Part shown: piece after piece, positions 1-45,850 of the stretch | How positions within the stretch are numbered: the stretch's first letter is position 1 | Layout of the letters: each line of letters opens with the position of its first letter | Virus record (IMG/VR): IMGVR_UViG_650377933_000003 | Source: a virus | Lineage: Duplodnaviria > Heunggongvirae > Uroviricota > Caudoviricetes | DNA: 45,850 nt | Direction: 5' to 3' (one strand) | Position numbers and translations under genes: made by a program | The notes under the pieces: generated by a model | What the model saw: the letters and a program-made list of their open reading frames with translations, nothing else | Database searches by the model: none | What the model was told of the DNA's origin: nothing

Positions 1-1284
1 TTACAGACTTCTGGACGGTTGCGCAGCTCTTACAACATGTGGTTGATCTTCTGCGGCGTCTTCCAGCGCACTTAAATCACGGTCTTTCACTTCTGGCATT
101 TTCAGCGCAGAGATTAAACCAATCACAGAATATGCCATGATCATAATGGCGATCGGATACCAGGATTCCGTCATGGTGCAGAAAATCCCCGCCAGGATAG
201 GACCAAAACCGGAAGCGATAAGACCACCAATTTCTTTAGAAATAGCCATTCGGGTAAAGCGGTTTTTACAGCCGAACATTTCTGCCATGGTAATGTTTTC
301 CAGAGCAAATAATCCCAGCACCGCACAGTTATGAATCACAATCAGTGCAACCATAATGGTGCTCGGGGCATAGCTTTTATCTACGATGATAGAAAGCATT
401 GGCCATGCCAGCACAATCGCAGAGGTATTCATAATAATATACGGGATCCGGCGACCAATTTTATCGGATAACCAACCAAGGAACGGAATGGTCATAAAGC
501 CGAGAATCGAACTGATCATCAATGCATCTGTTGGAATTGCTTTGTTAAACAATAACGTCTGCACTAAATAGCCTGCAAGGAAAGTCTGAATTAAACCGGA
601 GTTACCAGCCTGACCAAAACGCAGCCCTGTTGCCAGCCAGAAGGATTTGCTCTGGAACATGCTACCAGCAGGTGCAGGTTTTGCTGTCGGTTGGTTGCTG
701 TCGTTAACCTTCTCAAAGACCGGGCTTTCTTTCAGATTCATACGCAACCAGATAGCAAAGACCATCACGACAACGCTCGCCAGGAACGGTATACGCCATC
801 CCCACGCCAGCAGTTCCTCTTTACTGAGAATGAAGAACATAAAGGCCCAGATTGCCGTTGCGCTCAAGGTTCCGCAGTTAGTTCCCATAGCCACAAATGA
901 GGAGATAATTCCGCGCTTACCTTTTGGCGCATATTCCGCCAGCATCGTACCGGCACCGGAAATTTCCGCACCTGCACCCAACCCCTGAATAATACGCAGC
1001 GTCACCAGCAAGATGGGGGCAAAAACACCAATTTGTGCATAAGTCGGTAACACACCAATTAAGGTGGTACAGATCCCCATCATGGTGATGGTAATAAAGA
1101 GCACTTTTTTACGCCCTATTCTGTCGCCCATTTTGCCGAAAATAAATGCTCCGACAATACGTGCCACATAACCTGCACCATAGGTTCCCATTGCCAGAAT
1201 TAACGCCATTGCCGTTGATGATTCAGGAAAAAATATTTCATGAAACACTAACGCTGCGCCGAGCGAATATAACTGGAAGTCCAT
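1..1284 (-). CDS. ydfJ: MFS-family transporter, YdfJ-like (427-aa ORF)
   Basis: Multi-helix hydrophobic profile and MFS loop motif G-x3-D-R-x-G-R-K-K near the N-terminus; sequence recalled as E. coli YdfJ. Stop codon at bases 1..3. Confidence 0.8.
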   Translation of the reverse strand: MDFQLYSLGAALVFHEIFFPESSTAMALILAMGTYGAGYVARIVGAFIFGKMGDRIGRKKVLFITITMMGICTTLIGVLPTYAQIGVFAPILLVTLRIIQGLGAGAEISGAGTMLAEYAPKGKRGIISSFVAMGTNCGTLSATAIWAFMFFILSKEELLAWGWRIPFLASVVVMVFAIWLRMNLKESPVFEKVNDSNQPTAKPAPAGSMFQSKSFWLATGLRFGQAGNSGLIQTFLAGYLVQTLLFNKAIPTDALMISSILGFMTIPFLGWLSDKIGRRIPYIIMNTSAIVLAWPMLSIIVDKSYAPSTIMVALIVIHNCAVLGLFALENITMAEMFGCKNRFTRMAISKEIGGLIASGFGPILAGIFCTMTESWYPIAIMIMAYSVIGLISALKMPEVKDRDLSALEDAAEDQPHVVRAAQPSRSL

Positions 1285-2069
1285 AATTCACAGGTGTTTT
1301 TTCCCATCCTGTGGTTTCCTTGGCGTTTTCTAGGTTTTTTCAGATAGTTGCATTTTTTAAAAAGCATCCTAAGTTCGATCTCAGTGTCTATCTGGGGCCT
1401 ATTTCTGTCCCATATATGCCCCAAAAAAACTCCTCAACAGATAAGTAGTTTTTTCATGGAGTTACGCGTAAAATCAATAACGGCTGGAAATCATTCAATA
1501 CTCGCACTATCGAAAAATTTACCAGCCAACCGCAGCACGTTCTTGCATAAGGCGTGTCTGCGGTTTTTCAACTATTCAGATACATCACTCCCATCACATT
1601 CATTCCTCCGCATCAAAGGCATATAGGCTATATCACCTTGATATTTTTCTTCTTCAGATAAAAACTGTTATCTATGTATACTTTTAAACCCAATCCGTGT
1701 AGAGTCTCTGCATAAGATAGTTTGCAGTTGCCACTTCAGCTTGCGCCATAAACCGCCTGATTTTTGCCGCCATCTGTTAGCATTCCTGTATACCTGAAAC
1801 GACAATGTTTATCTACGAACTTTAAGAACACCCAGGATAAAAATTGTCAACTATATCATATATAACACATTACTAATTCGAGGCTATATGAACAGCATAC
1901 TGATAATCACTTCGCTCCTTATCATATTCAGCATTTTTAGTCATGCTCTAATAAAATTAGGGATTGGCATATCCAATAACCCAGACAAAACCGATGTATA
2001 AGTCAACATATCCTGAATCAGACATACAATATCGCAATGAAAATCAATAATATTTTAAGGAATATATTC

Positions 2070-2303
2070 ATGAAATCAAAAGACACCCTAAAGTGGTTCC
2101 CTGCGCAGCTTCCTGAAGTCAGAATTATCCTAGGGGATGCTGTAGTGGAAGTAGCAAAACAGGGAAGACCTATCAATACCAGAACATTGCTTGATTACAT
2201 TGAAGGAAACATAAAGAAAAAATCATGGCTGGATAACAAAGAATTATTACAAACAGCGATATCAGTTCTTAAAGACAACCAAAATTTAAATGGTAAAATG
2301 TAA
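2070..2303 (+). CDS. ydfK: YdfK-like small Qin prophage protein (77 aa)
   Basis: ORF 2037..2303; internal ATG at 2070 with AAGGA upstream gives MKSKDTLKWFPAQLPE..., matching recalled YdfK. Confidence 0.6.
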   Translation: MKSKDTLKWFPAQLPEVRIILGDAVVEVAKQGRPINTRTLLDYIEGNIKKKSWLDNKELLQTAISVLKDNQNLNGKM

Positions 2304-2619
2304 TATAATAAACTTACTTTTTTATCATTTTTCCACTTTAACAACATTTTGCTCCACTTTTCCACGACCAAACAACTTGAAATCTGGTTAAAATAACACG
2401 CAACACTATTCTTCTTCCTTGAGTCCGCCCGGAACTCGAAAAACAAACCGAGTTAAAGCTATTTTTCACAAAATCGATTTTGGGTCTCACCAAAATTACG
2501 GGGTTGCATACGCATTCGTTTATTTTCGAACGTGTACATACAAACATGCACAAAAATAATCAAAATTATTTTCTGAGATGCATTATGATATGAACACCAA
2601 TTTCGTATAGAGTCTCACT

Positions 2620-3210
2620 ATGTCTCGAATTTTTGCTTACTGTCGGATATCAACGCTGGATCAGACCACCGAAAATCAACGCCGGGAAATCGAAAGTGCA
2701 GGTTTTAAAATCAAACCTCAGCAAATAATCGAAGAACACATTAGCGGCTCAGCAGCAACCAGTGAGCGTCCTGGTTTTAACCGGTTGCTTGCTCGCCTGA
2801 AATGTGGTGATCAATTGATTGTGACAAAACTGGATCGCCTTGGTTGTAATGCAATGGATATCAGGAAAACAGTGGAACAACTGACCGAAACAGGTATCAG
2901 AGTGCATTGCTTAGCATTGGGGGGCATTGACCTGACCAGTCCAACAGGAAAAATGATGATGCAAGTAATTTCAGCAGTCGCTGAATTTGAACGAGACCTT
3001 TTACTTGAACGCACTCATTCCGGGATAGTAAGAGCCCGGGGCGCAGGGAAACGTTTTGGTCGACCACCTGTGTTAAATGAAGAACAGAAACAGGTGGTAT
3101 TCGAACGGATTAAGTCAGGTGTAAGTATAAGTGCCATTGCCCGGGAATTCAAAACCTCGCGGCAAACCATTTTAAGAGCCAAAGCAAAACTTCAGACACC
3201 TGACATATAA
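2620..3210 (+). CDS. pin: Serine DNA invertase, Pin/Gin/Hin/Cin family
   Basis: 196 aa; N-terminal resolvase catalytic motif (YCRISTLDQ with the active-site Ser) and C-terminal HTH; matches recalled PinQ/PinE. Confidence 0.9.
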
Positions 3211-3437
3211 AAAATAATCTCGGTGTGAGATGCCTTACGTCTTCCAAGCCCCCTTCCTTGCCGTAAATGGAAAGATACATCTAATTATAGAATTTATATG
3301 TTTTACCCTACGGCAGTGCTGGCCATTCAATATCCTGTGCAGTTGACGTATCAACACGGTTCAGCAACACCCGATACTTCTTCCAGGCTTCCCGCAACGA
3401 GGTTTCTTCCTCCGTTGCATATACAGCTCACCTTTTT

Positions 3438-3737
3438 TCACCCACGATTAACCAACAGCCAGACCAGCAGACACGCCACCACCGGCACAGCAAAATCCAT
3501 CAGGCTTGCCACATCCCACGCGCGCGGATCAAAACCGCCCCACCACGGCATATTCATTCGCTTGCCATGCCCGAACATTTCAATCCAGCGATATTCTGCC
3601 TGGGTGTGTTCACGCGCAATGAAGAACGTACAACCGGCTATCGCCCCGTAAGCCCAGTTCCCGGTAAAAAGACCAACCAGTATCTGCGCAGCCACAGCAC
3701 AAAGCGCATGAAGGAAAGGTGTTATATCCATTTTCAT
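3438..3737 (-). CDS. Small hydrophobic predicted inner-membrane protein (about 99 aa)
   Basis: ORF 3438..3746 with two or three hydrophobic segments; the ORF-track first codon is TTG, first ATG is at 3737. No homolog recognised. Confidence 0.45.
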   Translation of the reverse strand: MKMDITPFLHALCAVAAQILVGLFTGNWAYGAIAGCTFFIAREHTQAEYRWIEMFGHGKRMNMPWWGGFDPRAWDVASLMDFAVPVVACLLVWLLVNRG

Positions 3738-3773
3738 CCTACCCAATAAAACGGGGCGCTCGGCCCCTTAATA

Positions 3774-4814
3774 TTATTTAGACGCAAGCGCCGCCTCAAT
3801 TGCAGATAATCTTTGTCTTAATTCTGCGTTTTCTTCTTCCAGTGCTGTTATTCTGTCGTCTGACTCTCTGGCTACCTGAACAAGCAAGCCAGTAACACCA
3901 GAATAATCTACTGTGTAATAACGTTCACCTTCTTCACCTTCCGATCCGCTTGCACCGTCCTGATATTTCATTGCGGAACCTACAACTTCTGGGATTGCTT
4001 CCAGAGCTTCCTGTGCAATGACACCAGCATAGGGCATACCGTTTTCTTTAAGCGTGTATGTATAGCCGTTCATTTTACGGATGCGGTCGGTTGCATTATC
4101 GATCACCTGAATGTTGTCTTTCAGATCCCGGTCGGAATGCTGGTTAAATGCGGTGGCATGACATGCACCATTAACGCTTAACATATAGGTGTTATCGGTA
4201 TTTTTCTGCGCATAGAACATATAAGCGCCACCATCAACACCGACTTCATAAACAACAGGACGGCTGGTGTTGCCCCACAATTGAGCAGTAACACCAGCAT
4301 AAGCGGTTCCCTGTGTGTTTAATGTCATGGTTGACCCATGATTGGCATATTTGATCTGTAATGTGTCGGTGTAATCAAATTTAATAAGCGCGTTACTTCC
4401 ACGCTTGCTGTATGACATAAGGCAGTTACCCATTTTGAGGTATCCGCTGTCACCGGGAAAAATCATCGTACCGCCATAAAGGTTGGTAAAGTCCCAGCAA
4501 ATGTTTGTCCCGTTATCGTTCAGGTTAAGGCGCGCCATTGCGTTACCTGGACTGTCTATCCATTTTTTGAGGTATAGTTCGCAATACGCATCCTCAACAC
4601 CTGCCGTCCTGTGAGTTGAGCGGAGTTTTCTCCCAAATATAGCTCCGCTAGTTGGCAATACCTGCTGATACCATGAAGCAGACCAGTCACCAACGATTTC
4701 ATCTTTGCTGTCTACATATAATTTTGTTGCGTAGCTTCCTTGATCGTTTTTTAATTTGCTAACGTCGGATTTTAGCGTTTTGATGTCATCAGGAATTACT
4801 GTCGATGTAGCCAT
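3774..4814 (-). CDS. Tail fibre/tailspike-like protein with C-terminal intramolecular-chaperone (peptidase S74-like) domain
   Basis: 346 aa; C-terminal segment ...NQHSDRDLKDNIQVID...GERYYTVDYSGVTGLL...ITALEEENAELRQRLSAIEA resembles the autocleaving chaperone domain of endosialidase-type and L-shaped tail fibres. Confidence 0.7.
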   Translation of the reverse strand: MATSTVIPDDIKTLKSDVSKLKNDQGSYATKLYVDSKDEIVGDWSASWYQQVLPTSGAIFGRKLRSTHRTAGVEDAYCELYLKKWIDSPGNAMARLNLNDNGTNICWDFTNLYGGTMIFPGDSGYLKMGNCLMSYSKRGSNALIKFDYTDTLQIKYANHGSTMTLNTQGTAYAGVTAQLWGNTSRPVVYEVGVDGGAYMFYAQKNTDNTYMLSVNGACHATAFNQHSDRDLKDNIQVIDNATDRIRKMNGYTYTLKENGMPYAGVIAQEALEAIPEVVGSAMKYQDGASGSEGEEGERYYTVDYSGVTGLLVQVARESDDRITALEEENAELRQRLSAIEAALASK

Positions 4815-4823
4815 TTTTCTTCC

Positions 4824-5105
4824 TCACATCCAGCCACGAAGTTGATGCTCAACAGCAACCACGTATTCATCGAATAATGACGATATTTGCGAATCATTAA
4901 TGATGCGCACGTTTACAAAATATCCGTCTTCCTTAACACATACCGGTTCGCCATCTTCAGTCAGTTCTCCGGTTTCTTTGTACACGTTACCTATCACGTC
5001 AATAAGAATATCATCCTGCATCGACTCGTCATCATAATAGCCAGTGCTATCCATAAAGGCCGAAAAGTCGGCCCTGTCGGCAAATTTGAGTGTTAAATCT
5101 TTCAT
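4824..5105 (-). CDS. Acidic hypothetical protein (93 aa) between the two fibre genes
   Basis: ORF whose start overlaps the stop of the upstream Stf gene; Asp/Glu-rich; no homolog recognised. Confidence 0.35.
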   Translation of the reverse strand: MKDLTLKFADRADFSAFMDSTGYYDDESMQDDILIDVIGNVYKETGELTEDGEPVCVKEDGYFVNVRIINDSQISSLFDEYVVAVEHQLRGWM

Positions 5106-7477
5106 TAGATTGACTCCCCCACCTGAGCATCAGTCAATGCCTTGTGCCATATTCTGAAATTCCTGACATGACCAAATAAATGACGTAACCCGGCTGTAGT
5201 CTGGCCTCCAATACGGATAATTGCGGTGTTCTGAATACAGGACCATGTGGTTTTTGTTTCGCTGGATATATGCCCGTTACTTACTGAGCACGTAGACTGC
5301 TCTGACTTTACACGCATCCCCATAACCATTTTTTCAAGCGATGCGTTTTCGTTTACCCGTCTGTTAGCTCCTCCAATATCGCAATAAGGAAATCCGTCGT
5401 AATCTGTTGAACGACCGAAGCCAAGAATAATAGCCGCTCCGGTTTGATGACCGCCGGTATCAAAAACACGTGGCGCTGCATTTGGCGTTTTATACCAGTT
5501 CTTATGTACCTCACAAAGAACCGTAAAAGGAAGATTATAAAGATTATTCTTAATTGGAACTGTAACTATATCGCTTGCGCGGGTCGCCGCCGTCGCTCCT
5601 GATATAATAAAAGATGATACACAAGGCCCATCTTCTACTTGTGGGGTGGCCAGATAAATATAGTCACCAGATACGGTTGCCCCGCTCTGCTTAGGAGAAT
5701 ACTGTATCTGAGAGCCTATTTTTAACTCCCCATCAATTGTCTGAATTGTTGCCTCTGCAAAAATCCATCCGGTAGCTTCGTCCTTTCTGACTCTCGCTGT
5801 AATCCTTGAGGCAGCACCGCCTGTCATATTAATTTCAAGCGTTTGTGTATCAATATACGCATCACCAAGAAAAGTTGTTGCGCTACCGTCATATTTATCA
5901 AACCGGATACGCAACCTTACCTGCAGTTCTGTTTTAAAACGACATGAGGTTGTCACGTGTTTATTATCGCCTGAGACATCAACTGACTTTGTTGCAGCAA
6001 TTGATGCCATATTAATGGCTGAGGTTTGCCCAATCAGAGAATCGTTGCAGACAAACTTTCCATAGGTAAAACCAAAATTATCCGTCCCTGTTTCGGGCAC
6101 ATCCATATTTGACGATCGCCCCCAACTGGCAGGGCTTTCCGAATTGAGCATGTAGTTTGTTCTTTGCCCCTCAATAAGCAGGCCATCACGTTCAAATCGT
6201 GGCTCGTCAATGGCAGCCTCTGTCAGCACACCAGATTTGTTAATATAGGTTGCTTTCGATGCACGTTTAAACTTAACAATCTTGTCGCCAGGCATCGTTA
6301 TTTCATCGTCACCAATAACAATTTTTTTATATGACGGCGAAAAGCCCGTAATCATATCCAGCGAATCGTTAAACGGTATCCACACATCAGGCAGCGGCTG
6401 TAAGACATATTTATACGGCTCCGCAGCCTGGCTTGCGTACTCTCTGGCTGCATCTTCGCTTGCTTTAGCTGCCGTCTGGCTTGCTGCCGATGCTTTCGCT
6501 GAGTTCGCAGCCGCTGTTTCGCTCACCTTTGCGTTGGTTTCACTGGTTTTTGCTGCTTTTTGACTGTTAGCTGATGCAGTGGCAGAAGCAGCCGCCGCGC
6601 TTGCAGAACTGGCTGCGGCACTCTCGCTTTGAGCCGCTGCATCCTGACTGCTTTTCGCCGCAGTTTCACTGGCTTTGGCATTCGTTTCGCTGGTCTTCGC
6701 TGCCGTCTGGCTGGACTTTGCGTTAGTTTCACTCGTCTTCGCAGCTTTCTGGCTGTTAGCCGTAGCAGTTGCTGATCCAGCTGCTGAAGTCGCAGAACCG
6801 GCTGCCGCGCTCTCGCTTTGGGCTGCTGCAACCTGGCTGTTTTTTGCCGCAGTTTCACTGGCTTTAGCATTCGTTTCGCTGGTCTTCGCTGCCGTCTGGC
6901 TGGACTTTGCGTTGGTTTCGCTCGTCTTTGCGGCTGTCTCGCTATTTTTCGCGTTGGTTTCTGATTTTTTAGCTGCTGTTGCGGAGTTTGCCGATGCAGT
7001 CTGCGAGGCCGCTGCCGCCTGTGCGCTGTTAGCTGCATTCGTTTCTGAGGTTTTCGCCGCGTTCTTCGATGATGCCGCTGCAGTTTCGGATTTCTTTGCC
7101 GCCGCTGCGCTCTGAGAGGCGGCTTCAGCGTTGCGTGCCGCTTCTTCCACCATTTCCTCAAAACGACGCAATGCCTCCGGCATGACATCATCTTCCGTCA
7201 TGGCACCGAGAAAATCATTCAGCGTACCTGGTCTGGAACCTTCATAGACGGTAATGGTTCCGGCATGTGAAGGCGGAAAACCTTCAACAAGCAGGATAAC
7301 GCTGTACTGGCCATACTCAACATCCATGCTGTAACGCCCGGCTTCATCCGGATTTTCAGAGGCCACCGTGTTCACCAGTACCGTGGTGCTGTTACGCTTT
7401 GCCTTCAGTTGAATAGTGCAGTTCTGTATTGGTTTTCCCGCACCATCTTTCAGCACACCTGAAATCTGTACTGCCAT
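5105..7477 (-). CDS. stf: Side tail fibre, lambda Stf-like N-terminus with a long Ala/Ser/Thr-rich repeat region and a distinct C-terminal domain
   Basis: From the ATG at 7477 (GGAG upstream) the protein starts MAVQISGVLKDGAGKPIQNCTIQLKAKRNSTTV..., matching the recalled lambda Stf N-terminus; residues about 110-360 are K-x-S-E-T-N-A-K-like repeats. Confidence 0.85.
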   Translation of the reverse strand: MAVQISGVLKDGAGKPIQNCTIQLKAKRNSTTVLVNTVASENPDEAGRYSMDVEYGQYSVILLVEGFPPSHAGTITVYEGSRPGTLNDFLGAMTEDDVMPEALRRFEEMVEEAARNAEAASQSAAAAKKSETAAASSKNAAKTSETNAANSAQAAAASQTASANSATAAKKSETNAKNSETAAKTSETNAKSSQTAAKTSETNAKASETAAKNSQVAAAQSESAAAGSATSAAGSATATANSQKAAKTSETNAKSSQTAAKTSETNAKASETAAKSSQDAAAQSESAAASSASAAAASATASANSQKAAKTSETNAKVSETAAANSAKASAASQTAAKASEDAAREYASQAAEPYKYVLQPLPDVWIPFNDSLDMITGFSPSYKKIVIGDDEITMPGDKIVKFKRASKATYINKSGVLTEAAIDEPRFERDGLLIEGQRTNYMLNSESPASWGRSSNMDVPETGTDNFGFTYGKFVCNDSLIGQTSAINMASIAATKSVDVSGDNKHVTTSCRFKTELQVRLRIRFDKYDGSATTFLGDAYIDTQTLEINMTGGAASRITARVRKDEATGWIFAEATIQTIDGELKIGSQIQYSPKQSGATVSGDYIYLATPQVEDGPCVSSFIISGATAATRASDIVTVPIKNNLYNLPFTVLCEVHKNWYKTPNAAPRVFDTGGHQTGAAIILGFGRSTDYDGFPYCDIGGANRRVNENASLEKMVMGMRVKSEQSTCSVSNGHISSETKTTWSCIQNTAIIRIGGQTTAGLRHLFGHVRNFRIWHKALTDAQVGESI
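6400..7160. repeat. Degenerate in-frame tandem repeats inside stf (K-[STN]-S-E-T-N-A-K units)
   Basis: Recurrent DNA strings such as gctggtcttcgctgccgtctggctggactttgcgtt and matching peptide periodicity; also generates long spurious ORFs on the + strand. Confidence 0.7.
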
Positions 7478-7537
7478 ACTCACTCCACAAATAAAAAAGG
7501 CGCCATTTCTGGCGCCCGTATTGGGGTTATAAATATT

Positions 7538-10500
7538 TCAACGGATACTGATACCGGAAGCAGCTTTTTTGGTCACAATCACCGTACAGTCTGTGATGTT
7601 ACCTGCGCCCTGATTGCCTTTCTGGAAAATCTTAAACTCCAGAGTGACGTTACCACCACCACTCGGCATATCAATAACCGCACTGTAACTACCGGGAATG
7701 GCTCCTTTAGTTTCTCTGGATGCGATTAATACGCCATTTTTGCGAACTTCAAAACCATAACCCGTGTATCGCGTACCTCCCGGGTTATTACCGCTCCCCG
7801 GATCGTCATACGCCACACCGTTAAAAATAATGGGCGGAATAATGATTTGGCGGTCAAAGTTATGATCATCGTAAATGGTGACTGTAACCGTCCCGTTTGG
7901 TGTTTCCGTGTTACCCCACGTACCAGCCTTTTTCGGGAATGATTTGGATACAGTTTTAACGAAGTCACCTCTGACCTGGTTCGCCTCCAGCATGCCCTTA
8001 ATCGTACAGTTTTCATTTACCGTGACATTATTGAGCGTCCCGGAGTTCGCATTCACGTTACCGCTGATATCGGCATTTTTCGCCGTCAGCCGCCCGTCCG
8101 GTGTCAGGGAAAATACCGGAGGATTGCCGCCACTGGTAATGGTGGGAGCCGTCAGATACTTCAGGAACACTTCGTTCATGAATATCTGGTTGCCCTGCGC
8201 CACAAACATCGGCGTTTCATTCCCGTTTGCCGGGTCAATAAACGCGATACGGTTAGCGGCAACCAGGAACTGGCTCAGTTTGCCTTCCTCCGTATCCTCC
8301 ATGCTGAGGCCAAGCCCCGCGACATAATGTTTGCCGTCTTTGGTCTGCTCAATTTTGACGCCCCACATGGCATTCCATTTATCGTTGGCGTCCTTCCACT
8401 CTTTCGAAAACTCCTCCAGTCTGCTGGCGTTATCCTCCGTCAGCTCGAGTTTTTCCAGCAGCTCCTTGCCGAGATGGGATTCGGTTATCTTGCCTTTGAA
8501 AAAATCCAGGTAACCTTCCGCATCATCGCTCGCCCGACCGACGGCCTCCACGAATGCCGATTTGCCAACGGTGTTCACACTGCGGATATAAAAGTAATAA
8601 TCATGGCCCGGTTTGATATTGATACTGGCGGCTATCCAGTACAGCGCCGTACCAAGATAGCGGGCTGTGGTTTCAACCTGCCTGATATCGGTAATCCGCT
8701 TTTCCGAGAACCAGAACTCAAACTGTACCGTCGGATCATAAACCGCAAGATGCGGCGTGGCGGTTATCTGAAAATAGCCCGGCGTCAGCTCAATCCGCGA
8801 TGGTGCTGCCGGTGCGGCAATCCGGAACGATACCGACGCCGGATCGCCCTGCTGCCCCCACGCATTTACCGCCCGGACTGTCAGACTGTAATTTCCCAGA
8901 GCCAGCTGCCTGAAGCGGTATGTGGTTTCCGTCGTCCGGGCCGTGCTGACCAGCCGCTCACTGCCGTCATCCGCTGCCACGGTCAGGCGAAGCATAAAGC
9001 TCACGCCCTTCACCACCTTCGGCGTATCCCAGCGCGCCAGCACCTGGTATTCCCCGCTGTCTGCGGTGACTTCGGCGGTCAGGTGCTGCACCGCTGGCGG
9101 CGTGACACCATTCACCGTGCCGCTCTGGTCGCCGTCAAAGTGCGCCCCGTTATCCACGATGGCTTCTTTTTCCGGTACATGCTGCACGGCAGTGATGGCA
9201 TACGTGCCGTCATCGTTCTCACGGATACTCACACAGCGGAACAGGCGCTGACGCAACGTCGGCAACTTCAGCCCCCACACACTGTATTCTGCAACGCCGT
9301 CAGGAACCCGATTCACTTTCACCTTAAGTCCGTCGGTGACGGACTGAACCTCCACGCTGACCGGATTACCACTTCCGTCAACCAGGCTTATCAGCGTGGT
9401 ACCGGAGGATGGCAGCGTGATTTCACGGTCGAGCGTCAGCGTCCGGGTCTGGCTGTTCACCGCCAGCACGCGACCACCGGTGCTGATACCGGCATAGTCA
9501 TCATCGCAGATTTCAATGACATCGCCCGGTACATGGCGAAGCCCTTCAGCACCCACGCTGAAATCCACGGTCTGCGTCTCCAGCAGTTCCGTTTTAATCA
9601 GCCACAGCCCGGCGCGGTGTGCCTGCCCCCGGCTGGTACAGCCAAAGGCATCCATCTTCGTGACATTACGACCGTAACGGGCAATGGCCTGCGTATCCTC
9701 CACAAGCTCTGTCGCCGTCTCCCAGCCGTTGTTCGGGTCAATCCAGTTCACCTCAACGGCATTATGGCGGTCCTTCAGGGCGCTGAAGCTGTAGCGGAAC
9801 GGCGCGCCATCATCCGGCATCACCACATTACTGCGGTTATAGGTCCACACCTTATCTGATGGTCGGTCCTGCACGAACGTCAGCGTCTGCCCGTTCCATA
9901 CCGGCATACAGCGCATCGCCGAGCAGAAATCACTGAGCACATCCCACGCCTTACGCTGCGTGGTCAGCCAGGCATTACAGGTGATGCGCGGCTCCGTGCC
10001 GCCAAAGCCGTCCGGCACCGACTGGTCGCAGTACTGGCCGATGACATACAGCGCCCATTTATCCACATCCGACGCACCAAGACGTTTTCCCATGCCGTAG
10101 CGCGGATGGGTCAGCATATCCCACAGACACCAGGCCATGTTGTTGCTGTATGCTGGCTTAAACGTTCCGTCCCAGATACCGCTGTATTGTCGCGTCTGCG
10201 GGTTATAGTTCGACGGCACCTGCAGAATGCGCCCGCGAAGATGATAATTACGACTCACCTGCTGGCTGCCGAACTGTTCCGAGTCCACCTGCACGCCGAC
10301 CAGTGCCGTGTTCGGGTAGCACTGTTTCACATCGATGATTTCGGTGTATGACGACCAGAGCGTTTTGTTCTGCAGCTGGTCTGTGGTGCTGTCCGGTGTC
10401 ATCCTGCGCATCCGGATATTAAACGGGCGCGGCGGCAGGTTACCCACCACCACCGATGCCAGATACTGTGAGGTGGTTTTGCCTTTAATGGTGATGTCTT

Positions 10501-10951
10501 TTTCCGTCACCCAGCCACCGTTACGCTGTATCTGAACCAGCAGGCGGACTTCCGACGGATTCCGGTCCCCCTTTGAGGTGGTTTCCACCAGTGCCTGCAC
10601 ACCGAAGGTAAAGCGCAGACGGTCGATGTTTGCAGACGTGATGGTCCGGGTAATCGGCGTGTCGTACTTCACTTCCGTACCCAGCACCGTCTCGGAGCCG
10701 GAGGATTCAAATCCCTCCGGCGGTGTCTGCTCCTGCTCACCTGCCCGGAAAACCACCGTGACACCGGAGATATTGGTATTCCCCTCACTGTCCAGCACTG
10801 GCGTACTGTTCAGCAGCACACTTTTTAATCCGTCCACCGGACCTTCAATCGGCCCTTCACTGATGGCGTCTATCACGCTCAGCATCTGCGTGGACTTCAG
10901 GTTGTCCTTCGCTTCGCGCGGGGTATGCCCCTTACTGCTGCCTTTACCCAT
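7538..10951 (-). CDS. J: Tail tip / host-specificity protein J (central tail fibre)
   Basis: 1137 aa; N-terminus [22 protein letters not shown]... and overall length match recalled lambda J (about 1132 aa). Confidence 0.95.
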
Positions 10952-11011
10952 TCCTCACGCTCCAGAAACGACAAAACCGCCCTGAGGCGGTTTCACATAA
11001 AACGTTTTTCA

Positions 11012-11659
11012 TCAACGACCAATCACCACAACCTGACCACCGTCCCCCTCGTCTGCCGTGCTGATCTCCTGAGAAGCCACCCGCGACCCCACGCGCATTT
11101 CACCGTACAGAACAGGCAGAACATTGCCCTGGGCAACCATGTTATCCAGTGATGAGAAATAGGTGTTCTGCTTACCGTTATCCGTGCTGGTCGCTGTGGG
11201 CGTCCGGGCTTTCGGTGCCAGCATCTGGGCCACACCCCCCAGGATCATACTGGCCCCTGCCGCATACATGCCCGATACAGCCGCGGCACCCAGCCAGCCC
11301 ACAGGGTTCCACCATGCCACCGCAATCAGCGCCGCCCCCAGCACCACCTGAAACACACCGCCACTTTTAGCTCCCGCCAGACGCGGCACGATGTGGATCA
11401 CGGCACCATTTGCCAGCGGCTCATTAAGACGGGCAGATAATTCGGTTTCACCTGCATCACGCCCGGCAATGCGCACCTGATACCAGCCGTCATTCAGTTT
11501 CTGACGAAACGCCGGGAGCTGTGTGGACAACGCCCGGATGGCTTCAGCCCCCGTTTTTACACGAAGGTCGATGCGGCGGCCAAATCGTTGTAAATCCCCG
11601 TAAAGGCAGATGCGTGCCATGCCCGGTGACGCCAGAGGGAGTGTGTGCGTCGCTGCCAT
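11012..11659 (-). CDS. I: Tail tip assembly protein I
   Basis: 215 aa in the lambda I position; overlaps the 3' end of K as in lambda; sequence resembles recalled gpI. Confidence 0.85.
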   Translation of the reverse strand: MAATHTLPLASPGMARICLYGDLQRFGRRIDLRVKTGAEAIRALSTQLPAFRQKLNDGWYQVRIAGRDAGETELSARLNEPLANGAVIHIVPRLAGAKSGGVFQVVLGAALIAVAWWNPVGWLGAAAVSGMYAAGASMILGGVAQMLAPKARTPTATSTDNGKQNTYFSSLDNMVAQGNVLPVLYGEMRVGSRVASQEISTADEGDGGQVVVIGR

Positions 11660-12300
11660 TTGTCGGTATACCTCTCTCGTTTGCTCAGTTGTTCAGGAAT
11701 ATGGTGCAACAGCTCACCGTCGCCGCAGTAAATGGCGGCATGATTCGGCACCGATGAACCAAAACAGCACAGCAGCACATCGCCCGGCTGCGCCGCTGAC
11801 AACGGCACCTGATACAGCCCTGTGGCCTCCAGATTATCCAGATAGAGATTCTGGCCGTTACACCACCAGTCATCCTCACGATGAAAGTCCGGCATCTCAA
11901 TCCCCGCCAGATGATAAGCATCCCGGAACAGCGTGTAACAGTCCGTCACCCCGTGCTCAAAGCGCCGCCCGGTAAGATGCGGCACACAGCGGAACTTATG
12001 AATCTCACCCCGGCAGACCAGCCACCAAGGCAAATCGCTCTGCACCTGCAGCCGCCTGTCAGCCTCACTCAGCCAGGGCAGACCACCGGGGTGGCTGTGG
12101 ACCAGCGCCACAATCTCACCCTGCATCTCTGCCCGCAGCCAGTCCTCCGGCGACATCCGGAAATACGCCTCCGGCTCACCGGAGATATTCACGCAGGGAA
12201 AATATCTTTCCCCTTCCGGCGTTCTCACCACGAAGCCGCACGACTCCGCTGGCGCACATCGCCGGGCGTGCGCCAGAATCGCTGATTCTGTCTGTGTCAT
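11557..12300 (-). CDS. K: Tail tip assembly protein K (JAB/MPN plus NlpC/P60-like)
   Basis: Start placed at the ATG at 12300 (MTQTESAILAHARRCAPAESCGFV...); HSHP motif present; matches recalled lambda K. Confidence 0.85.
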   Translation of the reverse strand: MTQTESAILAHARRCAPAESCGFVVRTPEGERYFPCVNISGEPEAYFRMSPEDWLRAEMQGEIVALVHSHPGGLPWLSEADRRLQVQSDLPWWLVCRGEIHKFRCVPHLTGRRFEHGVTDCYTLFRDAYHLAGIEMPDFHREDDWWCNGQNLYLDNLEATGLYQVPLSAAQPGDVLLCCFGSSVPNHAAIYCGDGELLHHIPEQLSKRERYTDKWQRRTHSLWRHRAWHASAFTGIYNDLAAASTFV

Positions 12301-12304
12301 GGGA

Positions 12305-13003
12305 TTACTGCGAAAGTTTGTTAATGGAAAGGAAGCCGCCAAAGTTGCCGACGTTATTGCGAAACTTACAGCCGCTCAGGCATTTGCTGCATTTATCCTT
12401 CGTGATATCGGACGTCGGCTGGTCATATTCATCCGCGACAGCCGGACCATGATAACCGCACTCATCACCGCGATAGGTCCAGGTGCAGGTGTTGGCCAGC
12501 ATGATGCGCCCCGGAAAAACAGCACCATCCGTTTCCGTCGGTGTGGAGAGCACAAAGGAGGCACTGACCGCACTCAGTTCGCTGCACTGCTCGATGCGCC
12601 AGCGGCTGATCACCTCCTGCTCCGGATCGGCGTCGCTGTTTCCGTTGACGAAGTTCACCGCATCCAGAAAACGGGCGTAAACCTTACGCCTGACCACCGT
12701 TCCGCCGACCAGACTCTGCAGGTCTTCCGCCATCCCGGTGACCATGCCGTGCAGGTTAGAGACCGTCAGTGTCGGACGGGCAGCACTGCCCTTACCGTTC
12801 AGTTCAAATCCCGTCCCCTGAATGGGGTATGCCTGATACTGCCGCCCCTGCCAGGTGACCGGCTCACCTTTTTCGTTCTGCTCATTACAGAAAAAATAAC
12901 GTTCACCACCGACCTCTGTCAGATCGATTTCCCAGAGCACCACCAGGGCTGACTGAGTAAGGCGTGTCGTCTCATGATGTGTTTCCTGTGGAATATCCTG
13001 CAT
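12305..13003 (-). CDS. L: Minor tail protein L
   Basis: 232 aa; lambda L-like sequence with C-terminal Cys cluster (KCSKCLSGCKF). Confidence 0.9.
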   Translation of the reverse strand: MQDIPQETHHETTRLTQSALVVLWEIDLTEVGGERYFFCNEQNEKGEPVTWQGRQYQAYPIQGTGFELNGKGSAARPTLTVSNLHGMVTGMAEDLQSLVGGTVVRRKVYARFLDAVNFVNGNSDADPEQEVISRWRIEQCSELSAVSASFVLSTPTETDGAVFPGRIMLANTCTWTYRGDECGYHGPAVADEYDQPTSDITKDKCSKCLSGCKFRNNVGNFGGFLSINKLSQ

Positions 13004-13012
13004 CAGGGCCTC

Positions 13013-13342
13013 CTATGCCACGACCTGTTCAAAATCTGCCGTTATGGTTACCCACAGCGCCCCCACGCTTGCCGACCATTTACGACAAACCACCCTGATC
13101 GGCCTCCAGTCATAAGGTGGCGTCCACTGAAATGCGCGGACGCCACCGTGCCGTTCCAGAAAGGCTTTTAAAGATGGGTGTTCACATTTACGAACACGTA
13201 TCGTCACGCTGTAAGTCGACAACTGGTTATTCAGTCCCGCCGCACGACGCTGTTCATAACCATCGCCCAGCTTCACTGTCACCACTTTCGGCTCTGATAC
13301 CACATTCATATCCGGGCGCACTTTCCAGTGAAACGTCTCCAT
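13013..13342 (-). CDS. M: Minor tail protein M
   Basis: 109 aa in the lambda M position and size; sequence resembles recalled gpM. Confidence 0.9.
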   Translation of the reverse strand: METFHWKVRPDMNVVSEPKVVTVKLGDGYEQRRAAGLNNQLSTYSVTIRVRKCEHPSLKAFLERHGGVRAFQWTPPYDWRPIRVVCRKWSASVGALWVTITADFEQVVA

Positions 13343-16300
13343 TACCGATATGCTCCACTTAACCGACCACCATCACGGGCCTGCTGTTGCATAAAGTCCG
13401 CTGCCGCTTTTTTCCCAAGGTCATAAACCACCTTCAGGGCAGCCGGACCTATCTGCCCGTTCGTGCCATCGTTATTGATCTCGATGTTGTACTGCGGGGA
13501 AAACATCGCCATACCTGAACCCCCAATATCCGCCACAACCCCCAGCTTACCGTCAGCACCACGACGCAATGGCAGAATGGCTTCAGGTCCCGCTTCCCCC
13601 ATCACACCCGCGCCTTTTGCAAAAGCAAAAAACGTCGGACGGTTAACCACCGTGCCACTGTAACGACTCAAATCAGCAGACTGATAAATCCCCCCATTGG
13701 CATTCAGGGAAAGGCTGCTGAGATCAAATCCCAGTACACTGCCAATCCCTTTTATCGATTTCATCATGGTTGCCTGCGCCAGGATTTTCGCCATATCTGA
13801 CAGCACAGAAGAGGTGAAGGATTTGAAATTGAGTTTGCCGGTAGTGACAAAAGTTGCCAGGCCATTTCCCATGTTGCTGAAGGCTGACGAGAACACCTGT
13901 TCTGCTGTTTCTGCCGTATTATCTGCATCCACGGTAAAATCCTGAAATGCACGCAGGACTCCGTTTTTCCAGTTACCCTGCACAACTTCAAGCTGTTGCC
14001 AGTAACGGCGATTCTCATTCAGTTGTCGGTTCAGGCTCTCCGTCAGCGCCTGCTCGGCCTTTCTGTAGTCATCCGTGTTATATGTCCCTTTCTGCTCACT
14101 ATCCCGCCTCAACTGCTCCAGCTGTTGCTGGTATTTCTGGCGAAGACTCAGTTGTACCTGATATCGCTGTCGCTGCTGATCACCCATACCCACCGTGGCG
14201 ATATCCAGGTCATGTTGCTGACGCTGAGCGCGCTCTTCTTCAGCCAGTTGACTGGTCAGCTGAATTGTTTTTTTCTTCAGCTCGTTGAGTGCCGTCTGTT
14301 TCTGAAGCTCCTGCTGTTTTACATCCAGCAGCGTCAGTGCCTGAATCAGTTCATCTTTACGGGCCAGCACACTCTTTTCATCTGCCGTCAGTTTTTTCCC
14401 GTCCAGGTCGCTGATGCGCTGCTGCAGAGCCAGGAGCTGTTTATGCGCTTCTGTCATCCTTTCCGTGGCAATGCCTGCTGACTGTCTGGCAGCAGCAATC
14501 TGTCCTTCCACCTGTGCCTGTTGCTGACTGTACTGCAGCAATAACCGGGTGGCCTCATCATTACGGGTTTCGCGTGTTTTTTTCTTACCGGATGCCAGGG
14601 CTTTCTCGTAACGTTCATTTTCACGTTGTATCGCCGCATCCCTGACAGTCTGATCGGCGTACTGCATGGCATTAATACGCGCAATTTCACGCTGATGTCG
14701 TGCAGCTTCCGTTTCATTCATCCGGTTCAGTGCAGCATTTTCAGCATTACGGCGTTTCTGTTGCTCCTGATAATTCCGCTCTGCCTGCTCTTTTGCATCC
14801 TGCAAATCCTTCTGGCGTTTTTTCTCCTGAAGATCGTTAAGACGCTGTTGATCGTATTCAACCTGAGAAGATGATGCCGTCCAGGGGAGTCTTTTCGCCC
14901 GCGACACTTTCTCCTGCAAAGTGGCAATCTGCGCATCCAGCGAATCTTCACGACCAATATTCATGGCCGCATCCCAGAACTGCTTCCACCAGTCAGACAA
15001 AGTTTGCAGCGTACTGCCCAGCGCATTGAGGTTATTATCAATATCCGCAGTACGCCGACCGGTTTCCTCTGCCAGTGCAGACATGGCTATCCGTGCCGCA
15101 TCACTGGACCGCCCCTGCTCTCCAAGGACGCGTATCTGCTCAAGCTGAGTGGCAGTAAGAAAATGCAGCTCATTGTCCAGAGACTTCGCGGCATTTACAG
15201 GATCATCCTTCAGCCGCTTAAACTGATTTATGGTATCGCTGACCGACTGGCCAACCGATCGCTCCATCTGTGCGGCAGCTCTCGCCACCATACCGATATC
15301 GTTTCCACGAAATGCACCACTCCCCACCACCTGAGCCAGCGCACCGGCTGCAGCATGTTGCGTGATACCATTCCCGGAAATAGCACGACTGAGCGTCCAC
15401 AGCTGCCCGGCAGTGACTCCGGCATAATGCCCCGTCAGCGACAGCTGGCGGTTAAATTCTTCCCCCTCCTTCTGACCGTCATACCAGGCTTTACCCAGAC
15501 CATAGACGGCCGCGGTAATACCGCCAATAACCCCGCCCAGCATCATGCCTTTCGGTGACATCAGTGTGTCTATCCATCCGGCACGGTTAGCCAGCGTTAT
15601 CCCGGATCCCCTTAGCGCCCCTAAATTGCCGCGGGCCAGTTCACCTATCAGAACGCCTATCTCCTGGCGGGCCGCTGCACTTTTCAGACCCAGCGAATGC
15701 GTGGCTTTTCCTGCCCGCTCCATTTTGCGGATATACACTTCTGCAGCACTGCTTACCCCCAGCTGGGCAGCCCTGGCACGAAGCAACTCAGAAGAAGAAA
15801 GATTCTGGCGGGTTGCCTGCTCTTTAAGCTGACGGATAAACGCCACTTTCTGTCGGGTAGCCTCTGCCTCAGCCTGCGTAAGAACACGGGTTTTCGCCGT
15901 AACCTCAGAAATCAGCGCCAGATAATCCTGCTGACCAATCCCGCCACTGTTTCTGGCCTGTCGGATCTGCTGCTGAATACGCTGTAATTCCTGCAGCCCC
16001 GCACTGGCCTGTTTCACACTGTCAATCTGACGATAAAACGCAGCAGCCGCTTTATCCTGAGCCTCCGCCAGAGCCATGGCCTGCGCCTGTTCCTCGCGCA
16101 TTTTCTGGCTCAGTGCCTCCATGCGCTGGCGGGTTTTCTCCACCTCGCGGGCCATGCGTTCATGAGCCTGTGCGTTCTTCTCCACCGTCTGCGCATGGAC
16201 GGATGCGGCTGTTGCAGCCGAAGAAGCTGCCTGCGTTGTCTGCCGGGCGGCCTGAGTCTGACGCTCCATAAAACGCTGCATACGGGCAGAAGACCGTTCT

Positions 16301-16407
16301 GCATCGCTGGCTGCACCATTCAGAAGGTTTTTGATACGGGGAATTTCATTTTTAAACTCTGCCGCATCAATCCCCAAATCAATGACCAGGTTGGCTATCT
16401 GGTCCAT
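13342..16407 (-). CDS. H: Tail tape measure protein H
   Basis: About 1020 aa, coiled-coil Q/E/R-rich; C-terminus INNDGTNGQIGPAALKVVYD... matches recalled lambda H. Start chosen at the ATG at 16407 with GGAGG upstream (ORF track extends to 16437). Confidence 0.9.
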   Translation of the reverse strand: MDQIANLVIDLGIDAAEFKNEIPRIKNLLNGAASDAERSSARMQRFMERQTQAARQTTQAASSAATAASVHAQTVEKNAQAHERMAREVEKTRQRMEALSQKMREEQAQAMALAEAQDKAAAAFYRQIDSVKQASAGLQELQRIQQQIRQARNSGGIGQQDYLALISEVTAKTRVLTQAEAEATRQKVAFIRQLKEQATRQNLSSSELLRARAAQLGVSSAAEVYIRKMERAGKATHSLGLKSAAARQEIGVLIGELARGNLGALRGSGITLANRAGWIDTLMSPKGMMLGGVIGGITAAVYGLGKAWYDGQKEGEEFNRQLSLTGHYAGVTAGQLWTLSRAISGNGITQHAAAGALAQVVGSGAFRGNDIGMVARAAAQMERSVGQSVSDTINQFKRLKDDPVNAAKSLDNELHFLTATQLEQIRVLGEQGRSSDAARIAMSALAEETGRRTADIDNNLNALGSTLQTLSDWWKQFWDAAMNIGREDSLDAQIATLQEKVSRAKRLPWTASSSQVEYDQQRLNDLQEKKRQKDLQDAKEQAERNYQEQQKRRNAENAALNRMNETEAARHQREIARINAMQYADQTVRDAAIQRENERYEKALASGKKKTRETRNDEATRLLLQYSQQQAQVEGQIAAARQSAGIATERMTEAHKQLLALQQRISDLDGKKLTADEKSVLARKDELIQALTLLDVKQQELQKQTALNELKKKTIQLTSQLAEEERAQRQQHDLDIATVGMGDQQRQRYQVQLSLRQKYQQQLEQLRRDSEQKGTYNTDDYRKAEQALTESLNRQLNENRRYWQQLEVVQGNWKNGVLRAFQDFTVDADNTAETAEQVFSSAFSNMGNGLATFVTTGKLNFKSFTSSVLSDMAKILAQATMMKSIKGIGSVLGFDLSSLSLNANGGIYQSADLSRYSGTVVNRPTFFAFAKGAGVMGEAGPEAILPLRRGADGKLGVVADIGGSGMAMFSPQYNIEINNDGTNGQIGPAALKVVYDLGKKAAADFMQQQARDGGRLSGAYR

Positions 16408-17106
16408 AACGCACACCTCCGGAAATACCTTCCCCAAGATGCATCAGTTCTTCGTCCGTTCTCTCCGGTATCCCGTTCTCTTCCGGTAAAAGGCTGAAAT
16501 CAGCCACCGCAGCATCACTGCTGCCGGACACCATTCTCACGATCAATGCCTTCAGCGAGGCAAACTGCGCATCCATCCACACATCACTGAAGCTCTGCAT
16601 CCGGAAATAATCGCCCCACTCACCAAGCTCAGTGGCCGACATTTCCGACAGCATCCGCCGCCAGTCTGCCCGCCGGAACTCCCGGGCAAGCCGCATGACA
16701 AACTGCATTTCCCGCGTCAGGACTTTTCCGGCGTCAGCGCCTCATGCTCATCATCCACGGCATTATCAATGGCCCCCATACCGCTCAGCGACAGAACCAT
16801 CTCCGCCCCCGCACCCAGGGCATCATACGACCATGTTGTAATAACGGATGCGCAAAGCGTCTCTACATCCTTAGACTGATCCGCATTCCACAGTGAGCGG
16901 GAAACCAGCCAGGCATTGATATCCATCCCCATCCGCAGAAAAGCAATCTGTCGTTCAGCCTCCGGCAGTTCTCCCTCCACGGCATCAAACTTTGCCGTTC
17001 GCTGCTGAACAAACGTCAGATATTCAATTCTCTGCAGCCCGGACAGCTCACTGAGCACCACGGACTGTTTTTCATAATTAAACGTGTCCTGTTTCAGAAA
17101 CATCAT
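16379..17106 (-). CDS. Tail assembly chaperone G-T, predicted product of a -1 programmed frameshift near the end of G
   Basis: The T-like frame (16379..16708 and open upstream past 16735) lies in the -1 frame relative to G and overlaps its 3' end; a GGAAAAG slippery-like heptamer sits at 16723..16729 on the coding strand. Confidence 0.6.
16717..17106 (-). CDS. G: Tail assembly chaperone G
   Basis: Start MMFLKQDTFNYE... with GGTGGAG upstream, resembling recalled lambda G (MFLKTESFEH...); stop codon at 16717..16719. Confidence 0.85.
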   Translation of the reverse strand: MMFLKQDTFNYEKQSVVLSELSGLQRIEYLTFVQQRTAKFDAVEGELPEAERQIAFLRMGMDINAWLVSRSLWNADQSKDVETLCASVITTWSYDALGAGAEMVLSLSGMGAIDNAVDDEHEALTPEKS

Positions 17107-17163
17107 GTTCTCCACCTGCAAAAAAGCCCCGCATAACCGGGGCAAATGATGAGTATCGTCCTG

Positions 17164-17907
17164 TTAACCTGCTGCGCTGACAGTCACCGCAGTCACAGCC
17201 ACAAAATTCCCGTCAGCGGTCATGCCCACAATGCTGACACTGCCCTGCTTCACGCCTTTTACCGTGGCCACAAGTCCGTTCAGGGTAACCGTGGCAGTCT
17301 GTGGATCTGACGAATGCACACTGATCGCTTTGTCACTGGCTCCGTCAGGTTTTACTGTAAAGGTCAGCGTGGTGGTTGCTCCCACTTTTACACTGGCAGA
17401 CGCCGGTGATACTGTCAGCCCGGTAACGCTCACGGTTTCAGTGCCTTCCTCTGCCAGATACGGACGCCCCACACCGCTGATTTTCACAGTGCGGGTCATC
17501 ACGTCTTTTGAGGCAATGGTTTTACCCAGTGAGCTCAGCCAGCCACGGAAAACATCAACAGTGCCGTTGGGATATTTGATACGAAACGCGCAGACTTCAC
17601 CGGAGTCGAACAACTGAACCAGTTTTTTCTGCCCGCTGTCACCCGGACGCCAGGCCAGCGTCGCCGAAGTATCACCAACGGATTTCTGCCCCTGGGTTGT
17701 CGTTTTCCAGTCTGCATCTTCATCATCGAGATAAGTGTCATCTTCTGCATCAGCGGTCATTTCGCCAGGTTGCAGATCCTTCACCATCGCAAGACGCAGC
17801 CAGTCAGTGTCCGACAAAGGGTTCGCAAACGCATCGCCGTTGCCGGTATACATCCAGAACGTCGTCCCCGCACCTTTCGTCTTTGCCAGTGGATTTGGTG
17901 TGGTCAT
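17164..17907 (-). CDS. V: Major tail protein V with C-terminal Ig-like (Big_2-type) domain
   Basis: Start at the ATG at 17907 with AAGGAGG upstream (MTTPNPLAKTKGAGTTFW...); lambda V-like throughout. Confidence 0.9.
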   Translation of the reverse strand: MTTPNPLAKTKGAGTTFWMYTGNGDAFANPLSDTDWLRLAMVKDLQPGEMTADAEDDTYLDDEDADWKTTTQGQKSVGDTSATLAWRPGDSGQKKLVQLFDSGEVCAFRIKYPNGTVDVFRGWLSSLGKTIASKDVMTRTVKISGVGRPYLAEEGTETVSVTGLTVSPASASVKVGATTTLTFTVKPDGASDKAISVHSSDPQTATVTLNGLVATVKGVKQGSVSIVGMTADGNFVAVTAVTVSAAG

Positions 17908-17917
17908 TACCACCTCC

Positions 17918-18331
17918 TTAATTCGTGTACGTGATCTGGTACGTGATTTCCGCCATCGCCCAGGTGGCCATCTCATTATCACGTTGATAGTTAAAACCGA
18001 GTGGGTTCAGGGTGTCGATGAGTCCGGAAAGTGCCGGTACATCATTCAGGGCCGGGAAAATGGTGCTCTCCATCCACATATCCAGCTCTGAATCCGGTGC
18101 CTGTGCCCGGATGAAGACGGCAATATGCAGAACAGCCTGCCAGTCATCTTCATCCGTCATTTTTCCGGTGTACTGAGCATCACTCAGCCACACCGCCACG
18201 GCAGGCAGTTCCTGCGCATCAATAAATGCCGGAAGCCCGTCAAAAAACGTGGCGCTGTCTCCACACTGTTCCCGAAGGCGTGCCAGTACGACCTGGCGGA
18301 TTTGTGTATGTCGGTTCATCGGGTCAGCCAT
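17918..18331 (-). CDS. U: Tail terminator protein U
   Basis: 137 aa; lambda U-like motifs (ATFFDG..., DSELD.WMES, ITY.ITY). Confidence 0.85.
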   Translation of the reverse strand: MADPMNRHTQIRQVVLARLREQCGDSATFFDGLPAFIDAQELPAVAVWLSDAQYTGKMTDEDDWQAVLHIAVFIRAQAPDSELDMWMESTIFPALNDVPALSGLIDTLNPLGFNYQRDNEMATWAMAEITYQITYTN

Positions 18332-18906
18332 AACCTCAGTTGTTGTTTCAGTGCATACCCCAGCTGTTTCGGCATTTCCGCAGCAATGATGTGGTCGCGG
18401 GCATCTTCAAATGCCTGTGTCAGCGGTCCGGACAGCGGGATTTTCACTACCTCCACAGGAAGACGATTTTTTCTTGGCCTGCCCTGATGGTCATGCCCTG
18501 TTGCAAAACGCGCTTCAGGAAGACGCCTCAGAACATGCCAGCGGCCATTCGCCAGTTGCTGAACAAATGCCCCCCGGAAAAAGTATTTTCCCACTCTCAG
18601 TCCTTCACCAGCACGCCGCCGTGTTGTGTTCAGTTTGATGGCGGGCAGATTGCCCCGGTTAACGCGGATCCTGGCCGTCATTTTTCCTGACGGACTGGCT
18701 TTAAACACCCGGACACGCTGACGTACCAGTTTCAGGGGGATCCCTTTCACCTGGTTATCTCCCGCAACGGTATTCCCGGCAACCTGCCGGGTGGCAACCG
18801 AGACCGCTTTCTGTGCCACACGGTTTATCGCCCATGCGCTGGCCTGTGGCACCATACGGGTATCAAGGCTGTTCAGATTGCGGATGGCATTCTCAAGCCC
18901 CTTCAT
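18316..18906 (-). CDS. Z: Tail completion protein Z
   Basis: 196 aa in the lambda Z position, immediately upstream of U with a short overlap. Confidence 0.8.
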   Translation of the reverse strand: MKGLENAIRNLNSLDTRMVPQASAWAINRVAQKAVSVATRQVAGNTVAGDNQVKGIPLKLVRQRVRVFKASPSGKMTARIRVNRGNLPAIKLNTTRRRAGEGLRVGKYFFRGAFVQQLANGRWHVLRRLPEARFATGHDHQGRPRKNRLPVEVVKIPLSGPLTQAFEDARDHIIAAEMPKQLGYALKQQLRLWLTR

Positions 18907-18917
18907 CCCACACCTCT

Positions 18918-19193
18918 TTACTCAATAAAGATCATTGGCTTACCGTTAAAGCGTTCATGCCGTGTGACCGTCCATTGTTGTCCGTCATAAACAACGCGAT
19001 CCCCGCGCCGTGGGCGGTATCCCGAAGAAAACACCACCAGAGAGACCGCAGGTCCGGACAGAGCATTCAGCTCTGCCAGTGTTTCTCCCGGGATCACAGT
19101 CATATCGACATCATTAATCGAGGCTGTCTTTCCCATCTTTCTGACCGTGATCGCATCCATACGCGCTGCCAGCCGGGAAAAGGGATCAGACAT
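18918..19193 (-). CDS. Head-tail joining protein, FII-like
   Basis: 91 aa small protein between the head genes and Z; weak resemblance to lambda FII (RRGD..., W...R motifs). Confidence 0.55.
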   Translation of the reverse strand: MSDPFSRLAARMDAITVRKMGKTASINDVDMTVIPGETLAELNALSGPAVSLVVFSSGYRPRRGDRVVYDGQQWTVTRHERFNGKPMIFIE

Positions 19194-19509
19194 TGAGTTT
19201 TACCGGCACTTCTTCTGCACTGGTTCCGGCATCTGCCCAGACAACCCCGACCAGCGGATCAGAGCCGCTGTTAGTCAGCTGAACTTTTCCGGACTTCAGA
19301 TAAACCTTCTTACCCGTTTTCATGTCATCCGTTTTCAGCTTAGGCAGCATAAACACACCTTCGGTCATGCCGTCGCCTGTTTCACCCTGTGGAATATCGG
19401 TCAGCGCCACCGCAAAAACATCACCCACCTGCACCAGCTCTCCGCTGCTGATGGCTGCACTGGCAACAATCGCCACCGTTTTTCCTTCTTCTACAAAATT
19501 CTTTGCCAT
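19186..19509 (-). CDS. Small head-associated protein (head completion/decoration-like)
   Basis: About 107 aa from the ATG at 19509 (MAKNFVEEGK...); Gly/Val-rich; sits between the capsid gene and the FII-like gene. Confidence 0.45.
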   Translation of the reverse strand: MAKNFVEEGKTVAIVASAAISSGELVQVGDVFAVALTDIPQGETGDGMTEGVFMLPKLKTDDMKTGKKVYLKSGKVQLTNSGSDPLVGVVWADAGTSAEEVPVKLNV

Positions 19510-19595
19510 AACTGTCTCCGCACAGCCCCGTTCAGGGGCTGATTTCAGGTACAAAAAAAGCCCTTACGGGCCATCAGAGTTGTTGTCTGCGACGT

Positions 19596-21554
19596 TTACG
19601 CCGTACATTTCACCAGACCGCGGTGATCAACTGGCGCGACACCGGCGTCAATACGCACTTTCGTTGTCACGCCATCCACACTGAAGCCCTCCATCTGATC
19701 AATATATGGCGTATCCACACCGTTGAGATAAGCCACTTCAATCGTATCGGAGCCTTTTGACGCAGCCAGGTAGAAGGTGGTCTGGCTGTTATCATCAAGA
19801 CGAGGCTCTGCAATAACGGTCGCAAAATCTTTCACCGGGTTAATAATACCGGCGTTAATGTCAGCCCCCTTGACACTTGAGGAGCGAATGACCTGGTTAG
19901 CAACAGACTCCATCGCCGTCGGTACCAGTACGAACGCAGGACGAATATTCAGATGACGCTCCCCCTCTTTCTGAACGCGCATCAACTGGCGGGCTTTATC
20001 CAGCGATGCCACGTCCATTGCAGCGCTCTCCAGTACGTTTGCATGTTTCGCTTTATCGAACAGACTTACATTATCTGTGGAGATTTTCGGGTTAGACGTC
20101 AGAATGGCATAAACCAGATCGGCAATAGTGGATTTCGCCGCACGGCCCAGTTTCATCGGGACATCGGTCAGCATATTCAGATCATCATTGATAATGGCCT
20201 GACGGGTGATACTGAACAGCTCGCCATAGGTCGCCAGTGCAATAGTGGCCTGTTTATCTCCGGTGGTGACGTATTTATATTCCGCCCCTTCACGCACCTG
20301 ACGCAGAGCACTGAAGCCCCCCATACCCACACGATGGGCAATTTTAAAATCAGACAACTGACCTTTCCGCGTCCATTGTTCATAGGTTTCAGGAGCATCT
20401 TCCCAGCCCTGCAGAATGGCTTTGTTCGCAACATCCAGCAGAATATTACCGAAGTCAGACGTACTGTGGGTGAACGCCGCACCGACCATCTGCATCGGGT
20501 TATAACCGGAAACCCCAATCCCCCGTTCAGTCAGTGACATACGGGCATATTCACGCAGGGTCATCCCGTTGTAGACATTATCACGTTCGGTTTTTTCAAA
20601 TCCGGCACGCGCCATCAGCGCCTGGCGGATCCCGTCCCCCACAAAATTACCGTTACCAGCATAAATATGAGCCGGTGTATTTTTATTGGATGGCGTGGAC
20701 TCGCGCCCCATCTCGTTCAACAGCTTTTCGCGGGCCTGCTCCAGCGAACACTCAGGATCGGCAAGACACTGAGCCTGCAGCGTCTGATAACGCCCGCCAA
20801 ACATGGCAAACAGATCATTAATACCGTTTACACGCGCTTTTTGCTCTGCCAGTACCTGCGCACGGATACTGTTTTCATCCACCACGGGTGCTGCTGCCTG
20901 CACTGGCGTCCGGGAGGCTGCAGGTTCATCATCCTGTACGCGTGGAGCACTGTTGCGTGGCGGAGTAATCATGTTTCGAATGGATTCCGGCATCTTTTTA
21001 AATTCCTCTGTACGTTTTGACTGAATACATGCCATTGCCTTAACGGCTGGCGTCACCTGATCAGCAAATCCATGTGCCAGACATTCGGCACCGGACATCC
21101 AGGTCTCATCCGCCAGCATGGCAGCAATTTCATCGGTGGTTTTCCCGGTTTTCTGTGCATAAGCGGGTAACAGAACCGCCTCAACCTTATCGAGCAGGTC
21201 GGCATAGGTGCGCATGTCCTCCGCATCACCGCCCGTAAAGCCAAATGGTTTATGAATCATCATGAAGGTGTTTTCCGGCATAATGACCGGGTTTCCCACC
21301 ATCGCAATGACCGACGCCATTGACGCCGCCACACCGTCGACATAAACGGTAATGGACGCACCATGTGTTTTCAGCGCATTAAAAATGGCGATGCCTTCAA
21401 AGACATCGCCACCCGGTGAATTGATATGGAGATTAATGTGGGTGATATCGCCCAGTGCATTCAGATCACTGATAAACTGCTTCGCTGTAACACCCCAGAA
21501 ACCAATCTCGTCATAAATATAAATATCCGCGTCACTCTGGTGACCAGCCTGCAT
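19596..21554 (-). CDS. Prohead protease (ClpP/S14-like) - scaffold - major capsid fusion protein
   Basis: N-terminal ClpP-type motifs (IYIYDEIGFWGV, HINSPGGDVFEGIAIFNAL, VASMASVIAM), a central helical segment and a C-terminal major-capsid-like region. Start set at the ATG at 21554, just after the portal stop; the longer ORF to 21815 overlaps portal. Confidence 0.75.
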   Translation of the reverse strand: MQAGHQSDADIYIYDEIGFWGVTAKQFISDLNALGDITHINLHINSPGGDVFEGIAIFNALKTHGASITVYVDGVAASMASVIAMVGNPVIMPENTFMMIHKPFGFTGGDAEDMRTYADLLDKVEAVLLPAYAQKTGKTTDEIAAMLADETWMSGAECLAHGFADQVTPAVKAMACIQSKRTEEFKKMPESIRNMITPPRNSAPRVQDDEPAASRTPVQAAAPVVDENSIRAQVLAEQKARVNGINDLFAMFGGRYQTLQAQCLADPECSLEQAREKLLNEMGRESTPSNKNTPAHIYAGNGNFVGDGIRQALMARAGFEKTERDNVYNGMTLREYARMSLTERGIGVSGYNPMQMVGAAFTHSTSDFGNILLDVANKAILQGWEDAPETYEQWTRKGQLSDFKIAHRVGMGGFSALRQVREGAEYKYVTTGDKQATIALATYGELFSITRQAIINDDLNMLTDVPMKLGRAAKSTIADLVYAILTSNPKISTDNVSLFDKAKHANVLESAAMDVASLDKARQLMRVQKEGERHLNIRPAFVLVPTAMESVANQVIRSSSVKGADINAGIINPVKDFATVIAEPRLDDNSQTTFYLAASKGSDTIEVAYLNGVDTPYIDQMEGFSVDGVTTKVRIDAGVAPVDHRGLVKCTA

Positions 21555-21567
21555 CCTGAACCAGGAA

Positions 21568-23076
21568 TTATTCTTCGGACTGGTCGTCGGTGTGCTGCGG
21601 CTCCTGTCGTTTCGTTGCGGCACTGCTGCCTCCTTTATCACTGGCCGGATCGGTATCAAATACCAGATCCAGCTTGCGGTTTTCATCAATTTCTGCCTTG
21701 CGCCGACGTTTGACATCATCCGGATTACGACCACCTGCACGTACCCAGTCTGATTCTGTCGCCGCTCCACCACGAATCTGAATTTTCCAGGCCTCAGCCT
21801 CCTTAACAGGGTCAATCCACGGCATCACCGGTCCGGAATACACCGCGGTATACAGTGAAGAACGGTCAAGATCGCGGGGTAGCCTGATAACACCGGATGC
21901 CACAGCCTGTTTCAGCCAGGCACGATACATCGGGCGGGTGACGGCACCAATAAACCAGTCCTGCAGGATCAGGTAGCCATCAGTGGATTCAACCAGCTCC
22001 TGACGCTGGGCGCTGTAAGTGCCGTTATAGTTGCGCGCTGTACTGGAAAAACTCAGACGACTGCCCGCCGCCACGGCACGCAACTGACCATTACGAAAAG
22101 TTTCAAGGTTAGGATTGGGGCGATCCGACTTCACCATTCCGATTTCTTCGCCGGGTTTCAGATCGTCGTAAATAATGCCTGGCTGAATGGTAAGCTCGCG
22201 TTCATTCTCCTTGCTGTCATTACCATCCGTTTCATAGCTCTGTCCGTCGCCTTTGCGGATGTACATCCCCAGAGCAGCAGCGATCCTTGCTGCAGTCAGC
22301 TCAGAATCTTCATATTCTTTCAGGGCACTGAGGCGGATCAGCACACCGGACAATAAAGACGTCCCGCGCATCTGGTGCAGACGGCGAACAAATTTAAGAT
22401 GCAGCATTCGCTCTGCATCCACTTCTTTGGTTTCCATCTGCCGTCCGGATACAGGACGACTTTTATACACCAGATATTTTTCGGGACGCCCCCAGTCATC
22501 AACAAACACGCCCTGATTCAGCCTGTTGCTCTCATCACTGGTCATGGGAATAAAGTCTGGCTCGAGTGCCTCCAGCCAGAAATGAACACCGGCAGAAGGC
22601 GTCAGGCTGTTTATGCGCCCGGAAACCATCTGGGCAAACACCTCACCATCGCGCAGCCAGGTACGCAGCATCAGACGTTCCAGCATCGGACGGGTAAACT
22701 GCCCGGTAACTTCCGGACTGACAGACCATTCACTCCATCGGGTGCGTATCTCCGCTGCCAGATCACGGGCAATGGCCCCATTGCGTAATACCGGATGTGG
22801 CTCGACAATAATCCCGTTTTTCCCCACCACCCGTTCTTCCAGCTTGTCAAATACACCAATGACCAGATCGTGGTTGTTATCAAGGTAACGGGCCTGCTCA
22901 CGTAACGACACGGCCCCGTAGAGGCTTAACTGGTCGGCAGTTCGGTTTTCCCGCCGGGCTTTGTGTGTCCGCGTCGTTTTTACGGCCTCATAAGCCTGGA
23001 TCACCGCCCGGGAACGCAGCCTTGCCGCTTTCCATCCTGGTGAAAAAACGCCAATCACATCATCAAGAATTGCCAT
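21568..23076 (-). CDS. Portal protein
   Basis: About 500 aa portal-sized protein between W-like and protease/capsid; start ATG at 23076 overlaps the W-like stop (TGATG). Confidence 0.85.
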   Translation of the reverse strand: MAILDDVIGVFSPGWKAARLRSRAVIQAYEAVKTTRTHKARRENRTADQLSLYGAVSLREQARYLDNNHDLVIGVFDKLEERVVGKNGIIVEPHPVLRNGAIARDLAAEIRTRWSEWSVSPEVTGQFTRPMLERLMLRTWLRDGEVFAQMVSGRINSLTPSAGVHFWLEALEPDFIPMTSDESNRLNQGVFVDDWGRPEKYLVYKSRPVSGRQMETKEVDAERMLHLKFVRRLHQMRGTSLLSGVLIRLSALKEYEDSELTAARIAAALGMYIRKGDGQSYETDGNDSKENERELTIQPGIIYDDLKPGEEIGMVKSDRPNPNLETFRNGQLRAVAAGSRLSFSSTARNYNGTYSAQRQELVESTDGYLILQDWFIGAVTRPMYRAWLKQAVASGVIRLPRDLDRSSLYTAVYSGPVMPWIDPVKEAEAWKIQIRGGAATESDWVRAGGRNPDDVKRRRKAEIDENRKLDLVFDTDPASDKGGSSAATKRQEPQHTDDQSEE

Positions 23077-23294
23077 CAGAACCTCGCCAGCCGGTACCCG
23101 GGATGCCCCCGTCGTCGTGTAATCAGAGCCGCAAGGCGGCGCTCCCACTCCTGCCGTCCCTGCCGGATCTCAGATAAGTTTTCCATGGTCATCTGCTGAC
23201 CATTAAAGGTGACGGATTTTCCGTCCAGCACCGCCATTTCAGCTTCCGTATAACGCTGAATCATGGCTTCGATATCATTCTGGTTCATAACCAT
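23076..23294 (-). CDS. Head-tail joining protein, W-like
   Basis: 72 aa between large terminase and portal, the position of lambda W; small helical basic protein. Confidence 0.55.
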   Translation of the reverse strand: MVMNQNDIEAMIQRYTEAEMAVLDGKSVTFNGQQMTMENLSEIRQGRQEWERRLAALITRRRGHPGYRLARF

Positions 23295-25384
23295 CCTCCG
23301 GAAGTCAGCCAGGGGTTAACATCGTCAGTTACTGTTTTCTTCCGTTTTTGTTTTTTAACAGGCGTGGATACCGGTTCCGGTGAGGGTGACGGTTCGGTAC
23401 TGTCCGGGACACACTCCAGCCAGGTTTCCCGGCTCGCCCACTCCGGTGCATCCGGCCAGCGGATCTTTTCGTATCCATGCAGAATGACCAGAGCCTCGGC
23501 ATACACCATCAGGTCAAAAGCTTCGTTGGCACCGCGACCCGGCTTACTCCATTTCCCGTCACTGCTCCGCTCTTCATACGTCAGTTCGTCGTAAAACCAG
23601 CTCCCCAGCCAGTCAGGGAAATGCACATAGCCGGGACCTGGCGAGTCACGCCATAACGCGTTATTCACCCGGTCTTTCAGTGCATCCGTCTGAAGAAGCC
23701 AGAGCGGCACATCACCTGCGGCCTGCGCCCGTCGGCCCGTTCGTCCGGTGTTATCAGGGAATGTACGGGTGATCAGTTTTGCGCGCCGGATGCTGTCGCC
23801 CTTAAACAGGTAAATACGTTTACCAAGGCCATCACGACGGCAACGACGCCAGAATTTATAGGCATTATCAGTGACCCCGTCTTCACCGCCGGAGTCCACC
23901 GCCATTGCCATCAGTCGCATTTGTTGAGAAGGATCGGAGGACAGCGGCCAGCTTTTATGAAAAACATCCGTCAGCAGGACATCCCAGTCTTCCGGATAGC
24001 TGGCCGGATCAATTCGCTGGCTCTCCCCGTCGCAGTCACTGCGCAATGACTGCGTGATATTGTAACGATCAATAATCCAGCGTTCGCCACGACTGCCATA
24101 GCCCGTTACCTGAACCACAAAACGGCGATGACGTCCCGCCTGCACATCCACTGTCGCCACAAGGAAATTAACGCCATCCGGCACACTGCAGGAAGGAACT
24201 GGCTCTGCCCGCTGCTCAAGCAGTTCACTTTTTCGTTGCTCCATGCTGGCACGAGGAAGATAAGGCAATCCCCAGTCGGTGTTGATAACCGCCCTGAGTG
24301 TTTCTTCGCTTCCTGTCGCTTCATACTCCTGTTCTGCAGTCAGTAATTTGTAAACCAGTTGCGCCCAGGTCTGATACGCAGCAGCTGGCCCTTCCATCCA
24401 GAAACTGGCGATACGGGAGCGGCGCGGTTCACCGGAAACGTTGCCGTTACGATCAATGACCTGACCTTCACGCAACCAGACTCCTGCACTATTGAGCTCA
24501 CGCTTTTTCTCCGCAGTGATAATGCCGCTGCAGTGCGGGCAAAGTAGATACGCCGCCTCACTGGCTTTAAAGGGATCCGGTTCATTACGGTAGCCGGTCA
24601 TGGCATCCATAGCTGGCTGAAAATATTCACCGCAGTGCGGACATGGCCAGTACCAGCGGCGGCGGTCACCACGATTGTAAAGGGAAAGAATACCAGTCGT
24701 CGGTGGCGCTTCATGAGGCGACTTACGTCGCCATTTGCTGTCGCAGATGTCACGTCCCGGCGAGCTCTCCACCAGAGTCATCCCGGCGGACATAAATGTG
24801 GTGGTACGTTTTGAGGCCAGGGAGAAACCATCACCCTCGCTGTCGATATTCTCCGGAAAACGGTCGTAATCGGTTAAGGCGACAAACCGGTAATCCGACG
24901 ACGACATAATGTTGACCGAGGGCCAACCAATTTTAAGGAACGAGCCATCCCTGAACGTCTTATCATGGACATTATTGTCGTTACGACGTGGACTCATTCT
25001 TTTCTTTACCGCCGCACTGCTTCTGAACGTTCTGTCGAGGCGCTTTTTAGAATGCTCGCGGGCCTTATCTTCGGTCATCTGCACAACGAGCATGTCCGAA
25101 GGATCGCAAACGATGGTATAGACAATCCATCCATCGATCAGACCAATGGTCTTCCCTGTTCGCGCAGGACCAACAAAAATCACCGCATCGTATTCACGCG
25201 ATGCCAGGCAGTTCAAGGGCTCAATGATGTAGGGTGTCAGTTCAGGATCCCATGGCACCGAGTTACCAGCCCCCTTGGGAACACGCATGAATTTTTTAAC
25301 AGCCTCCGAAATCGGCATGCGACGTGGTGGGGAAAATCCTGCCGATATGTCCCTTCCCAAATTTCGGGCTGATGAAAAACCCAT
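23285..25384 (-). CDS. Terminase large subunit (GpA-type)
   Basis: 699 aa; Walker A-like FVGPARTGKT; Cys-rich segments (WYWPCPHCGEY, LLCPHCSG) like the lambda A zinc-binding region; AGGAGG 5 nt upstream of the ATG. Confidence 0.9.
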   Translation of the reverse strand: MGFSSARNLGRDISAGFSPPRRMPISEAVKKFMRVPKGAGNSVPWDPELTPYIIEPLNCLASREYDAVIFVGPARTGKTIGLIDGWIVYTIVCDPSDMLVVQMTEDKAREHSKKRLDRTFRSSAAVKKRMSPRRNDNNVHDKTFRDGSFLKIGWPSVNIMSSSDYRFVALTDYDRFPENIDSEGDGFSLASKRTTTFMSAGMTLVESSPGRDICDSKWRRKSPHEAPPTTGILSLYNRGDRRRWYWPCPHCGEYFQPAMDAMTGYRNEPDPFKASEAAYLLCPHCSGIITAEKKRELNSAGVWLREGQVIDRNGNVSGEPRRSRIASFWMEGPAAAYQTWAQLVYKLLTAEQEYEATGSEETLRAVINTDWGLPYLPRASMEQRKSELLEQRAEPVPSCSVPDGVNFLVATVDVQAGRHRRFVVQVTGYGSRGERWIIDRYNITQSLRSDCDGESQRIDPASYPEDWDVLLTDVFHKSWPLSSDPSQQMRLMAMAVDSGGEDGVTDNAYKFWRRCRRDGLGKRIYLFKGDSIRRAKLITRTFPDNTGRTGRRAQAAGDVPLWLLQTDALKDRVNNALWRDSPGPGYVHFPDWLGSWFYDELTYEERSSDGKWSKPGRGANEAFDLMVYAEALVILHGYEKIRWPDAPEWASRETWLECVPDSTEPSPSPEPVSTPVKKQKRKKTVTDDVNPWLTSGGWL

Positions 25385-25392
25385 TATTCCTC

Positions 25393-25920
25393 CTAGAGAC
25401 TCTCTCCTTCCTCATCAGGAATTAATTCAGCAGCACAAGCCTCGTAGGATTTTTCCTGAAGAGTGTATCGCAGGTCATCAATGGCCTGCTGTACAACGCC
25501 GACGGCCTGAGGAGTCAGAGCGCAATCGCGTTCAAGAACATCCGGAATTGTCTCCAGAACCTGGACGACAGCCTTTCTCATGGACGAATAGACGATGACT
25601 ACTTCATCAACTGGGATGAGTTTTCGCTGCTCCTTTTCCAGCTTGATCCTTTCATTTTCAGACTGGTACCAGTCCTTTCTCTCTTTCGGCTCCATACGGG
25701 ATGGATCATGAACAGAGTCTGCTGCCTCATGCTTCACACTAAACAGGGCGGGCCCGACATGCTGCAGGGCGTAAACGGGGTTCCCCCTGACAGTCGCAGC
25801 CACAGGAGTGTTGGCCGCGAGGAGCCGTTTTTTTACTGTGTCCCGGTGAAGCCCAAAGGCCTCGGCGATTTTAAAAACACTCCAGTAATAAGCATCACCG
25901 ATCCCGCTCACATTTGACAT
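25393..25920 (-). CDS. Terminase small subunit (Nu1-like, HTH)
   Basis: About 175 aa immediately upstream of the large terminase; N-terminal HTH-like segment; start at the ATG at 25920 with GGAG upstream. Confidence 0.75.
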   Translation of the reverse strand: MSNVSGIGDAYYWSVFKIAEAFGLHRDTVKKRLLAANTPVAATVRGNPVYALQHVGPALFSVKHEAADSVHDPSRMEPKERKDWYQSENERIKLEKEQRKLIPVDEVVIVYSSMRKAVVQVLETIPDVLERDCALTPQAVGVVQQAIDDLRYTLQEKSYEACAAELIPDEEGESL

Positions 25921-26094
25921 AAGCAACTCCATCTGGCAGGTGAAAATCAGGTTTATTTATATATTTCAATTAATTGCAAACTGGTCTAATGACAGGAAGA
26001 AAAAAATATTGTACAGGTGAAAAGAGAAATAACTTTTAATTATCAATAAATTACCAAACATGCTGCCGCCGCCATGGAAATGCAAAAACTAGCC

Positions 26095-26130
26095 TTTTTC
26101 CGCGACGCTCCCGCCCCGTGGCAGGGGCCC
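26095..26130. other. Putative cohesive-end site (cosN-like)
   Basis: Minus-strand sequence CACGGGGCGGGAGCGTCGCGGAAAAAGGCT resembles the recalled lambda cos region ACGGGGCGGCGACCTCGCGGGTTTTCGCT; it lies about 190 bp upstream of the small terminase start, as in lambda. Confidence 0.5.
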
Positions 26131-26483
26131 CCACCGGGAGGACCCGACAGCCTGACAGCCGTGACGAGCATCTGATACAGCGCTTTACATAATGGCATAG
26201 GAATAATTCAGAAGGACATCACAGCATGCCCACACAAATTAGTGTGAGTGTCCTGTTTCTTCCTACGCACAGGACTGACGAGCATGAGGGGAAAACATGC
26301 GAACCATAAATGCCTCATCTTCAGCAATGCAGCCGGCATCCGAACAGGACGATATGTAAATTCACCTAATTACGAGGACATTGCAGTAGTTGAATTGCAG
26401 CTCTGTATTAGCCTGACAGTGACAGAATGCGACATTGACTCTGTCACAGGTGAAATAGTTTGAATGATTAGCAGTTATGGTGC

Positions 26484-26690
26484 TCAGTCAACCACCAGGG
26501 AATAATCCTTCGAATTCTTATCGTGCTTCACCAACGCTGCCTCAATTGCCCTGAATGCTTCCAGAGACACCTGATGTTCTATACATGCGATTACAACATC
26601 CGGGTAACTCATAGAAATGGTGCTATTAAGCATATTTTTTACACGAATCAGATCCAACGAGAGTTCATCAGCAGATTGTTCTTTATTCAT
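26484..26690 (-). CDS. Hypothetical small protein (68 aa)
   Basis: ORF in the post-cos accessory region; no homolog recognised. Confidence 0.4.
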
Positions 26691-26990
26691 TTTGTCGCTC
26701 CATGCGTTTGCTCGTCATCTAGCGGTTAAAATATTACTTCAAATCTTTCTGCATAAAAGAGGAAAAGTATGAAAGTTTGAGTACATCGACCTTACATACA
26801 TCTGTCGGTTGCATATCCCTCCTGGATGCCAGCAAGGCTCAACTTTGTTACGCAATCAACACTATTCATTAAAAACAGGCTTAATATTTGACATAAATCA
26901 TCAACAAAACACAAAGAGGTCAGACCAGATTGAAACAATAAACACGATAATGCAAACTACGCGCCATCGTATCACATGGAAGGTTTACCA

Positions 26991-27401
26991 ATGGCTCAGG
27001 CTGCCATTTTTAAAGAAATATTCGATCAAGTGCGTAAAGATTTAAACTGTGAATTATTTTATTCTGAGCTAAAACGTCACAATGTCTCACTTTATATTTA
27101 CTATTTAGCCACAGATAATATTCACATTGTGTTAGAAAACGACAACATAGTGTTAGTAAAAGGACTCAAAAAGGTTGTAAATGTTAAACTCTCCAGAAAC
27201 AAACATCTTATAGAGACCTCCTATAATAAGTTGAAATCAAAAGAAATCACATTTCAACAATACAGGGAAAATCTTGCTAAAGCAGGAGTTTTCCGATGGG
27301 TTACAAATATCCAGGAACACCAAAGATATTACTATGCCTTTGATAACTCATTACTATTTACTGAAAGCATCCAGAAAACTACACAGATCTTACCACGCTA
27401 A
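26991..27401 (+). CDS. ydfO: DUF1398-type protein, YdfO-like (136 aa)
   Basis: ATG at 26991 with GGAAGG upstream; [31 protein letters not shown]... matches recalled YdfO. Confidence 0.7.
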
Positions 27402-27552
27402 ACCATAACGTCCGGCTTCTCTCACTCCTGAGCCGGACTGCATTGGTTTAATAAAAACCATCAACAATTGTGATTTAGATATTCGGAACCATTCAAATAT
27501 AACAAAACCCCGTAAAAACGAGGTTTATGGATAAATTTTATTATTGAATACA

Positions 27553-27726
27553 TCAGATTAAATTAATCTTGACATCATAGCTTTCAAGACCCGTCATTTT
27601 TTCCCGTGCGGTAAACTGAATACTGGTAACTTCTTTCCCGGTCTTTTTCTTAAGTTCAATAATTTTTTTTGTTATATATTCAGAAATATCTGCTTCTGCT
27701 TTTGTTTTTAAGTCTTCAATATTCAT
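27553..27726 (-). CDS. gnsB: GnsB-like small protein (57 aa), not in the ORF track
   Basis: Manual minus-strand translation gives MNIEDLKTKAEADISEYITKKIIELKKKTGKEVTSIQFTAREKMTGLESYDVKINLI; AAGAGGA upstream. Confidence 0.75.
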   Translation of the reverse strand: MNIEDLKTKAEADISEYITKKIIELKKKTGKEVTSIQFTAREKMTGLESYDVKINLI

Positions 27727-27897
27727 CATTTCCTCTTTTAGTCTGTTATGACTTTCCAGTTACACAGTAAGTCGATTATATGGTGCAAACGTGTAAAAGA
27801 TAAGATGAAACATCGCAATAATCAACATACGATAGTCTAAATTTTACACAAACAGACAAAGAGAATTTTCCTGAATTATCAATGCAATAGCATCAAA

Positions 27898-28128
27898 TCA
27901 ACTCAAGAGCCTTATTGCTGCTTCCAGAATTTCTTCTGAAGTAACATGTCGATCCGCGGCTACATAAATGACTTTATGATCTCCGGTCAGAGATGGAAAC
28001 CCTGCGGCCATTACAGTAAGGTGTGTTTTTTCGCCATTTGGATATTCACGCATGATGGTGTTAACTCCAGTCATCGCTGGCACTACCACTGCTGGTTCAG
28101 AGTTAAAAAAAACTATGATTTTTTTCAT
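27898..28128 (-). CDS. Hypothetical protein (about 76 aa)
   Basis: ORF 27898..28170; likely start MKKIIVFFNSEPAVVV...; no homolog recognised. Confidence 0.4.
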   Translation of the reverse strand: MKKIIVFFNSEPAVVVPAMTGVNTIMREYPNGEKTHLTVMAAGFPSLTGDHKVIYVAADRHVTSEEILEAAIRLLS

Positions 28129-28399
28129 GATGTTACCGTAGTATGTGAGTATCCATCGAATAGACACCAAGCAAAAAAGCTCCCGAAGGAGCCTTCATTT
28201 TCACTTTTTTAAATCCAACGACAGACGGCTGGCATTTAAGTATTGTGAAATATTATCAAATGTAATCATCATTGATTTACAAAAGATACATTTTGCCCCG
28301 AAAGGATTCATGTCAGAAACATCAAAAGATGATGTTCTATACTGGGAACCATGACAACACGGGCATCTAAAGTGAATATGGTTTGTAATATTGTCTACC

Positions 28400-28612
28400 T
28401 CAAAGCGCCACTACATGAACAGCGGCAGGACCTTTAGGTCCGTTCTCAATACCAAATTCAACTTCCTGATTCTCAGTTAATGTTTTGAAATCGTTGCTCT
28501 GAATTGCTGAGAAATGGACAAACACATCTTTGCTGCCATCTTTCGGCGTGATGAAACCAAAACCTTTTTCAGGGTTAAACCATTTCACTAAACCAGTCAT
28601 TTTGTTAGACAT
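28400..28612 (-). CDS. cspI: Cold-shock protein (CspA family), CspI-like
   Basis: 70 aa; [23 protein letters not shown]... with RNP1/RNP2 motifs (KGFGFI, VFVHF). Confidence 0.85.
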
Positions 28613-28975
28613 AATTATTACCTTTTGAAGAAATTAGCCCTTGGGCAGAATGGTCCGAAAAAAAAATATCAGAGAGAAAAACCAACAAGGAAATCTCAAG
28701 AGGTACAAATAATAAAATTATAACAATGACTGCTTCAGATAAATTTGTAACAAACCAGAACACCATTAACGCATGATTAACCACCCATAGCAAGGATTAC
28801 TTTTGTAAAGAAAAACACAGCAATGAAAGAATAGCTTTATTTATTAATAAAACGTGTCATTCTGATTAAGACCTTTTATCTTACCCTTAAGATTTCAGGA
28901 ATTTTGGCTCATGGAAGCGTCCTTTTTATTTAAATTTTACATTCCGCGATGTAAATGTTCCGATTTAATATTACC

Positions 28976-29999
<1,024 letters not shown>

Positions 30000-30003
<4 letters not shown>

Positions 30004-30311
30004 AGATATTTATGATGAGGACGCTCGTGCTTATTGGCAGGATTTTCAATCTTAAAGGAGTACTGATGCTGCAGATAAGACTCAACTTTTTCTGACAATT
30101 TTTCTGCTACTTCCAGGAAGACTTGCCGGACGCTCCTTCTGGCTGCTGCCTCATAAAACTCCAGCGCAGCTCCTTCAACACGGTCCATGGCGACATCCAG
30201 GTCAAAAATTTCACCGTCAAAGCGTTCTTTGTCCTGTAAGGCTACAGTTACCGTAACTTTATTCTCAAAATTACGGACTCCTTTCACAACCAGTTCATAG
30301 TCTTGAGTCAT
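30000..30311 (-). CDS. ydfR: YdfR-like protein (103 aa) between holin and endolysin
   Basis: Size and position match the recalled Qin ydfR; sequence identity not verifiable here. Confidence 0.55.
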
Positions 30312-30315
30312 TGGA

Positions 30316-30531
30316 TTACTCTCCTCTCGCAGCCTTACGCCTGTCTTCTTTAATCTTGAAATAAAGATTTGTCAGATACGTCAGCAGGCCAAAAACCAGG
30401 CTACCCAGCACACCGATTGCAGCCCACTGTGACGGAGTTACTTTATCGAGTAACTGCAATGCCCAGAAACCAGCATTACCCGCCGATGTGCCATAGGCAA
30501 CACCTGTTGTTAACTTATCCATTGATTTCAT
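30316..30531 (-). CDS. Pinholin, phage 21 S-like, with dual-start motif MKSM
   Basis: [71 protein letters not shown] closely matches recalled S21/EssD-type holin. Confidence 0.85.
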
Positions 30532-30750
30532 ATCCTCACCCCGATGTACACGGATGGTGCAATATGTTTGAAAAGATCGGAGTCTACGGGGTAGTTTTGA
30601 CAGCACACGCTGTTCTCAACGGCGCTAAAGAAACATACACATTAAAAATGTGAGTAATTATTTTGAAAGAAAGTCATATATAAAATAATAATACGAGAAA
30701 TGTTTTCATATTTAGTGTACTGTATACGGCCATTTATACAGGAAAAGCCT

Positions 30751-30921
30751 ATGTCAGAACGTAAAGACTCAAAATCACGCCGTAATTATCTCGTTAAATG
30801 TTCCTGCCCAAACTGCACCCAAGAGTCAGAACACAGTTTTTCAAGAGTACAAAAAGGTGCCCTTTTGATCTGCCCTCATTGCAACAAAGTATTCCAGACA
30901 AATCTTAAAGCTGTAGCCTGA
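30751..30921 (+). CDS. Small zinc-ribbon protein (56 aa, two CxxC pairs)
   Basis: ATG at 30751 with AGGAAAAG upstream; CSCPNC ... CPHCNK motifs; followed by a GC hairpin. Confidence 0.5.
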   Translation: MSERKDSKSRRNYLVKCSCPNCTQESEHSFSRVQKGALLICPHCNKVFQTNLKAVA

Positions 30922-30980
30922 TTGATTTTATTAGTAACAAGTATTTTTTATATTTTAATAATATATTTAAAGCAGATAAT

Positions 30981-31006
30981 AAAAAACCCGCCTGAGCGGG
31001 TTTGAG
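30981..31006. terminator. Bidirectional rho-independent terminator-like hairpin
   Basis: AAAAAACCCGCCTGAGCGGGTTTGAG: GC stem flanked by an A-run and a T-run, between convergent genes. Confidence 0.5.
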
Positions 31007-31284
31007 ATTGTGGTGCTTTTTGTGGGAGTCATCCACTTACGCACTTTGTTTTGCCATGCCAGCAGTTAGCTTCTGCTGTAAAACTATTCATGCAGCAAAC
31101 CTGCACTTCACCACAATGGTTAGCATACTTTCCCTGATTAAGATTTTGCCAAATATGCTGGCCATTGTTTCATGTATTGGACCTCCTTAATTTTTATTAA
31201 AGAAATCCAATATTCACTACTCTGTCCGTATCTCTACTCAGGCATCAGCCTTCTTCGTTATCGTATACAGACGAGCGATGAATT

Positions 31285-31500
31285 TTAATCAGTAATGATG
31301 ACATTTGCTGCTGCAGGACCTTTAGCACCACTCTCTATAGAGAAGGTAACCTTTTGACCTTCAAATAAGGTTCGATAATTATCATTCTGAATCGCAGAAA
31401 AATGCACAAACACATCTTTACTACCATCAACAGGAGAAATAAAGCCGAAACCTTTATCAGCGTTAAACCATTTTACTAAACCAGTCATTTTATTTGACAT
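31285..31500 (-). CDS. cspB: Cold-shock protein (CspA family), CspB-like
   Basis: 71 aa; [23 protein letters not shown]... Confidence 0.85.
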
Positions 31501-31800
31501 TCTACATTCCTTAACTTGAGCCTTTCGGCATAAATGGTTTGCATAACAGAAACGACTTCGTACTTAATTGGAGAGACTCAAAGAAGGAATAAGTGAATAA
31601 CACCTGAAATGAGAACTGCTTTAGTAAACTACTTCGTATATCGTCTGTTCTTCAAACCGACGCAATCATTAACGCATAGTTGAACATATGAAGCAATGTT
31701 TATTTTAGACATCCAGCCATCTTCAACCCCATCAAAAAACTATAGCTTTCTTCAGGAACGTGTGTATAGTGCGCCAAGTTATCAGTATTAAGGAATTTTT

Positions 31801-32013
31801 TTGTCCCGTAAAATGACAGGAATTGTCAAAACCTTTGACGGCAAAAGCGGCAAGGGTCTTATCACCCCATCCGATGGTCGTATCGATGTCCAGCTTCATG
31901 TTTCAGCGCTCAATCTCCGCGATGCAGAAGAAATTACCACCGGATTACGCGTGGAATTTTGCCGGATAAATGGTCTGCGTGGCCCTTCAGCTGCCAATGT
32001 TTACCTTTCATGA
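31801..32013 (+). CDS. cspF: Cold-shock-domain protein, CspF/CspH-like
   Basis: 70 aa; [23 protein letters not shown]... Confidence 0.8.
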
Positions 32014-32292
32014 GCTATATTAAAGCTTTAATTTCAGGCCCCATCGGATCACACATGGAGAGTTTTTATGAATAACCCCGTCTGTCTTGATGACTGGTTG
32101 ATTGGCTTTAAAAGCTTATGCTGTACTTTGGCCGTAATAGCTCTGCTAATAATATAATAAGCAGACTCATTGTGTTTAGGGACATTGTACTGGAAGAAAA
32201 CATTTTAAACATCAGGCAAATAACCAAGTCACCAGCTAAATAATAAGTTAACAGACATGAGTCCCGGGATGAGATTCAACATTACCATTGCC

Positions 32293-32325
32293 CCATTTAA
32301 AGCACAAAACCCGCTCATCAGCGGG
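32293..32325. terminator. GC hairpin with T-run, candidate tR'-like terminator downstream of Q (bidirectional)
   Basis: AAAACCCGCTCATCAGCGGGTTTTCTACTTTTT, about 110 bp downstream of the Q stop on the minus strand. Confidence 0.45.
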
Positions 32326-32434
32326 TTTTCTACTTTTTCTTAACGTCGGGTATACAAAGCCCATCGTTGAAAAAATTTTATCCATATTTTTTGAAAAATG
32401 CAAACATCATGTCGCCATCTTCAGCAAAAATCAT

Positions 32435-33187
32435 TTATCTCGTCACCTTCCTCAATTGCGCTTCCGCGTATGCTTCTTCCTGCCAGCACTTTGTTACCAG
32501 TTTATCAATGACGTCCGCATACCCTTTATACCACTGATAATCGGTCAGGTCTGGTACCAGCTTCTGGACATGACGTCGTGCCAGCGTGGTCGGTAAACGA
32601 CTAAACCGGTTTCCATTACAACGCCCACAAATCTTATATACCGGTACGCCATGAAACCGGGTTCTTTTTTCATCCAGAACAATCCCTTTACCCTTACACC
32701 CTCTGCACGCTGTGCTGACTTCGCCCTTACCATGGCAATGCTGACATAGTTCCTTCACCCATTCTTCCTTGATTACAGATTCCCCGCATCTGTAGTGTTT
32801 CACCACTTCGCGCAATACATTATAAAATCCCGTACCTGAACAATGCTCACAGCGAGCCTTACTTGCCGCAGACCTGGAGTAATCAGCAAAGGCAAAATTC
32901 ACGAGGTAAGGAATAATCTGTAACCGGATTTCTTCACTCAATTTGTTCAATGTCGGGTTATCCAGTGCCATCGCGTAATTTAGCAGGCCTTCAATCGCAA
33001 ACTGAGAGTCCTGAACACCAACTTTTGCCAGAAATAAGGCCAACCCAAGTGGTGCTTTCGACTGCACCATCCCCTGCGCTGCCATTACATCCGTAATTGT
33101 TAAACAACCGGTGCCTGTCGCTGGAGCGTCATCGCTCAATTTTGGAGATTTTGGGGAGTAATATTTTGGTAAGGCTTCAAGGTTCAT
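32435..33187 (-). CDS. Late-gene antiterminator Q (phage 82/Qin QuuQ-like), zinc-binding
   Basis: 250 aa with multiple CxxC clusters (CEHCSGTG, CQHCHGKG, CRGCKGKG, CGRCNG) in the expected position upstream of the lysis region. Confidence 0.8.
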   Translation of the reverse strand: MNLEALPKYYSPKSPKLSDDAPATGTGCLTITDVMAAQGMVQSKAPLGLALFLAKVGVQDSQFAIEGLLNYAMALDNPTLNKLSEEIRLQIIPYLVNFAFADYSRSAASKARCEHCSGTGFYNVLREVVKHYRCGESVIKEEWVKELCQHCHGKGEVSTACRGCKGKGIVLDEKRTRFHGVPVYKICGRCNGNRFSRLPTTLARRHVQKLVPDLTDYQWYKGYADVIDKLVTKCWQEEAYAEAQLRKVTR

Positions 33188-33200
33188 GCTCGTTCTCCAC

Positions 33201-34289
33201 TTACGCCAGTACGCCAGTTGCCAGCGCGCGATCGATAAAACGAAATATCAGCTCCAGTTGGGAGCCATACTTCTCTTCAAATGCCACTGTATCCGTATGC
33301 AGCTCGTTGTGATGCTTTCTGCACAAAGGCAACACAAAGAGATCATGTGCTTTTGTTCCCATTCCGCCCTGCCCGTGACCAATCAGATGATGCGGATCGT
33401 CGGCTGGCATACCGCAGCAAGCACACGGCTGTGTCTTAACCCAACGTGTGTATTTCTCCTTAACCCAGCGGCGACGTTTAGGCAGCTTCATGAAAGATTC
33501 CGGAGACTCTGGATCAACGGTGATGATTACCACCGTCTTTTCCTGTGGTGGTTTTTGTTGCTGGTGGGCGTAAGGCAACGGTGCAAGATTTTTTGTGCGT
33601 TGTTTCAATATGCTGGTGGCGGTCTGCTCTCCCGGTACGATGTCGCTTTCGCGGTACACCGAGCAGATTTTTTCCGCTGGTAATCCCAGCGAACGACGCG
33701 ATACAGCCTCAGGTAGTGCATCCACCACCTGATTGCAGACCGCCCACCAGGATAATTCAGCCAAAGATAATTCCCGCTCCTGCGTACCGCTTATTGCGTG
33801 ACGGATGACGTCAATCACCCATGCTGTCAGATTTTGTTGAGCAAGCAGCTCCAGTGATTCCGATGTCTGGTCACGCAGTTGGTTGTCGCAGTGCCAGCAC
33901 AACACCATTGCGCCGGTACCATAACGGTGAATGACTGTTTCAGTGTGATGGTAATCGCCATTAGGCCACTGGCAGGATGTAACATGACGTAATAGCCAGT
34001 CGGACAATGCGCCAACGCCGCCAGCAGCACGAATCACCCGTTCGTTACTAAAAAACGGCAGCAATGTTTTGTCTTCCGCCAGCGGCTGGCGAACGGCAGG
34101 AACGACTCCGGATGGCAGATTACGCATGCTTTTTGGTTCCGGTTCCACCAGCACTCGAGGATTATGAAATATCTGTATGGATTCACGGCCCGGCTTAAGG
34201 ACCACCAGCCCAAGCTCAGGCACCAGAACAGGTCTAAGTAATACCCGCACGTTACCTCCAGATCCGTTGCTGGAAAGTGCGGGACGCAC
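33201..34289 (-). CDS. ydfU: DUF968-type protein (YdfU-like) with C-terminal HNH-like Cys/His motif
   Basis: 362-aa ORF; C-terminus CACCGMPADDPHHLIGH...CRKHHNELH; precise start uncertain. Confidence 0.65.
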   Translation of the reverse strand: MRPALSSNGSGGNVRVLLRPVLVPELGLVVLKPGRESIQIFHNPRVLVEPEPKSMRNLPSGVVPAVRQPLAEDKTLLPFFSNERVIRAAGGVGALSDWLLRHVTSCQWPNGDYHHTETVIHRYGTGAMVLCWHCDNQLRDQTSESLELLAQQNLTAWVIDVIRHAISGTQERELSLAELSWWAVCNQVVDALPEAVSRRSLGLPAEKICSVYRESDIVPGEQTATSILKQRTKNLAPLPYAHQQQKPPQEKTVVIITVDPESPESFMKLPKRRRWVKEKYTRWVKTQPCACCGMPADDPHHLIGHGQGGMGTKAHDLFVLPLCRKHHNELHTDTVAFEEKYGSQLELIFRFIDRALATGVLA

Positions 34290-34530
34290 GTGGTGGGCGT
34301 TCGGAATAAGGCAGCCTGACAGAGATTATCCAGTACCGATAGTCGAGACTGAGAGCTTTCTTAACCTCGAACCCGCGCCTGCGGTAAGAATGAATCAGCC
34401 ATTCGGCCTGTTCTGCAGTGCATGGAGGGTGCTGGAACCATTCAGACTTGAATGCGTGAGAATACCGCCCGTGCGTGCAGGCAAGAACGGGCGAATTATC
34501 AGAATTGTAATATTTTGCGTTGCGTGCCAT
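34252..34530 (-). CDS. Hypothetical protein (92 aa)
   Basis: ORF overlapping the annotated 5' end of the DUF968 gene; may be real or an N-terminal extension artefact. Confidence 0.35.
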   Translation of the reverse strand: MARNAKYYNSDNSPVLACTHGRYSHAFKSEWFQHPPCTAEQAEWLIHSYRRRGFEVKKALSLDYRYWIISVRLPYSERPPRASRTFQQRIWR

Positions 34531-34596
34531 CGGTTTTCTCCGGTGGCACGGTGTTACTCAGCGGGAGTTCAGCCCCGCGCAAGATTGTAGATGAGT

Positions 34597-34848
34597 TTAT
34601 TCTCCTGAAAAAGCAGAAAAGCCAGCTTTTATTCCGATCTCTTTCAATGCCTGTAATGAAGTGACAAACTCACCTTCGCGCAAGATAAATCCGTCCGTGA
34701 CCCGAGCATCCACAAAATTAATTAACGCAGCCCCATTCTTTCGCAAACACATAATGCGGTAATGACTAACAAGATTTCCATTTTCAACGCACACAGCATA
34801 GAGGCCATCTTCACAAAAAATTTTACGCAGTTCTTCGATGTTCATCAT
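34597..34848 (-). CDS. Hypothetical protein (83 aa), possibly Rem-like by position and size
   Basis: Sits between the DUF968 gene and hok, where the recalled K-12 Qin gene rem (83 aa) lies; sequence identity not verifiable. Confidence 0.4.
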   Translation of the reverse strand: MMNIEELRKIFCEDGLYAVCVENGNLVSHYRIMCLRKNGAALINFVDARVTDGFILREGEFVTSLQALKEIGIKAGFSAFSGE

Positions 34849-34960
34849 CAGAATCCTTCCGGATAATTAGCTCTCCCCTTTAAGGGACCATCCCTCTTAT
34901 CCCTGCGCGCTACTTAAGTATTTTTGATTCTATTCCGGCACCGTCCAGAACTTCAAACGC

Positions 34961-34990
34961 GTTGAAAATAAAAACAAAAACCCGCCGAAG
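34961..34990 (-). terminator. Rho-independent terminator at the 3' end of the hok transcript
   Basis: Minus strand reads AACCCGCTTCGGCGGGTTTTTGTTTT, about 75 bp downstream of the hok stop. Confidence 0.55.
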
Positions 34991-35064
34991 CGGGTTAAGT
35001 GCGGGTGCGTTGAGGATGCCTGACACATCAGAGGTGGCGAGGGATTTCTCCCTCGCCGGGTCTC

Positions 35065-35220
35065 TTACTCCTCAGGTTCGTAAGCTGTGAAGACAGCGAC
35101 CTCCGTCTGGCCGGTTCGGATTCGTACCTCGCAGAGGTCTTTCCTCGTTACCAGTGCCGTCACTATGACGGTTAAACAGATGACGATCAGGGCGATTAAC
35201 ATCGCCTTTTGCTGCTTCAT
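35065..35220 (-). CDS. hokD: Hok-family membrane toxin (HokD/RelF-like, 51 aa), type I toxin-antitoxin
   Basis: MKQQKAMLIALIVICLTVIVTALVTRKDLCEVRIRTGQTEVAVFTAYEPEE matches recalled HokD; conserved hok mRNA-like flanks. Sok antisense RNA and mok were not mapped. Confidence 0.85.
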   Translation of the reverse strand: MKQQKAMLIALIVICLTVIVTALVTRKDLCEVRIRTGQTEVAVFTAYEPEE

Positions 35221-35492
35221 AGCCTGCTTCTCCTTGCCTTTCGGCACGTAAGAGGCTAACCTACATGTGTCTAGCATGAAATTGGCCTCAGATTAATGTT
35301 AAGCGTCTTGCAGGACGCGTAATGTTAACTGGGGCTTTTCTCTATCTGCCTTTGGTGTTCATGCCCGAGGCAGATAGCCTCAAGCACCCGCAGCCATTCT
35401 ACTTAACTACCTTTACCTCGCCAATATGAAATCAGTCAGAAAGACGATCCATAAGAACAATAGCAAGATTTCTTAATGGAGATGGATGTAAG

Positions 35493-36980
35493 CTAAATAT
35501 TTTGGCTCGGTCTGCTTTCTATTAAATGCAACCTGTATTTTAAAGCATGATGTGTCCTAAACTCATTTTGTAGATTAATTTTTAAGTTAGGCAAACTACT
35601 TACGTATTCCCATCTACCTTGTTTTTTTTGTCCGATAAGTGAGTTATCAAACAGGAAGTTGATATATTGACGTATCACCCCATCAGAAATACCTGCAAAT
35701 TCATTACGGCACTTCTCGGAGAAATCATTAAAATCGAATGTTTCTACTTGGATAGTTTGAAGAACAGTTAGTAAGTTCTCAATTTCAGGGAATTGGTTGG
35801 ACCATTCATCAATCACCTCATTGTACACACTTATAGATGCTTCACGGTCAGCTTCATAAAGCTCATTGGAAGTGTAAAGACCTGAGACATTATTTTTATG
35901 ACATGCCCTAATTTTGTTGAAGTAGACAATAATATCCCTAGGCCTAAAGAAAGAACGGCGACATATATATTTAAATGGAGGAGTCCCCTGCCTAACGAAT
36001 GAAACCTCAAATACTTTCCCAGATCTGTCCTTTTCGTCATCTAATATGAGATCATTAGGTTTGTATTTCTTTATCCTCTCATAATACATATCGTTTAGAT
36101 TATTTTCATTCCATGAGATTATGATAGCACTATCTTGCAATAATTTGTTTTTATCATTGAATTTCAAAGAATGATAAATATCCGTTCGTAGGAAGGGAAT
36201 GACTTTTAATTTATCATTGAGGCGTTCATCAGATGCTATGTTTCTACAGACATTTAGCAGATTTATTAAAACCTTACTATATTCTTCAATTTGCCCCTCT
36301 AGCCAGTTTTCGTCTAATTGGTCAAGGGCGATAATTATTTTTTCATTACCAATGTTATCTTTAAAAATTTTTTCAAAATACGTAAGCAATGTGAAAGCAT
36401 TAGCTCTTAGCTTTTGCTTTAGCTGAGCATTCTCAGCAACTTCCTCTAACGAAATTTCACCTGCGTCCAATGATACTTCATTAAGACCAGCACTGGGCCC
36501 TTTTATGGTTTTTAATCTGGTTATTTTTGAAAACAAAACCTCCCTAAGAGTTGGGTCGGGACTACCAAAGATAGTTTTGATATAATTATGTGCCCACGTT
36601 AGATCTTTGTTTAAAGTCTCTCCAGCATCATTTTTTATTTCAATAAGTTTAGATAATGCCTTAATATAAAAAAGATACATCCAACTTTTTTGATAAGCGG
36701 AAAGTTCTCCAGCCATTGCATCCTTGTAAAGTTGATGGGCTGGCCATGGATAGTCACTAAAATTTAGACATACTGAGTAAAACCCGTTGAGATTGGCTGG
36801 TTTTCCTCTTCTAAGGTGTTCATAAATGGCTGTTTTACCAGTACCTTTTCTTCCAAGAACCAACCAAGCCCTACTTTCAATAATATCCTTTATCGCCGGT
36901 AGCTTAAAAAAATAGGTCTGTAAGTCCCGATCTGTTTCTGCTGAAACTTGAAATTCTGGTAGCCAGTCTCTAATGTCCAC
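35493..36980 (-). CDS. P-loop NTPase of unassigned family (495 aa), NACHT/STAND-like Walker motifs; candidate defense cargo
   Basis: Walker A LVLGRKGTGKTAIY (aa about 41-54); Walker B-like KIIIALDQLDENW (aa about 214-226); GTG start with AAGAGGA 5 nt upstream; gene and flanks visibly AT-rich versus neighbouring phage genes. Confidence 0.8.
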   Translation of the reverse strand: MDIRDWLPEFQVSAETDRDLQTYFFKLPAIKDIIESRAWLVLGRKGTGKTAIYEHLRRGKPANLNGFYSVCLNFSDYPWPAHQLYKDAMAGELSAYQKSWMYLFYIKALSKLIEIKNDAGETLNKDLTWAHNYIKTIFGSPDPTLREVLFSKITRLKTIKGPSAGLNEVSLDAGEISLEEVAENAQLKQKLRANAFTLLTYFEKIFKDNIGNEKIIIALDQLDENWLEGQIEEYSKVLINLLNVCRNIASDERLNDKLKVIPFLRTDIYHSLKFNDKNKLLQDSAIIISWNENNLNDMYYERIKKYKPNDLILDDEKDRSGKVFEVSFVRQGTPPFKYICRRSFFRPRDIIVYFNKIRACHKNNVSGLYTSNELYEADREASISVYNEVIDEWSNQFPEIENLLTVLQTIQVETFDFNDFSEKCRNEFAGISDGVIRQYINFLFDNSLIGQKKQGRWEYVSSLPNLKINLQNEFRTHHALKYRLHLIESRPSQNI

Positions 36981-37297
36981 ATTTTCCTCTTTACATTACA
37001 TTACCTTTATGTTTTTCCAAAATAAATCAAAGTCATATGGCGTATCAAGTTTTTTTGATTATTTATGAGCTCATACTCAAAAAAATACTAAATCTAATTT
37101 ATCTTACGTTAACTAAAGATTTCATATGTTAGTATGCTCAAGCAATGCTACTGCTGGAGTCTGATGATATCCGTTATACACTAATTGCCACGCACACAAG
37201 CGACATCAGTTCATGGCACAAAGCAGACAACCACGCTACCTCTACCCTATGCCATGAAAATGTCAATTTACATCTTAACTAATGCACTTTAATCTCG

Positions 37298-37720
37298 TCA
37301 CTTAAATAGATACCGAACATTTCCCTGATAAAACGACAATATGCGCTGCATAACTTCGCTCTTCCGGCACTCGCGACAGATTATGTTTAGACGACTGTCG
37401 TAGCGACGTATTTCTCCATCAGGTAGTGACCAGATAAGGTCCGGATCAACCACAGCGGGTTTCTTCACCTTCGCCCTAGAGAGTTTTTTGCGGGCATTTT
37501 GCCAGTCCTTTCGTGCCTGTTCAGACGGGAATAACCCGTAGCCGGAGTTGTATACATAACCACTGGCAACCAGCTCTCTGGCAAGAATGCTCATCAGATA
37601 TCTTGTCGCACCTGTTTTAGCTTCCAACTGTCGTAATGTCTCGCGACCGCTCTGGCGCACAAGTTCGACCACCTGCTCTTTAATTTTTTCCCGCTCTTCC
37701 TGTGTAAAAACTTTTGCCAC
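37298..37720 (-). CDS. Hypothetical protein (140 aa) with winged-helix-like segment, downstream of the replication initiator
   Basis: GTG start with AAGGAGG 5 nt upstream; segment RETLRQLEAKTGATRYLMSILARELVASGYV resembles a wHTH; basic C-terminal half. Confidence 0.5.
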   Translation of the reverse strand: MAKVFTQEEREKIKEQVVELVRQSGRETLRQLEAKTGATRYLMSILARELVASGYVYNSGYGLFPSEQARKDWQNARKKLSRAKVKKPAVVDPDLIWSLPDGEIRRYDSRLNIICRECRKSEVMQRILSFYQGNVRYLFK

Positions 37721-37760
37721 AAGTCCTCCTTAAAATTACCTCATGACCTGAAATCAACAC

Positions 37761-38726
37761 TTATCCCCTGAAACCAGGCGGAATTTCTGTATCCGGTTCA
37801 GAAATATGATTCACACAACGCTGTACAGGTGAACGTCCCAAGCGGATGACCAGTTCGTCCCATTTTTCGCGGAGTTTTGACGGGCTCATGATGTTTTTTA
37901 CCCAGAATGGATCTCGCTGTACCCGACCAAACATTTCGCAAATTTGTCTGTGGCTTCTGCCATCCAGCATCCGCATTGTGCGCACGTCATTGGCCCAGGC
38001 TGTCCAGTTAGGCTCTTTTGGTCGCATGATCTCTCCATCGTCGCTGGCAGCCTGTTCGTAAAGATTCACGATCCGCCCCCAAATCCACTGCGCACACGCC
38101 AAATCCTCCCTGCTACCCCACTGGCGTTTTTTCGCACTAAACACAACCGCGTCGGGGTTCCGGGTTAAAAAATCCTGTTCAGCGGTCTGCGGGTCCGGTT
38201 GCGAAGCTTCCGGACGAAAAGTGTTTTTATTCTCTGTAGTAATCTCTGTTGTATTCTCTGTAAGATCATCAGGCCATTTTGACCCGATGACATTGGGTCG
38301 TTTTGAACCAATGGAGCGTTTCATTTTGACCTCTTCCATCGTGTCATTTTGACCTGATGGAGCGGCGCATTTTGAACCGATGGATTCGTTCAATTTGCCA
38401 CCATCTAAAAGCTCGCTCCCATAGTTGATCGTGTAGAAATTGGTCATATCGCGCTTTGATTTATTGAGCTTTTCACAACGCAAAAGCCCCAGCGTTTTCA
38501 GACTTGCAAACGCGCGCTTTAACGTTGACTCTGACCAGAATGGGAACTGTTCCAGCCATTGTTCCGTTGTGTTGTAAATCCAGCGAACACCATCACATTC
38601 CATGCCGGAATTGGTATCTCTCAACCAGTAATGCAACTGCTGCAACACAATGGCTTCATTTAAGCCAATCTTCATCGCAAGCTGTGTGTTTATAACCAGT
38701 GGGCGTTCAGCAAAAAGAAGGCTCAT
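37761..38726 (-). CDS. Replication initiator (lambda O-like replisome-organiser N-terminal domain) containing in-gene iterons
   Basis: N-terminal ...PLVINTQLAMKIGLNEAIVLQQLHYWL... is typical of phage replisome organisers; internal repeated peptide IGSK corresponds to DNA iterons. Start at the ATG at 38726 (ORF track extends to a TTG at 38780). Confidence 0.7.
   Translation of the reverse strand: MSLLFAERPLVINTQLAMKIGLNEAIVLQQLHYWLRDTNSGMECDGVRWIYNTTEQWLEQFPFWSESTLKRAFASLKTLGLLRCEKLNKSKRDMTNFYTINYGSELLDGGKLNESIGSKCAAPSGQNDTMEEVKMKRSIGSKRPNVIGSKWPDDLTENTTEITTENKNTFRPEASQPDPQTAEQDFLTRNPDAVVFSAKKRQWGSREDLACAQWIWGRIVNLYEQAASDDGEIMRPKEPNWTAWANDVRTMRMLDGRSHRQICEMFGRVQRDPFWVKNIMSPSKLREKWDELVIRLGRSPVQRCVNHISEPDTEIPPGFRG
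38275..38402. repeat. Iteron array (about six copies of CATTTTGA[C/A]C at roughly 23-24 bp spacing), putative phage origin
   Basis: Direct repeats at about 38275, 38299, 38322, 38345, 38369 and 38391, inside the initiator gene. Confidence 0.65.
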
Positions 38727-39228
38727 AATTCCATCCAGCTTTTTGTTGGTATTGCAGTCGATACGCAAGTTTGAAAGCAATTGCTTTTTCTATAAGTTCG
38801 TCAGTTTCACGATCCACTACGGCAGGATCAGCAAAAAGCAGTCCGGACTCCACCACATCGCCATATTCTTTGTTTAACCCGGCGATCATGTACGTGATGC
38901 TTTTTCCGTCACTAATTTCACGATACAACCTGAAATCATTAATCCGGATAGCCTCCATAATTGCAGGCACTAGCGCCGTGAACTTTTCACGCTTATCCCT
39001 AGTGTCGATAGCCTTCCAGCGTTCGAATATCTTCACTCGATTAACGCCAAGCGCTCGCTGATCAACCGCGCCACCTTCATCTGTGACACGCTGAACATCG
39101 ATGTTCGGGCGCTCTTTCAAAGCCCAGAATGCTTCAGTGATTAATATCGTCGCCTGCTCCTGTGTCATTCCTGGTCGACATATCCAGGCATCCAGAGCCT
39201 CACGAGCCTGTTCAGGAGTGATTTTCAT
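38707..39228 (-). CDS. Hypothetical early-region protein (173 aa) between dicC and the replication initiator
   Basis: ORF with ATG start and small overlaps with both neighbours; CII/YdaT-like position; no homolog recognised. Confidence 0.5.
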   Translation of the reverse strand: MKITPEQAREALDAWICRPGMTQEQATILITEAFWALKERPNIDVQRVTDEGGAVDQRALGVNRVKIFERWKAIDTRDKREKFTALVPAIMEAIRINDFRLYREISDGKSITYMIAGLNKEYGDVVESGLLFADPAVVDRETDELIEKAIAFKLAYRLQYQQKAGWNYEPSFC

Positions 39229-39439
39229 TGTTCAACCGCCCCGCCCGCTTCGTCTTACGATATTCGTCATAAACTTTGGGATCATACTGAAGCTCCCCGC
39301 CAGATGCCTCCTGTAGACGCATCGCGCGACCTTCAGGAACCAGTATCCCCCAAGCAGCAACACTTGCCAGTCTCACTCCTGCGGCATTGGCAAGCTTTGT
39401 TTTGCTGCCAAAAAAAGTAATTGCGTCAGCTTTAAGCAT
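39212..39439 (-). CDS. dicC: Cro-like repressor DicC
   Basis: ATG at 39439 with AGGAGG upstream; MLKADAITFFGSKTKLANAAGVRLASVAAW...RAMRLQEASGGELQYDPKVYDEYRKTKRAG matches recalled DicC. Confidence 0.85.
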   Translation of the reverse strand: MLKADAITFFGSKTKLANAAGVRLASVAAWGILVPEGRAMRLQEASGGELQYDPKVYDEYRKTKRAGRLNNENHS

Positions 39440-39452
39440 CAAAGCCTCCTAT

Positions 39453-39470
39453 TGTTAGACTTTTCTAACA
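39453..39470. promoter_or_regulatory. Inverted-repeat operator-like site in the dicC-dicA divergent promoter region
   Basis: TTGTTAGAC TTT TCTAACA: palindromic arms TGTTAGA / TCTAACA. Confidence 0.5.
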
Positions 39471-39519
39471 TTATTGTGCGCGGGATACCTAAGTCAAGAA
39501 AAATTAGAATTACCTAACT

Positions 39520-39927
39520 ATGGATACAAGAACCCTAGGCCAGCGAGTTCTGGCGCGACGAAAAGAATTACGCTTAACACAACGAGAAGCTGCGCGCCTC
39601 GCTGGGGTTGCTCACGTCACAATTTCACAATGGGAAAGAGACGAAACCCAGCCAGTCGGAAAACGATTGTTTGCTTTAGCGGATGCTCTGAAGTGCTCAC
39701 CTACATGGCTAATGTTTGGTGACGAAGACAAGGCACCAGTGCCGGCACAAGAACTTCATGTGGAAACAGAGCTAACTCCCAACCACAAAGAATTGATCGA
39801 ATTATTCGATGCTCTTCCATCTTCCGAGCAGGAAGCCTTGCTGTCTGAAATGCGCGCAAGAGTAGAAAACTTCAACAAACTCTTCGAAGAAATGCTTAAA
39901 GCGCGTAAAAATAAATCAATAAAATAA
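39520..39927 (+). CDS. dicA: CI-like repressor DicA (XRE-family HTH)
   Basis: 135 aa; HTH LTQREAARLAGVAHVTISQWERDETQP; C-terminus ...LSEMRARVENFNKLFEEMLKAR like recalled DicA. Confidence 0.9.
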   Translation: MDTRTLGQRVLARRKELRLTQREAARLAGVAHVTISQWERDETQPVGKRLFALADALKCSPTWLMFGDEDKAPVPAQELHVETELTPNHKELIELFDALPSSEQEALLSEMRARVENFNKLFEEMLKARKNKSIK

Positions 39928-39962
39928 CATTCTTTTCAAGTGATTAGTTGCGCCCACTCTTT

Positions 39963-39982
39963 TTGTTAGACTAATCTAACAA
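39963..39982. promoter_or_regulatory. Second operator-like perfect palindrome, downstream of dicA and upstream of the ydfA-dicB operon
   Basis: TTGTTAGA CTAA TCTAACAA: 8-bp perfect arms, same half-site as the 39453 site. Confidence 0.55.
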
Positions 39983-40095
39983 AAAATACTTGCCTCTTAT
40001 GTTAGGTTATTCTAAATTACTTTCCATCAAGACACCGCACGGTGTTCTCAGCAAACAGTTCCGCTACCCCGGCGTTAAGGGGAAATGAGGTCAGC

Positions 40096-40251
40096 ATGGA
40101 TACTATCGATCTTGGCAACAGCGAATCTCTGGTGTACGGCGTGTTTCCAAACCAGGACGGCACGTTCACCGCAATGACGTATACCAAAAGCAAAACGTTT
40201 AAAACCGAAAATGGTGCCCGTCGCTGGCTGGAAAGAAACTCAGGTGAGTGA
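40096..40251 (+). CDS. ydfA: YdfA-like small protein (51 aa)
   Basis: MDTIDLGNSESLVYGVFPNQDGTFTAMTYTKSKTFKTENGARRWLERNSGE matches recalled YdfA; GAGG upstream. Confidence 0.8.
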   Translation: MDTIDLGNSESLVYGVFPNQDGTFTAMTYTKSKTFKTENGARRWLERNSGE

Positions 40252-40252
40252 T

Positions 40253-40783
40253 ATGGATTTCGACACAATCATGGAAAAGGCTTACGAAGAATACTTCGAA
40301 GGCCTTGCCGAAGGCGAAGAAGCTCTCAGCTTCAGTGAGTTTAAACAGGCACTCAGAATAAGAATGTGCTCTCACAATGACGCGGAGCACAAATATGAGA
40401 AGCAAAATCAGACCGCAGAAAATTTTGTTCTGGAACCCGGAGAAACGCTTTTCAAAATTCCCGTTACGTGCCCCATTTGCGGTTTTACATCAGAAGAACT
40501 TGACGACTCCTGTAACAATCAGGAAACAACCAAGTATGTCGAAGATGATACCGAGTGCGCACGAAGAACGATTATATCCACGAGTCCAAACTCCAGGACC
40601 AATAAAAAAGATGCCGGAGGACAAAAAACCCAATGGAACAACGGGATATCTGTCAAAAAAAGACGTTCCATTAAAGACAAACAACGCAGCGCCAACAACT
40701 GTAAGCGCTTTATACCAGTAATCAATTTTCATGTTCTTAAGCGGATTTATTGGTGGTTGCGACATTGCTTAATGAATCCTTAA
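40253..40783 (+). CDS. Hypothetical protein (176 aa), YdfB-like N-terminus; Cys-containing middle and basic C-terminus
   Basis: ATG at 40253 (MDFDTIMEKAYEEYFEGLAEGEEALSFSEFKQ...); the relation to K-12 ydfB/ydfC, which are shorter, is not resolved. Confidence 0.45.
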   Translation: MDFDTIMEKAYEEYFEGLAEGEEALSFSEFKQALRIRMCSHNDAEHKYEKQNQTAENFVLEPGETLFKIPVTCPICGFTSEELDDSCNNQETTKYVEDDTECARRTIISTSPNSRTNKKDAGGQKTQWNNGISVKKRRSIKDKQRSANNCKRFIPVINFHVLKRIYWWLRHCLMNP

Positions 40784-41042
40784 AACTGTGGTGATTTTAA
40801 GGATACCACCTCGCCTGACGTGGTTAAAAGCAGGCACACAACACGAAAGCGCACGGCGAAGTTCGTCTCACTGTACGGTGTCGTTAAATTTAATTCGACC
40901 GTGCGCTTCCGGTTGTGGCAACCCGCGAAATGGCGCGGCGGTAAGTATGGCGGGGTTATTCCTTCCCCGTTGAGGACACCGGGTTGTCAGGTTGACCATA
41001 CGCTTAAGTGACAACCCCGCTGCAACGCCCTCTGTTATCAAT

Positions 41043-41095
41043 TTTCTGGTGACGTTTGGCGGTATCAGTTTTACTCCGTGACTGCTCTGCCGCCG
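41043..41095 (+). ncRNA. dicF: DicF small RNA (ftsZ-targeting)
   Basis: TTTCTGGTGACGTTTGGCGGTATCAGTTTTACTCCGTGACTGCTCTGCCGCC matches the recalled DicF sequence, ends in a GC stem and is followed by a T-run; between the ydfB-like gene and dicB. Confidence 0.7.
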
Positions 41096-41269
41096 TTTTT
41101 AAAGTGAATTTTGTGATGCGGTGAATGCGGCTGAGCGCACGCGGAACAGTTAAAACCAAAAACAGTGTTATGGGTGGATTCTCTGTATCCGACGTTAATT
41201 GTTAACTGGTTAACGTCACCTGGAGGCACCAGGCACTGCATCACAAAATTCATTGTTGAGGACGCGATA

Positions 41270-41458
41270 ATGAAAACGTTATTACCAAACGTTAATACGT
41301 CTGAAGGTTGTTTTGAAATTGGTGTCACTATCAGTAACCCAGTATTTACTGAAGATGCCATTAACAAGAGAAAACAAGAACGGGAGCTATTAAATAAAGT
41401 ATGCATTCTTTCAATGCTGGCCCGTTTACGTCCGATACAAAAAGGATGCTGGCAATGA
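41270..41458 (+). CDS. dicB: Cell-division inhibitor DicB (62 aa)
   Basis: MKTLLPNVNTSEGCFEIGVTISNPVFTEDAINKRKQERELLNKVCILSMLARLRPIQKGCWQ matches recalled DicB. Confidence 0.85.
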   Translation: MKTLLPNVNTSEGCFEIGVTISNPVFTEDAINKRKQERELLNKVCILSMLARLRPIQKGCWQ

Positions 41459-41646
41459 ATACAGCATTTGCACTTGTTCTGACAGTTTTTCTTGTTTCCG
41501 GAGAACCAGTTGATATTGCAGTCAGTGTTCACAGGACAATGCAGGAGTGTGTGACTGCAGCAACCGAACAGAAAATTCCCGGTAACTGTTACCCTGTCGA
41601 TAAAGTTATTCACCAGGATAATAACGAAATCCCGGCAGGTCTTTAA
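41455..41646 (+). CDS. ydfD: YdfD-like small membrane lysis protein (63 aa)
   Basis: MNTAFALVLTVFLVSGEPVDIAVSVHRTMQEC...; start overlaps the dicB stop (ATGA). Confidence 0.8.
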   Translation: MNTAFALVLTVFLVSGEPVDIAVSVHRTMQECVTAATEQKIPGNCYPVDKVIHQDNNEIPAGL

Positions 41647-41739
41647 AACAGTTCCGTAATAAACATCCGATTTCATTCTTATATGCCAGCAATGGCAGGG
41701 ATTTGTTCACCCTTAAATCTGTCATGAGGTTAAAACAAA

Positions 41740-44211
41740 ATGAGTAAAGTCTTTATTTGCGCCGCCATTCCGGACGAACAGGCAATAAAGGAAGAAGGTG
41801 CAATCGCTGTAGCCACTGCCATTGAAGCCGGTGATGAACGTCGCGCCCGCGCAAAATTTCACTGGCAATTCCTGGAACATTATCCGGTTGCTCAGGACTG
41901 CGCTTATAAATTTCTTGTTTGCGAGGATAAACCCGGTATACCCCGCCCTGCCCTCGATTCCTGGGATGCTGAATATATGCAGGAAAACCGCTGGGATGAG
42001 GAGTCTGCTTCCTTTGTCCCGGTTGAGACTGAATCAGATCCGATGAACGTCACTTTTGACAAGCTGGCCCCTGAAGTACAGAACGCTGTCATGGTTAAGT
42101 TCGACACATGTGAAAACATCACCGTTGATATGGTGATTAGCGCGCAGGAATTGTTGCAGGAAGACATGGCAACATTCGACGGACATATCGTTGAAGCGTT
42201 GATGAAAATGCCAGAAGTTAACGCCATGTATCCGGAGCTTAAGCTGCATGCCATCGGGTGGGTTAAACATAAATGTAATCCTGGAGCTAAATGGCCCGAA
42301 ATTCAGGCAGAGATGCGCATCTGGAAAAAACGTCGCGAAAATGAACGCAAGGAAACCGGAAAATACACGTCTGTTGTTGATCTCGCCCGCGCCAGAGCCA
42401 ATCAACAGCACACTGAAAATTCAACAGGAAAAATCAACCCGGTCATTGCTGCCACTCATCGCGAATACAAGCAGACATGGAAAACACTGGATGACGAACT
42501 GGCCTACGCTCTCTGGCCTGGTGATGTGGATGCCGGAAACATTGACGGCAGCATCCATCGCTGGGCAAAAAATGAAGTTATCGACAACGACCGCGAAGAC
42601 TGGAAGCGTATCTCGGCATCAATGCGCAAACAGCCTGATGCCCTTCGCTACGACCGCCAGACTATTTTTGGCCTTGTCCGTGAACGTCCGATCGACATTC
42701 ACAAAGACCCTGTGGCACTGAACAAATACATTACTAAATACCTGACTACAAAGGGCGTGTTTGAAGATGAAGGAACAAATCAGAGCGCAACTGATACTCT
42801 CTCGTCGCCAGTACCAGAAACTGATGCAGTGGAAACGGCAATTCCGGGCAACGAAAAAACTGAATGCAAAGTGGAAGTCGAACCATCTGTAGAGCGTGAG
42901 GGGCCGTTCTACTTCCTCTTTACCGACAAGGATGGCGAAAAATACGGTCGCGCAAACAAACTTTCTGGTCTGGATAAGGCGCTGGCTGCCGGGGCTACTG
43001 AAATCACGAAAGAAGAATATTTCGCCCGCAAAAACGGTACATACTCAGGTTCACAACAAAATACTGGTGCATCTGACACGACCGCACAACCAGAGCCGGT
43101 AAAAATTACCGCTGACGAAGTAAACAAAATTATGCAGGCAGCCAATATCAGCCAGCCTGACGCCAATCAGTTGCTTGCTGTATCACGTGGTGAATTTGTT
43201 GCAGGGATTAGCGATCCGAATGATCCGAAATGGGTGAAGGGGATTGAAACCCGCGATTCAGTGAACCAGAACCAGCAAGAAACGGAACAGAACGACCAGA
43301 AAGCGGAACAAAACAGCCCAAATGCGTTACAAAACGAGCCAGAAACGAAACAACCTGAGCCAGTAGCGCAACAGGAAGCGGAAAAAATCTGCACCGCCTG
43401 CGGTCAGACCGGCGGCGGCAACTGCCCTGAATGTGGTGCGGTGATGGGCGACGCAACATACCAGGAAACATTCGATGACAAGAACCAGGTTGAAGTTCAG
43501 GAAGACGATTCGGAGAAAATGGAAGGCGCTGAACATCCACACAAGGAGAATGCTGGCAGCGCTCAGGACCACGCCAGCGATAGTGAAACTGGCGAGACGG
43601 CAGATCCCTTAATTACGGTGAACGGTCATCACGTTATCACATCCACCAGCAGGACGTGTGACCATCTAATGATCGACCTTGAAACCATGGGAAAAAATCC
43701 TGATGCCCCGATTATCTCAATAGGCGCAATATTTTTCGATCCACAAACCGGAGATATGGGACCGGAATTTAGCAAGACCATAGATCTGAATACTGCTGGC
43801 GGAGTCATTGATCGTGACGTCATTAAATGGTGGCTGAAGCAATCACGTGAAGCGCAGTCTGCCATTATGACCGATGAAATCCCGTTAGATGATGCACTGT
43901 TACAATTGCGGGAATTTATCGACGAAAACTCCGGTGAATTTTTTGTTCAGGTCTGGGGAAATGGAGCCAACTTCGACAACACGATTTTGCGCCGTTCATA
44001 CGAACGGCAGGGGATCCCCTGCCCGTGGCGTTACTACAACGATCGCGATGTACGCACAATCGTTGAGCTGGGGAAAGCCATAGACTTCGATGCCAGAACG
44101 GCTATTCCATTCGAAGGTGAGCGGCATAATGCACTTGATGACGCCCGTTACCAGGCAAAATACGTTTCAGTTATCTGGCAAAAACTGATCCCGAGTCAGG
44201 CTGATTCTTAA
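41740..44211 (+). CDS. YdfE-like N-terminal region fused to a Q/E-rich linker, CxxC...CxxC zinc ribbon and C-terminal DEDDh 3'-5' exonuclease domain (823 aa)
   Basis: N-terminus MSKVFICAAIPDEQAIKEEGAIAVATAIEAGDERRARAKF... recalled as YdfE; zinc ribbon CTACGQTGGGNCPECG; exonuclease motifs MIDLETMG, WGNGANFDNTIL, HNALDDARYQAKYV. Confidence 0.8.
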   Translation: MSKVFICAAIPDEQAIKEEGAIAVATAIEAGDERRARAKFHWQFLEHYPVAQDCAYKFLVCEDKPGIPRPALDSWDAEYMQENRWDEESASFVPVETESDPMNVTFDKLAPEVQNAVMVKFDTCENITVDMVISAQELLQEDMATFDGHIVEALMKMPEVNAMYPELKLHAIGWVKHKCNPGAKWPEIQAEMRIWKKRRENERKETGKYTSVVDLARARANQQHTENSTGKINPVIAATHREYKQTWKTLDDELAYALWPGDVDAGNIDGSIHRWAKNEVIDNDREDWKRISASMRKQPDALRYDRQTIFGLVRERPIDIHKDPVALNKYITKYLTTKGVFEDEGTNQSATDTLSSPVPETDAVETAIPGNEKTECKVEVEPSVEREGPFYFLFTDKDGEKYGRANKLSGLDKALAAGATEITKEEYFARKNGTYSGSQQNTGASDTTAQPEPVKITADEVNKIMQAANISQPDANQLLAVSRGEFVAGISDPNDPKWVKGIETRDSVNQNQQETEQNDQKAEQNSPNALQNEPETKQPEPVAQQEAEKICTACGQTGGGNCPECGAVMGDATYQETFDDKNQVEVQEDDSEKMEGAEHPHKENAGSAQDHASDSETGETADPLITVNGHHVITSTSRTCDHLMIDLETMGKNPDAPIISIGAIFFDPQTGDMGPEFSKTIDLNTAGGVIDRDVIKWWLKQSREAQSAIMTDEIPLDDALLQLREFIDENSGEFFVQVWGNGANFDNTILRRSYERQGIPCPWRYYNDRDVRTIVELGKAIDFDARTAIPFEGERHNALDDARYQAKYVSVIWQKLIPSQADS

Positions 44212-44283
44212 TGTTCAACTGTCGCCGGTTGTGACTGGTATTCTGCAACCGGCGCTCGTCTGATGTAAGAGATAAAGAAATCG

Positions 44284-44535
44284 ATGAGCGAAGTAATCAT
44301 GATTGTCTCTCCCGGCAAATGGGTATCCGAAGAGCAGTTAATTGCGCTGAAAGGAATAAAAAAAGGTACGTTAAAAAAGGCCCGGGAAAAATCGTTTATG
44401 GAAGGAAGGGAATATAAGCATGTCGCTCATGACGGTATGCCATGGGATAACAGTCCATGCTTTTACAACCTGGAAGAAATTGATCGCTGGATTGAGCGCC
44501 AGGCATCAGCGAGACCAAGACGTCATCTTACTTGA
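44284..44535 (+). CDS. Excisionase-like small protein
   Basis: 83 aa basic protein immediately upstream of the integrase; identity by position only. Confidence 0.5.
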   Translation: MSEVIMIVSPGKWVSEEQLIALKGIKKGTLKKAREKSFMEGREYKHVAHDGMPWDNSPCFYNLEEIDRWIERQASARPRRHLT

Positions 44536-44569
44536 CTAAAAGCCACACTAACTAATGAGAGAGGTTGAA

Positions 44570-45850
44570 ATGAAATATCCGACAGGCGTGGAAAACCATG
44601 GAGGGAAATTACGTATCTGGTTTGTTTATAAAGGCGTAAGAGTCAGGGAAAATCTGGGGGTTCCTGACACAGCAAAAAACAGGCGCGTTGCAGGTGAACT
44701 ACGCGCCTCTGTTTGTTACGCAATAAAAACTGGTGTTTTCGACTATGCAAAACAGTTTCCCTCCTCACGCAATCTGGAAAAATTTGGTGAGGCCCGACAA
44801 GATTTAACCATAAAAGAACTGGCTGAAAAATTTCTGGCACTGAAAGAAACTGAAGTCGCCAAAACATCACTCAACACATACCGTGCCGTCATCAAAAATA
44901 TCCTGAGCATAATCGGTGAAAAAAATCTTGCCTCATCGATTAATAAAGAAAAATTACTGGAGGTTCGTAAAGAGCTACTGACTGGATACCAGATCCCCAA
45001 AAGTAACTATATTGTTACACAACCAGGGAGATCGGCTGTAACTGTAAATAATTACATGACAAATCTTAACGCCGTGTTCCAGTTTGGTGTTGATAACGGT
45101 TACCTGCCAGATAATCCGTTTAAGGGGATCTCGCCATTAAAGGAATCAAGAACCATTCCGGATCCTCTTTCGCGGGAGGAATTTATCCGTCTTATCGATG
45201 CGTGCAGAAATCAGCAAGCAAAAAATTTATGGTGTGTTTCTGTTTATACTGGCGTTCGCCCTGGTGAGCTGTGTGCACTTGGATGGGAGGACATAGATCT
45301 GAAAAATGGAACAATGATGATCAGGAGAAATTTAGCAAAAGACCGTTTCACGGTACCAAAAACACAGGCGGGAACCAATCGGGTCATTCATCTTATTAAG
45401 CCAGCAATCGACGCTCTCCGGAGTCAGATGACATTAACGAGACTGAGCAAAGAGCATATCATTGATGTTCACCTCAGAGAGTATGGCAGAACAGAAAAAC
45501 AAAAATGCACCTTTGTTTTTCAACCTGAAGTGTCAGCGAGAGTAAAAAATTATGGTGACCATTTTACCGTTGACTCAATAAGGCAGATGTGGGACGCAGC
45601 GATAAAACGTGCCGGACTCCGCCATCGAAAATCATATCAGTCGAGACATACTTATGCCTGCTGGTCGCTGACAGCTGGTGCTAACCCGGCATTTATAGCA
45701 AACCAGATGGGCCATGCAGATGCGCAAATGGTATTTCAGGTATACGGAAAATGGATGTCTGAAAACAATAATGCACAGGTAGCTTTGTTAAATACACAGT
45801 TAAGCGAGTTTGCCCCAACCATGCCCCATAACGAAGCAATGAAAAATTAA
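44570..45850 (+). CDS. Tyrosine recombinase, phage integrase family
   Basis: C-terminal catalytic region with R...H-x-x-R...Y signature (YTGVRPGELCAL, HRKSYQSRHTYAC, ...VFQVYGKW); GAGAGG upstream of the ATG at 44570; stop at the window end. Confidence 0.9.
   Translation: MKYPTGVENHGGKLRIWFVYKGVRVRENLGVPDTAKNRRVAGELRASVCYAIKTGVFDYAKQFPSSRNLEKFGEARQDLTIKELAEKFLALKETEVAKTSLNTYRAVIKNILSIIGEKNLASSINKEKLLEVRKELLTGYQIPKSNYIVTQPGRSAVTVNNYMTNLNAVFQFGVDNGYLPDNPFKGISPLKESRTIPDPLSREEFIRLIDACRNQQAKNLWCVSVYTGVRPGELCALGWEDIDLKNGTMMIRRNLAKDRFTVPKTQAGTNRVIHLIKPAIDALRSQMTLTRLSKEHIIDVHLREYGRTEKQKCTFVFQPEVSARVKNYGDHFTVDSIRQMWDAAIKRAGLRHRKSYQSRHTYACWSLTAGANPAFIANQMGHADAQMVFQVYGKWMSENNNAQVALLNTQLSEFAPTMPHNEAMKN

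Follow-up and report, generated by a model that had tools for sequence, protein, structure and literature searches.

Organization of the pin locus

The stretch of phage DNA analysed here (the window, 45,850 nucleotides) matches LF82 at 99.9%. At positions 2620–3210 on the plus strand it carries an intact open reading frame, pin, of the pinQ/pinR type, which encodes a small serine recombinase of 196 residues and is annotated pinQ in LF82. Domain search of the pin product gave Resolvase and HTH_7, and the protein is 100% identical to K-12 PinR, 99% identical to PinQ and 39% identical to PinE. The gene is ordinary and already named; the origin of pin from a transposon, as described below, appears to be undescribed.

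On the left, a ydfK/ynaE-type gene (2070–2303, plus strand) forms the flank of the proposed insertion. On the right, all genes and gene remnants up to and including stf are located on the minus strand, in the order of a tfaQ/tfaR remnant (3308–3418), a 102-residue protein (3438–3746), a 346-residue fibre protein with the Peptidase_S74 chaperone domain (3774–4814), a 93-residue protein (4824–5105) and stf itself (792 residues, 5105–7483). The remnant consists of the last 36 codons of tfa, in which 34 of the 36 amino acids agree with residues 156–191 of K-12 TfaQ, and is listed by PGAP as a pseudogene. A preceding sequence-only reading of this DNA had stated that all ORFs between pin and stf lie on one strand and that an opposed alternative fibre cassette is absent. 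Both statements were confirmed, the sole feature to be added being the tfaQ remnant, which lies on the same strand.

Of 5426 complete E. coli genomes, 2677 were found to have the ynfT-ydfK-pin-tfa module as one collinear piece, as did all the rows sampled, with no structural polymorphism. The PinQ and PinR recombinases of the Qin and Rac prophages of K-12 are products of the same gene (99–100% identity) within the same ynfT-ydfK-pin-tfa order, and the ydfJ insertion site is as in Qin. The window differs from K-12 Qin in that tfa is cut down to its last 36 codons, and in that stfQ-tfaQ is replaced by the module for Stf, the 93-residue protein, the 346-residue S74 protein and the 102-residue protein. 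In K-12 Rac and Qin and in the free phage mEp460_ev081, stf-tfa is intact and an opposed cassette is likewise absent. The tfa remnant at 3308–3418 marks the entry point of a different fibre module that was brought in by recombination.

Family placement of the pin product

Small serine recombinases of about 190 residues with a C-terminal helix-turn-helix, adjoining tail-fibre genes, are likewise present in the inversion systems Gin/G of Mu, Cin/C of P1 and PinE/P of e14, and the sequence-only reading had assigned pin to this Pin/Gin/Cin family. The assignment fails on sequence identity. PinE is 83.4% identical to Cin and 78.5% identical to Gin (D108), while its identity to phage PinR is 37.7%; the high mutual identity of the Din-family recombinases (78–83% among PinE, Cin and Gin) does not extend to the window protein, which is 38–39% identical to PinE. 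The TnpR proteins of intact Tn3-family transposons are 77–85% identical to the pin product. In a ranking of PDB sequences, Gin (105 bits) scored slightly over the gamma-delta resolvase (83 bits), and the pin-type TnpR is only distantly related to the gamma-delta and Tn3 resolvases (E about 1e-22).

The arrangement of the locus also differs from that of the Din systems. Neither a 26-bp inverted pair nor an opposed cassette is present at pin, and the 5' end of pin faces away from the fibre genes; in e14 it is the opposite, pinE abutting the P segment. Unlike the 26-bp pair of the Din family, the cognate site of the pin group would be, by analogy, a three-part res beside the gene. The AAACC core of the Din crossover half-site is common to site I of the pin family. 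In Hin and Gin systems, a Fis-dependent enhancer lies within the 5' part of the invertase gene.

Judging from these sequence relationships, pin is the resolvase gene (tnpR) of a Tn3-family transposon and not a Gin/Cin/Pin-type invertase gene. The family assignment is thereby corrected for a gene carried by about half of the complete E. coli genomes and by free lambdoid phages. PinQ/PinR is routinely annotated as 'DNA invertase' and has recently been put forward as the prototype of phage defence activated by a recombinase.

Intact Tn3-family relatives

Relatives of pin with 64–85% identity were detected in 2004 plasmid records and also on gamma- and beta-proteobacterial contigs. At 20 or more loci, the gene is located about 160 bp from a divergent gene for full-length TnpA (about 990 residues). 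These TnpA proteins are more than 84% identical to the protein of locus L021, which carries PF01526 (DDE_Tnp_Tn3, E 3e-148). The intact elements have 38-bp GGGG...TAAG ends (GGGGTCCGCTTGGAAAACGGAAAATATCCCACGCTAAG at both ends), a TnpA of 994 residues and a 160-bp res region, and perfect 5-bp target duplications were identified for six of the intact relatives, L006 (3814 bp, TTTTA), L020, L028, L030, L031 and L047. Related transposons are common on E. coli plasmids of the IncI/K/FIB types. Another locus, L089, is a mosaic, its gene being 95% nucleotide-identical to a plasmid copy and its flanks being of the phage type.

In these relatives, organized in the manner of Tn3/gamma-delta, tnpA and tnpR are aligned divergently on the two sides of res, with a presumed promoter inside res. 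Of this arrangement the window retains both ends, the target duplication, res and tnpR, whereas tnpA is deleted, the ends agree with the family repeat at 24 of 38 positions and the half-sites of res are decayed. The transposon group of the element is perhaps Tn5403-like, which is our guess.

Terminal repeats and target duplication

The relic of the left terminal repeat (IRL, 38 bp) is located at 2420–2457 on the plus strand, with a 24/38 match to GGGGTCCGCTTGGAAAACGGAAAATATCCCACGCTAAG, and that of the right terminal repeat (IRR), with a 3-bp deletion, is located at 3219–3253 on the minus strand, directly after the stop codon of pin. In an ungapped scan of the 45.8 kb these two, at 2420 (+) and 3219 (−), were the only matches of 24/38 or better to the family terminal repeat. 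The expectation for such a match is 0.05 per window, and two matches were found in 0 of 300 random windows. Both relics are in the orientation and position correct for the ends of a transposon. The alignment of IRL with the IRLs of intact elements runs on to about 2475. For IRR, an alignment with pRM10386-2 anchored at the stop codon, in a fixed register, gives 32 identical positions out of 44 (p about 6e-9). Identity of the 38-nt end relics to the family repeat is 63%, a degree of change near that at silent sites.

Directly outside the two end relics, identical copies of TTCCT are present at 2415–2419 and 3254–3258, as the left and right copies of a 5-bp target-site duplication. In two divergent lineages, 2H10 and L089, both end relics are likewise flanked by TTCCT. 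Because the flank is CT-rich (CTTCTTCCTT), the chance of such a 5-bp match is somewhat higher than 1 in 1024. The window thus contains both the terminal repeats of about 38 bp, in decayed form, and the 5-bp target duplication that characterize the Tn3 family.

When the 38-bp repeat was aligned locally, with gaps, to 80-nt chunks of the window, the IRR relic scored 13 and the best background chunk 14; the significance of IRR rests on the ungapped scan with random-sequence controls, on the test in fixed register behind the stop codon and on the matching duplication. A global alignment of the relic with the complete 3.8-kb transposon, in which gap extension was cheap, broke the left arm up into blocks without meaning and was left unused. 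An artificial query for the transposon-free site, in which the left and right flanks were joined through a single TTCCT, was unmatched in 5426 E. coli genomes and 50,697 phage records, and the insertion event is therefore deduced rather than observed.

The res region and the internal deletion

In 66 non-redundant relatives, the region preceding the gene contains six conserved half-sites with fixed spacing. Exact copies of TTTCGKAC were found 229 times at fixed positions (−98, −74, −52 and −21) within the 160 nt upstream of the gene at 72 loci, and the density of the same motif away from these upstream regions is 0.048 per kb. The res of Tn3 and gamma-delta is the model behind the subsite assignment, and from the conservation together with this analogy we infer three res subsites, which were located in the window by position-by-position alignment with the 66 relatives.

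The putative site I relic is at 2506–2533 (plus strand), the family consensus being a 28-bp palindrome, ATGTCCGAAACCGATCGGTTTCGTACAC; its right half, TTTCGAAC at 2524, carries one mismatch, and decay is seen in the left half and at the centre. The site II relic is at 2547–2578 (plus strand; family consensus TGTCCGAAAG-TAAGTGAAATTAATTTCGTACA), with the half-sites GCACAAAA and TTTCTGAG where the family has GTCCGAAA and TTTCGKAC, respectively. The site III relic, at 2589–2608 (plus strand), is composed of two directly repeated half-sites adjoining the gene, among which TTTCGTAT at 2601 has one mismatch. No exact half-site is left in the window res, which mismatches the family at 13 of 54 conserved columns between 2506 and 2608 (family median 1, maximum 8). 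As in the Tn3 family, TnpR is thus encoded beside a multi-subsite res, here decayed and with the subsites named by analogy. Between sites II and III, the −10-like hexamer TATGAT (TATAAT in the family) at 2584–2589 on the plus strand, in a column conserved family-wide, is the presumed promoter of pin.

The possibility that the left half of site I is missing, with a breakpoint at the crossover point, was considered and dropped, because this half is found at the correct spacing in the L089 and 2H10 lineages, which are less decayed.

The homology on the IRL side stops near 2478 and that on the res side begins near 2495, placing the approximate junction of an internal deletion at 2480–2495. The deleted segment includes tnpA (about 3 kb in intact relatives), and tblastn with the 994-residue TnpA gave no match in the window at E≤1e-10. 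Since TnpA is absent, the element in the window is a defective, non-autonomous derivative. Very probably, positions 2420–3253 (834 bp) are what remains of a replicative transposon of the Tn3 family, composed of IRL, a deleted tnpA, res, tnpR and IRR and flanked by TTCCT; this reading brings together the homology to intact elements, the relics of both ends with the flanking duplication, the arrangement of res in the relatives and its decay here, and the loss of tnpA. The one-strand fibre module (3438–7483) is outside this relic.

Search for crossover sites and for a local inversion

The sequence-only reading had pointed to a string upstream of pin, at 2434–2455, as resembling the core of gix-type crossover sites but having no convincing partner. 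The string CGAAAAACAAACCGAG is indeed present, at 2437–2452 within that range, but its resemblance to gix or pix is at the chance level, the core AAACCNNGGTTT with up to one mismatch having one match elsewhere in the window against 1.96 expected. With up to three mismatches, the 26-bp gix/pix consensus gave 0 matches in the whole window. The search for gix/pix-like inverted repeats near pin, as that reading had suggested, gave no pair of 26-bp sites; for comparison, the pix pair of e14 was readily recovered with the same tool. A generic inverted-repeat search over 12 kb detected chance-level pairs only, and missed the end relics because their arms are too diverged for ranking by 8-nt seeds. 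The string in fact has a partner of another kind: it sits in the IRL relic (2420–2457), the inverted partner of which is the IRR relic (3219–3253), and this pair flanks pin rather than a fibre segment. A scan of the window with the half-site of the pin family itself detected one isolated exact copy, at 28653, the copies in the res relic being single-mismatch ones only.

That pin is 'orphaned', without an invertible fibre segment, thus agrees with our results, while its description as a Din-family invertase that lost such a segment does not. The loss of an adjacent segment from a Gin/Cin/Pin-type fibre-switch invertase would be in line with the location of pin next to tail-fibre genes, with the names pinQ/pinR and 'DNA invertase', with the evident exchange of the fibre module, leaving the tfa remnant, and with the higher PDB score of Gin over the gamma-delta resolvase. 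We nevertheless consider such a loss highly improbable, in view of the low identity to PinE as compared with that among PinE, Cin and Gin, the orientation of pin, reverse to that in e14, and the lack of any 26-bp site in the window. Moreover, a res array precedes pin, transposon ends and a target duplication enclose it, and the opposed cassette is absent even from Rac, Qin and mEp460_ev081, all with intact stf-tfa.

The alternative raised in the sequence-only reading, that pin inverts a different or larger segment, would make it a functional but unusual local switch acting on the prophage or the chromosome through non-gix sites. The pin ORF is intact and conserved, and the family half-site is unlike gix, so that a gix-based search could miss the sites. 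Local support was, however, absent: the scan with the family's own half-site gave only the lone copy and the res relic, no inverted repeat above chance was found within 12 kb, the module is one collinear piece in the 2677 genomes, and a BLAST analysis by the authors of PMC12529663 (Kirigo et al., NAR 2025) detected no inversions in Qin or rac, the published activity being in trans. There is accordingly very little chance of a switch of this type. Most likely, there was never an invertible fibre segment at this locus, and inversion of the neighbouring DNA is not expected. A false lead is thus removed, as the prophage in the window has neither a cryptic nor a broken host-range switch.

State of pin and proposed history of the locus

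Inactivating changes in pin, named by the sequence-only reading as an observation that would speak against its proposal, were looked for and none was found, the ORF being free of stop codons and frameshifts. Comparison of the window pin with tnpR of pRM10386-2 gave a dN/dS of 0.15 and a pS of 0.41; at the level of codons, replacement sites are changing more slowly than silent sites, and the ORF has been maintained. The residues of the catalytic motifs and the helix-turn-helix are conserved, and residues 167–186 of the latter are almost invariant across relatives of 78–86% identity. PinQ/PinR probably remains able to bind and recombine DNA, its specificity being that of the related transposon enzymes; it presumably recognizes half-sites of the TGTCCGAAACC type and would probably bind and regulate its own promoter region.

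We propose that a Tn3-family transposon entered an ancestral lambdoid phage of the Rac/Qin/mEp460 type in a non-essential region, between ydfK and tfa, the gene for tail-fibre assembly, and that tnpA was then lost and the ends and res decayed, while tnpR was kept. The location of pin beside the fibre genes would be incidental, because pin is the tnpR of the inserted transposon. With tnpA deleted, 24/38 ends and decayed res half-sites, the element is immobile and would lack a substrate in cis. One decayed res with no partner would leave the enzyme nothing to recombine in cis, and the local DNA, including the fibre genes, would be static. Any present-day recombination would thus take place in trans, and purifying selection without a cis substrate would need a function in trans. 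Its targets could be Din-type crossover sites located elsewhere in a genome, as has been reported for the e14 P segment in K-12, or the res of related transposons that plasmids bring into the cell.

Possible functions in trans

PinQ/PinR has been reported to invert the 1797-bp P segment of e14 in trans (PMC12529663). In that study, the inverted fraction rose from about 30% to 88% when PinQ was over-produced, both pix repeats and e14 were required for this rise, and pinQ was induced by T2; the flip of the P segment led to chimeric Stf proteins that block the adsorption of phage T2. Deletion of pinE locked the P segment despite the presence of pinQ and pinR (PMC12529663).

Trans inversion of Din-type segments, such as e14 P, is one function for which pin might have been maintained, and is compatible with a transposon origin. 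Besides the over-production, pix/e14 dependence and T2 induction just described, the half-sites of the family's site I (ATGTCCGAAACC) and of pix (TTCTCCCAAACC) share 9 of 12 positions, which makes cross-recognition plausible and would also explain the purifying selection on pin. On the other hand, the locking of the P segment by the pinE deletion implies that PinQ in native amounts may not be what catalyses the inversion; the published work includes no in vitro recombination (PMC12529663); and the AAACC and GGTTT blocks are 4 bp apart in the 28-bp family site, as against 2 bp in the 26-bp pix. Moreover, the icd locus, which is the site of e14, is occupied in LF82 by a lambda-like prophage with sitABCD, without pinE, stfP or stfE, and a pix-like site is absent from the window, so that the target may be missing from an LF82-type genome. 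We regard this function as a tentative proposal, on the doubtful side.

A role towards incoming plasmids is also possible but rather uncertain. PinQ/PinR could act in trans as a resolvase or repressor for related transposons by binding to their intact res, and would do so by cointegrate resolution, by repression of tnpA/tnpR, or by recombination between a plasmid res and the prophage relic. This role is suggested by the helix-turn-helix, nearly invariant between PinQ and transposon-borne TnpR, by the frequency of related transposons on the IncI/K/FIB plasmids, and by the L089 mosaic, which implies that the plasmid and phage pools meet and exchange DNA, although homologous recombination alone can account for that mosaic. 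Quite unlikely, in our estimate, is a more specific scheme in which a phage took up a transposon resolvase, PinQ/PinR, that was released from its own decayed res and acquired new targets, its TGTCCGAAACC-type binding domain cross-recognizing Din-type sites such as TTCTCCCAAACC, and in which it was selected through a fibre switch in another prophage as an anti-phage defence. If true, this retargeting would exemplify, in nature, the evolution of a resolvase into an invertase that is independent of accessory sites.

If PinQ/PinR belongs to the Tn3-family resolvases and its res is decayed, the published inversion of the e14 segment in trans calls for a specific mechanism. Either an enzyme made for a 28-bp site I together with accessory sites would also recognize 26-bp sites, or PinE would mediate the effect indirectly. 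Against the resolvase reading stands the inversion activity described in PMC12529663, since a res-dependent resolvase does not classically behave in this way. The res conserved among the intact relatives, such as that of pRM10386-2 (NZ_CP028124.1, about 46411–46570), provides a natural positive-control substrate.

Family placement of the recombinase

The 196-aa serine recombinase encoded by pin (2620-3210, + strand; pinQ in PGAP) showed 100% identity to K-12 PinR and 99% to PinQ; the gene is already named pinQ/pinR. Its identity to PinE was 39%, versus 78-83% among PinE, Gin and Cin, so the Pin/Gin/Cin family label given in the sequence-only reading is wrong. PinE itself shared 83% identity with P1 Cin, 78% with D108 Gin and 38% with phage PinR. 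The closest relatives of the window protein, with 64-85% identity, were found in 2004 plasmid records and many proteobacterial contigs, while in the phage collection the gene was present in just 11 lambdoid phages, every copy being 99-100% identical.

The phage HK225 recombinase (22148-22690, protein-search match H179), annotated as 'DNA invertase', was 55% identical to PinE, indicating that lambdoid phages do carry invertases much nearer to the Din family than PinQ/PinR; it would make a useful contrast to PinQ/PinR. PinR at 99-100% identity to that of E. coli was also found on metagenome-bin contigs labelled Alistipes, Draconibacterium and Caldithrix (L009, L012 and L013), most likely as E. 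coli contamination of the bins; contamination may also account for the 'trematode' PinQ that PMC12529663 mentions. A 42,027-bp circular record filed as a plasmid, NZ_CP141086.1 (H31), carried a pin 100% identical to that of the window, and could be the circular genome of a lambdoid phage, or else a phage-plasmid.

Intact transposon relatives and their res sites

In at least 20 of the 75 loci, the homologue had a full-length ORF of about 990 aa some 160 bp away, transcribed in the divergent direction. Its product was more than 84% identical to the 994-aa protein of locus L021, which carries a Tn3 transposase DDE domain. The intact relatives were bounded by 38-bp terminal repeats GGGGTCCGCTTGGAAAACGGAAAATATCCCACGCTAAG with perfect 5-bp duplications outside. 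The smallest form, on plasmid pRM10386-2, was 3814 bp in length with the duplication TTTTA, and the duplications were likewise perfect for five longer relatives with passenger genes. Because of the adjoining TnpA, the 38-bp ends and the 5-bp duplications, the homologues are TnpR resolvases of a Tn3-family transposon group.

Within 160 nt upstream of tnpR, a total of 229 exact TTTCG(G/T)AC half-sites were detected in 72 loci, at the fixed positions -98, -74, -52 and -21, against a density of 0.048 per kb outside this stretch. The family res consensus starts with a 28-bp palindrome ATGTCCGAAACCGATCGGTTTCGTACAC, followed about 13 nt on by a 32-bp inverted pair, a TATAAT hexamer and then two direct half-sites adjoining the gene. 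By position and size, with site III beside tnpR, this arrangement resembles the three-site res (I, II and III) of Tn3/gamma-delta, and the subsites are presumably counterparts of those sites. The central bases of the 28-bp site I, about 105 nt before the start of the recombinase gene (L016-L087), were CGGTCG in some relatives and the reverse complement CGACCG in others, and thus the asymmetric centre occurs in both polarities relative to tnpR. Four loci (L033, L044, L064 and L068) carried a very distant Tn3-type TnpA, 23-27% identical to that of L021, which is encoded on the tnpR strand and stops shortly before res, pointing either to another type of transposon architecture or to neighbouring elements that have this resolvase/res module in common.

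Transposon remnants around pin

In an ungapped scan of both strands of the whole window, just two positions, 2420 (+) and 3219 (-), matched the 38-bp repeat at 24 or more bases. Their orientation and placement are those expected for a left end upstream of res and a right end immediately following the stop codon of tnpR. Windows generated at random from a first-order Markov model gave a mean of 0.05 such matches, and none of 300 had two. When the register was anchored at the stop codon, the 44 bases 3' of pin agreed with pRM10386-2 at 32 positions (p ~6e-9). Outside both relics an identical TTCCT was found (2415-2419 and 3254-3258), and an identical 5-bp duplication also surrounds the relics in the divergent 2H10 and L089 lineages. 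Column-by-column alignment with the family located relics of res site I at 2506-2533, site II at 2547-2578 and site III at 2589-2608, with TATGAT at 2584-2589. The res of the window was the most decayed among the sequences compared, 13 of 54 conserved columns being mismatched (family median 1, maximum 8), and it contained no exact half-site. The window lacks tnpA, with a deletion junction at about 2480-2495.

We therefore file the locus as a defective Tn3-family transposon and not as a Din-type switch. The proposal of an invertase next to fibre genes was correct as to the fibre ORFs and their strands, and the opposed cassette is indeed absent. The string it quoted as gix-like is present, at 2437-2452, but is not significant as a gix/pix site, since its core AAACCNNGGTTT with up to one mismatch matched once elsewhere in the window versus 1.96 expected; it falls within the left-end relic. 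No match to the 26-bp gix/pix consensus was detected in the window with up to three mismatches, and an inverted-repeat search over 12 kb gave only chance-level pairs, while the same tool recovered the e14 pix pair at once. The absence of a partner site thus holds for gix/pix-like sequences, but an inverted partner, ACACCGAG on the other strand, lies inside the right-end relic. An inverted-repeat pair does exist; it brackets pin itself and is made of transposon ends. The locus is not a broken host-range switch, and is ordinary as a genomic object.

Conservation of the pin gene

Inactivating changes were looked for in pin, and neither a stop nor a frameshift was found in the ORF. Alignment with PinE indicated conservation of the LDRLG motif and of the N-terminal Y-R-S motif, which surrounds the serine presumed to be catalytic; both motifs presumably correspond to named catalytic residues of resolvases. 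Helix-turn-helix residues 167-186 were almost invariant in relatives of 78-86% identity. Between pin and pRM10386-2 tnpR, dN/dS was 0.15 (pS 0.41, pN 0.084), whereas the divergence of the end relics and of res was close to that of silent sites. The slow replacement-site change and the intact ORF, as opposed to the decayed ends and res, indicate that the coding sequence was maintained while the cis sites decayed.

Prophage setting and age of the insertion

The E. coli LF82 chromosome matched the window at 99.9%. Truncated ydfJ (1-1284, -), ynfT and ydfK (2070-2303, +) precede pin, which is followed on the - strand by a tfaQ remnant of 36 C-terminal codons (3308-3418), a 102-aa protein (3438-3746), a 346-aa fibre with an S74 chaperone domain (3774-4814), a 93-aa protein (4824-5105), the 792-aa Stf (5105-7483) and J (7538-10951). 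K-12 Qin has the same order, ydfJ'-ynfT-ydfK-pin followed by opposite-strand tfa and stf, while Rac and the free phage mEp460_ev081 are its mirror image; in mEp460_ev081 the module sits between the fibre genes and int-xis. In a single case, the Rac locus of E. coli VE-T10 (L091, 4001-4711), pinR and tail genes are deleted, and homology to the window breaks off near 2610, right where res site III and the start of pin lie. The small proteins of 3438-5105 (93 aa and about 100 aa), which follow stf in the window, reappear in the icd prophage of LF82 (L092, 16983-17567) behind an stf that is truncated, there without the 346-aa S74 fibre; the set looks like an alternative fibre module that recurs (phrog_1361, phrog_1443 and phrog_4563).

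The 1.5-kb module formed a single collinear stretch in 2677 of the 5426 complete genomes of E. coli. An artificial empty-site query against the same genomes and 50,697 phage records detected no uninterrupted ydfK-tfa junction. In this phage lineage, the insertion is an old one and has become fixed. Inversion of a segment was looked for in the population data and no orientation variants were seen, in agreement with the report that BLAST found inversions in e14 only (PMC12529663). That report, the sole dedicated study found, noted in 2025 the missing adjacent segment of pinQ/pinR; 'Tn3' is absent from it, and 'resolvase' and 'transposon' occur in general or reference contexts only. The papers found on pinR together with Tn3 were all on plasmid genomics. 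The anatomy described here (target duplication, both end relics, decayed res and deleted tnpA) re-assigns a widely annotated 'invertase'.

Possible action of pin

Since the one res present is decayed and has no partner site, the DNA around it is not expected to rearrange, nor are the fibre genes switched. PinQ/PinR protein probably still binds TGTCCGAAACC-type half-sites, and since the -10 hexamer of pin itself lies between what remains of sites II and III, some autoregulation is likely. Recombination by pin, if any, would necessarily take place in trans, with two candidate targets.

One candidate would be the P segment of e14, the invertible segment flanked by pix sites beside pinE. Over-produced PinQ was shown genetically to shift the P segment to 88% inverted, a change that protects against phage T2, and a pinE deletion is also reported to lock the segment (PMC12529663). 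The family site I half-site and the pix half-site are alike at 9 of 12 positions, making cross-recognition of pix plausible; the AAACC-GGTTT blocks are spaced by 4 bp in family site I versus 2 bp in pix. The icd site of LF82 is occupied by a lambda-like prophage with sitABCD, without pinE or the P segment, and the e14 target may thus be missing in LF82, as judged from this site.

The other candidate would be an intact res of the same transposon group on plasmids, which also offers a natural control substrate for testing the recent mechanistic claim of PinQ inversion of e14. The L089 gene, with 95% nucleotide identity to the plasmid copy yet phage-type flanks, is a mosaic indicating that plasmid and phage pools exchange DNA. 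This second phage-borne pin lineage (5001-5591 and flanks, E. coli GCA_910593615.1, near prfC/dinI) has 86% aa identity to the window; its gene and res sites II and III show about 95% nucleotide identity to the IncI/K plasmid transposon copy, while the end relics, res site I and last codons are of the phage type, a pattern suggestive of gene conversion involving a plasmid transposon and the prophage relic.

Follow-up and report, generated by a model that had tools for sequence, protein, structure and literature searches.

Organization of the fibre locus

The window, by which we mean the whole 45,850-nt stretch of viral DNA analysed here, is 99.9% identical to phage Tritos, the prophage of E. 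coli LF82, which forms siphovirus virions and plaques on K-12 (PMC9928086). The ORF list bears out the three genes of an earlier sequence-only reading and places them on the minus strand: a side-tail-fibre gene (stf), a gene for a 93-residue acidic protein and a gene for a 346-residue protein (Table 1). They form one unit, overlapping or 9 nt apart, with terminator-like hairpins at both ends, and make up the receptor-binding end of this lambda-like, functional prophage. The three ORFs are not pieces of one frameshifted gene: each has an end-to-end match to a PHROG family, the 346-residue protein has a ribosome-binding site of its own (GAGGA, 8 nt before the ATG), and the three recur as separate genes in more than 100 independent loci. 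The arrangement is common among coliphages. Of 5426 complete E. coli genomes, 373 contain the full 4.1 kb cassette and 511 contain 80% or more of the length of the 346-residue gene; 421 records match this gene at 99% identity or higher.

Table 1 Features of the fibre locus, in positions of the window
Feature	Position	Strand	Evidence
stf, 790-aa proximal side tail fibre	5105..7477 (stop codon 5105-5107)	-	ORF; phrog_1419; Tritos annotation
Stf residues 1-133, lambda-type N-terminal virion anchor	7079..7477	-	PF08400; PDB 9e7m
Stf residues ~134-357, Ala/Ser/Thr-rich repetitive shaft	6407..7078	-	tandem repeats; low-complexity matches
Stf residues 358-790, exchangeable globular C-terminal module	5108..6406	-	homology; NF048003
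93-aa acidic alpha/beta protein (phrog_1361)	4824..5105	-	ORF; profile; AF2 model
346-aa distal fibre subunit (phrog_4563)	3774..4814	-	ORF; PF13884; phrog_4563
Distal subunit residues 1-16, conserved N-terminal motif, putative docking peptide	4767..4814	-	consensus; co-occurrence
Distal subunit residues ~55-226, beta-rich body or knob	4137..4652	-	AF2 monomer; weak T4 gp34 similarity
Distal subunit residues 227-346, Peptidase_S74 domain and C-terminal helix	3777..4136	-	PF13884; S227/K232; AF2
Terminator-like hairpin between J and stf	7498..7517	-	equivalent site in phage 21 annotated as terminator
Terminator-like hairpin directly 3' of the 346-aa gene, end of the three-gene unit	3753..3767	-	hairpin search

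The side tail fibre protein Stf

Read from its ATG, Stf has 790 residues; the mechanically called ORF begins two codons earlier, with a GTG at 7483. The protein matches phrog_1419 ('tail protein') end to end, over 793/793 profile positions, and is annotated in Tritos as the homologue of lambda stf. Its lambda-like N-terminal anchor, recognized earlier by eye, is borne out by profile and structure: residues 3-133 match the prophage tail fibre N-terminal domain (PF08400, E 1.8e-67) and residues 1-94 match the N-terminus of the lambda tail fibre (PDB 9e7m chain Ta, E 1.7e-49). The shaft that follows contains tandem repeats at 6527-6943, with a 189-bp unit present 2.2 times, gives low-complexity matches to the shafts of other fibres and is probably a coiled-coil trimer.

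The C-terminal module begins at about residue 358-362. Homology to fibres of rV5-like, Drexlerviridae, Dhillonvirus and T5-like phages starts at the shaft or at the start of the module and always runs to the C-terminus. Within the module, residues 434-634 match the 'phage head spike fiber domain' (NF048003; 50 bits, cut-off 36) over profile positions 1-181 of 182. The same domain is found in the head spike fibre of the Rhodobacter capsulatus gene transfer agent (GTA), where it sits on a capsid spike, whereas in Tritos it ends a tail fibre. The GTA domain has a polysaccharide-binding role, and by analogy the Stf module may share it. The module corresponds to the homologous one (…RHLFGHxRNFRIWH…) that ends the fibre in gp22-gp24 type cassettes such as that of IrisVonRoten. 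We regard it as the first candidate receptor-binding module of the cassette.

The neighbourhood 3' of stf holds no intact tfa, in agreement with the sequence-only reading: none of the three downstream ORFs matches a Tfa family, and all that is left is a 37-codon Tfa C-terminal remnant marked in RefSeq (3308-3418). Tritos thus resembles the Stf-Tfa system of Ur-lambda in its PF08400/9e7m anchor and its place after J, but differs in the C-terminal half of the fibre, which is unrelated, and in lacking a functional Tfa, the remnant lying downstream beside pinQ. The absence of a Tfa for Stf is explained by the C-terminus of this fibre, a globular module of another kind (GTA head-spike-fibre or galectin-like). 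The earlier argument that an S74 module makes Tfa unnecessary holds for the 346-residue protein, which carries that domain, and not for Stf, which has no PF13884 match in a Pfam profile search.

pinQ itself is an orphan invertase gene (2620-3210). We considered a segment switched by an invertase, of the Mu Gin, P1 Cin or e14 Pin type, and rejected it for want of crossover sites and of an alternative fibre end: around the fibre locus inverted repeats do not exceed chance-level pairs of 14-31 nt, no gix- or pix-like core was found, and the only fibre-related sequence seen beside pinQ is the Tfa remnant.

The proposed distal subunit

The 346-residue protein, which starts 9 nt past the stop codon of the 93-residue gene, matches phrog_4563 over 346/346 profile positions. 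Its translation contains SDRDLK and ITALEEENAELRQRL, and it ends, as had been proposed, in an S74-like module: residues 227-278 match Peptidase_S74 (PF13884, E 4.8e-14, 52.8 bits against a gathering cut-off of 22). The Ser/Lys dyad, on which the earlier proposal had been made to depend, is retained as S227-D-R-D-L-K232 (S-x4-K; Ser227 codon 4134-4136, Lys232 codon 4119-4121). Each of the two residues is at least 90% conserved in an alignment of 35 homologues, and SDRDLK aligns with SDRRIK of S16 gp37 (PDB 6f45). The domain is C-terminal and the AF2 monomer ends in a helix at 304-345, but residues 227-307 have a pLDDT below 50. PF13884, the S-x4-K pair, the C-terminal position and the predicted trailing helix are shared with the K1F endosialidase, T5 pb1 and S16 gp37; those are full-length fibres or spikes, whereas in Tritos the domain sits on a short stand-alone subunit. 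The S74 domain is predicted to be autoproteolytic.

The AF2 monomer is poor overall (pLDDT 61), with beta-strands of pLDDT 70-91 in residues 60-110 and 165-225. The body shows weak similarity, in sequence and fold, to the C-terminal domains of T4 gp34, and homologues are named 'pyocin knob domain-containing S74 family peptidase' at NCBI. We consider residues ~55-226 the second candidate receptor-binding module.

Profile searches found no recognizable virion anchor domain in this protein. What it has instead at the N-terminus is a 16-residue motif, MATSTVIPDDIKTLKS, the sole part conserved across different distal subunits. Ten such subunits from four phage groups give the consensus M.T.TVIP.DIT.LK, which for the gp22-gp24 type is written more broadly as M-x-T-x-T-V/N-I-P-x-D-I-x-x-L-K; the mean frequency of the top residue is 0.80 at positions 1-16 and falls to 0.38 at positions 17-45. 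We take the motif as a putative docking peptide.

The 93-residue acidic protein

The small ORF is acidic, as first described (pI 4.05; 21 D+E against 7 K+R), and it is not an orphan. It matches phrog_1361 over 92/92 profile positions, and homologues follow lateral-fibre genes in lambdoid, Drexlerviridae, Dhillonvirus, Queuovirinae, T5-like and rV5-like phages. Its start overlaps the stop of stf (TAATG), and in 8/8 phages examined the family overlaps the stop of the upstream fibre gene by 1 or 4 nt. Judged from sequence, its family is conserved and, in five or more phage lineages, translationally coupled to fibres of this type. The AF2 model is an alpha/beta fold (pLDDT 84) with no informative structural match, and the profile libraries and literature searched hold no assigned function for phrog_1361. 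The family also occurs without an adjoining distal subunit gene, in phage 21, ev243 and the rV5-like JeffSchatz, and is therefore not solely a docking adaptor.

Gene order across phages

Comparison with other fibre loci, a check that the sequence-only reading had suggested, found the same order in lambdoids and in other phage groups. A fibre C-terminal module, the small protein and a motif-bearing subunit follow one another in the Drexlerviridae tuinn, L091 and L092, in the Dhillonvirus KarlBarth and in the T5-like IrisVonRoten, SIA3lw and L093-L095, the fibre N-termini of which are mutually unrelated. The Nonagvirus ESCO3 has the same cassette at 94.6% nucleotide identity; the stretch in common begins near Stf residue 360 and stops where the distal gene ends.

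A scan of IMG/VR with the back-translated N-terminal motif gave 114 matches at the start of an ORF. The gene of the 93-residue family ends 9-12 nt upstream in all 114, preceded by a Stf-type C-terminal module wherever the upstream sequence suffices; the motif begins an ORF without these neighbours in 0/114. Six internal chance matches have neither the small gene nor the Stf-type module. Distal subunits starting with MATS or MVTK co-segregate with the subtype of the small protein, a trivial result because only 9-12 nt separate the two genes.

Stf C-terminal modules are 41-100% identical across loci next to a nearly constant 93-residue gene. Together with the ESCO3 cassette, this upholds the earlier impression of mosaic receptor-binding hardware. 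The conserved joint consists of the end of stf, the 93-residue gene and the docking motif, with the binding modules on either side swapped by recombination. Such swapping would make host-range modules exchangeable among lambdoid, T1-like, Dhillonvirus, 9g-like and T5-like phages. Conserved gene order could also stem from linkage and recombination hot-spots instead of protein contacts.

Related fibre systems

The T5-like phages IrisVonRoten (Bas32; gp22-gp23-gp24) and Salmonella phage SIA3lw (ORF42-43-44) have the same three-gene cassette as Tritos. BLASTP aligns Stf with IrisVonRoten Gp22 over 742 residues at 52% identity, C-terminal module included, and with SIA3lw ORF42 over 722 residues at 59%; shaft and C-terminal module are homologous in these proximal fibres. 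IrisVonRoten gp23 (~92 residues) overlaps the fibre stop codon and is 38% identical to the 93-residue protein, and the distal, S74-bearing subunits begin with the same motif, MVTKTVIPTDITKLKNE. An AlphaFold-Multimer model of the IrisVonRoten fibre (BASEL 2025) has Gp24 attached to the proximal fibre Gp22, the C-terminus of which bears a protruding galectin-like domain, and recognition of the O16 O-antigen is ascribed to the lateral fibres. Mass spectrometry identified ORF42 and the S74 protein ORF44 in SIA3lw virions, from a gel that reached down to ~19 kDa (PMC12752171). The systems differ at both ends. The anchor is of T5 Ltf type in IrisVonRoten and SIA3lw and of lambda type (PF08400) in Tritos; their distal subunits are 'T-shaped', with 574-580 residues and two binding domains, as opposed to 346 residues and a single knob, and have no more than the motif and the S74 domain in common with that of Tritos.

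A functional likeness extends to LtfA and LtfB of DT57C and DT571/2, which form branched, L-shaped fibres and both carry receptor-binding regions that widen the host range on O-antigen-bearing E. coli (Golomidova 2016; Ayala 2023). As proposed here for Tritos, one protein is anchored and a second, S74-bearing protein is bound to the virion only through the first. The joint is not homologous, however: in DT57C the docking regions are similar to phiEco32 gp14/gp15, LtfA has an S74 domain of its own whereas Stf has none, and descriptions of the DT57C fibres mention no small protein in between. Membership of the LtfA/LtfB type was rejected for Tritos, as Stf lacks PF13884 and its match to DT57C LtfA (PDB 8hqz_d, E 0.025) is confined to the low-complexity shaft.

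Proposed composite fibre and alternatives

The anatomy of the genes, the identity of their domains, their conserved order and co-occurrence, and the published presence of both large proteins in virions of a T5-like relative lead us to propose, with a probability of roughly 0.65, that the three genes are one side-tail-fibre cassette encoding a single composite, probably branched fibre, with Stf as the proximal and the 346-residue protein as the distal part, and not two independent fibres. The lambda-type N-terminus of Stf would plug into the tail tip, followed by the Ala/Ser/Thr-rich shaft and a globular end of ~430 residues, the GTA head-spike-fibre or galectin-like domain of which could bind a surface glycan. 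The 346-residue protein would form trimers aided by its C-terminal S74 chaperone. That domain is expected to cleave itself off just before Ser227 and leave a mature protein of ~226 residues. The subunit is expected to dock physically on Stf, hanging from its end by the ~16-residue N-terminal peptide and presenting a second receptor-binding knob. The 93-residue protein, probably produced in step with Stf through the overlapping stop and start codons, would be a constant partner of this type of fibre end, serving either as a connector present in stoichiometric amounts at the joint or as a dedicated assembly factor.

The sequence-only reading saw a two-fibre module. The part of it that stands is the presence of two potential receptor-binding modules; a separate second fibre is hard to reconcile with a 346-residue protein that lacks an anchor and with an order kept in 114/114 matches. 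Were Stf and the 346-residue protein to attach separately to the tail tip as alternative host-range determinants, two separate genes, each with a C-terminal part of receptor-binding type, would be natural, and weak extra densities near the DT57C tail tip in cryo-EM, interpreted as LtfB folded back, make it conceivable that a second fibre touches the tail body. Yet the only conserved N-terminal element of the distal protein is 16 residues long and is common to phages with unrelated tips (lambda J-type, T5, T1-like and 9g-like), it has no constant neighbours other than the small protein and the C-terminal module of the fibre, and it never begins an ORF away from them in the scan. With no anchor, and always behind the Stf module and the 93-residue gene in phages with unrelated tail tips, the protein is likelier a distal part or branch of the same fibre, and we consider two independent fibres improbable. 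Less probable still, and already largely refuted, is that the 93- and 346-residue genes are decaying prophage cargo or a recombination relic that contributes nothing to the virion. Relics do exist nearby, in the Tfa remnant and the orphan pinQ, but both ORFs are uninterrupted and span their PHROG families completely, the distal gene is widespread and nearly invariant in E. coli, both genes are kept in the strictly lytic ESCO3, IrisVonRoten and SIA3lw, where relics are not tolerated, and SIA3lw virions contain the homologous S74 protein.

The composite fibre leaves two roles for the 93-residue protein, neither of which we consider more likely than not. It could be a purely non-structural chaperone that replaces Tfa for the head-spike-fibre-type module of Stf, the distal subunit docking directly on Stf. 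Its gene lies where a fibre chaperone is usually encoded, directly 3' of the fibre gene, to which it is coupled in translation with the short stop/start overlap found in every phage examined; the product is small and acidic, the family is kept where no distal subunit follows, and the published Gp22/Gp24 model is shown without the small protein. The ~92-residue phrog_1361 protein might instead be a dedicated structural connector, forming with the conserved last strands of the C-terminal fibre module and the 16-residue motif a universal 'plug-and-socket' joint on which tips are exchangeable. If so, the joint would be common to lambdoid, T1-like, Dhillonvirus, 9g-like and T5-like coliphages, S74-type receptor-binding tips could pass between otherwise unrelated phages, and the small protein would cap the socket in phages that have no distal subunit.

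Organization of the fibre locus

The window is a lambdoid prophage that integrated at the E. coli Qin site, in ydfJ. Between 3400 and 7500, it shares 99.9% identity with phage Tritos (OV696610.1) and with the chromosome of E. coli LF82; Tritos makes siphovirus particles and forms plaques on K-12 (PMC9928086). The fibre cassette, bounded by two terminator-like hairpins, consists of stf, a gene for a 93-aa protein and a gene for a 346-aa protein, at the coordinates and with the motifs and description that the sequence-only reading had correctly given. The stop codon of stf overlaps the start of the 93-aa gene (TAATG), and the 346-aa gene starts 9 nt past the stop codon of the 93-aa gene, preceded by a GAGGA ribosome-binding site. 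At the prophage boundary, ydfJ is cut and lacks its N-terminus, in RefSeq too, so that this prophage occupies the attachment site used by the defective Qin prophage of E. coli K-12. The genes ynfT, ydfK and pinQ are retained.

Features of the fibre locus and its surroundings, in window coordinates
Feature	Position	Strand	Remark
ydfJ	1-1284	-	cut at prophage boundary
pinQ	2620-3210	+	intact serine invertase gene
Tfa C-terminal remnant	3308-3418	-	37 codons; adjoins pinQ
97-aa membrane protein gene	3438-3731	-	phrog_1443; three hydrophobic stretches; just past second hairpin
Second terminator-like hairpin	3753-3767	-	after 346-aa gene
346-aa ORF	3774-4814	-	phrog_4563
93-aa ORF	4824-5105	-	phrog_1361
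stf	5105-7477	-	790 aa
Alternative-frame or antisense ORF	6523-7191	-	222 aa; in stf shaft region
Alternative-frame or antisense ORF	6675-7115	+	146 aa; in stf shaft region
Terminator-like hairpin	7498-7517	-	between J and stf
Gene J	7538-10951	-	upstream of fibre cassette

Architecture of Stf and the 346-aa protein

Stf is built of three parts. Residues 3–133 form a lambda-type anchor (PF08400, E = 1.8e-67; solved lambda Stf N-terminus 9e7m, E = 1.7e-49), residues ~134–357 an Ala/Ser/Thr-rich repetitive shaft with a 189-bp unit in 2.2 copies, and residues 358–790 a separate module, of which residues 434–634 match NCBIfam NF048003, ‘phage head spike fiber domain’, with a score above the cut-off. 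Similarity to the fibres of very different phages starts at residue ~358 or spans the shaft, and always reaches the C-terminus. Stf is 52% identical to Gp22 of the T5-like phage IrisVonRoten over a 742-residue alignment that takes in the C-terminal module; in the AlphaFold model of Gp22 (BASEL), a galectin-like domain juts from the fibre end. The two long ORFs in alternative frame and antisense to the shaft region are almost certainly artefacts of repeat composition rather than genes.

The 346-aa protein matches phrog_4563 end to end and carries a Peptidase_S74 domain (PF13884) at residues 227–278, as proposed earlier from its motif. Ser227 and Lys232, in a region that aligns to SDRRIK of phage S16 gp37, each reach at least 90% conservation in a set of 35 homologues; NCBI gives some homologues the name ‘pyocin knob domain-containing S74 family peptidase’. 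The middle of the protein is beta-rich and weakly resembles T4 gp34 domains in sequence and fold. The monomer model is otherwise of poor quality (pLDDT 61), as would be expected of an obligate trimer, and a Foldseek search with it returned nothing significant apart from the weak similarity to T4 gp34.

Comparative evidence for a single fibre

Whether the cassette encodes one fibre or two turns on its comparison with other loci. Among 80 IMG/VR loci in which the 93-aa protein is at least 92% identical to that of the window, identity of the Stf C-terminal module ranges from 41 to 100%, and the third gene is either of the 346-aa type, with several body variants, or of a 227–234-aa coiled-coil-plus-S74 type. 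Wherever the contig is long enough, this third gene starts with MATSTVIP(D/G/E)DI(K/T)TLK. A homologous fibre end, a small overlapping gene and a motif-bearing gene also follow one another in the Drexlerviridae phage tuinn (motif gene starting MATVTVIPSDITKLKN), the Dhillonvirus phage KarlBarth (MVTKTNIPADITALKN) and the T5-like phages IrisVonRoten and SIA3lw (MVTKTVIPTDITKLKNE), and the fibre N-termini, which are the virion anchors, are mutually unrelated across tuinn, KarlBarth and the T5-like phages. In ten distal subunits, the mean frequency of the top residue is 0.80 at positions 1–16 versus 0.38 at positions 17–45. The Nonagvirus ESCO3 has in common with the window exactly the segment running from Stf residue ~360 to the end of the distal gene (94.6% nucleotide identity), which, with the range of identities in the Stf module, bears out the mosaicism suggested earlier. 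Scanning IMG/VR with the back-translated motif gave at least 120 places. Among the matches listed, 114 are ORF-initial, and in all 114 a gene of the 93-aa family ends 9–12 nt upstream, itself preceded by an Stf-type module wherever the sequence suffices; the other 6 are internal chance matches, with neither the gene nor the module.

On these comparisons, the 346-aa protein does not carry an anchor itself. In phages whose tails are unrelated, nothing but the fibre C-terminal module and the small protein accompanies it constantly, which makes it the simplest reading that the 346-aa protein would dock at the fibre end through its N-terminal peptide, as a distal part or branch of the same fibre. 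The sequence-only reading, which had pictured two separate fibres, is thus partly right: its two binding modules stand, but the separateness of the fibres, its central image, is probably wrong. Observations on the T5-like phages agree with the 346-aa protein being part of one fibre: the BASEL authors model IrisVonRoten Gp24 on the proximal fibre Gp22 and state that lateral fibres in phages of this type may comprise two or more proteins, and mass spectrometry of SIA3lw virions identified ORF42, which from the shaft on is 59% identical to Stf, as well as ORF44, the S74 protein (PMC12752171). The LtfA/LtfB fibre of DT57C works in the same way as proposed here, but its joint is not homologous, and membership in that family is ruled out on sequence.

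That the ORFs are fragments of a single frameshifted gene is ruled out, because each covers its respective PHROG family over the full length and more than 100 loci have them as distinct genes. The 93-aa and 346-aa ORFs do lie in the same frame, with TGA plus 9 nt between them, as stop-codon read-through into a fusion protein would have it; this spacing is not conserved (11 nt in KarlBarth, 2 nt in the comparison locus L092), and we reject read-through. In some lytic phages, the annotation splits the motif-bearing distal gene into two ORFs, of 166 and 45 aa in tuinn (locus L087, 4792-5529) and of 98 and 196 aa in KarlBarth (locus L088, 4770-5649), which suggests frameshifts, sequencing errors or genuinely split subunits.

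The small protein

The small-protein gene is always translationally coupled to this fibre type; in each of the eight phages inspected, its start overlaps the fibre stop by 1 or 4 nt. In phage 21, ev243 and the rV5-like JeffSchatz, no distal subunit comes after it, which links its role primarily to the fibre end. The 93-aa protein is nearly invariant while the Stf C-terminal module diverges to 41% identity; this would suit a connector sitting at a conserved joint, or a factor recognizing the conserved segments with which the module begins and ends. The evidence on the 93-aa protein fits a stoichiometric connector and an assembly factor alike: the gel range used for SIA3lw stopped above its size (10.6 kDa), with nothing below 19 kDa covered, and rV5, the subject of virion proteomics, has a different fibre allele.

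The family is small, with 112 representatives at E ≤ 0.001 in a profile search of 1.84 billion representative proteins, nearly all of them stand-alone proteins of 85–110 aa. Multi-stretch matches in giant PKD- or TPR-repeat proteins were judged spurious, because partial matches are summed over the repeats. A second, deeply divergent subtype of 94 aa occurs in lambdoid loci (L100, L104 and ~20 other IMG/VR loci); its best match is IrisVonRoten gp23, at only 33%, and the distal subunits that accompany it invariably start with MVTK, not MATS. The distal bodies behind the motif are common to both subtypes, which places the recombination break-points within the motif or immediately past it. In several unannotated MG0656xx records named ‘Campylobacter phage’, the small-protein genes are 100% identical to their counterparts in rV5-like coliphages, and the host labels of these records look doubtful.

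T5-like phages and small siphoviruses are already known to have lateral fibres of several subunits with self-cleaving chaperone domains; the cassette is a lambdoid member of this kind and does not overturn current understanding. New ground is limited to what the conserved small protein does, a minor and clearly framed question that is easy to test, and to the exact geometry of the joint. Side or lateral tail fibres decide whether a siphovirus gets through the O-antigen layer that natural strains of E. coli bear. Should the 346-aa protein be a removable tip on Stf and not a separate fibre, host-range prediction changes for lambdoid prophages, including those of the Crohn’s-associated strain LF82, and the joint suggests itself as a natural, modular place at which to retarget lambda-based delivery particles.

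Downstream genes and inversion

The 97-aa membrane protein gene trails lambdoid fibre genes with or without a distal subunit (phage 21, ev243, PhiR46_1). Its product has no family or defence-system match and could be a moron expressed in the lysogen, for example one for superinfection exclusion. The absence of Tfa noted earlier holds but for the C-terminal remnant, and pinQ, 560 bp from the fibre cassette, is thus an orphan. An intact invertase gene so close would suit an invertible fibre switch; flanking inverted repeats, crossover sites and gix/pix-like cores were sought around the fibre locus and none was found, and an active inversion switch is therefore ruled out. The remnant and pinQ look like the scar of an older Stf–Tfa–invertase module displaced by the present cassette.

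Prevalence

Among 5,426 complete E. coli genomes, the 93-aa gene of this subtype is present in 984 (~1 in 5), at least 80% of the 346-aa gene in 511 (~1 in 10), and at least 80% of a 4.1-kb query comprising the three cassette genes and the membrane protein gene in 373. Five phage records carry the whole unit. A scan of species-representative genomes found Escherichia loci only, plus one contig of a Collinsella sp. MAG (L098, JAGZNZ010000051.1). This 2.8-kb contig bears an E. coli prophage cassette with a 93-aa protein at 90% identity, a 234-aa distal subunit and the membrane protein; Collinsella is Gram-positive, and the placement of the contig there is most likely a MAG binning error.

What the first reader, a model, noticed from the sequence alone, without database searches (positions are those of the whole stretch)
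16717..16735. G-T tail-chaperone frameshift appears to use GGAAAAG rather than the lambda-type GGGAAAG heptamer
The T-like frame is in the -1 frame relative to G and is open across the last G codons, as required for the conserved G-T frameshift. At the overlap the coding strand reads CCG GAA AAG TCC TGA, so the only slippery-like element is G-GAA-AAG (Lys AAG sliding onto AAA) just before the G stop, not the canonical G-GGA-AAG I recall from lambda. Either slippage relies mainly on the A-AAG lysine shift or the site is non-canonical.
Basis: partly seen in the sequence, partly recalled or inferred. Interest (0 to 1): 0.4.

Follow-up and report, generated by a model that had tools for sequence, protein, structure and literature searches.

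The report
Phage tail G-T frameshift site GGAAAAG
The phage tail-assembly genes G and T are joined here by a ribosomal -1 frameshift at GGAAAAG instead of lambda's GGGAAAG. This is real but ordinary: GGAAAAG is the commonest variant among enterobacterial lambda-like phages and is already annotated as the slippery sequence in phages N15 and phi80.

Summary
On the minus strand, gene G (17106..16717) ends ...CCG GAA AAG TCC TGA. The T frame is -1 relative to G and opens only at 16741. The only slippery element in that 25-nt overlap is G GAA AAG (16729..16723). It is not a base-calling error: about 100 close relatives all read GGAAAAG. It is also not peculiar to this phage. At the homologous position, 11 codons before the T motif LAREFGRPDW, 28 of 37 divergent lineages use GGAAAAG, including N15, phi80, Gifsy-2 and prophages of at least 15 enterobacterial genera. 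Lambda's GGGAAAG is a minority state. The GenBank records of N15 and phi80 already label GGAAAAG "slippery sequence for -1 translational frameshift". Across the 28 lineages all seven bases are invariant, including three synonymous positions, while neighbouring synonymous sites vary freely. That points to tandem slippage: tRNA-Lys moves AAG to AAA, and tRNA-Glu moves GAA to GGA with a central G·U pair. This goes beyond a lone A-AAG slip. I found no conserved downstream RNA structure. A GAGG lies 10 nt upstream but is not conserved. Verdict: already known at the annotation level, low interest. No experiment was found that confirms a GT product or measures frameshift efficiency at this heptamer in a phage context.

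The parts
16717..17106 (-). Gene G, tail assembly chaperone (129 aa, MMFLKQ...TPEKS*). This is the zero-frame product.
   Evidence: Translation. Pfam PF06894 Phage_TAC_2 at E=5.9e-40. Same extent as the mEp460 CDS 8788..9177.
16723..16729 (-). Slippery heptamer G GAA AAG, the proposed -1 frameshift site. The zero frame reads Glu-Lys and the -1 frame reads GGA AAA.
   Evidence: Invariant in 28/28 divergent homologous loci. The same heptamer is annotated as the slippery sequence in N15 and phi80.
16717..16741 (-). G/T overlap: the only 25 nt where the -1 (T) frame is open while G is still being read.
   Evidence: The T frame has a stop at 16744-16742. In relatives the equivalent overlap is as short as 16 nt and still contains the heptamer (L149, L132).
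16379..16723 (-). T segment, read in the -1 frame after the shift, with G16723 re-read. It contributes 114 aa to a predicted 242-aa GT fusion, i.e. join(17106..16723, 16723..16379).
   Evidence: Translation. Pfam PF06223 Phage_tail_T at E=5e-15. The fusion aligns end to end with the lambda, phi80 and Gifsy-2 GT proteins, with junctions PEK|VL, AEK|AL and AGK|VF.
16740..16743 (-). Shine-Dalgarno-like GAGG 10 nt upstream of the heptamer. A possible stimulator, not established.
   Evidence: Sequence. GAGG at the same 10-nt spacing occurs in 6 of 28 GGAAAAG lineages and is absent from the phi80/N15 group. My hand-computed Fisher test on GAG versus GAA at that codon gives p of about 0.1.
16706..16708 (-). 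In-frame ATG used by database annotations as the start of a stand-alone 109-aa T ORF. It is probably not a real start.
   Evidence: Annotated this way in mEp460 and in RefSeq/PGAP. The Met is absent at this position in Gifsy-2, phi80, N15 and lambda.
17164..17907 (-). Major tail protein V, the upstream neighbour.
   Evidence: Pfam PF16461 Phage_TTP_12 at E=5e-67, plus Big_2. ATG at 17907 preceded by AAGGAGG.
13342..16407 (-). Tape measure protein H, the downstream neighbour. It overlaps the T 3' end by 29 nt.
   Evidence: Pfam TMP_2, TMP_4 and Tape_meas_lam_C. ATG at 16407 preceded by GGAGG.

Best explanation
This is the conserved programmed -1 ribosomal frameshift that produces the GT tail-assembly chaperone of a lambda-like siphophage. 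The window is 99.8% identical to phages mEp460_ev081 and PhiR55_1 over this region.

Proposed mechanism. Most ribosomes read ...CCG GAA AAG TCC and stop at TGA, giving gpG. A small fraction slip back one base with tRNA-Glu on GAA in the P site and tRNA-Lys on AAG in the A site. tRNA-Lys (anticodon mnm5s2UUU) re-pairs perfectly with AAA. tRNA-Glu (anticodon mnm5s2UUC) re-pairs with GGA through G:C, a central G·U and A:U. Reading then continues as GTC CTG ACG... into T, giving a 242-aa GT fusion with junction ...TPEK|VLTREMQF....

G GAA AAG is one substitution away from lambda's G GGA AAG. It is the predominant, probably ancestral, state of this site in Enterobacterales.

What is shown: the frame arrangement, the homology, the position and the nucleotide-level selection on all seven bases. 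What is inferred: that the shift actually occurs, its efficiency, and that both tRNAs slip together.
For: 1. Gene order V-G-T-H, with Pfam matches for G and T.
2. T is in the -1 frame, and the 25-nt overlap contains only this slippery element.
3. The heptamer always ends exactly 11 codons (plus 2 nt) before the T motif ARE[FM]GRPDW in the 35 enterobacterial clusters (12 codons in the two Vibrio loci). It is therefore the same site as lambda's proven GGGAAAG.
4. In 28 divergent GGAAAAG lineages, codon -2 is NNG in 28/28 (GCG 12, CCG 8, CTG 5, TTG 1, GTG 1, ACG 1). Glu is GAA in 28/28 and Lys is AAG in 28/28. By contrast the Glu at codon -6 is GAA 13 / GAG 12, and codon -3 uses all four third bases.
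5. In some lineages the overlap shrinks to 16 nt and still holds the heptamer.
6. The N15 and phi80 GenBank records annotate GGAAAAG as "slippery sequence for -1 translational frameshift".
7. A_AA.G is the most shift-prone tetramer in E. coli (PMC4066793).
8. The same GAA-to-GGA re-pairing through G·U has been proposed for actinophage chaperone frameshift sites of the GGGGGAA type (PMC10885494).
9. No variant heptamer appears in more than 100 close relatives.
Against: No protein-level evidence for GT from a GGAAAAG site was found in the searchable literature.

In a reconstituted E. coli system, AUG GAA AAG was chosen as the unfavourable or "less slippery" sequence. It gave mainly zero-frame product with wild-type EF-G (PMC6924986).

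In reporters, A_AAG without a stimulator is barely above background (PMC4066793). No conserved downstream structure exists here: single-sequence fold z-scores are -0.6 and +0.3, and alifold gives -1.4 kcal/mol, no better than column shuffles. How the site reaches a useful efficiency is therefore not explained.

The 28 lineages are phylogenetically related, so the invariance counts are not independent trials.
Confidence: 0.8

Rival explanations
1. The slip involves tRNA-Lys alone, on A AAG. This would be the hexanucleotide NNA AAG type, like CGA AAG in B. subtilis cdd or IS1222. The P-site tRNA-Glu would not re-pair and would merely release the third-position A.
For: A_AA.G is by far the best tetramer in E. 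coli (PMC4066793). [quoted passage not shown] CGA AAG precedents are cited in PMC5009743.
Against: A lone A-AAG slip does not need the base before GAA. That base is nevertheless G in 28/28 lineages, across six different codons encoding five amino acids, while adjacent third positions are saturated. Every alternative state seen at this site also has near-cognate or cognate P-site re-pairing (GGGAAAG, AAAAAAG, GGGAAAA, CCCAAAA). The exception is GGCAAAA. Tetramer sites normally need a strong stimulator, and none is conserved here.
Confidence: 0.15
2. There is no frameshift in this lineage. T would be made as a free 109-aa protein from the ATG at 16708, for instance by termination-reinitiation 8 nt after the G stop. 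This is how databases annotate it.
For: An in-frame ATG lies at 16708, 8 nt after TGA. mEp460 and RefSeq/PGAP annotate a stand-alone T ORF.
Against: The ATG is not conserved in Gifsy-2, phi80, N15 or lambda homologues. The only purine-rich stretch upstream (GGGAA) abuts the ATG, which is too close for a Shine-Dalgarno sequence. The heptamer is invariant in more than 100 close relatives and in 28 divergent lineages at synonymous positions, which a free-standing T would not require. From established knowledge of lambda (Xu, Hendrix and Duda 2013/2014, cited in PMC5009743), T works only when tethered to G.
Confidence: 0.04
3. Sequencing or base-calling error, or transcriptional slippage. Either the true sequence is GGGAAAG, or the frame change is made by RNA polymerase on the A run.
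For: None beyond the one-base difference from lambda.
Against: The identical GGAAAAG appears in 81 IMG/VR contigs, in 7 close genome-contig loci and in many independently sequenced genera. The segment occurs in 1844 of 5426 complete E. coli genomes. A run of four A is far below the length generally needed for transcriptional slippage (established knowledge; poly-A/T runs longer than 7-8 nt are cited in PMC3711429).
Confidence: 0.01

Closest known systems
Phage lambda G/GT -1 programmed frameshift at G GGA AAG (Levin, Hendrix and Casjens 1993; Xu, Hendrix and Duda 2004, 2013, 2014; cited in PMC5009743)
   Same: The genes are homologous (PF06894 plus PF06223) and the order V-G-T-H is the same. 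T is in the -1 frame with no start of its own. The shift site is at the same aligned position, 11 codons before LAREMGRPDW. The A-site event is the same, Lys AAG to AAA. No conserved downstream structure was detected here.
   Different: Heptamer position 3 is A instead of G. The P-site codon is therefore GAA (Glu) instead of GGA (Gly). Its -1 re-pairing has a central G·U rather than a third-position wobble. The GT proteins are only about 34% identical. In this lineage the G stop is 1 codon after the heptamer, against 5 in lambda.
N15 gene 14/15 and phi80 gene 14/G-T, with GGAAAAG annotated as "slippery sequence for -1 translational frameshift"
   Same: The heptamer GGAAAAG is identical, at the homologous position and in the same phase (N15 10027-10033; phi80 10194-10200). 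The gene family and gene order are the same.
   Different: The proteins are about 37% identical to the window's GT. The preceding codon is GCG (Ala) instead of CCG (Pro). The G stop is 5 codons after the heptamer. There is no GAGG 10 nt upstream.
Salmonella prophage Gifsy-2 G / G+G' frameshift hybrid
   Same: It is the closest divergent relative with an annotated frameshift, at 54.5% identity. The local sequence ACG CCG GAA AAG TCC TGA is identical, and so is the GAGG 10 nt upstream.
   Different: It is a Salmonella host prophage. The T frame has no ATG just downstream of the G stop.
E. coli dnaX A AAA AAG and hexanucleotide NNA AAG sites (cdd and IS1222, CGA AAG)
   Same: All rely on tRNA-Lys(mnm5s2UUU) preferring AAA over AAG in E. 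coli. The window also has an SD-like GAGG 10 nt upstream, the spacing I recall for dnaX; the papers read here confirm only that dnaX has an upstream SD-like stimulator.
   Different: dnaX needs a strong downstream stem-loop and reaches 50-80% efficiency. No stem-loop is detected here. The expected efficiency is a few percent at most. Unlike CGA AAG sites, the base before the P-site codon is under selection.

Membership tests
Lambda-type G/GT tail assembly chaperone with -1 programmed frameshift | The upstream ORF is a gpG-family chaperone. | tested here: met
   PF06894 Phage_TAC_2 at E=5.9e-40, covering 123 of 126 profile positions.
Lambda-type G/GT tail assembly chaperone with -1 programmed frameshift | The downstream segment is a gpT homologue in the -1 frame. 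It overlaps the G 3' end and has no conserved start of its own. | tested here: met
   PF06223 at E=5e-15. The -1 frame is open from 16741. The local ATG at 16708 is not conserved in relatives.
Lambda-type G/GT tail assembly chaperone with -1 programmed frameshift | Located between the major tail protein gene and the tape measure gene. | tested here: met
   V lies at 17907..17164 and H at 16407..13342 on the same strand.
Lambda-type G/GT tail assembly chaperone with -1 programmed frameshift | A strict X XXY YYZ slippery heptamer lies in the overlap. | tested here: not met
   G GAA AAG has YYZ = AAG, but the first triplet is G-GA rather than XXX. It is a one-mismatch, G·U-compatible near-heptamer at the position homologous to lambda's GGGAAAG.
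Lambda-type G/GT tail assembly chaperone with -1 programmed frameshift | A GT fusion protein is made at a low ratio to G (about 1:30 in lambda). | not testable with these tools
   This needs a western blot, mass spectrometry or a reporter assay. No published measurement for a GGAAAAG phage site was found.
N15/phi80-type GGAAAAG G-T frameshift site | GGAAAAG sits in phase G GAA AAG, ending 11 codons before the T motif ARE[FM]GRPDW. | tested here: met
   The window and 27 further divergent lineages, N15 and phi80 included, share exactly this register.
Single-tRNA A_AAG tetramer / NNA AAG hexanucleotide frameshift sites | Only A AAG is required, and the base 5' of the P-site codon is free. | tested here: not met
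   The 5' base is G in 28/28 lineages despite six different codons at that position.
dnaX-type stimulated -1 frameshift | An upstream SD-like element at about 10 nt together with a downstream stem-loop, both conserved. | tested here: inconclusive
   GAGG is present 10 nt upstream in the window, but in only 6 of 28 lineages. No downstream structure rises above shuffled controls.

The most novel reading that the evidence does not exclude
G GAA AAG would be a genuine two-tRNA slippery heptamer whose P-site tRNA-Glu re-pairs through a central G·U. On this reading it is the ancestral and dominant G-T shift site of enterobacterial lambda-like phages. It is under purifying selection on all seven bases, and it delivers the low GT:G ratio without any RNA stimulator. 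Yet ribosome biochemists have used it as a "non-slippery" control, and X_XXY_YYZ-based gene finders and RefSeq annotation miss it. If so, the rule set for bacterial -1 frameshift motifs should include this near-cognate class. The GT fusion is also left unannotated in the T-segment annotations checked for this lineage (one RefSeq genome and the mEp460 record), a lineage that occurs in about a third of complete E. coli genomes.
Probability: 0.55. Interest if true: 0.35.

Novelty: already known. Interest (0 to 1): 0.2.

Why it matters
The practical value is in annotation. This G-T segment occurs in 1844 of 5426 complete E. coli genomes. In the two annotated copies of this lineage that I inspected, T is a free-standing 109-aa ORF rather than a GT slippage product.

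For recoding biology, the comparative pattern is a clean natural experiment. All seven bases are invariant across at least 15 genera while neighbouring synonymous sites vary. That suggests a heptamer with a second-position G·U in the P site is good enough, and perhaps preferred, for a low-efficiency programmed shift. This does not change what is known about the G/GT mechanism. The site was recognised by the Hendrix-lab annotations of N15 and phi80 years ago.

Tried and rejected
1. Downstream stimulatory RNA structure. I folded the 63 and 103 nt after the heptamer and got z = +0.31 and -0.61 against dinucleotide shuffles. RNAalifold on 28 divergent GGAAAAG loci gave -1.4 kcal/mol, no better than column-shuffled alignments, 48 of 200 of which folded at least as well. 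Rejected.

2. Upstream SD-like stimulator. GAGG sits 10 nt upstream in the window and in 5 other lineages, 6 of 28 in total. It coincides with a conserved Glu codon followed by a G-initial codon. The GAG versus GAA preference is not significant, at about p=0.1 by a hand-computed Fisher test on the counts. Left as unproven.

3. Base-calling error. Rejected.

4. Heptamer enrichment in the window. There is none: 11 observed against 8.3 expected.

5. Literature search for an explicit description or measurement of G GAA AAG in phage tails. The only hit was its use as a low-slippage control in vitro (PMC6924986). Xu et al. 2004 and Licznar et al. 2003 are not held in the library. I could therefore not check whether they list or measure this heptamer.

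6. Independent translation of T from ATG 16708. Considered and judged unlikely, because the start is not conserved and no properly spaced SD is present.

Full report
**Observation.** The genes lie on the minus strand. The coding strand reads ...GAT GAG CAT GAG GCG CTG ACG CCG GAA AAG TCC TGA CGC GGG AAA TGC AG..., with TGA at 16719-16717.
- The ORF 17106..16717 encodes a 129-aa protein (MMFLKQ...TPEKS) that matches Pfam PF06894, the lambda tail assembly chaperone G, at E=5.9e-40.
- The frame one base upstream (-1) has a stop at 16744-16742 and is open from 16741 to its stop at 16381-16379. It encodes GADAGKVLTREMQFVMRLAREFRRADWRRML..., which matches PF06223 (minor tail protein T) at E=5e-15.
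- The flanking genes are the major tail protein V (17907..17164; PF16461 plus Big_2) and the tape measure protein H (16407..13342; TMP_2, TMP_4, Tape_meas_lam_C).
- A -1 shift must therefore occur within eight G codons.
- The heptamer alone is not rare: 11 copies in the window against 8.3 expected. Its position and phase are what matter.

**Identity of the window.** The 1.2-kb region is 99.8% identical to Escherichia phages mEp460_ev081 and PhiR55_1, and 96.7-98.5% identical to mEp460, cdtI, Tritos, Ayreon and others. The 341 nt around the junction occur in 1844 of 5426 complete E. coli genomes. This is a common lambdoid prophage tail module.

**Not a sequencing error.** All 81 IMG/VR relatives carry GGAAAAG. 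The only local variants are GAGGTG in place of GAGGCG, and GTCATGA in place of GTCCTGA. The 7 close genome-contig loci from E. coli, Shigella and E. ruysiae agree.

**Comparison across the family.** I fetched divergent homologues from the phage collection. I also fetched 64 loci from one-genome-per-species contigs using a GT alignment.
- Of 150 loci with complete G and T, 102 are unique and fall into 37 clusters.
- In every enterobacterial cluster the candidate heptamer ends exactly 11 codons plus 2 nt before the invariant T motif ARE[FM]GRPDW. The GT fusions align across the junction as PEK|VL (window, Gifsy-2), AEK|AL (phi80, N15, mEp237, Klebsiella), AGK|VF (lambda) and SKK|AF (ASU11). This is one homologous site.
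- States found at the site: GGAAAAG in 28 clusters; GGGAAAG in 3 (the lambda clade, the PhiR5_1 clade and Edwardsiella); GGGAAAA in 1 (Providencia rustigianii); AAAAAAG in 1 (ASU11/Stx phages); GGCAAAA followed by TAG in 2 (Kluyvera genomosp. 1, Ewingella); CCCAAAA in 2 Vibrio loci.
- The GGAAAAG clusters include N15, phi80, mEp213, mEp237 and Gifsy-2. They also include prophages of Citrobacter, Kosakonia, Leclercia, Kluyvera, Atlantibacter, Klebsiella, Enterobacter, Trabulsiella, Providencia, Sodalis, Pluralibacter, Phytobacter, Pseudocitrobacter, Superficieibacter and Symbiopectobacterium.
- A rough neighbour-joining tree of GT proteins places GGAAAAG over almost the whole enterobacterial part of the tree, with the other states as local patches.
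- Lambda's heptamer is therefore the minority form, and the window's heptamer is the common and probably older one.

**Already recognised.** The N15 record (NC_001901) carries a misc_feature "slippery sequence for -1 translational frameshift" at 10027-10033, which reads GGAAAAG. The phi80 record FN582354 has the same feature at 10194-10200, plus a joined gpG-T CDS. By my register calculation from the sequence, that feature is G GAA AAG. Gifsy-2 annotates its T as "part of G+G' frameshift hybrid protein". By contrast, the mEp460 record and RefSeq/PGAP annotate T as a separate 109-aa ORF starting at the ATG that corresponds to window 16708. That Met is not conserved in Gifsy-2, phi80, N15 or lambda, so it is most likely an annotation convenience.

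**Mechanism.** Across the 28 divergent GGAAAAG lineages:
- The codon before GAA is GCG (12), CCG (8), CTG (5), TTG, GTG or ACG (1 each). That is five amino acids and six codons, all ending in G.
- Glu is GAA in 28/28, and Lys is AAG in 28/28.
- In the same alignment, the Glu five codons upstream is GAA 13 / GAG 12. The codon at -3 uses all four third bases (ACG 6, ACC 4, ACA 4, ACT 1, and others).

Three synonymous positions inside the heptamer are thus frozen while neighbouring ones are saturated. Selection acts on the RNA sequence G-GAA-AAG.

The requirement for the first G is what tandem slippage predicts. After a -1 move, tRNA-Glu (anticodon UUC) faces GGA and pairs through C36:G, U35·G and U34:A, while tRNA-Lys moves from AAG to its preferred AAA. 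A slip of tRNA-Lys alone would not constrain that G.

The same GAA-to-GGA re-pairing through G·U has been suggested for actinophage chaperone sites of the GGGGGAA type (PMC10885494). A_AA.G is the most shift-prone tetramer in E. coli (PMC4066793).

The lineages share ancestry, so the counts are not independent trials. The contrast with adjacent sites is the argument.

**Stimulators.**
- No downstream structure stands out. MFE z-scores are -0.61 (103 nt) and +0.31 (63 nt). The alignment fold of the 28 lineages gives -1.4 kcal/mol, which is indistinguishable from column shuffles.
- A GAGG lies at 16743-16740, 10 nt before the heptamer. As I recall, that is the spacing of the dnaX SD-like stimulator. 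It recurs at 10 nt in 6 of 28 lineages (window clade, Gifsy-2, L106, L107, L122, L151) but is absent from the N15/phi80 group. It falls on a conserved Glu codon, and the GAG preference there is not significant. I leave it as a possible lineage-specific enhancer.

**Tension with biochemistry.** Peng et al. (PMC6924986) chose AUG GAA AAG as the unfavourable sequence, citing the second-position mismatch. They saw mainly zero-frame product with wild-type EF-G, although EF-G domain-4 mutants raised shifting on it too. Sharma et al. found A_AAG without a stimulator barely above background, and even strict heptamers only 2- to 10-fold above a background of about 0.05%. The efficiency of the natural site is therefore unknown and probably low. 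Lambda needs only about a 1:30 GT:G ratio (PMC5009743). No measurement for a GGAAAAG phage site was found. Xu et al. 2004 and Licznar et al. 2003 could not be read.

**Rivals.**
- Lone A-AAG slippage is disfavoured by the invariant first G.
- Independent initiation or reinitiation of T at ATG 16708 is disfavoured by the non-conserved start and the frozen heptamer.
- Sequencing error is excluded.
- Transcriptional slippage on a run of four A is implausible.

**Verdict.** It is the ordinary, previously annotated N15/phi80-type heptamer rather than a novelty. Two residual points of interest remain. One is the clean comparative evidence that a near-cognate heptamer with a central G·U is selected as a whole. 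The other is that the annotations checked for this lineage (mEp460 and one RefSeq genome) do not join G and T.

Noticed in passing
window 17126-17143 (- strand), plus the T run to about 17120: A terminator-like hairpin, GCCCCG-GTTATG-CGGGGC followed by TTTTTT, sits in the 57-nt gap between the major tail gene V and gene G. The same feature is annotated as a rho-independent terminator in mEp460 and N15. It could attenuate transcription into G-T-H.
   Followed up: partly
window about 16488-16505 (- strand), inside T: The mEp460 record annotates a second "rho-independent terminator" within the T coding segment (GGCTGAtttCAGCC followed by TTTTA). It is weak, and my terminator scan did not call it.
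   Followed up: no
window 16379-16708 (- strand); L160 593-922: RefSeq/PGAP and the mEp460 record annotate T as a free-standing 109-aa ORF from a non-conserved ATG, with no ribosomal-slippage join. This G-T segment is present in 1844 of 5426 complete E. coli genomes.
   Followed up: partly
L103, L105, L133, L119, L149 (genome-contig loci): Other non-standard states occur at the same site, each directly followed by the G stop codon. They are CTG GCA AAA TAG (Kluyvera genomosp. 1, Ewingella), ATG GGA AAA TAG (Providencia rustigianii) and CTG GAA AAG TAG (Providencia huashanensis and P. heimbachae). In GGCAAAA the P-site tRNA cannot re-pair, so the adjacent stop codon may act as the pause.
   Followed up: no
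L136-L142, L144-L148, L154-L157 (genome-contig loci): G-T DNA identical to lambda across the junction appears on short contigs of unrelated assemblies; where the contig title gives coverage it is about 1x. These include Kitasatospora, Neobacillus, Oceanobacillus, Pseudomonas, Shewanella, Leeuwenhoekiella, Paenibacillus, Enterococcus and Pseudoxanthomonas. This is almost certainly lambda control-DNA contamination of those assemblies.
   Followed up: no
L002, L003, L004 (IMG/VR loci): Three prophage copies of this G-T module have indels that truncate G or T. For example, the L002 T frame stops after 37 codons, and L003 and L004 G are cut to 106 and 83 aa. These look like decaying prophages or assembly errors. 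L002 still keeps the GGAAAAG junction.
   Followed up: partly
all 28 GGAAAAG loci plus lambda, PhiR5_1 and ASU11; window 16722: The base immediately 3' of the heptamer is always a pyrimidine (C or T). This may simply reflect the first T-frame residue being Val or Ala (GYN). It could also be a 3' context effect on slippage.
   Followed up: no

Follow-up and report, generated by a model that had tools for sequence, protein, structure and literature searches.

We consider it probable that the prophage studied here, located at the Qin locus of E. coli, carries a hypervariable slot beside hok/sok, that a rare ATPase gene is the cargo of this slot, and that the relBE genes of the K-12 Qin prophage belong to a separate transposon. 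The DNA analyzed (45,850 nucleotides, referred to as the window) is a complete lambda-like E. coli prophage of ~46 kb (ydfJ to rspB). All the genes in the region 34597–38780 are on the minus strand. Here, the replication module (O-like and Ren-like DUF977 genes) meets the late-regulation block, which comprises hok/sok, rem, ydfU, and Q; we take this junction to be the counterpart of the lambda ren/nin junction. On the replication side, the upstream core gene encodes an O-like replication initiator (37761..38780; phrog_391, 3e-93) and is followed by the DUF977/Ren-like gene (37298..37720; Pfam DUF977, 9e-29; phrog_142 'Ren-like exclusion protein'). On the other side, the ORF for the 83-aa Rem (34597..34848; phrog_340), annotated as 'protein Rem' in near-identical DNA, was the conserved left-hand neighbor of hok/sok.

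A hypervariable slot and its rare ATPase cargo

The cargo in the window is an island of 1,745 bp (35469..37213) that contains one gene, has a GC content of 0.345, and sits between the DUF977/Ren-like gene and hok/sok. Its edges were mapped against two other prophage loci (L003 and L004). The GC content was ~0.31–0.37 across 35400–37300 and ~0.5 in the flanks. The gene (35493..36980, minus strand) encodes a P-loop ATPase of the Sll1717 family with 495 aa and has a GTG start with AGAGGA ahead of it. The gene possibly has its own promoter within the AT-rich upstream region of the island (36981..37213), where 37019–37048 is an example of a candidate; promoter-like sites numbered 9 vs. 7.1 expected from shuffled sequence, which corresponds to the background frequency.

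For 5,426 complete E. coli genomes, island DNA was found in 49 and was nearly complete in ~40, whereas the flanks were found in >4,700. Approximately 1,000 genomes matched up to window position 35468 (query position 619), the left edge of the island. Because the island is so much rarer than its flanks, the ATPase gene is accessory and not core, in agreement with the original prediction from the sequence; it is rare accessory cargo.

Comparison of 14 prophage loci, a small and non-random sample picked from ranked match lists, yielded 14 different gene sets at the slot position. In all compared loci, hok/sok was constant while the upstream cargo varied, and the DUF977/Ren-like gene, the conserved right boundary of the slot, adjoined the slot in most of them. 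Collinear and conserved content across Qin-type prophages, which would have contradicted the original prediction, was not found among the 14 loci. The occupants included a RelA/SpoT protein (PADLOC PDC-S33, 5e-119), a DUF4209 protein (PDC-S39, 2e-102), PDC-S06 (the third PADLOC candidate system), Kiwa (KwaA/KwaB) plus QueH, Septu (PtuA, 1e-165; PtuB, 1e-83), and a SMEK-domain protein (partial SMEK match). These profile matches show that known or candidate anti-phage systems occupy the slot in sister prophages. Accessory content at the site upstream of hok/sok is hypervariable, and the slot has the features of a prophage defense hotspot, i.e., conserved flanks with many contents and known systems (Kiwa and Septu) among the occupants; it is best described as a genuine and fairly ordinary hotspot of a prophage, with a candidate gene of interest as its cargo. 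The earlier idea that a toxin–antitoxin locus marks a recombination-prone position was borne out for this hok-adjacent slot, but its genome-wide premise was not, as hok was reported to be enriched in prophages, yet not near known defense systems (2026 preprint). A composite query of both flanks for cargo sizes returned one new locus and no size distribution, and its best matches were dominated by one arrangement (the relBE transposon with Kiwa and QueH).

Position alone does not prove a defense function because several occupants (QueH alone, an alpha/beta hydrolase, and the Paa adhesin encoded by paa) are non-defense genes. Homologues of the ATPase were identified in a Serratia P2-like prophage (81% identity, between gpA and ogr/portal) and a Klebsiella P2-like prophage (89% identity, between gpU and the tail fiber genes), and from the gene order and the P2 map, we take these positions to be both P2 defense hotspots. 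A 71%-identical homologue in V. cholerae adjoins a filamentous prophage, and the Enterobacter homologue is in a chromosomal, non-phage context. Homologues at 49–71% identity were found in at least seven phyla with a patchy distribution, and neighbors of these cross-phylum homologues include Drt2, PDC-S05, PDC-S57, methyltransferases, and integrases. The Sll1717 family comprises at least 885 clusters at 50% identity, and its distant members are fused to EAD7, GT4-conflict glycosyltransferase, and cold-shock domains. A search of 50,697 isolated phage genomes for the ATPase gave only one weak match (Lactococcus). The 97-aa ORF upstream of the V. cholerae homologue was considered as a conserved small partner gene and rejected, being absent in E. 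coli and in the Serratia locus L010 and different in locus L011.

With these relatives, we lean toward the ATPase being an anti-phage or anti-mobile-element gene and regard it as a candidate of this kind. The cargo may instead serve a non-defense purpose, e.g., as a regulator or in lysogenic conversion, as do QueH, the hydrolase, and Paa in the same slot; the ATPase also lacks an effector domain and a PADLOC family. However, this alternative is unlikely in view of the homologues in both P2 defense hotspots, the fusions of distant members to conflict-system domains, and the patchy cross-phylum distribution at high identity.

Edges of the slot and exchange of cargo

The insertion boundaries that the original prediction had proposed to map were located at 35468|37214 and were identical for three unrelated cargoes (ATPase, RelA/SpoT, and DUF4209). 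On the left, the conserved spacer at 35390..35468 (minus strand) is the last DNA common to other prophages before the cargo, and the promoter scan placed a promoter-like site for hok within it (35396–35424). On the right, a conserved hairpin (37205..37262; inverted repeat I6) common to the window, L003, and L004 was found exactly at the slot edge, with a DNA fold of −12.1 kcal/mol (z = −4.1). The flanks were present at a median of 2 places per genome and at up to 10–12, and these copies are substrates for recombination. Exchange of the cargo would take place between lambdoid prophages residing in the same cell, via recombination in their conserved flanks.

Site-specific or transpositional entry of the cargo, as a cassette-like element, was weighed against flank recombination and appears improbable. 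The identical edges of the three cargoes, the hairpin at the right edge, and integrase remnants inside some cargoes are consistent with such entry, and a true transposon (the relBE element described below) uses a neighboring site. However, direct and inverted repeats were sought at the ATPase island edges and none was above chance, including the short direct repeats suggested earlier for the insertion boundaries; the left breakpoints fall at four or more distinct positions (35408/9, 35436, 35454/61, and 35468); and L003 and L004 have another 244 bp in common inside the slot, as expected for nested mosaic joints.

The hok/sok locus and the relBE transposon of K-12 Qin

Judged from its sequence, hok/sok in the window is a complete locus comprising toxin, terminator, and mok/sok leader. 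The hokD CDS (35065..35220, minus strand), annotated as hokD in near-identical genomes, encodes a type I toxin of 51 aa that matched Pfam PF01848 (HOK_GEF; 1.2e-23, 82.9 bits vs. a cutoff of 22). The 3' UTR of the hok mRNA (34975..35064, minus strand) contains both the sequence that folds back onto the 5' end and the intrinsic terminator; its hairpin at 34979–34996, directly downstream of hokD, was the only terminator-like site found in 34850–37400 by the terminator scan, which predicted none after the ATPase gene. The leader with the mok/sok regulatory region (35215..35389, minus strand) matched Rfam RF01794 in full length (model positions 1–157, 118.3 bits, E 4e-27; gathering score 59). In the predicted fold of the 421-nt hok transcript, the 5' end CGGGUGCUUGAGG pairs with CCUCAACGCACCCG just ahead of the terminator (z = −9), and the first 13 nt take part in this 5'–3' long-range pairing in the minimum-energy fold. 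The original prediction of an intact hok gene with its terminator at 34961–35220 was thus confirmed for these two elements, but the locus is larger, as the leader was not included; its distance of about 270 bp from the NTPase stop was accurate (273 bp from the ATPase stop to the downstream hokD ATG). An in-frame extended ORF of 70 codons (35065–35277, 70 aa) covers hokD, and a truncated ancestral ORF of 70 codons has been described previously (PMC6379469).

The gene order of K-12 Qin is rem-hokD-relE-relB-ydfV-flxA-ydfW-ydfX-dicC, which includes the hokD-relE-relB neighborhood given in the original prediction. As was also stated there, relBE is absent from the window: K-12 homology covers window 26913–35234 at 98.7% and next appears from 38949 onward. 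At the break lies an unoccupied target site of an ISNCY transposon (35220..35234, TAGCCTGCTTCTCCT). In locus L031, this 15-mer is found on both sides of a 3,301-bp insertion, corresponding to a 15-bp target duplication. The relBE element sits between the hokD ATG and the hok leader, has a 446-aa ORF annotated as an ISNCY transposase and terminal inverted repeats of ~25 bp (~18/25 bases matching), and carries relBE, ydfV, flxA, and ydfW as passengers. Long target duplications are found among ISNCY-family insertion sequences in the IS1202 group, which the element resembles in its transposase (by annotation), imperfect terminal inverted repeats, and 15-bp duplication, but from which it differs in its passenger genes.

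On these sequence features, the relBE-ydfV-flxA-ydfW block of K-12 is identified as an ISNCY transposon and not as an alternative occupant of the slot. The claim of a single slot in which the ATPase takes the place of relBE/ydfV/flxA/intK was therefore not upheld. Such a shared slot, which is quite improbable, is suggested by gene order, as the ATPase and the relBE block are each placed with hokD to one side and the replication/immunity genes to the other, and by strain EC77, in which the block lies between hokD and DUF977. However, the block is inserted at 35220/35234 with its 15-bp duplication, and it coexists in L031 with the ATPase and an intact leader and, in EC77, with Kiwa and QueH placed in the true slot.

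By the same comparison, K-12 Qin is recognized as a deletion derivative in which the slot is missing because of a later deletion that extended from within the transposon to ydfX. The hok/sok locus of the window resembles those of plasmid R1 and K-12 (hokD, relF) in the Hok/Gef toxin, and shares the mok/sok leader and 5'–3' mRNA fold-back of this type of locus; the K-12 copy differs in having no leader, because the transposon and then the deletion separated and removed it, and the window copy represents the intact ancestral form. The textbook-style picture is corrected in two respects: the relBE genes of K-12 are on a transposon splitting hokD from its leader, and the reference arrangement is not that of K-12 Qin, which is the remnant of a deletion.

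The ATPase and its slot compared with known systems

The ATPase matched NCBIfam NF047389 (P-loop ATPase, Sll1717 family) with 250.4 bits vs. a cutoff of 75, residues 13–484 being aligned to profile positions 5–454 of 454. In its predicted architecture, a nucleotide-binding core of the ORC/Cdc6-/STAND-like type is combined with a helical lid and, at the C terminus, a winged helix; similarity to the ORC/Cdc6-like fold was found to include the winged helix. Residues G43–T50 (Walker A), D220–E224 (Walker B), R265, R341/R342, and R346/R348 were invariant in 36 homologues. The closest ORC/Cdc6-/STAND-type NTPases are SSO1545 (2fna), PABY2304 (2qen), Cdc6, TnsC/MuB, Avs, and BrxC, from which the ATPase differs in that a helical insertion (~130 aa) separates strand 2 from Walker B and in having no recognizable sensor repeats or effector domain. 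Unlike STAND receptors (Avs and bNACHT), it has neither C-terminal sensor repeats nor an N-terminal effector, because 495 aa leave no room for them and the model contains the core, lid, and winged helix only. Identity with Reve (the KAP-type single-gene system of P4) was also considered; no KAP domain was detected in the ATPase. A profile search against all PDB chains gave no significant sequence match, Pfam PF24389 (ORC-CDC6-like) did not match the window ATPase (homologues scored 21–24 bits vs. a cutoff of 27), and PADLOC v2 gave no full-length match, the only hit being a partial one to PDC-M28C (4e-5, residues 212–304). No published function or mention of the Sll1717 family was found in the literature searched.

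The ORC/Cdc6-like fold could also be that of a core replication factor, i.e., a Cdc6/DnaC-like helicase loader acting with the O-like initiator; the gene directly follows the O-like and DUF977 genes on the same strand, the replication module has no evident P- or DnaC-like gene, and the Serratia homologue is located just after gpA. This is nevertheless very unlikely, as the O-like gene showed 95–96% identity in L003 and L004, both with other cargo, and next to the O-like/DUF977 module at this identity, the ATPase is replaced by RelA/SpoT, DUF4209, or Kiwa. The presence of the gene in ~40 of 5,426 genomes, the Klebsiella homologue among tail genes, the non-phage context in Enterobacter, and the foreign GC content of the island argue in the same direction. 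A single functional unit of the ATPase and hok/sok, e.g., an ATPase sensor releasing the Hok membrane toxin, is extremely improbable despite their common strand, the 273-bp distance with no predicted terminator between, and the exclusion of T4 reported for hok/sok of plasmid R1 (as cited in a 2026 preprint), since in every compared locus the cargo differs next to an unchanged hok/sok and 29 loci of ATPase homologues in other taxa had no hok-like sequence nearby.

As a candidate defense gene, the ATPase may act as an ATP-dependent switch whose winged helix would bind nucleic acid, with assembly of the protein there leading to replication block or abortive infection. This specific mechanism is doubtful, and it is conjecture because the ATPase has no effector domain. 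Only tentatively can the Sll1717 ATPase be proposed as a new effector-less single-gene anti-phage system and the Ren-like/hok-sok junction as an undescribed lambdoid defense hotspot. An effector-less ORC/Cdc6-like protein would assemble on invader nucleic acid in an ATP-dependent manner, and a single-gene system would travel across phyla and from one type of prophage (lambdoid, P2-like, or filamentous) to another.

Accessory genes of lambdoid phages include morons, and the nin region is dispensable (lambda map; Hendrix/Juhala mosaic model). The slot resembles these in its foreign-GC accessory genes between early-right genes downstream of ren and in its sharp mosaic joints. Classic morons come with a promoter and a terminator of their own, whereas the ATPase cargo has no predicted terminator and its promoter-like sites occur at background frequency. 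No description of a lambdoid hotspot at hok was found in the literature searched. The slot also resembles the P2-type hotspots (2022, PMC9122126; PMC13586616), in which a fixed site between conserved phage genes has many alternative, mostly anti-phage cargoes. The present slot differs in being in a lambdoid prophage, between a Ren-like gene and hok/sok, and in that non-defense cargo (Paa and QueH) is also common. Variable positions inside prophages are productive sources of new anti-phage systems, and the prophage family of this slot, present in most E. coli genomes, holds Kiwa, Septu, and several candidates there. If the proposal is true, the Ren-like/hok-sok junction could be mined like the P2 and P4 hotspots.

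Gene order of the prophage and its variable slot

In complete E. coli genomes, near-identical DNA is located between ydfJ and rspB, which is the Qin locus. The window contains tail, portal, and terminase-sized ORFs with an integrase at its end, and thus, judged by gene content, it is a full-length lambdoid prophage, unlike the remnant Qin of K-12. The MRE162 prophage at the same locus, otherwise 99% identical, is missing approximately 21.7 kb of structural genes (3430-25117 in the window); the ATPase cassette is therefore found in complete and decayed prophages. At 31269-31661 on the minus strand, the cspA thermoregulator RNA was matched over its full length (159 bits), upstream of and across cspB.

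All the genes called in the region of interest were on the minus strand. Their transcription order was an O-like replication initiator (37761-38780), a DUF977/Ren-like gene (37298-37720), the 495-aa ORF encoding the ATPase (35493-36980), hokD (35065-35220), rem (34597-34848), a 92-aa ORF, ydfU (DUF968), and the Q antiterminator. Alignment with two prophages keeping both flanks placed sharp edges on the slot, with the last common base at 35468 on the left and the first at 37214 on the right, and the island between them was 1,745 bp with a GC content of 0.345.

Within the same edges, GPEC1165 carried a RelA/SpoT-domain gene (PADLOC candidate PDC-S33, 5e-119) and ATCC 25922 carried a DUF4209 gene (PADLOC candidate PDC-S39, 2e-102). 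In other prophages, the interval from hok/sok to DUF977 or the replication genes was occupied by QueH (ST131), an alpha/beta hydrolase, a run of small genes accompanied by an HNH endonuclease, the Paa adhesin and a fimbrial pseudogene (O157:H7), a split PDC-S06 ATPase, a methyltransferase with a SMEK-domain protein, Septu PtuA/PtuB with an integrase remnant, a 326-aa hypothetical protein with a small integrase, or Kiwa KwaA/KwaB with QueH (EC77). The 14 loci thus compared had 14 distinct contents, with recognised or candidate defence genes in six and non-defence genes occupying the slot as well; as the loci were drawn from ranked match lists, these contents illustrate the slot and do not give frequencies. 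The variable position supposed in the original prediction was recovered, and collinear, conserved content was not found. On this comparison, the Ren-like/hok-sok slot is a real prophage hotspot of a conceptually familiar type.

The flank (34850-35560) matched 4,728 of 5,426 complete genomes, with a median of two matching places in a genome and a maximum of ten, whereas the DNA at 35430-37290 matched only 49 (40 of them nearly in full). The ATPase can be regarded with high confidence as accessory cargo and not a core phage function, as had been proposed. A role as a core replication factor is improbable, given that the replication module found here occurs elsewhere with unrelated cargo.

The left breakpoints varied by lineage (35408/9, 35436, 35454/61, and 35468), a repeat search at the island edges found no flanking repeats, and L003 and L004, the comparison loci carrying RelA/SpoT or DUF4209 cargo, had another 244 bp in common within the slot. 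This pattern fits mosaic joints that are presumably kept and exchanged via recombination in the conserved flanks, for which flank copies in co-resident prophages would serve as substrates. A predicted DNA hairpin (37205-37262; −12.1 kcal/mol, z = −4.1) lies exactly on the right edge, is common to prophages with differing cargo, and is followed by no T run.

The hok/sok locus and the relBE element

The hokD gene is intact and followed by a terminator, as predicted: it matched HOK_GEF of Pfam (1.2e-23), and the sole terminator-like hairpin in 34850-37400 is located directly after it (34979-34996). A distance of 273 bp separates the ATPase stop codon from the hokD start downstream of it, in agreement with the estimate of about 270 bp. 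The extent originally assigned to the locus (34961-35220) holds the gene and terminator and is too short, as the Rfam sok/hok-leader model matched 35215-35389 end to end (118 bits against a gathering score of 59). The promoter scan placed a promoter-like site at 35396-35424. In the predicted fold of the 421-nt hok transcript, the first 13 nt pair with the sequence right before the terminator (z = −9), which is the fold-back architecture of regulated hok mRNAs. The Salmonella sRNA isrK was matched below threshold (25.6 bits; gathering score 50) at 34975-35056 on the minus strand, over the hok 3′ UTR and terminator, which probably reflects shared hok 3′-end structure.

A recent survey found hok to be enriched in prophages and not generally near known defence systems, and among 29 ATPase loci of other taxa, no hok-like sequence was found beside the ATPase. 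In strain 14EC001 (L017 2691-4425, the equivalent of approximately 34597-34900 in the window), an RmrT/RmrA Rosmer pair (PADLOC, 3.6e-24 and 7e-107) replaces rem on the far side of hokD, an indication that the region downstream of hok holds another variable position.

Gene-order comparison confirmed that relBE, present beside hokD in K-12 (rem-hokD-relE-relB-ydfV-flxA-ydfW-ydfX-dicC-dicA), is absent from the window. The window and K-12 align collinearly at 98.7% over 26913-35234. This stretch ends upstream of the hokD ATG, at a distance of 14 bp, and homology returns only in ydfX/dicC (38949), so that the hok leader, ATPase, DUF977, and O-like gene are all missing from K-12. The original prediction had treated relBE and the ATPase as alternatives in one slot, which is wrong in detail, as the IMG/VR contig L031 holds the ATPase, an intact hok leader, and the relBE block together, the last at a separate insertion site. 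In this contig, an inserted segment of 3,301 bp (7762-11062) separates the leader from hokD, right at the start codon of the latter, and encodes relE, relB, ydfV, flxA, ydfW, and a 446-aa ISNCY-annotated transposase. Its ends show a direct duplication, TAGCCTGCTTCTCCT (15 bp, window 35220-35234), and imperfect terminal inverted repeats of approximately 25 bp, and the window has the empty target site at 35220-35234. By this structure, relE-relB-ydfV-flxA-ydfW are passenger genes carried by a 3.3-kb element with an ISNCY transposase.

The element also occurs at L018 (approximately 4336-7640). EC77 retains it whole, followed by the hok leader, the true slot holding Kiwa and QueH, and then DUF977; at least the 60 best matches of the composite flank query share this arrangement. 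K-12 retains just the initial 2,070 bp of the element (L001 9290-11359), beyond which its sequence passes straight to ydfX, and thus its Qin reflects transposition followed by deletion. Integration of relBE was earlier reported to truncate an ancestral 70-codon hokD reading frame (PMC6379469), an observation that the transposon structure sharpens. This correction to the reading of K-12 Qin is a useful outcome; the relBE alternative is lost, while the observations behind it (hok, ATPase, and absence of relBE), the accessory slot, and the insertion-prone neighbourhood stand.

Family, spread, and candidate role of the ATPase

The ATPase matched no Pfam family. Its score of 250 bits (cutoff 75) places it firmly in NCBIfam NF047389 ("P-loop ATPase, Sll1717 family"), and it also belongs to phrog_13260, a family without known function; its PADLOC match was partial and weak, and no mention of the name Sll1717 was found in the literature searched. 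Homologues of approximately 494 aa with 61-72% identity occur in Vibrio, Nitrosomonas, Arcobacteraceae, Sulfuricurvum, Bdellovibrionaceae, Flavobacteriia, and Patescibacteria, with distant-phyla loci at 61-71% identity in Patescibacteria (L043, L051), Bacteroidota (L039-L044), and Campylobacterota (L036/L037). Such identity across these taxa speaks for frequent horizontal transfer of a gene that is strongly constrained, and its unusually high level for very distant phyla, including candidate-phyla-radiation bacteria, implies that wide transfer was recent. The profile search retrieved 885 clusters at E ≤ 1e-10, and distant members (P0176, P0189, P0233, P0234, and P0269) had extra domains, namely two EAD7 effector-associated domains, a GT4-conflict glycosyltransferase, or an N-terminal cold-shock domain.

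An IS3-family element interrupts the gene in STEC313 and STEC367 (H13/H14), and the gene is apparently truncated in EA2 (H55/H61), where the island match ends after 761 bp; these are signs of cargo decay. A PGAP 'Zn-dependent oxidoreductase' is annotated beneath the EA2 match.

We slightly favour an anti-phage or anti-mobile-element role for the ATPase. It may be an ATP-driven switch whose winged helix would bind nucleic acid, where the protein would assemble as its structural relatives do, and the assembled form would block replication of the invader or trigger abortive infection. A switch on nucleic acid seems the likeliest mode because the ATPase is without an enzymatic domain; the scheme is a conjecture by analogy, held with low confidence.

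In sixteen loci of other phyla, the neighbours included Drt2, PDC-S05, PDC-S57, methyltransferases, and integrases. The V. cholerae homologue adjoins a filamentous prophage (Zot, Rep_trans) near rtxA and is preceded by a 97-aa ORF (L007 7573-7866; L009 270-563), of which E. coli has no counterpart. A Serratia homologue (81% identical) has gpA on one side and ogr/portal on the other in a P2-like prophage, and a Klebsiella homologue (89% identical) is flanked by gpU and the tail fibre genes in a second such prophage. From gene order and the P2 map, we take these positions to be the tin/old and Z/fun defence hotspots of P2. Defence hotspots of P2 have been described (PMC9122126). In the window, the ATPase is a credible new candidate defence gene in a familiar kind of hotspot.

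Follow-up and report, generated by a model that had tools for sequence, protein, structure and literature searches.

The window (the whole 45,850-nucleotide stretch of DNA that was analyzed) belongs to a Qin-type lambdoid prophage of E. coli NRG 857C. In it, a single AT-rich gene lies between hokD/sok and the DUF977 and O-like replication genes, and the locus is organized as follows.

35065 to 35389, minus strand: left flank, with the hokD toxin gene (35065-35220, annotation) and the mok/sok region (Rfam sok at 35215-35389; RF01794, 118 bits)
35469 to 37213, no strand assigned: AT-rich cargo segment (GC 0.345) replacing other cargo of related E. coli prophages, delimited by homology breaks
35493 to 36980, minus strand: ORF of an AAA+ P-loop ATPase, Fun(Z)/Sll1717 family, WP_000354584.1 (ORF list, NF047389, phrog_13260, RefSeq annotation)
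36981 to 37297, minus strand: upstream intergenic region of 317 bp, with a promoter-like site at 37048-37019 (TTGATA, 18 nt, TATTTT) that is not above chance
36985 to 36991, minus strand: Shine-Dalgarno sequence AAGAGGA, 4 nt before the GTG (36978-36980), read from the sequence
37298 to 37720, minus strand: right flank, the DUF977 gene, last of the replication/early-right module (annotation, ORF list)

The gene is a real ORF of 495 aa with a GTG start, which is backed by a conserved N-terminus in which D2 and W6 are invariant among 39 homologs. An earlier note, made from the sequence alone, had named this start, the Shine-Dalgarno sequence, and the Walker A and Walker B motifs, all of which are found in the sequence as described.

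Homology to prophages carrying other cargo ends at 35468 on the left and restarts at about 37214 on the right. The cargo segment between these borders is about 1.7 kb long and has 35% GC, against 47-50% in the flanks. The earlier observation that the gene and its upstream region are more AT-rich than their neighbors is borne out, as the ORF has a GC content of 0.351 (GC3 0.306) and the upstream region 0.334, compared with 0.47-0.50 (GC3 0.47-0.52) for the flanking genes. In other E. coli prophages, the same slot holds relBE, QueH, an alpha/beta hydrolase, methyltransferases, or KilA-N. In K-12 Qin, this place is taken by relE-relB, immediately upstream of hokD, in agreement with the earlier note, which proposed the place next to hok as a cargo position. 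A comparison of the slot across related prophages, which the same author had called for, reveals that the cargo varies and is sometimes missing altogether next to the same O-like and DUF977 genes. The gene itself occurs in only 43 of 5,426 E. coli genomes, and the copies in these 43 complete genomes are near-identical. Variable slot and foreign composition both agree with the initial idea of a separately acquired, AT-rich single-gene insertion, and they support the gene being horizontally acquired single-gene cargo (a moron) in a prophage slot of varying content. It does not belong to the core replication or packaging genes: where related prophages share the O-like and DUF977 genes, they have different cargo beside them.

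The suggestion that the insertion brought its own promoter gained no support, since promoter-like hexamers are no commoner upstream of the gene than in shuffled sequence (9 found versus 7.8 +/- 2.6 expected). The upstream region shows no conservation with that of the Klebsiella and Serratia copies of the gene, and a promoter moving together with the gene was rejected, as the different contexts share nucleotide homology in the ORF only. A scan of the spacer between DUF977 and the gene found no terminator-like site.

The 495-aa protein, which at first could not be placed in any described defense family, belongs to NF047389 ("P-loop ATPase, Sll1717 family") and matches it over its full length, with 250.4 bits against a cutoff of 75 and residues 13-484 aligned to positions 5-454 of the 454-position profile. 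It also matches phrog_13260 (E 7.6e-34; residues 14-485 on positions 14-490 of 497). Fun(Z) of phage P2 belongs to the same two models, with 209.3 bits on NF047389 and 706 bits on phrog_13260. A direct BLASTP comparison of the two proteins (E 4e-7) covered 357 aa and brought Walker A, Walker B, LRTDIY/IRPDIF, and RPRDI into register, and hhalign gave 95.7% and E 1e-8 over 401 columns. A bridging member, P0125, is 36% identical to the 495-aa protein and 24% identical to Fun(Z). The family was aligned using 52 sequences, including P2 Fun(Z), a Bacillus "FunZ", and a protein of Lactococcus phage CAP, and all 12 family-invariant columns are present in the 495-aa protein (Walker A G-x-K-G-x-G-K, W100, Walker B D-x-x-D, R265, W290, and P-R of RPRD). 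Judged by sequence, then, the protein is not an orphan and is distantly related to P2 Fun(Z).

The first clue to Fun(Z) was a "FunZ" label on Bacillus plasmid homologs, after which the profile tests established the link. A tblastn search of 50,697 phage genomes at E 1e-5 retrieved a single phage, Lactococcus phage CAP, and failed to detect P2. The link has no structural confirmation because the BFVD viral fold library, which returned only weak generic AAA+ matches from giant viruses, has no Fun(Z)-like entry.

Fun(Z) is a classical lysogenic-conversion protein. Its entry in the P2 GenBank record (AAD03288.1) reads "cloned gene blocks growth of T5; lysogenic conversion", and the same record states that it "confers sensitivity to FUdR". 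"Z/Fun phage exclusion" is named in PMC3091744, and the Z/fun locus is cited as a defense locus in PMC13586616. For the T5 block, the sources are this GenBank annotation and secondary citations only. A mechanistic study of Fun(Z) or of the Fun(Z)/Sll1717 family was not found in the literature searched; "Sll1717" and WP_000354584.1 are not mentioned there, an exact-word search returned only annotation mentions, and the 495-aa protein is absent from the supplements of DefensePredictor and Rousset 2022 that were examined.

The two proteins are similar in size (528 aa for Fun(Z)), and each is encoded by a lone AT-rich gene that is non-essential and occupies a horizontally variable slot in its temperate phage; fun(Z) has 32.8% GC in a phage of 51.3%, and the Qin-type gene 35% compared with about 48-50%. 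They differ in that they share only 18% identity and fall into separate subfamilies: Fun(Z) has 24% identity to its best representative match, whereas identity inside the clade of the 495-aa protein is 61-89%. Their slots also differ, as P2 fun(Z) lies between tail operons, opposite in orientation to its neighbors, while the present gene is lambdoid, lies between hok and replication, and is co-oriented with the early-right operon. Finally, a phenotype has been tested for Fun(Z), and the role of the 495-aa protein is a predicted one.

The motifs and domains of the protein, several of which were placed with the help of a structural model, are distributed as follows.

36831 to 36854, minus strand: Walker A GRKGTGKT, residues 43-50 (sequence)
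36344 to 36744, minus strand: helical insertion of about 130 residues (~79-212) between strand beta2 and the Walker B strand (model secondary structure, invariant columns)
36309 to 36338, minus strand: Walker B IIIALDQLDE, residues 215-224 (sequence; on model strand 214-220)
36180 to 36194, minus strand: FLRTD, residues 263-267, with the sensor-1-like Arg R265, at the end of strand beta4 (258-264 in the model)
35934 to 35945, minus strand: RPRD motif, residues 346-349, in the lid domain (conservation; aligns with YRPRDI of P2 Fun(Z))
35604 to 35783, minus strand: module of three helices and then a beta-hairpin, residues ~400-459, predicted to resemble a winged helix
35493 to 35600, minus strand: conserved C-terminal tail, residues 461-495 (pLDDT <50; conservation)

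The ATPase site is intact and strongly conserved. In the 52-sequence alignment, which spans diverse members, the Walker A residues G43, K45, G46, G48, and K49 and the Walker B residues D220 and D223 are invariant. R265 is likewise invariant and D267 nearly so, and FLRTD aligns with IRPDIF of P2 Fun(Z). Within the RPRD motif, P347 and R348 are invariant and R346 and D349 nearly invariant; the motif is probably sensor-2-like. A KAP NTPase was considered because of this RPRD-type motif and set aside, as no profile supported it. The helical insertion contains the invariant W100 and appears to sit at the position of the initiator-specific motif of ORC/Cdc6/DnaA. Despite its low pLDDT, the C-terminal tail has twelve positions that do not vary within the subfamily, and two of its residues, H477 and L480, are almost invariant across the whole family. 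About 270 C-terminal residues had initially been described as lacking any motif; in fact, they hold R265, the invariant RPRD, and the winged-helix-like module.

The model predicts an ORC/Cdc6- and Arch_ATPase-like AAA+ core. The secondary structure of the C-terminal module (H400-408, H417-427, H433-445, E449-451, E457-459) is probably that of a winged helix, and the top structural neighbors of the model are AAA+ proteins bearing one. The architecture of Orc1/Cdc6-type proteins (AAA+ core, lid, and C-terminal winged helix) is present in the model, and together with the short tail these parts account for all 495 aa. Neither Pfam profiles nor the model revealed an effector domain or repeats, and a sequence search of the PDB gave no relevant match. 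The closest folds are the archaeal AAA+/winged-helix ATPases SSO1545 (2fna) and PAB2304 (2qen) and Orc1/Cdc6, which are 10-16% identical to the 495-aa protein, with no profile-level membership. Compared with these, the protein has the extra helical insert between beta2 and Walker B and the conserved tail, and unlike the Orc1/Cdc6-type proteins it is found in phage cargo and not in replication initiation. TIGR02928 (Orc1/Cdc6) scored below membership (E 0.12, 11.2 bits versus a cutoff of 181). PF24389 (ORC-CDC6-like) did not match the protein, and relatives reached only 16-24 bits versus a cutoff of 27.

We favor, with moderate confidence, the reading that the gene encodes a stand-alone Fun(Z)/Sll1717-family AAA+ ATPase, carried as a prophage moron, that excludes other phages or aborts their infection as P2 Fun(Z) does with T5. 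The "candidate undescribed anti-phage gene" of the earlier note is thereby half retained: an anti-phage role is the most likely function given a relative that blocks T5 and a variable slot, but "undescribed" is too strong because NF047389 and PHROG 13260 are shared with P2 Fun(Z). Upon infection, the ATP-bound protein might oligomerize, by analogy with ORC/Cdc6, MuB/TnsC, RdrA, and STAND proteins. The assembly would form on a conserved nucleic-acid or nucleoprotein target via the winged helix and the large helical insert, and it would then block early phage DNA transactions or arrest the cell, so that the ATPase assembly itself would be the effector. DNA binding and oligomerization are suggested here by the fold neighbors only, and at 18% identity the function may have diverged from that of Fun(Z).

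Several observations were counted against an exclusion role, among them the low identity to Fun(Z) and the missing effector domain. The hok preprint found no general enrichment of hok genes in the vicinity of known defense systems. PADLOC 2.0.0 gives only a weak partial match to the candidate PDC-M28C (E 4.1e-5, residues 212-304, from Walker B to sensor-1), with no full-length match in PADLOC-DB 2.0.0, where P2 Fun(Z) is likewise without a model. Distant family members match PDC-M28C somewhat better, down to E 4.6e-8. PDC-M28 is, however, an untested multi-gene candidate, whereas the 495-aa gene has no conserved partner across the loci examined, where spacers of about 100-900 bp surround it.

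A lysogenic-conversion gene might instead act mainly on host physiology, such as nucleotide or DNA metabolism or stress tolerance, with an effect on phages that is secondary or absent. The FUdR sensitivity caused by P2 Fun(Z) is a phenotype of this kind, and part of the other cargo in the slot looks metabolic (QueH, the alpha/beta hydrolase, and the methyltransferases). At 50% identity, the Fun(Z)/Sll1717 family divides into about 2,500 clusters, and it is distributed over many phyla and mobile elements; the subfamily of the 495-aa protein is 61-71% identical across phyla, from E. coli to CPR bacteria, with 156 of 495 positions invariant. Such extreme conservation is atypical for immune sensors, which counts against an exclusion role, and would fit contact with a universal cellular component. 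Nevertheless, Fun(Z), the sole relative with a tested phenotype, blocks a phage, and the gene recurs in phage defense hotspots and near Abi and toxin-antitoxin (TA) genes, contexts that favor the exclusion reading. In Serratia, the homolog belongs to a P2-like prophage and is placed between gpA and ogr/portal; P2 carries old and tin in this position, which has been described as an antiviral hotspot (PMC9122126). Neighbors at other loci include AbiTii, TA modules, Drt2, DarG, PD-T4-6, and integrases, an anecdotal list with no matched control. Distant family members are fused to EAD7, GT4-conflict, or CSD (cold-shock) domains; an EAD7-fused member is in an operon with a DUF499 gene and a CSD-fused member adjoins AbiEii, and the EAD7 and GT4-conflict fusions also speak against a mainly physiological role, which we regard as unlikely.

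The carriers of the family are diverse, and family genes are AT-rich in 20 of 20 loci examined. Besides lambdoid and P2-like prophages, the gene is found flanked by P2-type tail operons (Klebsiella), after the lysin gene (Lactococcus phage CAP), next to a filamentous-phage module (Vibrio), near conjugative-element genes, and in chromosomal islets, and distant homologs occur on conjugative plasmids. This range would suit a protein directed at other mobile elements, or one serving the element that carries it, be it by exclusion of competing temperate or filamentous phages or plasmids or by prophage stabilization next to the adjoining hok/sok addiction module. Since Fun(Z) targets T5, a virulent phage, and since nothing ties the gene functionally to hok, which accompanies many other cargos and is separated from the gene by a cassette border, such a role seems a little less credible than the physiological one.

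The same low standing applies to an NACHT/STAND immune receptor outside the described defense families, in which the C-terminal region would sense a phage protein and signal by oligomerization. The earlier label "NACHT/STAND-like" was correct as to the D-x-h-D-E form of Walker B, but no NACHT, NB-ARC, or other STAND profile matched in Pfam, neither an N-terminal effector nor a C-terminal repeat sensor is present, and in the structural search Arch_ATPase and ORC/Cdc6 proteins ranked above STAND proteins, with TnsC/MuB also matched. Moreover, a described relative exists in P2 Fun(Z). Pfam gave no significant family at all (AAA_16, E 0.04, 14.9 bits versus a cutoff of 32.6), and a match to Methyltransf_34 (E 0.029) was considered spurious. 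BrxC (BREX), RdrA (RADAR), and the Avs/NLR-like STANDs use partner genes or carry effector and sensor domains, whereas the 495-aa protein stands alone with neither and matches none of the BrxC, RdrA, or Avs/NLR profiles.

Least credible of all is an accessory prophage replication protein, an ORC/Cdc6- or DnaC-like initiator or helicase loader, which the Cdc6/ORC-like fold with its TnsC/MuB matches, the same-strand position at the end of the early-right replication operon with no terminator-like site between, the lack of an annotated DnaC-like gene in this prophage, and the Serratia copy after gpA would favor, but which was rejected on the distribution of the gene (43 genomes only; unrelated cargo or none beside the same O-like and DUF977 genes; other copies among tail genes, after a lysin gene, or in islets) and which also conflicts with a composition foreign to the replication module, the TIGR02928 score of 11 bits, and the absence of any match to DnaC or lambda P helicase-loader profiles in Pfam, NCBIfam, or PHROG.

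Returning to phage exclusion, a broader proposal is that Fun(Z)/Sll1717 ATPases form a large class of ORC/Cdc6-like AAA+ immune proteins that spans phyla, has no effector domain, and is largely missed by current defense catalogues. Their ATP-driven assembly on invading DNA or on a universal component of replication or nucleotide metabolism would itself stop infection. We put this forward as a tentative and still rather doubtful generalization. The 61-71% identity within the subfamily would be explained if a universal cellular signal were read and not a phage-specific protein. The T5 and FUdR phenotypes of Fun(Z) hint that this signal could be DNA degradation or a collapse of the dNTP pool.

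With its placement beside Fun(Z), a protein carrying the vague label "P-loop ATPase, Sll1717 family" becomes testable. Of the three classical P2 lysogenic-conversion genes, fun(Z) is the one for which the literature searched holds no mechanistic study. As the family lacks a PADLOC 2.0.0 model, its members would be left unlabeled in prophage and defense surveys that use such catalogues. The E. coli copy, near-identical wherever it occurs, is a convenient member for cloning beside P2 fun(Z). It raises the question of whether the hok-to-replication slot of Qin-type prophages is a defense hotspot like those of P2 and P4, and of how an AAA+ ATPase that carries no effector might stop a phage.

The ATPase encoded at 35493..36980 (WP_000354584.1) had no significant match in Pfam or PADLOC searches. 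It matched the NCBIfam family NF047389, “P-loop ATPase, Sll1717 family”, over its full length (250 bits, cutoff 75), and phrog_13260 in PHROGs at E 7.6e-34. A tblastn of plasmids found Bacillus homologs labelled “FunZ”. The P2 fun(Z) product (AAD03288.1) has 528 aa and is annotated [quoted passage not shown]. The window protein agreed with NF047389 and PHROG 13260 on every sequence criterion tried and is almost certainly a member of the Fun(Z) family, albeit a divergent one, with 18% identity to P2 Fun(Z). Z/Fun has been described as “phage exclusion”, and P2-like phages have three horizontally variable regions, of which Z is one (PMC3091744); the Z/fun locus is also a place where antiviral defenses occur (PMC13586616). 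The interpretation in the earlier note, a candidate undescribed anti-phage NTPase, is supported in part; P2 Fun(Z) is a described relative. The window protein is a new member, within a distinct, highly conserved subfamily, of a known, mechanistically uncharacterized phage-exclusion family. Proteins of Enterobacteriaceae conjugative plasmids tagged “DNA repair protein” or hypothetical (matches H147-H159) share ~25% identity with residues 217-410 only, from Walker B to the lid.

The gene features and AT-richness described in the earlier note were confirmed by direct reading of the sequence and by the GC figures:

35493..36980, minus strand, ATPase ORF, 495 aa, GTG start
36978-36980, minus strand, GTG start codon, read from the sequence
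36985-36991, minus strand, AAGAGGA (SD), 5' of the GTG, read from the sequence
Residues 43-50, Walker A GRKGTGKT, read from the sequence
Residues 215-224, Walker B IIIALDQLDE, read from the sequence

Conservation of the N-terminus (MDI..W) among 39 homologs supports the GTG start. The ORF (GC 0.351, GC3 0.306) and the 317-bp spacer upstream of it (GC 0.334) lie among phage genes with GC 0.47-0.50 and GC3 0.47-0.52. The gene was more AT-rich than its flanks in 20/20 loci (window 35493-36980 and 19 homologous loci within L002-L035, P2 among them), with a GC content of 27-41% and a deficit of 1 to 20 points each time; for P2 fun(Z), the values are 32.8% versus 51.3%. AT-richness is a trait of the family and not peculiar to the locus at 35493-36980.

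An AlphaFold model of the window protein built on 39 homologs (mean pLDDT 74.5, pTM 0.73) has the canonical AAA+ strand order, with the following elements (residues):

40-43, beta1, followed by the P-loop
67-73, beta2
Between beta2 and Walker B, helical insert of ~130 residues
214-220, Walker B strand
258-264, beta4, ending in R265
285-288, beta5
346-349, RPRD motif of the helical lid
400-459, helix-helix-helix-hairpin module
461-495 (window 35493-35600), C-terminal tail, low confidence but conserved

The tail has pLDDT <50, yet 12 of its positions are invariant within the subfamily, and H477 and L480 hardly vary anywhere in the family. Invariant in a set of 52 diverse members, P2 Fun(Z) among them, are the Walker A G/K residues, W100, D220, D223, R265, W290, P347, and R348, which makes the nucleotide site the conserved core of the family. 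In the window protein, an AAA+ ATPase of the Fun(Z) family, this site is intact and strongly constrained. Proteins that form assemblies on DNA or signaling oligomers share its predicted fold, and it contains no nuclease, protease, TIR, SIR2, or transmembrane module. This is an ATPase with neither effector domain nor partner gene, found repeatedly in phage cargo and defense slots.

The window matches E. coli O83:H1 NRG 857C at 100% identity. A Qin-type lambdoid prophage occupies this region, at the ynfA/rspB site, and its genes run antiterminator, DUF968, rem, hokD, ATPase, DUF977, O-like protein, YdaT-like, Cro/CI; the sok region is intact (35215-35389, Rfam). Two cspA-type thermoregulator leaders and the DicF sRNA (28373-28759, 31269-31661, and 41044-41095, Rfam gathering thresholds) are ordinary features of Qin prophages. 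Cargo in the hokD-to-DUF977 slot (window 35469-37213; compared with loci L013, L014, L015, and L036) varies across E. coli, with at least seven alternatives: relBE; QueH with or without a methyltransferase; alpha/beta hydrolase; DUF7167 with small ORFs; KilA-N; SAM methyltransferase; and a 340-aa hypothetical protein. Related prophages carry the same flanks with other cargo in place of the ATPase, and homology to them ends at 35468 and picks up again at about 37214, which delimits a 1.7-kb cargo segment. In K-12 Qin, as the earlier note said, relE-relB lies directly upstream of hokD. PADLOC matched neither of the two cargos scanned, the 340-aa protein and the hydrolase. The ATPase gene occurs in 43 of 5,426 complete E. 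coli genomes, always chromosomal and ≥99% identical. Forty-one have the complete hokD-ATPase-DUF977 stretch, two of them (the STEC strains NZ_CP041433.1 and NZ_CP041429.1; H5, H6, H126, H127) with the gene split by IS3, and the other two have only a truncated copy (NZ_CP069710.1, H128; NZ_CM142774.1, H129); E. coli can therefore do without the gene, which is decaying in some strains.

Klebsiella, Proteus, Serratia, Vibrio, Nitrosomonas, Methylophaga, Arcobacteraceae, Sulfuricurvum, Flavobacteriia, Pontibacter, Bdellovibrionaceae, and two Patescibacteria have homologs of 61-89% identity; copies in Ignavibacteriaceae, Leptospiraceae, and one unclassified Pseudomonadota genome are 49% identical. 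The Patescibacteria/Magasanikbacteria copies (L027 1031-2509, L035 7001-8479) share 62-63% identity with the E. coli protein; presence in two candidate-phyla-radiation genomes makes for an unusually wide host range for so conserved a gene. Nucleotide homology among contexts is limited to the ORF, which is always flanked by spacers of about 100-900 bp. In Serratia, the gene sits between gpA and ogr/portal in a P2-like prophage, matching the place of old and tin in P2, an antiviral hotspot (PMC9122126); in Klebsiella, it is found between tail operons of P2 type, and in Lactococcus phage CAP, the homolog comes after the lysin gene. In Vibrio cholerae (L003 7573-9485, L004 1263-3166, L005 270-2182), a 71%-identical homolog directly follows a filamentous-phage module (DUF3693, Rep_trans, DUF1293, Zot) adjoining rtxA and may be cargo of a dif-integrating element; a conserved 94-97-aa ORF lies ~130 bp upstream in 3/3 contigs. 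AbiTii, TacAT, BrnTA, integrases, ParE, Drt2, DarG, and PD-T4-6 neighbor other copies (individual loci, uncontrolled observations).

The wider family comprises 2,549 clusters at E ≤ 1e-3, mainly of 470-520 aa. Additional domains are rare: EAD7 adaptor domains, a GT4-conflict glycosyltransferase at the C-terminus, or cold-shock domains at the N-terminus; EAD7 is an effector-recruiting domain (PMC7159879). As an EAD7 member is tightly linked in an operon, at gaps of 19-29 bp, with a downstream DUF499 (BrxC/PglY-type) gene (L037 350-4028), and a cold-shock-domain fusion adjoins an AbiEii toxin gene (L038 2-4211), some branches appear to act inside multi-gene systems.

We consider an anti-phage role of the window protein moderately probable; the ATPase would shield the lysogen from superinfection in the way that P2 Fun(Z) acts against T5. 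Less probable is a specific mechanism in which ATP-dependent assembly on a nucleic-acid or nucleoprotein target would itself be the inhibitory act. The initiator-specific motif of ORC/Cdc6/DnaA contacts DNA; the helical insert would occupy the corresponding position, and the probable winged helix at 400-459 may be a second contact. The extreme cross-phylum conservation of the subfamily (156/495 positions invariant) suggests that the target is universal, not a phage protein that evolves rapidly. Speculatively, the FUdR phenotype of P2 Fun(Z) could point to DNA or dNTP stress.

One rival, a host-physiology conversion gene, is suggested by metabolic cargos in the same slot and by the FUdR sensitivity conferred by P2 Fun(Z). 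A role against other mobile elements or in element maintenance is a further rival. Fold and position would suit an accessory replication protein of the prophage, but the composition is foreign and the gene, far from being core to all related phages, is missing in the majority of prophages that share the replication genes. The early-right module (37298-39442: Cro/CI, YdaT-like, O-like, DUF977) has no DnaC-type helicase-loader gene. The fold resembles ORC/Cdc6 and Arch_ATPase, but the protein did not classify with Orc1/Cdc6, nor with STAND, PADLOC systems, or helicase loaders. A new NACHT/STAND receptor is favored by the NACHT-like Walker B and some STAND structural matches, but the protein failed the profile and architecture tests and has a described relative.

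The ATPase gene is ordinary in kind, a prophage moron and kin of a classical exclusion gene. It is a reminder of a large Fun(Z) family without any model in PADLOC 2.0.0 and a tractable way into an unsolved mechanism.
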